Below are positions 1 through 24,749 of a DNA stretch of 24,749 nt, piece after piece. Numbering within the stretch: the stretch's first letter is position 1; each line of letters begins with the position of its first letter. The translations under genes were made by a program, and so were the position numbers. The notes beneath the pieces were generated by a model that worked only from the letters and a program-made list of their open reading frames with translations, was not told where the DNA came from and ran no database searches. The stretch is from Sulfurimonadaceae bacterium (GTDB lineage: Bacteria > Campylobacterota > Campylobacteria > Campylobacterales > Sulfurimonadaceae), in NCBI GenBank assembly GCA_041562555.1, contig JBFEXS010000022.1:1-24749 (forward strand). The letters are read 5' to 3'.

Positions 1-1
1 A

Positions 2-79
2 ATTAAGGTAACTGGTATGGATACGGAAGACGCAAAAAAGCTAAATCATGATAAACTTATGGAACACACTATTATCTAG
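2..79 (+). CDS. 3' end of an unidentified upstream gene (partial)
   Basis: Frame is open from the window edge (IKVTGMDTEDAKKLNHDKLMEHTII) to TAG at 77-79, and the RBS of the next gene follows closely. Too short to identify. Confidence 0.45.
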   Translation: MKVTGMDTEDAKKLNHDKLMEHTII

Positions 80-95
80 ACAGCAAGGAGTATAG

Positions 96-569
96 ATGGC
101 AAAATCGATTAAACGCTATAAGATATGGTCGCTTGTCACTTTGAGTCTACTCCTTGTGATGGGTGCTTATTTCGCTTTTAATCCCTCCTATCAACTCTCT
201 TTGGAAGCCAAGTTCTATTACTCCGTGGGAGACTATGAAAAAGCACATGTACTCTCCAGCGAGGCTTATGAGATGGAACCTTATAATCGTATGGCCCGTT
301 CAGTCATGGTGCAGAGCAAGTATGCCTTGCGTTATGTACATTATAACGCAGAAGCAAAGGAGTATTTAGAACAGATCCGTTCCTACTCCAAGCAAGAGAA
401 AATCTCACTCTCCGAGCAGATGCGCATCAAAATGATGTGTGATATCATGATAGACAAGCATGAGAAGATGCAACCTACGATCCTGATTGACAAAGCCTTG
501 GTTGATGAGGCACAAAAACATTATGAACAGTTTGTGAAGCTCCATGAAGACCTTGTTAGCGTCTTATAG
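96..569 (+). CDS. Hypothetical membrane-anchored helical (TPR-like) protein, 157 aa
   Basis: Strong RBS AAGGAG upstream of the ATG. N-terminal hydrophobic segment (IWSLVTLSLLLVMGAYFAF). TPR-like segment AKFYYSVGDYEKAHVLSSEAYEMEPYN. Confidence 0.8.
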   Translation: MAKSIKRYKIWSLVTLSLLLVMGAYFAFNPSYQLSLEAKFYYSVGDYEKAHVLSSEAYEMEPYNRMARSVMVQSKYALRYVHYNAEAKEYLEQIRSYSKQEKISLSEQMRIKMMCDIMIDKHEKMQPTILIDKALVDEAQKHYEQFVKLHEDLVSVL

Positions 570-1368
570 ACTCCCTTTTTTAGATTATCTGAGTGAGATA
601 CGGGGATATTCCGATCTTACGGTCAAAACCTATGCTACGACCTTGGATGAAGCGATGCAGCACGTTCGTCTGGAAGAGGGTGTTCTACAGCTCAATCCGT
701 ATCGATTACATATCGCTTCTCTCAATGCCAAGACGATCTCTAAAAAGCTCTCTGCCATACGGACATTTGTCACGTTTGTCCAAGACAGAGGTGAGAAGGT
801 GGCTCTAAAGGGCGATACGCCTATCAAGGTGGCGAAGACCCTTCCTAAACCGATTTCTAATGAGCATATCAAAGAAGCACTGCAGATAGCGGATGCACAG
901 GAAGAACTCATTATCGTGACATTATATACCCTTGGTCTTCGTATCAGTGAATTGGCGTCTTTAAAGCTTGAGCACATTGAGAAAGAATGGATAACGGTTT
1001 GGGGAAAGGGAAACAAACAAAGACAGGTGCCTTTATTGGAAATGACCCATGCATTAATTGATAAATATATAACAGAAAATAGACCCGGCACCTTTCTTTT
1101 TGAGAAAAATGGAGCTAAATTAAGCGAAAATAGTTTAAGATATAAATTAACATCACTGTTTAAGAAAATCGGCTTGCATGTTACACCGCATATGTTACGA
1201 CACTCCTATGCGACGCATCTATTAAACAATAATGCAAGAATTGCCGATGTTAGTGAATTATTGGGGCACTCTTCCATGGCGACGACTCAGATCTATACAA
1301 AGTTGAGTTCACAGCTTAAGATGAAGAACTATCAATCTGCCCACCCTTTAGCCCAAGGAGCCAAATGA
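544..1368 (+). CDS. xerC: Tyrosine recombinase, XerC/XerD family (XerC-like)
   Basis: N-terminal SAM-like part (FLDYL..IRGYSDLTVKTY). Full catalytic set R-K-H-R-H-Y: GLRISEL, GKGNKQRQVP, TPHMLRHSYATHLL, LLGHSSMATTQIYT. C-terminal HP motif (YQSAHP) typical of XerC/D. XerC versus XerD cannot be fully resolved by eye. Confidence 0.85.
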   Translation: MKTLLASYRLPFLDYLSEIRGYSDLTVKTYATTLDEAMQHVRLEEGVLQLNPYRLHIASLNAKTISKKLSAIRTFVTFVQDRGEKVALKGDTPIKVAKTLPKPISNEHIKEALQIADAQEELIIVTLYTLGLRISELASLKLEHIEKEWITVWGKGNKQRQVPLLEMTHALIDKYITENRPGTFLFEKNGAKLSENSLRYKLTSLFKKIGLHVTPHMLRHSYATHLLNNNARIADVSELLGHSSMATTQIYTKLSSQLKMKNYQSAHPLAQGAK

Positions 1369-2438
1369 AACTTTCTCGTCTGATTAAAAATCTTTATCAG
1401 CAGATTTTTATCGGGATCGTTGTCCAACAAAAAAGTGCGAAGGTCCGTGTTCAATTGCGCAAGGGTGACAGGATAGAAAAAGAGGTCTCCAGGGTATTTG
1501 AGATCTCGCGTTCAAAGCCAAGTGCCGAGATGCATGATTACATCAAGGGGTATACGGACGAATCTCCTTTTAGTTATGTCGCAATCTTGAATGATACGGT
1601 GAATCAAGGCGCGATTCCTACCTGTTCTATGCACGCGGCAGAAGAGTTTGGTGACCTTGGCTCATGTGTCACATTGTGCAATGAAAACAAATGGATGGTA
1701 TATGCCGAGAAAAGTGATCTGAACGGGCTTCAAAACAGATTTAAAGAGAATGGACTTGATTTTATTTTTTCTCCGTTTTTTGTCCTGTCTAACTTTTTTG
1801 CAGATAAGATTGAGGGCAAGACATCCTTGATGGTTCTGATACAAGAGGATTCTCTGAGTCTATGTATTTTTAATGCAGGCGAACTTCTTTTTGCAAATCA
1901 TTATAGAACCCATGATGCGATCGAAGATGAGACGATGAGCGCCGAGCTGGAAGAGAGTGCGGAAGAGAGTCTTGGTTTCAGTCTTGAAGATGATGACGAT
2001 ATAACCATCAATCTGGACGATATCGATGCTTTGGATGAATTGGATGCCCTGGATGATCTTGATAATCTCCAGGACCTGGACGATTTAGACGACCTGGATG
2101 AGATCGAGGATTTCGAAGAGTCGTTGAACGAAGCGGTTGAAGAGTCTGAAATGGCGCTTGAGGAAGCCAAGACAAAGTACGATTCCAAGATCGATAATTT
2201 TTCAGACGATTATAAACGGTTTCAGTTTATTCAAGCGGCTTTGCAGCAGTTTTATAATGATGCTAAATACAATAATCAGTTTGTTGAAGAGGTCTACCTT
2301 GCAGATGCCTGTGAATCGGGTCAGGACTTGACGCGATTTATCGAAGAAGAGCTTTTTGTATCGGTATATAAGCGCAGTATAGACCTGGATAAGGAAATTG
2401 TGAGTATGGCAATAAAGGAGGCGAAATATGAGATATAG
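1365..2438 (+). CDS. PilM-like cytoplasmic protein with an acidic low-complexity insert (probable flagellar cage component)
   Basis: 357 aa with no TM segment. ATGA overlap with the recombinase stop. First of a triplet whose other two members are single-TM coiled-coil proteins. The GLDFIFSPF..L and SLMVLI..SLSLCIF..GELLFA segments fit the PilM/GspL actin-like scaffold. The coding call is firm; the function is inferred. Confidence 0.6.
   Translation: MKLSRLIKNLYQQIFIGIVVQQKSAKVRVQLRKGDRIEKEVSRVFEISRSKPSAEMHDYIKGYTDESPFSYVAILNDTVNQGAIPTCSMHAAEEFGDLGSCVTLCNENKWMVYAEKSDLNGLQNRFKENGLDFIFSPFFVLSNFFADKIEGKTSLMVLIQEDSLSLCIFNAGELLFANHYRTHDAIEDETMSAELEESAEESLGFSLEDDDDITINLDDIDALDELDALDDLDNLQDLDDLDDLDEIEDFEESLNEAVEESEMALEEAKTKYDSKIDNFSDDYKRFQFIQAALQQFYNDAKYNNQFVEEVYLADACESGQDLTRFIEEELFVSVYKRSIDLDKEIVSMAIKEAKYEI
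2013..2120 (+). repeat. Degenerate 9-bp coding tandem repeat, 12 x [L/I/F]-[D/E/Q]-x
   Basis: Encodes LDD IDA LDE LDA LDD LDN LQD LDD LDD LDE IED FEE. DNA units include ctggacgat, ttggatgaa, ctggatgat and ctggatgag. Confidence 0.75.
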
Positions 2439-2943
2439 TTTTATCAAGCCTCGTCCCAAGAGTATTGTCAGTCCGGAGTTTAAGCTGCTCTTTTTCTTCT
2501 TCTCCATCACGATCGGGATGCTGCTTCTGTCATACTCCTTTTTAACGATCAAGACCTTGATGTACGAGAACAGTATTCAGGAGATGATTGCTAAAGGAGA
2601 AAGGCTCAAAGGGAACATTGTGTCGATGCATGAGGAGATCGCCTTTGTAAAGATAGAGAAACGTCATGCAGAAGGGGTGTACACAGAAAATACGGTGCTC
2701 AAAGAGAGTATTCATAACCTCTTTGACCTTGTTCCTGAGAAGATCACACTTTCACAGGCTTTGCTCAAAGAAGATGAATTGGTACTGTATGGCGTGACAC
2801 CAAGTAAAGAGGTCTATGAGTTCTTGCTGCAAGCTCCTTTGCGTTCTATCTTTCACCGTTCCTATACGAGTTATTATGCGATGCCAAACGGTTGGTACTC
2901 CTTTGTATCCAAAAATTATCTGGATAGGGAGATCAATCAGTAG
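2428..2943 (+). CDS. PilN-like single-pass membrane protein
   Basis: RBS AAGGAGG. Short basic N-tail (RYSFIKPRPK), one TM helix, a coiled coil, then a PilN-like alpha/beta segment (LFDLVPEKITLSQA..LVLYGVT). Confidence 0.65.
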   Translation: MRYSFIKPRPKSIVSPEFKLLFFFFSITIGMLLLSYSFLTIKTLMYENSIQEMIAKGERLKGNIVSMHEEIAFVKIEKRHAEGVYTENTVLKESIHNLFDLVPEKITLSQALLKEDELVLYGVTPSKEVYEFLLQAPLRSIFHRSYTSYYAMPNGWYSFVSKNYLDREINQ

Positions 2944-3500
2944 TGAAATTTCATATCAGTCGTCAAATGATCTATATCCTCTCCTTAGCGGTGATCTTTT
3001 TGATCATCGTGTTTATCTTCGCCTTCGCTTTTTTGATCCCAAGCGGAAAGAGTTATCGTATGGCCAGGATGGAGGCGAAAAAAGTCTCTTACCAGGTGGA
3101 CCTGATACAGGCTGAATATGATAAGGTACACGAACAGTTGAAGACTTTACAGGCGGATAACCGTCATGTGATAGGAGCCTATAAGACGATCTTCAACCCG
3201 ATCCGTTTTAAACAGATGTATGCCTCGCATTTTGAGAGTTTTACCCTGTCTGAACTGAGTTCTCACTCTCAAGACGGAGAGTTCGCAGTCTATGAGGTAA
3301 ATACCTCTTCTTTGATTCAGTCGCCGCAGGGGTTTTATGACTTTTTAGACGGTGTGAATAAGAGCGACAATATTATCGGTGTGAATTTTCCTATCGCTTT
3401 TAAACGGGATGGAAACCTTATTAAGTCTTCTTTCACAATGCATGTCTATGTCGCAGGTCAACATGAAAAGGCGCCTGAGACAGTGAAGACAGAGGAATAG
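2943..3500 (+). CDS. PilO-like single-pass membrane protein
   Basis: GTG start overlaps the upstream TAG (TAGTG). N-terminal TM ending in LIP, a coiled coil, then a C-terminal F..FLD.VNK..NII.V pattern resembling PilO/GspM. Confidence 0.65.
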   Translation: MKFHISRQMIYILSLAVIFLIIVFIFAFAFLIPSGKSYRMARMEAKKVSYQVDLIQAEYDKVHEQLKTLQADNRHVIGAYKTIFNPIRFKQMYASHFESFTLSELSSHSQDGEFAVYEVNTSSLIQSPQGFYDFLDGVNKSDNIIGVNFPIAFKRDGNLIKSSFTMHVYVAGQHEKAPETVKTEE

Positions 3501-3527
3501 GTTTATAAAAAAGCGCTTTGGTACTTC

Positions 3528-4532
3528 CTATATTTCACAGGGTAAAAAGCGTACATACAGAATAAAAGCAAGTGGATATTTGAAAAGATAGGGGCGTAGT
3601 TTTATAGGGATTCCCAGGAGACGGCACTCTTCTTTGAAGGATTTATCCATGTTCTCATTAAGGTATGTACAGACCGTATAGATCCCCTGGTTCAGGGTGA
3701 TGAGAAATTTCCGTCCTACGACAAGTTCATGCTCATGCTTTAGGGCTTCACGCTGTGAAGCAGTCAAAAGATATCCCCTGGTCTTCAGGATCTTGTCGAT
3801 ATGATAGATGTCACTGCGCCGATGACCACTGGAGATAAACAGGCTCAGCTTGTCGGCTGTATGGACATCTACCTCTTTGATAAAATCTGAGATATCCTCT
3901 TGTAGATACCGGAAACTCTGTTTGATCCCTTCGCTATTGTCCTTGATCAGCTCATTGACGATTTTATGTCGGAAATAGTTGCGTTTATAGCTAAGGTCAT
4001 CATTGCTGGCATCATGGTACCAATGCAGCTTTTCTTTTCTGAGATAAGAGAGGATCTCTTCCTTACTGGTATTGATCAGCGGACGAAAGAGGGTATATGA
4101 GGGACGCTTTTCTATTTCTGACATACCCAGAAGTTCCGGCATTCCTGCGCCCTTGCTCAACTGCATCAACATCCATTCAAGACGATCTTGAAGATGGTGT
4201 GCCGTCAATAGGTAGGTGTATGCATGTTCTTTTATAAGGCTTTCAAAAAAGTTATAACGTATACTCCGTGCTTCACTCTCAAAGTTTTTGTCAACCTGGT
4301 GTGATTTTAAGCAGTGACATTGCAGCTTGTGATCGCTAGCGAGCCTATGGGCATAGGCAAGCTCTTCATCAGCCTGGGTGCGTAAGCCGTAATGGACAAT
4401 GGCAATATCAAAGGAGATCTTGTGATGAAGCAGAGTGAAGAAAAGTGCCGTGGAATCTGCTCCCGCCGAGAAGGCAAGAAGTACTTTTTGTTCATGCAGT
4501 ACAGAAAGCGCTTCTTGGGTTAAAAGTGACAT
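3528..4532 (-). CDS. tilS: tRNA(Ile)-lysidine synthase
   Basis: PP-loop LLAFSAGADS, plus FESEARSIRY, LLTAHHLQDRLE, RPL, D.SN....Y.RNYFR. Short epsilonproteobacterial form, adjacent to rimO. Confidence 0.93.
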   Translation of the reverse strand: MSLLTQEALSVLHEQKVLLAFSAGADSTALFFTLLHHKISFDIAIVHYGLRTQADEELAYAHRLASDHKLQCHCLKSHQVDKNFESEARSIRYNFFESLIKEHAYTYLLTAHHLQDRLEWMLMQLSKGAGMPELLGMSEIEKRPSYTLFRPLINTSKEEILSYLRKEKLHWYHDASNDDLSYKRNYFRHKIVNELIKDNSEGIKQSFRYLQEDISDFIKEVDVHTADKLSLFISSGHRRSDIYHIDKILKTRGYLLTASQREALKHEHELVVGRKFLITLNQGIYTVCTYLNENMDKSFKEECRLLGIPIKLRPYLFKYPLAFILYVRFLPCEI

Positions 4533-4538
4533 GTCTGC

Positions 4539-5888
4539 CTAGGCGATGACGGTTGCCAAGAGCTTGTCACCTACAACCTCAGTGATTCGGGCCTTGTAAA
4601 CTTTGGCAAATTCCAAGGAGATGTCATCACCGAGTTCATTGTCATTGACATAGATCTCACCGTCAATTTCCGGCGTCCAGCCTAGTTCTCTGGCAGAGAG
4701 CAGATACTCATGCTCGTCACTTTCACCGTCGATGACGATCTCCACCTCTTTGCCTATTTGTTTTTCCAAACTTTTTTGCATCACTTCGGCTGCGATCTCA
4801 CCCATGATTTCTGCACGCTCGTCGATAATCTCTTGAGATAGTTTACCTTCCATGTCGAAAGCAGCTGTACCTTCCTCATCGGAGTAGGCGAAGGTCGAGA
4901 TGCGATCAAAGCCGAAGTTGCGGGCAAAATCACACATCTCTTCAAACTCTTCCTGTGTCTCACCCGGATGACCAACTATAAAAGAAGTACGTAAAAAAGC
5001 ATTGGGAAGATTCTTCATGTATTCAAGCTGTTCGATCGTCTTATCCTTACCAAAACCTCGTTTCATAAGTTTTAGCATTCTATCCGAGATGTGTTGAATA
5101 GGCATGTCAAAATAGTTGTGAAATATCGGTGACTTGGCAATCTCACCCAGCAGCTTCATACTTGCTGTTGTCGGATAGAGATAGAGTAGTCTGGCAGATC
5201 GTACCCCTTCGATGAGTTCAATGCGCTTGATCAGGTGAATAAGCCCATCTTTGACATTCTTATCACGAAGATAGGAACTCGAGTCCTGAGAGATGAAAGA
5301 GAAGTCATAATAGCCTTGACGTACCAGAGATTCCACTTCTGCTGCAATGACATCGAGATCGCGTGAATTAAGTTTTCCTTTGAACGAGGGAATAGCACAG
5401 AAGGAGCAGGTCTGATTACACCCTTCAGAAAACTTGATATACGCATGGTAACGTGAACCGGTGATCACGCGCTCTTCATTTCCTATAAGGTAGGTTGATT
5501 CGGAAAACCGGCTCTGTTTTGCGGCAAGAAGGGCATCGATCTGATCATAATCACCAACACCGGTAAAGATATCGACCTCTTTCATCTCTTCTTGCAGTTC
5601 TTCTTTGTAACGTTCACTCAGACAGCCTGCCATGACAAGTAAAGAGTCTTCACGGCGCTGCTCATGAAGATCAAGGACAGTATTGATACTCTCTTCTTTG
5701 GCTGCATCGATAAAGCCGCAGGTATTGACAATAATCACATCGGCTTCATCACTTGCATCGGTCATTTCAAAATCACGAAGTTTTCCAAGCATAACCTCTG
5801 TATCTACCAGGTTCTTAGTACAACCAAGAGAGACAATATGAAGTTTTTTAACCGGTTTTTCCTCGGTAAATGTCATATTTTTGTGCAA
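4539..5888 (-). CDS. rimO: Ribosomal protein S12 methylthiotransferase
   Basis: UPF0004 cysteines (SLGCTKNLVDTE, VNTCGFI, AGCLSERY), radical-SAM CxxxCxxC (EGCNQTCSFC) and TRAM-region PEIDG. The TTG start at 5888 has RBS AAGGA; an alternative ATG lies at 5876. Confidence 0.96.
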   Translation of the reverse strand: MHKNMTFTEEKPVKKLHIVSLGCTKNLVDTEVMLGKLRDFEMTDASDEADVIIVNTCGFIDAAKEESINTVLDLHEQRREDSLLVMAGCLSERYKEELQEEMKEVDIFTGVGDYDQIDALLAAKQSRFSESTYLIGNEERVITGSRYHAYIKFSEGCNQTCSFCAIPSFKGKLNSRDLDVIAAEVESLVRQGYYDFSFISQDSSSYLRDKNVKDGLIHLIKRIELIEGVRSARLLYLYPTTASMKLLGEIAKSPIFHNYFDMPIQHISDRMLKLMKRGFGKDKTIEQLEYMKNLPNAFLRTSFIVGHPGETQEEFEEMCDFARNFGFDRISTFAYSDEEGTAAFDMEGKLSQEIIDERAEIMGEIAAEVMQKSLEKQIGKEVEIVIDGESDEHEYLLSARELGWTPEIDGEIYVNDNELGDDISLEFAKVYKARITEVVGDKLLATVIA

Positions 5889-5913
5889 ACTGAATCCTTA
5901 TATTAATCGTGCG

Positions 5914-5922
5914 ATTATAGCA
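5914..5922 (-). promoter_or_regulatory. Extended -10 housekeeping-sigma promoter for rimO-tilS
   Basis: Minus strand reads TGCTATAAT (TGnTATAAT), 25 nt upstream of the rimO start. Confidence 0.65.
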
Positions 5923-5965
5923 AAATGAAGTTAAAGATTTGCAGGTGAGAAGAATATGAAACCAT

Positions 5966-7918
5966 CTAAAGGTATTTTTTTAAGATTTCTCTTAAGAGGG
6001 TGTGATCGATCGGTTTGGACAGATAATCATCCATTCCTGCATCCAGGAATTTTTGTCTATCCTCTTTTAAGGCATTCGCCGTGACAGCTATGATCGGGGT
6101 GGATCGTTCAATATGGGAATGTTTTTCAAGTGCTCGTATTTTCTGTGTAGCCTCAATACCATTAAGGTTTGGCATGTTCTCATCCATGAGGATAAGATCA
6201 TATTTTCCCATCTGAAATGCTTCGACTGCTTCGATACCATTATTGGCAATGTCAAAACTGAGTCCAAACTCCTCGAGCAAAAGGGTCATAAGGAGTTGGT
6301 TGGAGACATTGTCTTCAACGAGGAGGACATGGCCGTATAATTGCGCTTCATCATCATCTGTCACCGTATCCGTATCATCTATATCGATTGCGGGTTTATT
6401 ATCATCAAAAAGTTTTAATGTCAGTGTAAAACTGCTGCCTTCACCGAGCTTGCTTTCAAGAGATATCTCTGCGTCCATCATCTTGGCCAGAGAGTTGGAG
6501 ATGGACAAGCCTAGACCGCTCCCTCCAAACTTTCTTGTGGTGGAGGTATCTTCTTGTTCAAAGGCATTGAATATGCGTTCGTGGTTCTGTTTTGAAATAC
6601 CGCATCCGTAATCTTTGACACAGCAATGCAATGCCTTGGCATCAGGATGAAAGCGGAGTGAAATGTCAATATGAGAGTCTTTGTAGGAGAACTTGATGGC
6701 ATTACTCAAGAGATTGGAAAAGATCTGTTTGATCCGTGTAATATCTCCATAGGCCGTCTGTGGGATTTGATCGTCGATCTCCAGGTTAAGCTCGATATTC
6801 TTGAGTTTGGCCTTTTGCCTGAATAGTGTTACGGTATTTTCAAAAGGTTCACGTGTATCAAAATGAATGTTTTCAATTTTGATCTTTCCGCTTTCAATCT
6901 TAGAAAAATCGAGTATATCATCAATGATTTCCATCAGTGAATTACCAGAGTCTTTGATAATATCGAGTTGCTGCCGCTTCTCTTCGGATTGTTCCTTTTT
7001 GTGCAAGATGTTGACAAAGCCTATAATGGCGTTCATGGGTGTACGTATCTCATGACTCATATTGGCAAGAAAATTTGATTTGGCGCGATTGGCATTCAGG
7101 GCATCATACCGGGAAGCCATGAGGGCTTTTTCTGCATTTTGTCTGTTCTTGATCTCTGCTTGCAGTGTCTGGTTTTGGTCGATAAGATCAATGTTCACGG
7201 CAATACGTGCGAGTACTTCCTCTTTGATATAGGGCTTGGTGATAAAGTCATTGGCTCCGGCTTTGAGGAATTCGATGGTGATGATAGGGTTGGAATGCAC
7301 GGATATTGCCAGGATCGAAAGATCAGTTCGTGAGAAACTTTTACGGATTATCCGGGTAAGTTCGGCTCCGCTCATGGAAGGCATTTCATAATCGATGAGT
7401 GCGATGGATATATCGGGGTGGTCTTTTAATATTTTAAGAGCACTCATCCCGTCCGATGCCTCGAATATCGTAAAGTTTTGCAGTGCCAACAGGCTATGAA
7501 GGGCATGACGGCTTGATTTGGAATCATCTACTATCAGGACCTTTTTGTTTTCATTGTGGATGATCCTGTTGATAGTCGCTTGTAAAAGTTCAAGTTGTTG
7601 ATCATCTTCAAGTACGATATAGTCAACGATATTTTTATCAACGATCTTTTCGCGAAGCTTTGGATGAAAACTTCCCGTCATAGCGATAGAAGGTATATTG
7701 TGTTTAAGAAGATAATCAAGGGCTTTCGCTTCGTCTTCAGGAAGATTTATATCGACAATTGAAAGAACGATCTGTTTGAAATGCTCTTTGACCAATACCT
7801 TGGCTTCCTCAAGATTATACGCTACGATAACATCATATCCTGCACCAAGCAGCGTCTCTTTTTCGTACATGGCAATGGTTTTATTATCTTCTATTACAAG
7901 TATCAGTTGTTTCATCAT
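5966..7918 (-). CDS. Cytoplasmic hybrid histidine kinase, REC-REC-HisKA-HATPase-REC
   Basis: Three receiver domains (VIEDN..VDINLP; IVDDS..IDYEMP..FITKP; LVEDN..MDENMP..YLSKP). H-box FLANMSHEIRTPMNAI, N-box NLLSNAIKF, G1 DYGCGI, G2 GGSGLGLSI. No TM helix. The start may be 7930, 7918 or 7915. Confidence 0.93.
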   Translation of the reverse strand: MMKQLILVIEDNKTIAMYEKETLLGAGYDVIVAYNLEEAKVLVKEHFKQIVLSIVDINLPEDEAKALDYLLKHNIPSIAMTGSFHPKLREKIVDKNIVDYIVLEDDQQLELLQATINRIIHNENKKVLIVDDSKSSRHALHSLLALQNFTIFEASDGMSALKILKDHPDISIALIDYEMPSMSGAELTRIIRKSFSRTDLSILAISVHSNPIITIEFLKAGANDFITKPYIKEEVLARIAVNIDLIDQNQTLQAEIKNRQNAEKALMASRYDALNANRAKSNFLANMSHEIRTPMNAIIGFVNILHKKEQSEEKRQQLDIIKDSGNSLMEIIDDILDFSKIESGKIKIENIHFDTREPFENTVTLFRQKAKLKNIELNLEIDDQIPQTAYGDITRIKQIFSNLLSNAIKFSYKDSHIDISLRFHPDAKALHCCVKDYGCGISKQNHERIFNAFEQEDTSTTRKFGGSGLGLSISNSLAKMMDAEISLESKLGEGSSFTLTLKLFDDNKPAIDIDDTDTVTDDDEAQLYGHVLLVEDNVSNQLLMTLLLEEFGLSFDIANNGIEAVEAFQMGKYDLILMDENMPNLNGIEATQKIRALEKHSHIERSTPIIAVTANALKEDRQKFLDAGMDDYLSKPIDHTLLREILKKYL

Positions 7919-7988
7919 CGACCTACACATAAACGTTAACTAACTATAATAATAAAAGGATTAAAAATAGATTTGTTTTTATAAGTAG

Positions 7989-8021
7989 ATACACAAACTA
8001 TACACATATAAATATTATCAT
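7989..8021 (+). promoter_or_regulatory. Putative msrPQ promoter: ATACACA direct repeat (11-bp period) plus -10 TATCAT
   Basis: ATACACA at 7989-7995 and 8000-8006. TATCAT at 8016-8021. RBS AAAGGA just before the msrP ATG. Confidence 0.45.
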
Positions 8022-8046
8022 TACAGATAAGAATAAAGGATATGTT

Positions 8047-9009
8047 ATGAACATCGTGAAAAGATTATCGTGGCAATTAAGTGAGCATAGTGTGACGGAT
8101 GAGGCTATCTATAAGCGGCGAAGAGACCTTATGAAGATCGCTGCTTTATCTGGGGCTGCTACAGTGCTTCCGAGTGTTCTGGAAGCCTCACCTGAGTATC
8201 CTGGAAAGGCATTGCAGTACAGTAAAAATCCAAATTATCATGGTCTGAGCCCGACAGATTATGCGAAGATCAGTACGTATAACAACTTCTATGAGTTCTC
8301 ACTTTCAAAAGATGGGCCTGCAAAGTTGGCGCATACGCTTCAGCCCGAACCGTGGACCATTGAGATCAGCGGTGAGGTAGAAAAGGCCATGACAATAGAT
8401 ATGGCGGAGATACTTTCAAAGTTTCCTTTGCAAGAGCGTATTTACCGGTTTCGATGCGTGGAAGGCTGGTCGATGGTGGTCCCTTGGGTAGGGTTTGAAC
8501 TCTCTTATCTGCTTAAAAAGGCTGGTCTGACGTCCAAGTCGAAGTTTGTACAGTTTCAGACGAAGTTTGATCCGGATATGTTTCCCGAACAAAAAGATGA
8601 AGGCTTTTTCGGTAATATTCCTTTTCCCTATGTGGAAGGTCTGCGTATCGATGAGGCCATGCATCCTTTGACCCTGTTGAGTGTCGGCCTTTATGGTAAG
8701 ACGCTCCCCAAACAGAATGGTGCCCCCATACGTTTGGTAGTACCGTGGAAGTATGGTTTCAAAAGTATTAAATCCATTACAAAGATTCATGTCAGCCAGA
8801 CACAGACACGCAGTACATGGAATGAAGTGAATCCCAAGGAGTACGGTTTTTACTCCAATGTGAATCCTGATGTTTCCCATCCCCGCTGGTCTCAGGCTAC
8901 AGAAAGACCTTTGGGCGCTTTTTTCAAGCAAAAGACGGAGATTTTTAATGGATATGGCGCTGAGGTCTCCCAGATGTACAAGGGGATGGATTTACGTGAA
9001 AATTTTTAG
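8047..9009 (+). CDS. msrP: Protein-methionine-sulfoxide reductase catalytic subunit (Tat-exported molybdoenzyme)
   Basis: Twin-arginine signal (KRRRDLMK..LEA). Conserved YNNFYEF, YRFRCVEGWSMVVPW, PYVEGLRIDEAMHPL, QNGAPIRLVVPWKYGFKSIK, EYGFYSNVNP.V.HPRWSQA.ER. Confidence 0.97.
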   Translation: MNIVKRLSWQLSEHSVTDEAIYKRRRDLMKIAALSGAATVLPSVLEASPEYPGKALQYSKNPNYHGLSPTDYAKISTYNNFYEFSLSKDGPAKLAHTLQPEPWTIEISGEVEKAMTIDMAEILSKFPLQERIYRFRCVEGWSMVVPWVGFELSYLLKKAGLTSKSKFVQFQTKFDPDMFPEQKDEGFFGNIPFPYVEGLRIDEAMHPLTLLSVGLYGKTLPKQNGAPIRLVVPWKYGFKSIKSITKIHVSQTQTRSTWNEVNPKEYGFYSNVNPDVSHPRWSQATERPLGAFFKQKTEIFNGYGAEVSQMYKGMDLRENF

Positions 9010-9018
9010 GATGAGTGA

Positions 9019-9615
9019 GTGAAGAAAATTATTTGGACCATAGCTTTTTTACCTTTAATATACATGGGATATAAATTGGCCTGGAACTTTGAATATCCAC
9101 GGTATGTATCAATGTTTATTTATGAACATGGTGGCTCTTTTCTGGGTAAGTCTCCGAATGACCCCTTGAAGTTTATGGCAGACCTTTTAGGTATCAATGC
9201 CATACATTTTCTCATTGCCACGCTAAGTGTTACCCCTTTGAAGTCCTATCTTAAGATCAATCTCATAAAGTATAGACGTCTGCTTGGGCTGTGGAGCTTT
9301 GCCTATGCCTTGATGCATTCACTTTTTTTCTTTATAGCCGACAATGGGGGAAGTATTTCGATGATGATTCAAGATGCCTATAAACGCCCGTTCGTCTTTT
9401 TTGGTCTGGTAGCCTTTCTGATCCTGGGTATGATGGCACTGACCTCATTTAAAAAACTCTATAGCAAGTTTGTCAAATGGCATAAACTGGTATATGTAGC
9501 AACCGTATGTATCGCTTTGCATTTTATGATGAGTCAGAAGGTGATAGGCCTGGACGTAGCTTTGTATGTGGCTGTTTTAGCCTCTCTTTTAGCCCTTCGT
9601 CTTTTAAAGCGATAA
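9019..9615 (+). CDS. msrQ: Protein-methionine-sulfoxide reductase heme-binding membrane subunit
   Basis: Directly downstream of msrP, GTG start. Ferric-reductase-like TM motifs TLSVTPL, YRRLLGLWSFAYALMH, KRPF, ALTS, H.LVY......LH. Confidence 0.92.
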   Translation: MKKIIWTIAFLPLIYMGYKLAWNFEYPRYVSMFIYEHGGSFLGKSPNDPLKFMADLLGINAIHFLIATLSVTPLKSYLKINLIKYRRLLGLWSFAYALMHSLFFFIADNGGSISMMIQDAYKRPFVFFGLVAFLILGMMALTSFKKLYSKFVKWHKLVYVATVCIALHFMMSQKVIGLDVALYVAVLASLLALRLLKR

Positions 9616-10746
9616 TCCCTGTAACTGCTTTTTAAGTCCGACAGCTGCCATGGCATATCCGCCATCAGCGGCATCAATGAAGTGCACTTGCGAGCCCATA
9701 CGTTCAAATACCAAACAGGTCATCAAGGCACGGTCGGTAATGTGTATCCCGTAGCATAGCCGTTGGGCTTCAAACTCTTTTTGCAGATAATTGACTAATG
9801 CTTCGCGCTCATGATGGTGTACGCAACAGGTCATACGCAAGATGTCATCAAATTTTTCCGAGTCGGTCGTCAGTGTGATTTGTTGTTTATATTTTCCCCA
9901 TCGTGTCTCTCCTGTCTGAATATTGAATCGCATCAAAAACCATCCCAAGAGATTGACTAACCAGATGTGCGTTGTAAACTTCATACGGGAAAGCCCCTTG
10001 TGATTTACTTTGGCTTCATGGGAAAGTGTCTCAGGGGAAAAAGAGAGTTTGAGTGTCGACTCCCGAACAGGGTTTCGTTGTTTATATTCTCCCAGATGCT
10101 GATTGATAAAGTGCAGGCTCTGCTTGTACACAGCCAGATCTTTGGCATAGATCAAAAGAGAGATCGTCTCATCTTTGTATGAGTGTATATCTTGCCAACG
10201 ACATTCCAATCCGGTGAAATCAGCTTCCAGAGGTTCGGCGGGAAGCTCATAGCAGTATTGGGGATCCTCTTTTATCATCTTGTCTCCCAGGGACATAGCT
10301 CCGCCCTGAAACAGTGCCTGGAAATAATCTTTGGATACTTTATGTTTAGCGACTTTGAGAGAGGTACCGCGGGAATAGAGTTCTTTGAGTTGGATGGAAC
10401 CTACACGCAGATGCATGTTAAAATGTTCTAAAGAGCGCTGCTTTGTCGCCAAAAGTGCCTTTTTGGCTTGTTGAAAACAGGAGGAGGGAACAAGGATAGA
10501 AGCGCCATCCCCTCCAAAGACATAGGGGATTTCTATTGCTTTGCAGGTATTTAGGACAGCGACAATGCATAAGGCACCGATCAGGTTGACGTCCTTATAT
10601 TTCCCTTCTATGATAGCCGCAGTGGAACCTTGTATATCGGCAATAAAAAGGTGCCAGTCCGGATTGAACTCACAATAGTGATCGGGGTTGAAGCTCTCAT
10701 CAAAACTTTCAAAATGAGAAAGATCTCTCCAGAAATCTTCACTCAT
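9604..10746 (-). CDS. DUF3095 family protein (class III nucleotide-cyclase-like motifs)
   Basis: Family hallmarks PDW...ADIQGST.AI.EGKYKDVNLIGA, PYVFGGDGA, DFTGLECRW, KFDDILRM, YGIH....ALMTCLV, VHFIDAADGGYAMAA..LK. Confidence 0.85.
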   Translation of the reverse strand: MSEDFWRDLSHFESFDESFNPDHYCEFNPDWHLFIADIQGSTAAIIEGKYKDVNLIGALCIVAVLNTCKAIEIPYVFGGDGASILVPSSCFQQAKKALLATKQRSLEHFNMHLRVGSIQLKELYSRGTSLKVAKHKVSKDYFQALFQGGAMSLGDKMIKEDPQYCYELPAEPLEADFTGLECRWQDIHSYKDETISLLIYAKDLAVYKQSLHFINQHLGEYKQRNPVRESTLKLSFSPETLSHEAKVNHKGLSRMKFTTHIWLVNLLGWFLMRFNIQTGETRWGKYKQQITLTTDSEKFDDILRMTCCVHHHEREALVNYLQKEFEAQRLCYGIHITDRALMTCLVFERMGSQVHFIDAADGGYAMAAVGLKKQLQGLSL

Positions 10747-10749
10747 TGT

Positions 10750-11439
10750 CTATTTTTTGATAAATGGATAGAGTTGGTTATTGGTGTAGATGAGCTTGTT
10801 AGAGAGTGCTTCAATGATATTTTTGTACATTTTCACAAAGGCAAGGGCATTGTTGCATGAGATATCGGAATGCATGGAAATACTCAGGATAAAAGCATCA
10901 TCGGAGCTGACAGTAGCTCGGGCTGTCCTGGGTTCTCCGGTGATCGCACCGATTTCACCAAAGACCATCCCCTCTGTCAGCGTAGTCAGATGTGAAAAAG
11001 GATCATCCCCCTCCATCTGTTCATTGAAGCCGTAAATATCGACCTTTCCATTCACGATGTAGAAGATCTCTTTTCCAAAATCACCCTGCTCAAATATATG
11101 AGTGCCCTTACTCGGACGGATGAACTCTGAAGTCTTTGTCAAGCCGACAATCTCTTCATCACTGAGATTATCAAAAAAATGGATCTTTTTTCTTACGGCA
11201 AGCAGCATACTCATTTCACGGGAGAGTTTTTCTCTGTCGATGGGATTGACCATTCCTCCGGGTGTTAGTAGTTTGGTCAGTTTGTCATATTTCATGACTA
11301 CAACCGAGGGAATGACATTATCTTCTAAGAGTATGATTTTTTCCATTCTGTAATCAATGATTTTTTGAACGTAATCAGCAGGTTCTTCTAAAAACTGTTC
11401 AGGAAGTAAGATTTCATCTGGATTTATGGGAAGACTCAT
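10750..11439 (-). CDS. Cyclic-nucleotide-binding domain protein with an N-terminal extra domain; no Crp HTH
   Basis: FFDNLSDEEI, G..IFEQGDFGKEIFYIVNGKVDIY, phosphate-binding cassette FGEIGAITGEPRTARA. The protein ends after the C-helix. Confidence 0.88.
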   Translation of the reverse strand: MSLPINPDEILLPEQFLEEPADYVQKIIDYRMEKIILLEDNVIPSVVVMKYDKLTKLLTPGGMVNPIDREKLSREMSMLLAVRKKIHFFDNLSDEEIVGLTKTSEFIRPSKGTHIFEQGDFGKEIFYIVNGKVDIYGFNEQMEGDDPFSHLTTLTEGMVFGEIGAITGEPRTARATVSSDDAFILSISMHSDISCNNALAFVKMYKNIIEALSNKLIYTNNQLYPFIKK

Positions 11440-11469
11440 GTATCTCTCTATTTTTTTAAGATTTTAACT

Positions 11470-11475
11470 ATTATA
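11470..11475 (-). promoter_or_regulatory. -10 element for the cNMP-binding/DUF3095 unit
   Basis: Minus strand reads TTGTATAAT about 30 nt upstream of the ATG at 11439, in an AT-rich divergent intergenic region. Confidence 0.5.
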
Positions 11476-11538
11476 CAACGTGAGTATTTTATGAAAATTA
11501 AATTAATCTTCTAAGTGTTAATATTCACGATAACCCTA

Positions 11539-11547
11539 TGTTATACT
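11539..11547 (+). promoter_or_regulatory. Extended -10 promoter for the HI0933-family gene
   Basis: TGTTATACT (TGnTATACT), about 20 nt upstream of RBS AAGGA at 11568-11572. Confidence 0.55.
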
Positions 11548-11578
11548 TTCTTCTATCGAACGCGCGTAAGGAAATACA

Positions 11579-12739
11579 ATTAAAGTACATGATCTTGTGA
11601 TATTGGGTGCTGGCGCAAGTGGTTTAATGCTTGCTACACAGCTGTTTGAGAAGGGTGTGAAAGATATTCTGATTCTTGATCATAATCCAAAAGTCGGTAT
11701 GAAGCTCAAGGTCTCCGGCGGTGGAAAATGTAATGTCACGAATGAAGATGTAAGTGAAGATAATTATTATGGGGATAAAGAATTTGTGAAATCTGTGCTC
11801 CATCGATATTCGCCGATGGAGCTTCTGTCTTTTTTGAAGCGTAAAGGTGTCGTCCCGAAAATACGCTCTCTTGGTCAATATTTTTGCCAAAAAAGTGCGG
11901 ATGAGGTCATTAATGCACTTAAGCAGAGCATTCCTGAGAATAGTATAAGACTCTCACGCAAGGTACATGCTGTACGATTGCATGAAAAAGGCTATCTGAT
12001 TCAAACAGATAAAGAGGAGTTCGCGACAAAACATCTTGTCATTGCGACAGGGTCAAATGCCTATCCCCAGGTTGGTGGTAGTGATATCGGTTTAAAACTG
12101 GCAACTGATCTTGAACATCAATCCCATGGGTTTACACCGGTTTTAGTGGGCTGGACAGTGCAAAAAGAGCAGTTTTGGATGAAAGAACTCAGTGGGATTT
12201 CTACTTATGTCAGTATCGATGTAGGGCACAAACGTCTGTTTGGAGATCTTTTGTTCGCACATAAGGGAATCAGCGGCCCGGCTGTTTTGTCTGCGTCACT
12301 TTATTGGAAAAAAGGGATGGTCGAAATCGATTTTCTCCCCAAGACAAGTCTTCAAGATGCATTACGAGAGCATAAGAAGCAGATCTCAACGCAATTGGAC
12401 CTTCCCAAACGTCTTAGCAAACAGCTATTGCAGAGTCTGAATATCGAAGACAAGGCTGTTAAGAACCTGACGAAAGAAGAGTGGCAAAGGCTCTGCGAAC
12501 TTAAAGCATATGCAATGGCTCCGGCCGGTAACTTTGGTCTGAAAAAGGCGGAAGCCTGTAGAGGGGGTGTGTTGACATCGGAACTGGATTCCGGGAGTAT
12601 GCAGAGTAAAATACACAAGAACCTGTATTTTATCGGAGAAGTTGTGGATGTTACAGGTGAGTTGGGAGGTTACAATTTTCAATGGGCATTCAGTTCAGCT
12701 GTCGTCTGTGCTGAAGATTTGGAACAAAAGTTGTTATGA
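11579..12739 (+). CDS. HI0933/BaiN (YhiN/RdsA-like) NAD(P)/FAD-dependent oxidoreductase
   Basis: GAGASG Rossmann motif, G.KLKVSGGGKCNVTN, VIATG..AYPQVG, LLFAHKGISGPAVL, GGV, LYFIGEVVDVTGELGGYNFQWAFSS. I placed the start at ATT 11579; the ORF track uses GTG 11597. Confidence 0.92.
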   Translation: MKVHDLVILGAGASGLMLATQLFEKGVKDILILDHNPKVGMKLKVSGGGKCNVTNEDVSEDNYYGDKEFVKSVLHRYSPMELLSFLKRKGVVPKIRSLGQYFCQKSADEVINALKQSIPENSIRLSRKVHAVRLHEKGYLIQTDKEEFATKHLVIATGSNAYPQVGGSDIGLKLATDLEHQSHGFTPVLVGWTVQKEQFWMKELSGISTYVSIDVGHKRLFGDLLFAHKGISGPAVLSASLYWKKGMVEIDFLPKTSLQDALREHKKQISTQLDLPKRLSKQLLQSLNIEDKAVKNLTKEEWQRLCELKAYAMAPAGNFGLKKAEACRGGVLTSELDSGSMQSKIHKNLYFIGEVVDVTGELGGYNFQWAFSSAVVCAEDLEQKLL

Positions 12740-12764
12740 TACATAAAAATCATAAAGGTGATGT

Positions 12765-13142
12765 ATGCATTTAAGTTTTGCACCGACGCACATTGTGAGT
12801 GCTGATGTCTCTGATGAGGTGATGTTAAATGCTCTGAAAGAGGCTTTTGATCTTCGATTGCGACGCCATGATGAGCCCAAAACAGCAGCCCTGAAAGAAT
12901 TAATGATCAGCGTAGTCCCTATGGAAGAGATTGCATCGTTGGGTATGGAACATCTGCCTTATTTTTTAGACTGTTATTCTGCATGGATAATCTTGGAGTA
13001 TCTCAATCGTCAGGGTACTATCTCCCTTACGGATCTAAACCTTCAGAGAATGTTTGATTTTGAGTATCTGGATGCGATCGTACGCAAATATGAAGATGAA
13101 TATGTTGGACTTGTCCAGAAGATGAGAAACTGTGGAACTTAA
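12765..13142 (+). CDS. Hypothetical protein, 125 aa, mostly helical
   Basis: RBS AAAGGTG. Fills the gap between two co-oriented genes and overlaps the Nudix start by 11 nt. No motif recognised. Confidence 0.7.
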
Positions 13143-13542
13143 GACACCTCTTTTATGTGTTGATGGAATCATAGAACTTTATGATGAGGGTGCCCTTCAG
13201 GGGATAGTATTGATCGAACGGCTTAACAAGCCCCATGGTCTTGCCCTGCCGGGTGGATTTGTTGATGTAGGCGAGTCCGTCGAATCGGCCGTGATAAGAG
13301 AGATGAAAGAAGAGACTGATCTGGATGTAGAGATTAAAGCTCTTCTGAATGTCTATTCAGACCCTTCAAGAGACCCGCGTTTTCACACCGCTTCCGTTGT
13401 CTATATTTGTAAAGCAGAGGGGATTCCGAAGGGATTGGATGATGCCAAAGAGGCCTTGGTGTATGCCAAAGGGGAGATACCCTTTGAAAAACTTGTGTTT
13501 GATCATGCACAGATTTTACGGGATTATCTTAATTATTCATAG
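13132..13542 (+). CDS. Nudix hydrolase (ADP-ribose pyrophosphatase-like)
   Basis: Nudix box [27 protein letters not shown], plus [12 protein letters not shown] and L.FDH motifs of the ADPRase/NrtR-N-terminal-like subfamily. Confidence 0.93.
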
Positions 13543-14417
13543 ATCTCTTTATGGGCAGCTTTATAACGTTTATGACACCAAAACCATGGTTCCGGGTATT
13601 CGATGATCGCTTTACTGAGCCAATCCGATTGTGCTTGTGCCGACTTCAGGATGTCTTGCTGTTCATCTTCTGTTTTGTCTGTGATGATTGGATCATAAAA
13701 GGTGATCACATCTTCTTTACCCGGTGCGTTGTTTATCAGTACGGGCACGATCAGGGCGTCAAACTTTCGGGCCAGAAATGCCGGAGCCGCTGTCTGCGTA
13801 GCTTTTTGCCCAAGGAAGTCAACATAAATTCCGTCTTTTTCCTTTATGCTTTGATCGATCATCATTGAGATGGAACCTTCCCCTTTAAGTGCTTTGACAA
13901 GATGCTTGACGGCTCCTTTTTTTTCTGCCATGTTCATTTTGAACTTTGTACGCGATTTCATAAGGTAGTCATCAAAATAGCTGTCATTCATCTTTTTATG
14001 AATAGTCGTCGTAGGAGAGATCAGGGCGCTGATAGCGGTGGCTCCCAACTCCCAGTTTCCGTAATGGGCAGATATAAAGATGATCTTTTTCCCTTCAGCA
14101 AGTGCTTTGTCAACAAATTCACGATTTTCAAAGGTAACGTTTTGGGCCAGCTCTTCAACGCTCATTTTACTGCTGCGTAGTACCTGTAAAAGGACAAGTG
14201 CAAGGTTTGTATGGCAATACCTGAGAACCGAAGCATATTTTTCTGCTGAGATCTTATCTTTGATGGTGAAGTCCAGGTTGGCTTTGATGATCTTTTTATG
14301 CTTTGTATCGAGTATAAATGCCAGTTTGCCCAAGAACAGGATAAAGCCTTTTTGTAAAGCTTTAGGCAGGGCCAAAAAGATGGTCTCAAAAAAACGAAAT
14401 AAGTAATAGGCGATCAT
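13533..14417 (-). CDS. lpxL: Lipid A late (lauroyl) acyltransferase, HtrB/LpxL family
   Basis: [10 protein letters not shown] (Hx4E), MIDQ, VDFLG..A....[16 protein letters not shown]. The ATG at 14417 has RBS GAGGA; the ORF track extends to TTG 14453. Confidence 0.92.
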
Positions 14418-14465
14418 AAAGTGAACTTCCTCGGGTGTTTTAAAGTAAATCAAAATAGTAAAGCA

Positions 14466-14494
14466 ATTATATCGTAAGTGAAATAAGGTATAAT
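14466..14494. promoter_or_regulatory. Back-to-back divergent -10 elements (lpxL and the pglG-like operon)
   Basis: ATTATA at 14466-14471 (TATAAT on minus) and TATAAT at 14489-14494 (plus). Confidence 0.55.
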
Positions 14495-14521
14495 ACGCAC
14501 AAATTTAAACAAAGGCAAAGC

Positions 14522-15430
14522 ATGGTTGCAAGAGACATACAGCAGTTTTCTGAGATACGAACCAAGGCACGTGCATATTTTTGTTATCTTTTTTCAAAGA
14601 ACCTTCCTAACCGTCTTCCGGAGATCTCTGCGGAAGCAGTTGAGAACAGGCTCCGTAAGATCATGGGGGACCAACCGGATTGTGAGGGAGTCTATCTTCT
14701 TGATGACAAAGGGATACAGATCAGCCCAAGTTATCTGCAACATTCGACAAAAAAAGAGGATGCAGGCCAGATCCGTTCAAACCGTGCATATTATTATCGT
14801 GCGATGAAGGAAAAACGCTGTACGATCACCGACCCGTATCCTTCATTGTTGACGGGAGATCTGACGGTAACTGCATCACAGCCTATTTTTGATGAATCAG
14901 GCAAGACGCAATACGTGGCCTGTTTGGATATGCCATTAATGGCAGTGGTAAAACTGGCACATCCGACAGCCGGTTCTTCACTGTTCGGACGAGTCAGTAA
15001 ATTTGCCTATACGGTCTTTTCCATAGCCTTGGCTATGGTCGCTTTATTACTTTTTGTCAAAGGTCTTGAAAGTTTCTTGTCCTATGGTTTTGACTACAAG
15101 GCATTAGAGATCAAATCGATCTTTGAATCGACGATTCTGTTGACACTCTCTTTGGCCATCTTTGATCTGGTGAAGACCATTTTTGAAGAAGAGGTCATGG
15201 GGATACATCGCAGGTCTAATTCCGGGGCAAACCGTACTATGATCAAGTTCTTGGGTTCGATCATCATCGCCTTATCGATTGAAGCGTTGATGTTGGTATT
15301 CAAGTTTGCAATTACCGATCCGGACAGGATGGAACATGCGGTCGCTCTGATCGGTGGTATTGCCGTGCTGACGATCACTTTGGCGGGATATATCAAATTG
15401 ACAAAATTATCAGAAGGTGATGAAGATTGA
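14522..15430 (+). CDS. pglG: PglG-like protein: N-terminal Cache/PDC sensor domain plus C-terminal ~4-TM domain
   Basis: Cache motif YLLDDKG.Q...RS.RAYY..A......ITDPYPS..TG.LTVTAS.PIFD..G...YV.CLD, followed by four hydrophobic helices. Size and position upstream of cheY-prmA-ftsH match C. jejuni pglG as I recall it. Confidence 0.7.
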   Translation: MVARDIQQFSEIRTKARAYFCYLFSKNLPNRLPEISAEAVENRLRKIMGDQPDCEGVYLLDDKGIQISPSYLQHSTKKEDAGQIRSNRAYYYRAMKEKRCTITDPYPSLLTGDLTVTASQPIFDESGKTQYVACLDMPLMAVVKLAHPTAGSSLFGRVSKFAYTVFSIALAMVALLLFVKGLESFLSYGFDYKALEIKSIFESTILLTLSLAIFDLVKTIFEEEVMGIHRRSNSGANRTMIKFLGSIIIALSIEALMLVFKFAITDPDRMEHAVALIGGIAVLTITLAGYIKLTKLSEGDED

Positions 15431-16038
15431 TAGCAATAGTAGACTATAACATGGGCAATCTCGCTTCGGTCAAGAATGCTTTTTCTGTTTTAGGAGAAGA
15501 GGTTATTGTCGAGTCCGACCCGGATAAACTGGGACAATATGACAAGCTGATCCTGCCCGGTGTCGGTGCTTTTGGTGATGCCATGGAGCATTTGCAGGAA
15601 AATGGTATGGATGAGGCTGTTAAATCCTATGCCAAAAGCGGAAACTATATGCTTGGAATCTGTCTGGGGATGCAGCTTCTTTTTGATTCCAGTGAAGAAT
15701 TCGGCTCAAACGAAGGTCTTGGTCTGATCAAGGGTAAAGTGGTCGGGTTCGATCGTTCGAAGTTTTCCCATGATCTAAAGGTCCCTCATATGGGCTGGAA
15801 CAGGATGTTTACAAAGGAACATCCTCTGTTTGAGGGGATGGATCAGGAACATTACCTCTATTTCGTGCACTCTTTTCACGCTCAGTGTGATGATGAAAGG
15901 AATGTGATCGGGGAGACAGAATATGGGTATCGATTCGCATCATCGGTACAAAATGAGAATGTCTTGGGAATACAGCCTCACCCGGAGAAGAGCCATAAAA
16001 ACGGTTTGACGATATTAAAAAATTTCATAAATATATAA
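15427..16038 (+). CDS. hisH: Imidazole glycerol phosphate synthase, glutaminase subunit
   Basis: IVDYNMGNLASV, LPGVGAF, LGICLGMQLL, VPHMGWN, YFVHSF, Q.HPEKS. TTG start overlaps the upstream TGA. Confidence 0.97.
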   Translation: MIAIVDYNMGNLASVKNAFSVLGEEVIVESDPDKLGQYDKLILPGVGAFGDAMEHLQENGMDEAVKSYAKSGNYMLGICLGMQLLFDSSEEFGSNEGLGLIKGKVVGFDRSKFSHDLKVPHMGWNRMFTKEHPLFEGMDQEHYLYFVHSFHAQCDDERNVIGETEYGYRFASSVQNENVLGIQPHPEKSHKNGLTILKNFINI

Positions 16039-16065
16039 AGATTTGATAAAGAAGGATAGACAGGG

Positions 16066-16779
16066 ATGGATTTATTACCCGCGATTGATTTAAAAGATGG
16101 AAAAGCAGTACGTTTGACAAAAGGTCTGATGGACTCGGCGAAGATCTATTCGGATGAGCCATGGCAACTGGTAAAGACCTTTGAGGAGATGGGCTCGGAA
16201 TGGACGCACTTGGTTGACCTGAACGGGGCTTTTGCAGGAGAACCGAAGAACCTGGAACAGATCCGCCTTATTCGTGAAAACTGTAATATGAAACTCGAAC
16301 TTGGCGGCGGGATTCGTGATGAAGAGACGATCAAGATGTATTTGGATCTGGGGATCGATAGATTGATCCTTGGTTCCATTGCAGTCACCAACCCTCAGTT
16401 CGTCAAGGATATGGCAAAAAAATATCCTATCGCTGTGGGTATCGATGCGATAGACGGTTATGTGGCAGTAGAAGGATGGGCAGAGACTTCAGAGATGAAG
16501 GCGACGGAATTGGCCAAAGAGTTTGCAAAGGCAGGGGTTGAAGCGATCATCTGTACGGATGTCGGACGAGATGGGACTCTAGGTGGTGTCAATGTAGAGT
16601 TCACCCAGTCCATCGCTGAGGCTTCCGGTGTACCGACCATTGCCAGTGGAGGTGTTCGTGATGAACGTGATATCGAGGCGCTTGAAAAAGCGGGAAATGT
16701 TTCCGGTGTTATCATCGGAAAAGCCTTTTATGAGGGTACGATCGACCTTAAAAATGTTTTTAAAGTTCGCTCAAAGTAG
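16066..16779 (+). CDS. hisA: ProFAR isomerase
   Basis: [53 protein letters not shown]. Confidence 0.97.
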
Positions 16780-16828
16780 AATAAGTTATTATTAGAGTAA
16801 TATATTTTAAATCTTGCAAGGATAAATA

Positions 16829-17203
16829 TTGAAATTAGTTGTAGTAGATGATAGTTCAACAATGCGCCGTATTATCAAAAACACTTTGGCCAGATTAGGT
16901 TATAAAGATGTTTTAGAGGGTGAAGATGGTGTTCAGGGATGGGCTGTTCTGGATAGTAATCCAGATACCGGGATGTTGATTACTGACTGGAACATGCCTG
17001 AGATGAATGGTCTTGAGCTTGTAAAAAAGGTACGTGCTGATGAAAGATTTTCTGATCTTCCGATCATTATGGTTACGACTGAAGGTGGTAAGGCAGAGGT
17101 GATCACTGCTTTGAAAGCAGGTGTTAACAATTATATCGTTAAACCGTTTACACCACAGGTACTCAAAGAAAAACTTGCAGCAGTAATGGGTATTGAAGGA
17201 TAG
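16829..17203 (+). CDS. cheY: Chemotaxis response regulator
   Basis: VVDDSSTMRRIIKNTL, ITDWNMPEMNGL, MVTTEGGKAEVITALKAGVNNYIVKPFT, characteristic of Campylobacterota CheY. RBS AAGGA, TTG start. Confidence 0.96.
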   Translation: MKLVVVDDSSTMRRIIKNTLARLGYKDVLEGEDGVQGWAVLDSNPDTGMLITDWNMPEMNGLELVKKVRADERFSDLPIIMVTTEGGKAEVITALKAGVNNYIVKPFTPQVLKEKLAAVMGIEG

Positions 17204-18021
17204 TGCAAGATACCTACCATGAATTGATTATCACCCCATCTGCTCATATAGGGCATTTTAGTGATTTTTTAGATGCTTCGGTATCTGTCGGATACGAAGA
17301 ACTGGAAGGTTCTTTGATCGTACGTAGTGAGGATGAGCTTGAGACTCTGGCATGGGGGGTTGAACAGTTTTGTGAAGCACTTGGCGAGGCTTTGGGTGAG
17401 GAACTGAGTGTCCATACAGAGCTTCTGGAGAAGAAAAATGAAGACTGGATCAGTAAATACCAAGAGGGTATCAAGCCGATCCAGGTTGGAAAGTTTTATA
17501 TCCATCCGACCTGGGATGACCCTTCTGCAGATTTGATCAATATCAAGATCGATCCAGCCTTGGCTTTTGGTACAGGACACCACCCGACTACGGCTTCGTG
17601 TCTTAAAGCTATATCCACTCATGTAGACAAGGGGATGGAAGTTGTCGATGTCGGATGCGGATCCGGGATCTTGGCTCTTGCTGCAGCTAAATTGGGTGCA
17701 GATGTCGACCTGTGTGATACAGATATCGTATCTGTCAACAATGCGAAAGAGAATTTTGAGTTAAACGAGAGCAGTTACAGAAGGATCTGGGAAGGCTCTA
17801 TCGGTGACCCAGACAGACAATACGACGTAGTCATCGCCAATATTGTAGCAGATGTGCTTATCTTTATTGCGAATGATCTTAAAAAGGCGACAAAGTCTAA
17901 ATTGATCCTATCCGGGATCTTGGACAAATATGAAGAAAAAGTACAAAAAAAGTTCTCTGATATGCAATGTGTGGAGCGCATTTGTGATGGAGAGTGGATT
18001 AGTTTAGTTATGGAGAAATAA
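17203..18021 (+). CDS. prmA: Ribosomal protein L11 methyltransferase
   Basis: IDPALAFGTGHHPTT, DVGCGSGIL, YDVVIANI, LILSGIL. GTG start overlaps the cheY stop. Confidence 0.96.
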   Translation: MQDTYHELIITPSAHIGHFSDFLDASVSVGYEELEGSLIVRSEDELETLAWGVEQFCEALGEALGEELSVHTELLEKKNEDWISKYQEGIKPIQVGKFYIHPTWDDPSADLINIKIDPALAFGTGHHPTTASCLKAISTHVDKGMEVVDVGCGSGILALAAAKLGADVDLCDTDIVSVNNAKENFELNESSYRRIWEGSIGDPDRQYDVVIANIVADVLIFIANDLKKATKSKLILSGILDKYEEKVQKKFSDMQCVERICDGEWISLVMEK

Positions 18022-19982
18022 TGAAAGAACCTAAAAACGATAAAAACAATAATTTTTTTAATCAAAACCCTTTATTGACCTTTGCCATTTTTTCAGTGGT
18101 CATTATCCTCGTCTTTAAGACCTTGATAGGAGATGAGAACTCAGCGTTGGGTTCCCAGATGAGTCAAGGTGCTGTTAAAAACAAGGAAGTAAGCTATTCA
18201 CAGCTTAAAGAGTTCATCAAAACAAATTCTGTAAACGAAGTACAGATCGGACAGAACTTTATCCGCGGGATCTCTGTCGAAGGTGACCGACGTATCGTCT
18301 ATACGGCACGCTTGGTGCACCAGGATCCTGAACTGATCAAGCTTTTGGATGAGAAGAAGATTGCCTATAAAGGTTTTTCAGAGTCGAATTGGTTTACAGA
18401 GATGTTTGGATGGTTATTGCCATTTTTCATTATCTTGGCGATTTGGATGTTCTTTGCCGGTCGTATGCAAAAGTCGATGGGTGGCGGTATCCTAGGTATG
18501 GGCAACTCCAAAAAACTGGTCAATTCGGAAAAACCAAAGACAAAATTTGATGACGTAGCCGGTGCGGACGAAGCAAAGGAAGAAGTCAAAGAGATCGTTG
18601 ACTTTTTAAAATACCCTCATCAGTATATTGAATTGGGAGCAAAGATCCCTAAGGGTGTGCTCTTGGTCGGAAGCCCGGGTACCGGTAAGACACTATTGGC
18701 GAAGGCTGTTGCTGGTGAGGCTGACGTCCCGTTTTTCTCCGTATCTGGTTCAAGTTTTATTGAGATGTTTGTCGGGGTCGGTGCTGCACGTGTACGTGAT
18801 CTTTTTGAACAGGCAAAAAAAGATGCCCCTTCTATCATCTTTATCGATGAGATCGATGCTATCGGTAAATCCCGTGCTGCTAATGGGAACATGGGTGGAA
18901 ATGATGAACGTGAGCAGACACTCAACCAGCTCCTTGCCGAGATGGACGGATTCGGTACAGACACACCTATCATCATCCTTGCAGCGACGAACCGTCCGGA
19001 GATCCTTGATCCGGCATTAATGCGTCCGGGACGTTTTGATAGACAGGTATTGGTTGACAAACCGGACTTTGAAGGGCGTAAACAGATCCTGAACGTACAT
19101 GTCAAAGGTATCAAACTGGATCCGAGTGCAGACCTTGAAGAGTTGGCACGTCTGACAGCCGGTCTTGCCGGGGCAGACCTTGCCAATATTATCAATGAAG
19201 CAGCATTGCTGGCCGGTCGTAAGAAGCAAAGTACGGTTCGACAGGAAGACCTTTTGGAGTCTGTCGAGCGCGCTATTGCAGGTCTTTCCAAGAAGAGCCG
19301 TCGCATTGATCCAAAAGAGAAAAGAATTGTTGCCTATCATGAATGTGGGCATGCACTTCTTGCAGAGATCACGAAAGGTGCGAAACGTGTTTCCAAAGTC
19401 TCCATTATCCCACGTGGTCTGGCAGCACTTGGATATACACTGAATACACCGGAAGAGAACAAATATTTGGCGCAGAAGCATGAGCTGATGGCAGAAGTAG
19501 ATGTCCTTCTGGGTGGACGTGCTGCGGAAGAGGTGTTTATCGGTGAGATATCTACCGGTGCTTCCAACGACCTTGAACGTGCCACGGATATTATCAAGAA
19601 CATGGTCCAAGTCTACGGTATGAGTGATGTGGCCGGTTTGATGGTACTTGAAAAACAGCGTTCTTCATTTTTGGGCGGGGGTATAGGTTCCGCCCGTGAA
19701 TACAGTGAAAAAATGGCGGAAGATATGGATCAGCATATCAAATCCGAGCTCAAGGTACATTATGATGATGTTATTGCTTCTTTAAATATCTATAAGGGAG
19801 CGATCGAGACGATGGTTACGTCTTTATTTGAAAAAGAGACGATCGACGGGGATGAAGTACGTAAGGTTATCTCAGATTTTGAAAGAGAGAACGGCTTAGA
19901 GAGCCGTCTGCAATCCATGCCTGAAGAAGATGAATTGGAAACAGCTGAAGTCAGTGAGTCTAATGAAGGTGAGAAGGCGTGA
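18021..19982 (+). CDS. ftsH: ATP-dependent zinc metalloprotease
   Basis: Two N-terminal TMs, Walker A GSPGTGKT, Walker [37 protein letters not shown] (HECGH), GGRAAEE, GASNDL. Confidence 0.98.
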
Positions 19983-20629
19983 CCTCACGTTCAGATACCT
20001 TTGTCATATCACGGCAGGGTTGGGATATCCTTGTTCCTTTCGGGATATTTACACTTCTTCTTTTACTTTCTATAGGCTTTCAACTTTTTACTTTCATTCT
20101 TCTACTTGTTTTTGTATTTTTACTTTATATTCATCGCAATCCTGAACGTGTTTCCAATTATGCCCAAGAGGGTTCAATACTATCTGCTGTGGACGGACGT
20201 GTAAGAGAAATCATCTCTATGGATAAATCACCTATAGACGGTAAACCCGGATATGAAATTATCGTCGAGTCGGGGTATATTGATACGGCTGTCTTGCGTG
20301 CGCCGATCGACGGGCACATGTCGATAGATCATCTTCAGCGTGGAGCGATGTTGCGACTAAATTCAGCCCATGAAAACCTGAATGAGTATGCAGATATACG
20401 TTTTTCCTCCAATAGGGGAGATGTGTTGATGCGTCATACTCTTGGCTCATGGGCACGACCCTTACGTTTTAATGTAGAGGGCGAACTCCTGCAAAACCAG
20501 CGTTATGGATTTATGCTTAACGGAAAAACATCGATCTATCTTCCAACGAATTCACGCGTTGCTATCAAAGAAGGGATGACGCTCAGAGCCGGAGAATCGG
20601 TAGTAGGTTTCTTCAGTGAAACAGCCTAG
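19979..20629 (+). CDS. Phosphatidylserine decarboxylase-related protein (short type, degenerate active site)
   Basis: N-terminal TMs followed by RNPER, SAVDG, LRAPIDG, NE and G..LRAGESVVG motifs of the short Psd family; adjacent to pssA. The FGS autocleavage motif is absent. Confidence 0.75.
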   Translation: MTSRSDTFVISRQGWDILVPFGIFTLLLLLSIGFQLFTFILLLVFVFLLYIHRNPERVSNYAQEGSILSAVDGRVREIISMDKSPIDGKPGYEIIVESGYIDTAVLRAPIDGHMSIDHLQRGAMLRLNSAHENLNEYADIRFSSNRGDVLMRHTLGSWARPLRFNVEGELLQNQRYGFMLNGKTSIYLPTNSRVAIKEGMTLRAGESVVGFFSETA

Positions 20630-21341
20630 ACAGCTTATCTATGTACTGCCTAATCTCTTTACGGCAGGAGGGATCTTCTCGGGGATGATGAGCCTCATTA
20701 TGAGTGCGTCTGGAAAGTTTGATTATGCTGCATGGCTGATCCTTTTAGCACTGATTTTTGACGGCTTAGACGGTCGCGTCGCACGTTTGACGAATAGTAC
20801 GTCTAAGTTTGGACTGGAATTTGATTCTCTGGCGGATATTGTCTCTTTCGGTGTAGCACCTGCGATGCTTTTATACCAGTATTGCGGTGTGGACTTTGGA
20901 CGCTTTGGGATGGTAGTGAGTGGACTTTATGTCGTTTTCGGTGCTATCCGTCTGGCACGTTTCAATGTCACTACTTTGGAGATCGAGCCATCTGTATTTA
21001 TCGGTGTACCCATTCCCACAGCTGCCGTTTTTATCTCTATACTGATCTTGCTGTATGAAAAATATACACTGACTATATATACCCCATTGTTGATCATGAC
21101 GCTGCTTGTAGCGATCCTGATGGTAAGTAATATACGTTTTCCAAGTTTCAAGAAAATGGACCTGCAAAAGGCCAACTTCATCAAAGTGCTGGTTGCTTTG
21201 GTCATAGCGGCTTCACTGATATTTATCTATCCTATTGAATCACTTTCGATACTAATTCTGGCTTACCTGTGTTTTGGTGTGGGGCGTGCAAGCCTGTATT
21301 TTGTCAGACAACTCCGTAAAAGTAAGCAAAAAAACGAATAG
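20616..21341 (+). CDS. pssA: CDP-diacylglycerol--serine O-phosphatidyltransferase
   Basis: LPNLFT; CDP-alcohol motif DGLDGRVARLTNSTSKFGLEFDSLADIVSFGVAPA; RLARFN; FIGVPIP; LMVSNIRFPSFK. Confidence 0.95.
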   Translation: MKQPRQLIYVLPNLFTAGGIFSGMMSLIMSASGKFDYAAWLILLALIFDGLDGRVARLTNSTSKFGLEFDSLADIVSFGVAPAMLLYQYCGVDFGRFGMVVSGLYVVFGAIRLARFNVTTLEIEPSVFIGVPIPTAAVFISILILLYEKYTLTIYTPLLIMTLLVAILMVSNIRFPSFKKMDLQKANFIKVLVALVIAASLIFIYPIESLSILILAYLCFGVGRASLYFVRQLRKSKQKNE

Positions 21342-21345
21342 AAAT

Positions 21346-23658
21346 TTATTGTTCCGGTCTTATTCTGAAGTTGAAGAACTGGGAATGAAAGTTGTTCTCC
21401 TGCATATGTCTGAATGAAACGACAGCACCAGGATTGTTCTGGGTCTGAAGATAGAGAAGACCAAGGGCATAGCGGCTCTCTTTATGGTTTGGGTTTTTAC
21501 GTTTGGCCAGTTCCAGCAGGGCAATGGCATTGGCAGAGTGTTTTGCACCTGTCGCTGCAATCGCTGCTAAAAAGAGTGTGTGTGAATCCTGTTGTTTATG
21601 TTGATCGATCAACTCGTTATAGAGAGTATAGGCTTCTTCAAAGTTTTGGGTATAGATATTCACGAGTGCCAGAGACTGAAGTACACTCGGAAGGTTTTTC
21701 TTCTCAGTGACAAGTCTTTTCTTGAGTTCCTCCCTGAGAGGATAGAGAGAGCCTGTGATCTGTTTATATTGGGTATAAAGATATTTGGTGATGAACGGAC
21801 CGTAGTAGTAGTCATCCATATGGAAATCTTGTCGTTTAAGATGGGTGAGGGCTTTACGGGCAAAAAGCTTGTTCTCCAGATCGGCATAATGTGTGTCGAT
21901 AAAGAGCAGGTGAGGAAGAATATCATTCGGAAGAAGCCGTGTCAGTTTTTGACTGTACTCCTGTGCCATCTCCGTCTTGTTCATGCTCATAGCAATCAGG
22001 GTGTCGAAGGCAAGATATAATGGTGTCTCCTTCTTAGTGTTTTCCATCCATTGGTAGGTCGCAGGAAAATTAGCCTCTTTAAAGTGCAATAATGTCCGAT
22101 AAAAGTCAAACTCTTCCGTTTTCGGCTCGAAAGCAAGGTCCTCTTTAATGATCTGACCGAACTTTTCATGTTCTTGATTGATCAGTTGTGCTGTCATCAT
22201 CGCGAAGATACCGGATAGGTAGTTTTTGGCATCCAGATGATAGGACTGTATGAAGTGTTTATGTGCCAGTGCTATTTCGCCGAGTTGGGCATGGGTCAAG
22301 GCAAGGTTGTAATGTACGATGGAGTGACGAGGGTAAAGCCCTACCATCTTCTTCAGACGTGAATTCGCTTCTTGCAGCTGAAAATTCAGTGCCATCTGTA
22401 TGGATTGGGCGATATTCATATTGACATTAGAGAGTGTAGCACCTTCACTTAGCTGGGTACTGGCACTACTGATATTGTCTATGGCGATATTTGCATTGCC
22501 CTTGCGTATATAGGAGATGCTTTTATTGGCATTGAAGATCTTAAATGGGGCAAAATAGAAGAGAATCTGGTATATGGTGTTTTGATTGTGGATGATGTTG
22601 TCATGGAAGTTCTTCTGTGCCAAATTTACATCAAACAAAGAAGCCTTTAAAAAGGTCTCGATAGGAAAATGGGAATATACTTCATCGGGATACATGGCAG
22701 TGATATTATCGATGAGATTACTTGCTGAATCGATCTGGCCTGACTTCAGATTGACAAGTGCAAGGGCGAGTTGGGATTTACTTGGCTCGATCCCTTGTTG
22801 AATAGCGGAACGAAGATACTTCTTCGCAAGTACAAGATCTCCAAGATTGGCATAGAGCAGTCCAAGTGAGAGCGCATTTTCATCATGATATTCCCGTTCA
22901 AGATCAGCAATTGCATTGTGATACGAAGAGAAGAGGGTACTGATCTTGGAATGAAGTTGATCCTGGATAGCGGAGTAGTGCGGCGAACTTCGATGGGAGA
23001 GAGGTGAAAGGGCTTCTAAATAGTTCTCTTGATAAAAACTGATCAATGCATAATAATAGGAGTACATAGGTGAGGCGGCTTCATTGGGAAGATAGGCCTG
23101 TGCTTTGTTGATGTAATATTCAAACTGCTTTTGATTGCCCATCTCCAGGGAAGCGACAGCAGCATTTAAAGCACTGACACAGAGGTTTTGATTGTTTCTG
23201 ATTGCGAGTTCAAAACTCTCTATCGCCTTGGTATATTGTTTGTCTTTGAGTTGAGCAACACCTAGGTTGTAATAGGAGATGGATTCGCTGTAGCTGGCGA
23301 TCTTTTCGTACAGCTTCAAGGCATCGTCTTTGTGCCCTTGCTCGTAAAGTACATTGGCTCTTTTAATCATATTCTCAAGCTCAGATGGAGAGATCTTCTC
23401 CGTCTCTTCCTCCGTGGTCTGTTCTTGGGATATCTCGATCTCTTTTTGGAAGGCCGTCTTGTCGTCCGGCATCAAAAGTACAAGCAGAAGGATGGTAAGC
23501 AGAAGTACAACAGACCCGATGATGATAAAAAGAAGTTTTTTCTTCGAAGGGGTATGGTCACTGTCATCTTTTTCGTTGAATCGATCATCTAAGGAGCTGT
23601 CAAGTCCGGCAGCTTCTTCTTCTTCAATGATTACGATCTCTTCTTCGTGTTCAGCCAC
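21346..23658 (-). CDS. pflB: Flagellar motor proximal-disk TPR protein, PflB-like
   Basis: About 770 aa: acidic cytoplasmic N-tail (AEHEEEIVIIEE), one TM helix, then many TPR repeats (YYNLGVAQL...A...F..A; HYNLALT.AQ.G; SRYALGLLY). GTG at 23658 has RBS AAGGA. Architecture matches Campylobacter PflB as I recall it. Confidence 0.75.
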   Translation of the reverse strand: MAEHEEEIVIIEEEEAAGLDSSLDDRFNEKDDSDHTPSKKKLLFIIIGSVVLLLTILLLVLLMPDDKTAFQKEIEISQEQTTEEETEKISPSELENMIKRANVLYEQGHKDDALKLYEKIASYSESISYYNLGVAQLKDKQYTKAIESFELAIRNNQNLCVSALNAAVASLEMGNQKQFEYYINKAQAYLPNEAASPMYSYYYALISFYQENYLEALSPLSHRSSPHYSAIQDQLHSKISTLFSSYHNAIADLEREYHDENALSLGLLYANLGDLVLAKKYLRSAIQQGIEPSKSQLALALVNLKSGQIDSASNLIDNITAMYPDEVYSHFPIETFLKASLFDVNLAQKNFHDNIIHNQNTIYQILFYFAPFKIFNANKSISYIRKGNANIAIDNISSASTQLSEGATLSNVNMNIAQSIQMALNFQLQEANSRLKKMVGLYPRHSIVHYNLALTHAQLGEIALAHKHFIQSYHLDAKNYLSGIFAMMTAQLINQEHEKFGQIIKEDLAFEPKTEEFDFYRTLLHFKEANFPATYQWMENTKKETPLYLAFDTLIAMSMNKTEMAQEYSQKLTRLLPNDILPHLLFIDTHYADLENKLFARKALTHLKRQDFHMDDYYYGPFITKYLYTQYKQITGSLYPLREELKKRLVTEKKNLPSVLQSLALVNIYTQNFEEAYTLYNELIDQHKQQDSHTLFLAAIAATGAKHSANAIALLELAKRKNPNHKESRYALGLLYLQTQNNPGAVVSFRHMQENNFHSQFFNFRIRPEQ

Positions 23659-23794
23659 ATACTTCCTTTGCAAGAATACTTATACAATTATATAGGCTTT
23701 ATAAGCATTTTCCCTTCCAACTTTCTTGATTAGATGAGGAAAAACTTCTATAAAGAGGTAAAAGCATGGTAGACAGGATATGTATCCAATAAAA

Positions 23795-24748
23795 TTATCG
23801 GTTTAAAAGTATAAGGATAATGATAAACAGGATAAAAGAGATCCCTTTCCAGACGATCACGGGATGTCTTTCCACCAGAGGGGCCTTGTGCTTGTTCACG
23901 AAGCTTTTGTTAGGATGGCGCAGGTCATAAATGAATTCAGACAGTTCGCTGTAGCGTTTATAGGGTTCAACCGCCAGGGCTTTTCTGAGTGTTTCATCGA
24001 CCCATAGCGGGATGCTGAACTCTTCTCTGTCCAGACTGGCATAATGCAGTTTCTTTTGAGCAGCCTTGCTTGTACAGCGTGCAACTTGTACACCATAGGG
24101 AAGTTCGGAAGAGAGCATCTCATATACGATAACCCCAAGGGAAAAGAGATCAGATTTAGCACTTCCGACCTCACCCAAAAAATATTCCGGTGCAGAGTAA
24201 AGTGCTGTCCCCAAAAGGTTCTCCTGATGAATACCTGTATTGATATCCATGATCCCCTCGACACGGGTTGATCCAAAATCAATGATCTTTACACTGCCGG
24301 TGGTATCGATCAAGATGTTTTCGGGTCGCAGGTCTTGATGGATCATCTCCTGACGGTGAAAGGCCAGCAGTCCCCGTGCGATCTGTTCTGCAATATCCCT
24401 GACAGTCTCAAGACTCGGGCGAGGATTGTCGATCATCCATTGTCTGAGGGTCTGGCCTTCAATATATTCTGTGACGGTATAGAGAAAGTTGCGTTTACGT
24501 GTCTGCATATAGGATTTTGCAACGTAAGACGAGTTCAGCCGTATGGCAATCCACTCTTCCATCATGAAACGTTCAAGATATGCCTTGTCATCCTGCAGGT
24601 CAATAGATGGGGTTTTGATCACTACGGAACTTTTACTCTCATTATCAATGGCTAAATAGACATGACTGCGGCTGCTGGCACTAAGCCCACGGACTATCGT
24701 GTAACCATCAAACTCCATACGGGCTTCGAGTATAGGAGGGATGGGCTT
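23795..24748 (-). CDS. Ser/Thr protein kinase, probably the C-terminal part of a bifunctional PP2C-phosphatase/kinase (5' truncated)
   Basis: VVIK, ERF..EE, HQDLRPEN, KIIDFG, GT..YSAPE, SDLFSLGV and a C-terminal TM helix. The frame stays open upstream of ATG 24718 to the window edge (KPIPPILEAR-MEFDGY). Confidence 0.85.
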   Translation of the reverse strand, partial: KPIPPILEARMEFDGYTIVRGLSASSRSHVYLAIDNESKSSVVIKTPSIDLQDDKAYLERFMMEEWIAIRLNSSYVAKSYMQTRKRNFLYTVTEYIEGQTLRQWMIDNPRPSLETVRDIAEQIARGLLAFHRQEMIHQDLRPENILIDTTGSVKIIDFGSTRVEGIMDINTGIHQENLLGTALYSAPEYFLGEVGSAKSDLFSLGVIVYEMLSSELPYGVQVARCTSKAAQKKLHYASLDREEFSIPLWVDETLRKALAVEPYKRYSELSEFIYDLRHPNKSFVNKHKAPLVERHPVIVWKGISFILFIIILILLNR

Positions 24749-24749
24749 G

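Follow-up and report, generated by a model that had tools for sequence, protein, structure and literature searches.

The window analysed here, by which we mean the whole stretch of DNA, is 24,749 nucleotides of contig JBFEXS010000022.1 from a Sulfurimonadaceae bacterium. It carries, on the minus strand, a gene for a protein with a cNMP-binding domain (the CNB protein), followed by a gene for a protein of the DUF3095 family. The genes and features of the locus, ordered along the plus strand, are the following:

9019..9615, plus strand, flanking gene on the DUF3095 side (ORF list)
9604..10746, minus strand, DUF3095 gene, 380 aa (ORF list; PF11294)
9607..10179, minus strand, predicted C-terminal palm-like domain, about residues 190-380 (AF2 secondary structure)
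10267..10659, minus strand, predicted N-terminal palm domain, about residues 30-160 (AF2 secondary structure)
10507-10509, minus strand, codon of the candidate metal-binding residue D80, in the motif FGGDGA (motif position)
10636-10638, minus strand, codon of the candidate metal-binding residue D37, in the motif ADIQGST (motif position)
10747..10749, minus strand, 3-nt spacer ACA that separates the CNB stop codon (TAG) from the DUF3095 ATG (sequence)
10750..11439, minus strand, CNB gene, 229 aa (ORF list; PF00027)
10915..10962, minus strand, phosphate-binding cassette FGEIGAITGEPRTARA, residues 160-175 (sequence and homologue alignment)
11470..11497, minus strand, TTTTCA-16 nt-TATAAT ahead of the CNB gene, promoter-like (10 of 12 matches; weak)
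11597..12739, plus strand, flanking gene on the CNB side (ORF list)

The ORF list and the sequence agree with the layout given in the initial annotation, namely two co-oriented minus-strand genes 3 nt apart, flanked on either side by genes of the opposite strand. The junction of the CNB gene (10750-11439) and the DUF3095 gene (9604-10746) reads TAG-ACA-ATG, and no Shine-Dalgarno-like purine run lies ahead of the DUF3095 ATG. The short gap and the lack of a ribosome-binding site proper to the second gene suggest coupled expression, presumably through coupled translation, and the two genes may well be transcribed together. At its other end, the DUF3095 gene overlaps the plus-strand gene 9019..9615 by 12 nt. 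The pair had also been credited with a TATAAT of its own. The hexamer is indeed present (11475-11470, minus strand), but a scan of this AT-rich stretch gives 8 promoter-like sites, against 7.1 +/- 2.9 in shuffled sequences, and since such sites show no excess, a TATAAT by itself does not establish a private promoter. A scan for operator-like palindromes upstream yielded one short AT-rich palindrome and nothing else, and no riboswitch was found in the window with Rfam. The surroundings of the pair are housekeeping in character: MsrP/MsrQ and a flavoprotein gene adjoin it, and TilS-type, histidine biosynthesis and FtsH genes lie farther along. The GC content stays even along the window (0.38-0.47), and nothing in it points to an island.

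The sole Pfam domain of the CNB protein is cNMP_binding (PF00027; residues 110-187, E 3.7e-11, with a score of 43.3 bits, above the cutoff of 27.5). In domains of this kind the phosphate-binding cassette is defined by Gly-Glu together with Arg-Ser/Thr-Ala; both elements are present here, and G161, E162, R171 and A173 are invariant across 28 aligned homologues. The top PDB sequence matches are the CNB domains of PKG and PKA-R. The AF2 model, with a pLDDT of 84-92 in the CNB part and 42-63 at the N-terminus, is closest in Foldseek to the CNB domains of PKA, PKG and CRP (E 4e-10). The description of the first gene as having an intact cassette and no Crp helix-turn-helix (HTH) was borne out by Pfam, PDB sequence matches and Foldseek alike. 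Indeed, no HTH family was detected in Pfam at E <= 0.01, the NCBIfam CRP model reaches 18 bits, below its cutoff of 266, the final helix of the model spans residues 198-220 of 229, and the HTH_Crp_2 domain that places a protein among the CRP/FNR regulators is absent after the CNB domain.

The CNB protein is thus built of about 70 N-terminal residues, the CNB domain, a C-terminal helix and a conserved tail, NNQLYPF. It has the CNB fold and the cassette in common with the PKA/PKG regulatory domains and the CRP/FNR regulators but, unlike them, it lacks HTH_Crp_2, a kinase-docking region and a channel, and bears instead the conserved 70-aa N-terminal region and the NNQLYPF tail. No family was matched by either of these parts: the N-terminal 75 residues gave no Pfam match at E <= 10, no PDB match and zero matches in the ESM Atlas. 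A Phd/YefM-like antitoxin fold, an idea that came from the order of strands and helices at the N-terminus, was set aside as unsupported, the model being of low confidence there. The protein is likely to bind a cyclic mononucleotide.

The product of the second gene matches PF11294 at full length (profile positions 1-378 of 378, E 6.2e-116, 388 bits), and its AF2 model has a pLDDT of 94.4 and a pTM of 0.91. Compared with the PDB by Foldseek, this model finds human soluble adenylyl cyclase (AC), the soluble domain of AC9, 6yii and Cas10, with probabilities of 0.97-1.00 and E-values of 2e-5 to 1e-3, at TM scores of just 0.3-0.4 and an rmsd of 14-16 A. The 21 best PDB matches consist entirely of 6yii and class III cyclases that have two domains in a single chain, and Cas10 comes next; the single-domain cyclases Cya2 (2w01) and a cUMP synthase (7r65) align over 145-157 columns. 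A palm fold of the cyclase-homology type is indicated by the probability of 1.00 reached with soluble AC, AC9 and 6yii. DUF3095 very probably has a cyclase fold, and its single chain is predicted by the model to fold into two palm domains resembling those of class III cyclases; the confident match of this predicted fold to two-domain class III cyclases is new.

In the model, the elements of the N-terminal palm domain follow the order b1-a1-a2-b2-b3-a3-b4-b5-b6-a4, and by secondary structure D37 ends strand 1 and D80 lies in the hairpin between strands 2 and 3, where class III cyclases have their two metal-binding aspartates. The C-terminal palm-like domain has a helical insert at about residues 238-292; it has no Asp ending its first strand and keeps D295, K298, D300, H355 and D358. 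It may parallel a C2-type domain. When the N-terminal half was compared with the C-terminal half by hhalign, the probability of an internal duplication came to 0.2%, so the two-domain reading is taken from the fold and not from the sequence.

Sequence profiles would leave DUF3095 outside the class III cyclases. Pfam gave no match to PF00211 (Guanylate_cyc) and none to GGDEF, and no known cyclase was retrieved with NCBIfam, PDB phmmer or a PDB profile search. An hhalign comparison with the PF00211 domains found at two DUF3095 loci (L032 and L066) gave a probability of 0.2%, with a shallow alignment of 2 sequences. A RecA row in the PDB profile search was dismissed, as it consisted of four repeated 5-bit stretches. 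Once the family itself was removed, the best ESM Atlas matches (FBPase_3, Thg1) stood at 0.76, below the usable level.

Conservation is nonetheless close to absolute at a handful of positions. In an alignment of 230 family members that reaches down to about 31% identity, D37 and S41 are each kept in 229, and G79 and D80 in all 230; in the C-terminal domain D295, H355 and D358 are kept in 229, 228 and 229 sequences, respectively. A linker motif, ECRW, is invariant. The cyclase-like motifs that had been noticed in the second gene, ADIQGST with D37 and FGGDGA with D80, are thus conserved in the family, and the fold match adds to them. The position of these two aspartates in the model suggests that they are metal-binding residues. 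DUF3095 had been described as having no assigned activity, and a literature search by family name and accession turned up no paper on it and no activity; some sources label family members 'adenylate cyclase', but these labels are untested annotations. We lean towards DUF3095 being an active nucleotidyl cyclase or transferase, and are more doubtful that its product is a 3',5'-cNMP.

The nearest known structures are the human ADCY10 core (8coj, 4clp, 4usw) and AC9 C1-C2 (7pdd), which, like the DUF3095 model, hold two class III palm domains in one chain; in Foldseek they match it best, with about 480 aligned columns, E 2e-5 and a probability of 1.00. As in these enzymes, the first domain would present two conserved aspartates at the metal-ligand positions, and the second would lack the first Asp. 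DUF3095 differs from them in having no detectable sequence similarity, in the relative placement of its domains (TM just 0.3-0.4), in the helical insert of the second domain and in the invariant ECRW linker. A bacterial counterpart is 6yii, a class III adenylyl cyclase-like protein from Pseudomonas aeruginosa, which is also single-chain and two-domain (E 1.2e-4, probability 1.00, TM 0.37), but belongs to a separate sequence family and is called an ATP-binding protein in the title of its entry. The palm fold and a GGD-type hairpin are also common to GGDEF diguanylate cyclases and Cas10 palm domains; compared with these, DUF3095 is without a GGDEF Pfam match, an HD domain or a CRISPR context, and its first-strand DIxGST is nearer to class III cyclases.

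How often DUF3095 is found beside a cNMP receptor was surveyed in the best 80 of 585 confirmed DUF3095 loci, all from other species. No cNMP_binding domain was encoded by the adjacent gene, either upstream (0/74) or downstream (0/77), and this holds for the closest genome locus (L001, a Mariprofundaceae, 57% identity) and for the Aliarcobacter locus L060. Among the 2687 ORFs of these 80 loci, phmmer with the CNB protein of the window retrieved 1 ORF, and a profile of its family 2 weak ones at E <= 0.01, all of them more than 2.6 kb from DUF3095; the profile overlooked a Crp-like neighbour in locus L050 and would miss distant CNB domains. Fused forms did not appear either: the 120 listed near-length matches carry PF11294 only, and the best 150 DUF3095 representatives span 328-445 aa, with no fusion among the longer proteins. 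Other signalling neighbours were encountered, namely Guanylate_cyc upstream (2/74) and, downstream, RR-SpoIIE (3/77), a Crp-type HTH (1/77) and a phosphodiesterase (1/77). A family-wide signalling partner for DUF3095 was rejected, such neighbours being too few and confined to single taxa. A conserved cyclase-receptor pair in independent lineages was thus not found in these 80 loci. The initial annotation had proposed this survey of neighbourhoods and fusions, and had named the lack of repeated co-occurrence in other genomes as a refutation of its signalling module. Since none of the 74 upstream and 77 downstream neighbours carries cNMP_binding, this outcome was largely obtained outside the clade of the window; of the module, the CNB-domain protein and the cyclase fold stand, and recurrence beyond that clade does not.

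Within the clade, three further contigs from close relatives appear to hold both genes, as judged from DUF3095 and CNB clusters with equal longest-contig sizes (5848, 143126 and 131644). The comparison of sizes is a weak guide; among 9 related DUF3095 clusters whose contigs could fit both genes, 3 share their longest-contig size with a CNB cluster and 6 show no such match, which is weak evidence against the pairing. About 52 clusters at 71-84% identity make up the CNB family, and the clade of the window has about 11 DUF3095 clusters; therefore, the CNB protein probably exists without DUF3095 in many genomes. At 50% identity the DUF3095 family as a whole falls into about 1900 clusters, which are spread over cyanobacteria, Zetaproteobacteria, Campylobacterota, rhizobia (with 249 plasmid or chromid records) and others. 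In a rough neighbour-joining tree (Biopython, midpoint root, no support values), the DUF3095 clade of the window falls beside Zetaproteobacteria copies (Mariprofundaceae, Ghiorsea) and apart from the Arcobacteraceae copies.

The two genes could be adjacent and yet have no function in common. The CNB protein would then be a conserved regulator of the clade that responds to a cNMP made elsewhere in the genome, and DUF3095 a gene acquired sideways that came to lie just downstream and is co-transcribed with it, with no signal linking the two. We regard this as a serious possibility, somewhat short of probable: DUF3095 stands alone almost everywhere, with neighbours that vary by taxon, its copies in the window clade sit by those of the Zetaproteobacteria, and the CNB family is both more conserved (about 80% against 62-71%) and richer in clusters. 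Several observations weigh on the other side. The tight junction suggests coupled expression, the pair was seemingly kept in three contigs while DUF3095 diverged to 64-69% identity, the even GC gives no sign of an island, and an enzyme with a cyclase fold next to a cNMP receptor makes a functionally meaningful pairing. It might also be that DUF3095 has the fold and is not a cyclase, acting instead as an ATP/GTP-binding regulator or as another nucleotidyltransferase, for instance one of the GGDEF/Cas10 kind that makes cyclic di- or oligonucleotides; the CNB protein would then regulate it or be unrelated to it. Indeed, the fold is no guarantee of cyclase activity, because 6yii, a top match, was deposited as a cyclase-like ATP-binding protein. 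Cas10 (Csm1) chains match at Foldseek probabilities of 0.5-0.98, the FGGDGA hairpin is as close to the GGDEF/GGDD motifs as to the GD motif of class III, and many invariant residues (C182, R183, W184, H355) lie off the canonical cyclase positions. Yet the near-absolute conservation of D37, S41, G79, D80 and K159 in 230 sequences argues for catalysis over mere binding, DIxGST after the first strand is the class III pattern, and the best fold matches are adenylyl cyclases. On this evidence we hold a non-cyclase role to be unlikely.

The initial annotation had compared the pair with Pycsar antiphage systems, in which infection would trigger synthesis of a cyclic nucleotide and a CNB effector would kill the cell. 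In PMC11224242 Pycsar is described as a pyrimidine cyclase with a cyclic pyrimidine receptor, and TIR and TM effectors are named in bioRxiv 10.64898/2026.08.12.744502. In Pycsar and Pucsar a cyclase-fold gene adjoins a CNB-domain gene, as it does in the window, and Foldseek aligns the first DUF3095 domain with 7r65, a PycC-type cUMP synthase (probability 0.99, 157 columns). In addition, the CNB protein weakly matches PycTIR-type effector models of PADLOC (E 1.1e-6 to 1.8e-3). These matches are, however, confined to its CNB part (residues 97-223 onto model positions 31-145), and the 229-aa protein has no TIR domain and, by eye, no transmembrane segment. DUF3095 matches 0 models in PADLOC-DB, which is dated 2023 and does not cover newer systems. 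The analogy thus breaks down in three respects, the kind of effector, the PADLOC result and the genomic surroundings. In the window the receptor gene precedes that of the enzyme, the enzyme is a two-domain protein of 380 aa outside the PycC family, and the context, with its housekeeping flanks and even GC, is neither a defence island nor mobile and patchy. The searches gave no PHROG match, no phage record with a homologue and 0 viral structural look-alikes at E <= 0.001. DUF3095 is a widespread single gene, and the CNB protein is about 80% conserved across its clade. An antiphage system of this type is accordingly very improbable here.

We tentatively favour a clade-restricted two-gene operon in which this Sulfurimonas-like bacterium pairs a cNMP receptor with a cyclase-fold enzyme, a reading whose chances we put a little below even. 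That the two proteins are functionally coupled is possible to about the same degree, and a signalling role shared by them is plausible. In such an operon, DUF3095 would carry two class III palm domains in one polypeptide, the architecture of soluble adenylyl cyclase. Its first domain would most likely use Asp37 and Asp80 to bind two metal ions and turn an NTP into a cyclic nucleotide, and its second domain, in which the first aspartate is missing, would most likely provide substrate-binding residues. The CNB protein would bind a 3',5'-cyclic mononucleotide through its intact phosphate-binding cassette. It could then feed back on DUF3095, possibly by direct contact, or relay the signal by way of two conserved parts, its N-terminal region and its C-terminal tail. 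The context would be one of ordinary cellular signalling rather than phage defence.

A broader version of this reading, which we consider unlikely, is that DUF3095 proteins are unrecognised, widespread single-chain cyclases resembling soluble AC, and that one Campylobacterota clade, of vent or sediment type, has wired its copy to a dedicated receptor of a new type, in which a CNB domain is joined to a novel output region at the N-terminus. The DUF3095 product could in that case be a non-canonical cyclic nucleotide. If so, the two genes of the locus would make up a minimal second-messenger circuit, and the product of the family could be identified with the help of the receptor. As it stands, the CNB protein beside DUF3095 is the one genomic hint at the class of that product. 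Should the pairing be accidental, the cyclase fold of DUF3095 and its conserved catalytic-type aspartates would still stand, and the module would reduce to a local operon. Should DUF3095 be active, a function would be gained for about 1900 clusters across many phyla, including nitrogen-fixing rhizobia and many cyanobacteria, and the single-chain two-domain design of animal soluble AC would have a separate bacterial lineage, unrecognisable by sequence.

The initial annotation described two co-oriented minus-strand genes, encoding a receptor with a cyclic-nucleotide-binding (CNB) domain and a cyclase-like protein of the DUF3095 family (Pfam PF11294), separated by 3 nt and bordered by opposite-strand genes. 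The ORFs, the junction sequence and the strands of the flanking genes agree with this description:

8047-9009 and 9019-9615, plus strand: MsrP/MsrQ-like pair (Pfam, NCBIfam; MsrP, an equivalog model, above the NCBIfam cutoff)
9604..10746, minus strand: DUF3095 gene, an ORF of 380 aa
10750..11439, minus strand: receptor gene, an ORF of 229 aa
11475-11470, minus strand: promoter-like TATAAT, with TTTTCA 16 nt upstream (10/12 consensus matches)
11597-12739, plus strand: flavoprotein of the aminoacetone oxidase family (Pfam, NCBIfam), on the other flank of the pair

The TAG stop of the receptor gene is followed by ACA and then by the DUF3095 ATG. No purine-rich stretch that could serve as a ribosome-binding site precedes this ATG, so that the two genes are likely to be translationally coupled. 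At its 3' end, stop included, the DUF3095 gene overlaps the convergent MsrQ-like gene by 12 nt. The TATAAT attributed to the pair is present, together with its TTTTCA, and is a plausible predicted promoter, but such sites are no commoner in the window (8) than in shuffled sequence (7.1 +/- 2.9).

Elsewhere in the window, a XerC/XerD-like tyrosine recombinase gene (544-1368, plus strand) is followed on the same strand by ORFs 1365-2438, 2428-2943 and 2943-3500, with overlapping or abutting ends. Pfam and PHROG assign no family to any of the three, and their sole NCBIfam row is a weak match of ORF 2428-2943 to 30S protein S1 (E 6.9e-4; 18.7 bits, below the cutoff of 368); the region 544-3500 may represent a short operon of uncharacterised genes or the remnant of an integrated element. 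A 654-aa hybrid histidine kinase (5966-7930, minus strand) carries two receiver stretches before its HisKA/HATPase core and one after it. At 12765-13542 (plus strand), a family-less 125-aa ORF extends 11 nt into the start of a NUDIX hydrolase gene, and a Ser/Thr protein kinase gene (23795-24718, minus strand) lies at the window's end.

The identity of the second gene as DUF3095 is borne out by a full-length Pfam match (E 6.2e-116). The family is large, with 1906 representatives at 50% identity (E <= 0.001; 719 at E <= 1e-30) and at least 585 confirmed stretches in species-representative genomes. In rhizobia, homologues of 32-34% identity occur on megaplasmids or chromids in 249 records (e.g. 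Rhizobium binae p3, S. meliloti pSymB). There is no NCBIfam model for DUF3095. Some sources, including one older rhizobial plasmid record, annotate members as 'adenylate cyclase'. The initial annotation knew of no assigned activity; indeed, neither 'DUF3095' nor 'PF11294' occurs by name in the literature searched, which did not extend to subscription journals or Pfam clan notes, and within the same bounds the fold assignment described below appears to be unpublished.

From 38 sequences, AlphaFold2 yields a DUF3095 model of very high confidence (pLDDT 94.4, pTM 0.91). When this model was compared with the PDB by Foldseek, ranks 1-21 all went to single chains that combine two domains of the class III cyclase type. 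These chains are human soluble adenylyl cyclase, in many entries, AC9 (its soluble part) and the cyclase-like Pseudomonas protein 6yii (E 2e-5 to 2.5e-4, probability 0.97-1.00). Cas10 (Csm1) chains come next in the ranking, and the single-domain cyclases Cya2 (2w01) and cUMP synthase (7r65) match one DUF3095 domain. In the model, residues 32-160 form a strand, two helices, a hairpin, a helix, a strand, a hairpin and a helix, an order that we take to be that of the cyclase-homology domain; it recurs in residues 193-379 with a helical insert at ~238-292. DUF3095 thus resembles soluble adenylyl cyclase and AC9 in its predicted fold, one chain with two class III-type domains, but differs from them in that no sequence method (Pfam, PDB sequence and profile searches, alignment) links it to the class III cyclase family PF00211, and in that its fold matches have TM-scores of only 0.3-0.4 (rmsd 14-16 A), which we read as a sign of the insert and of two domains packed differently. 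No sequence similarity was detected between the N- and C-terminal halves.

The nucleotide-cyclase-like motifs noticed at the outset hold up as conserved motifs. D37 closes the first strand of the model, in ADIQGST, and D80 lies in the hairpin FGGDGA; among 230 members (the window protein, 149 representatives and 80 genome loci), D37 and S41 are each conserved in 229, G79 and D80 in all, and K159 in 228. In the second domain the first strand has no terminal aspartate, and D295, K298, D300, H355 and D358 are kept. We infer from this pattern a pseudo-heterodimeric cyclase with one catalytic site. On a separate axis from the partnership of the two genes, it is rather unlikely that this cyclase fold yields a product other than a cNMP, or serves for nucleotide binding only; 6yii, among the best fold matches, was deposited as an ATP-binding protein and not as an enzyme.

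The receptor was correctly described as a cNMP-binding protein devoid of an HTH domain: Pfam cNMP_binding (PF00027) matches above cutoff (E 3.7e-11), and the same scan returned no HTH. Its top PDB sequence matches are PKG and PKA regulatory domains, and the AlphaFold2 model (pLDDT 84-92 over residues ~70-220) retrieves the CNB domains of PKA, PKG and CRP by Foldseek (E ~1e-9). The CNB assignment is therefore confident. The phosphate-binding cassette, FGEIGAITGEPRTARA, is intact as claimed, with G161, E162, R171 and A173 invariant in 28 aligned homologues. A CRP/FNR regulator was ruled out, since only nine residues remain past the last helix of the CNB domain. Many positions are invariant among the 28 sequences in residues 1-70 (EILLPEQF..., ILLEDxVIPSxVxMKYD) and in the tail KLIxTNNQLYPF (residues 215-229). 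The first 70 residues and the NNQLYPF tail have no match in Pfam, PDB or Atlas and a low-confidence fold in the model; our guess is that they are output or docking surfaces. The family is narrow: the 72 proteins found comprise ~52 clusters of full-length sequences (71-84% identity, each of 228-241 aa) and a second group at 45-49% identity. The few names that sources supply point to Sulfurimonas and Arcobacter-type MAGs.

Within the window's clade, co-presence of the two genes was judged from the length of the longest contig reported per metagenome cluster. Three DUF3095 clusters share this value with a receptor cluster: P0003 with P0278 (5848), P0004 with P0280 (143126) and P0009 with P0272 (131644), at 64-69% (DUF3095) and 80-83% (receptor) identity to the window proteins. 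These contigs therefore very probably carry both genes, which on the 5.8-kb contig are necessarily close together. Six other window-clade DUF3095 clusters (P0002, P0006, P0007, P0010, P0011 and P0012, contigs of at least 2.2 kb) have no matching receptor cluster, which may be an artefact of how the cluster summaries are made. Despite its higher conservation, the receptor family comprises several times as many clusters as DUF3095 of the window's clade, which suggests that many genomes carry the receptor without DUF3095. In a midpoint-rooted tree obtained by neighbour joining, which carries no support values, the window's DUF3095 clade lies beside the Zetaproteobacteria copies and away from the Arcobacteraceae copies, consistent with lateral acquisition. 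The pairing amounts to a single juxtaposition, later maintained, not to independent recurrences.

Outside the clade, the recurring cyclase-receptor module first envisaged largely fails to appear. We surveyed the best-scoring 80 of at least 585 confirmed loci, calling ORFs by a simple longest-ORF rule and searching the ORF nearest to DUF3095 on either side for Pfam domains (E <= 1e-4 upstream, E <= 1e-5 downstream; the ORF was missing on the fragment upstream in six loci and downstream in three). A cNMP_binding domain was found in 0/74 upstream and 0/77 downstream neighbours. Among 2687 ORFs of at least 70 aa in these loci, phmmer with the window receptor gave one match, in L078, 2.8 kb from DUF3095; a receptor-family profile added L013 (E 1.3e-3, 2.6 kb away). 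The Crp-type neighbour in L050 went undetected by this profile, which could therefore overlook CNB domains that are only distantly related. Nor were fusions seen: all 120 listed near-length matches carry PF11294 alone, the best 150 representatives measure 328-445 aa, and none was found among proteins of 666-2000 aa, which is weak evidence. DUF3095 is thus a stand-alone gene across the family.

Its neighbours vary by taxon. In L001 (Mariprofundaceae), at 57% identity the closest genome locus among the matches listed, a leucyl aminopeptidase gene is situated 331 nt upstream and there is no receptor; a membrane transporter gene neighbours DUF3095 in an Aliarcobacter locus (L060), and the 14 genes annotated in a Rhizobium plasmid locus do not include a receptor. 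A divergent MurJ gene lies upstream in eight cyanobacterial loci (L002, L003, L008, L009, L019, L023, L024 and L039), and a receiver-SpoIIE (PP2C) phosphatase downstream in three (L009, L010, L019); synteny with MurJ or SpoIIE is limited to cyanobacteria. Downstream genes also include GCS2 in four Pseudanabaena-type loci and SfsA in three. A class III cyclase is directly upstream in L032 and L066, 2/74, too few for an association. In L032 (Hyphomicrobiaceae MAG, 4585-8625), class III cyclase, DUF3095 and type I phosphodiesterase/nucleotide pyrophosphatase genes are consecutive on the same strand; in L066 (Gemmatimonadota MAG, 4177-7155), a TPR-cyclase gene stops 3 nt ahead of DUF3095. On Rhizobium binae p3 (L081), the distance between DUF3095 and a class III cyclase gene is 1.8 kb. 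The L064 contig, labelled Paceibacteria MAG, is probably mis-binned: its downstream neighbour (244-aa Thioredoxin_2, equal spacing) matches that of Aliarcobacter L060.

We tentatively favour an operon, restricted to this clade, whose cyclase-fold enzyme and cNMP receptor act together; the receptor would sense the product of the enzyme or, alternatively, regulate the enzyme. That the two genes are only co-transcribed is nearly as likely. The suggested analogy with Pycsar antiphage systems, which rested on the gene layout, is very unlikely to reflect the nature of the pair: the receptor lacks any TIR or membrane part, its PADLOC matches are limited to the CNB domain, and no PADLOC model matches DUF3095 (the database is dated 2023, so newer systems fall outside its coverage). 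A role in defence is also disfavoured by the housekeeping genes around the pair, by the even GC content, and by searches that gave no homologue in phage records and no PHROG match.

What is new here is the predicted soluble-adenylyl-cyclase-like, class III-fold architecture of a family that sequence methods miss as a cyclase, and the proposed coupling of DUF3095 to a receptor that joins a CNB domain to a novel N-terminal region. As a 'module', the pair is less well supported than the initial annotation supposed; the finding is a useful and testable lead on a large DUF.
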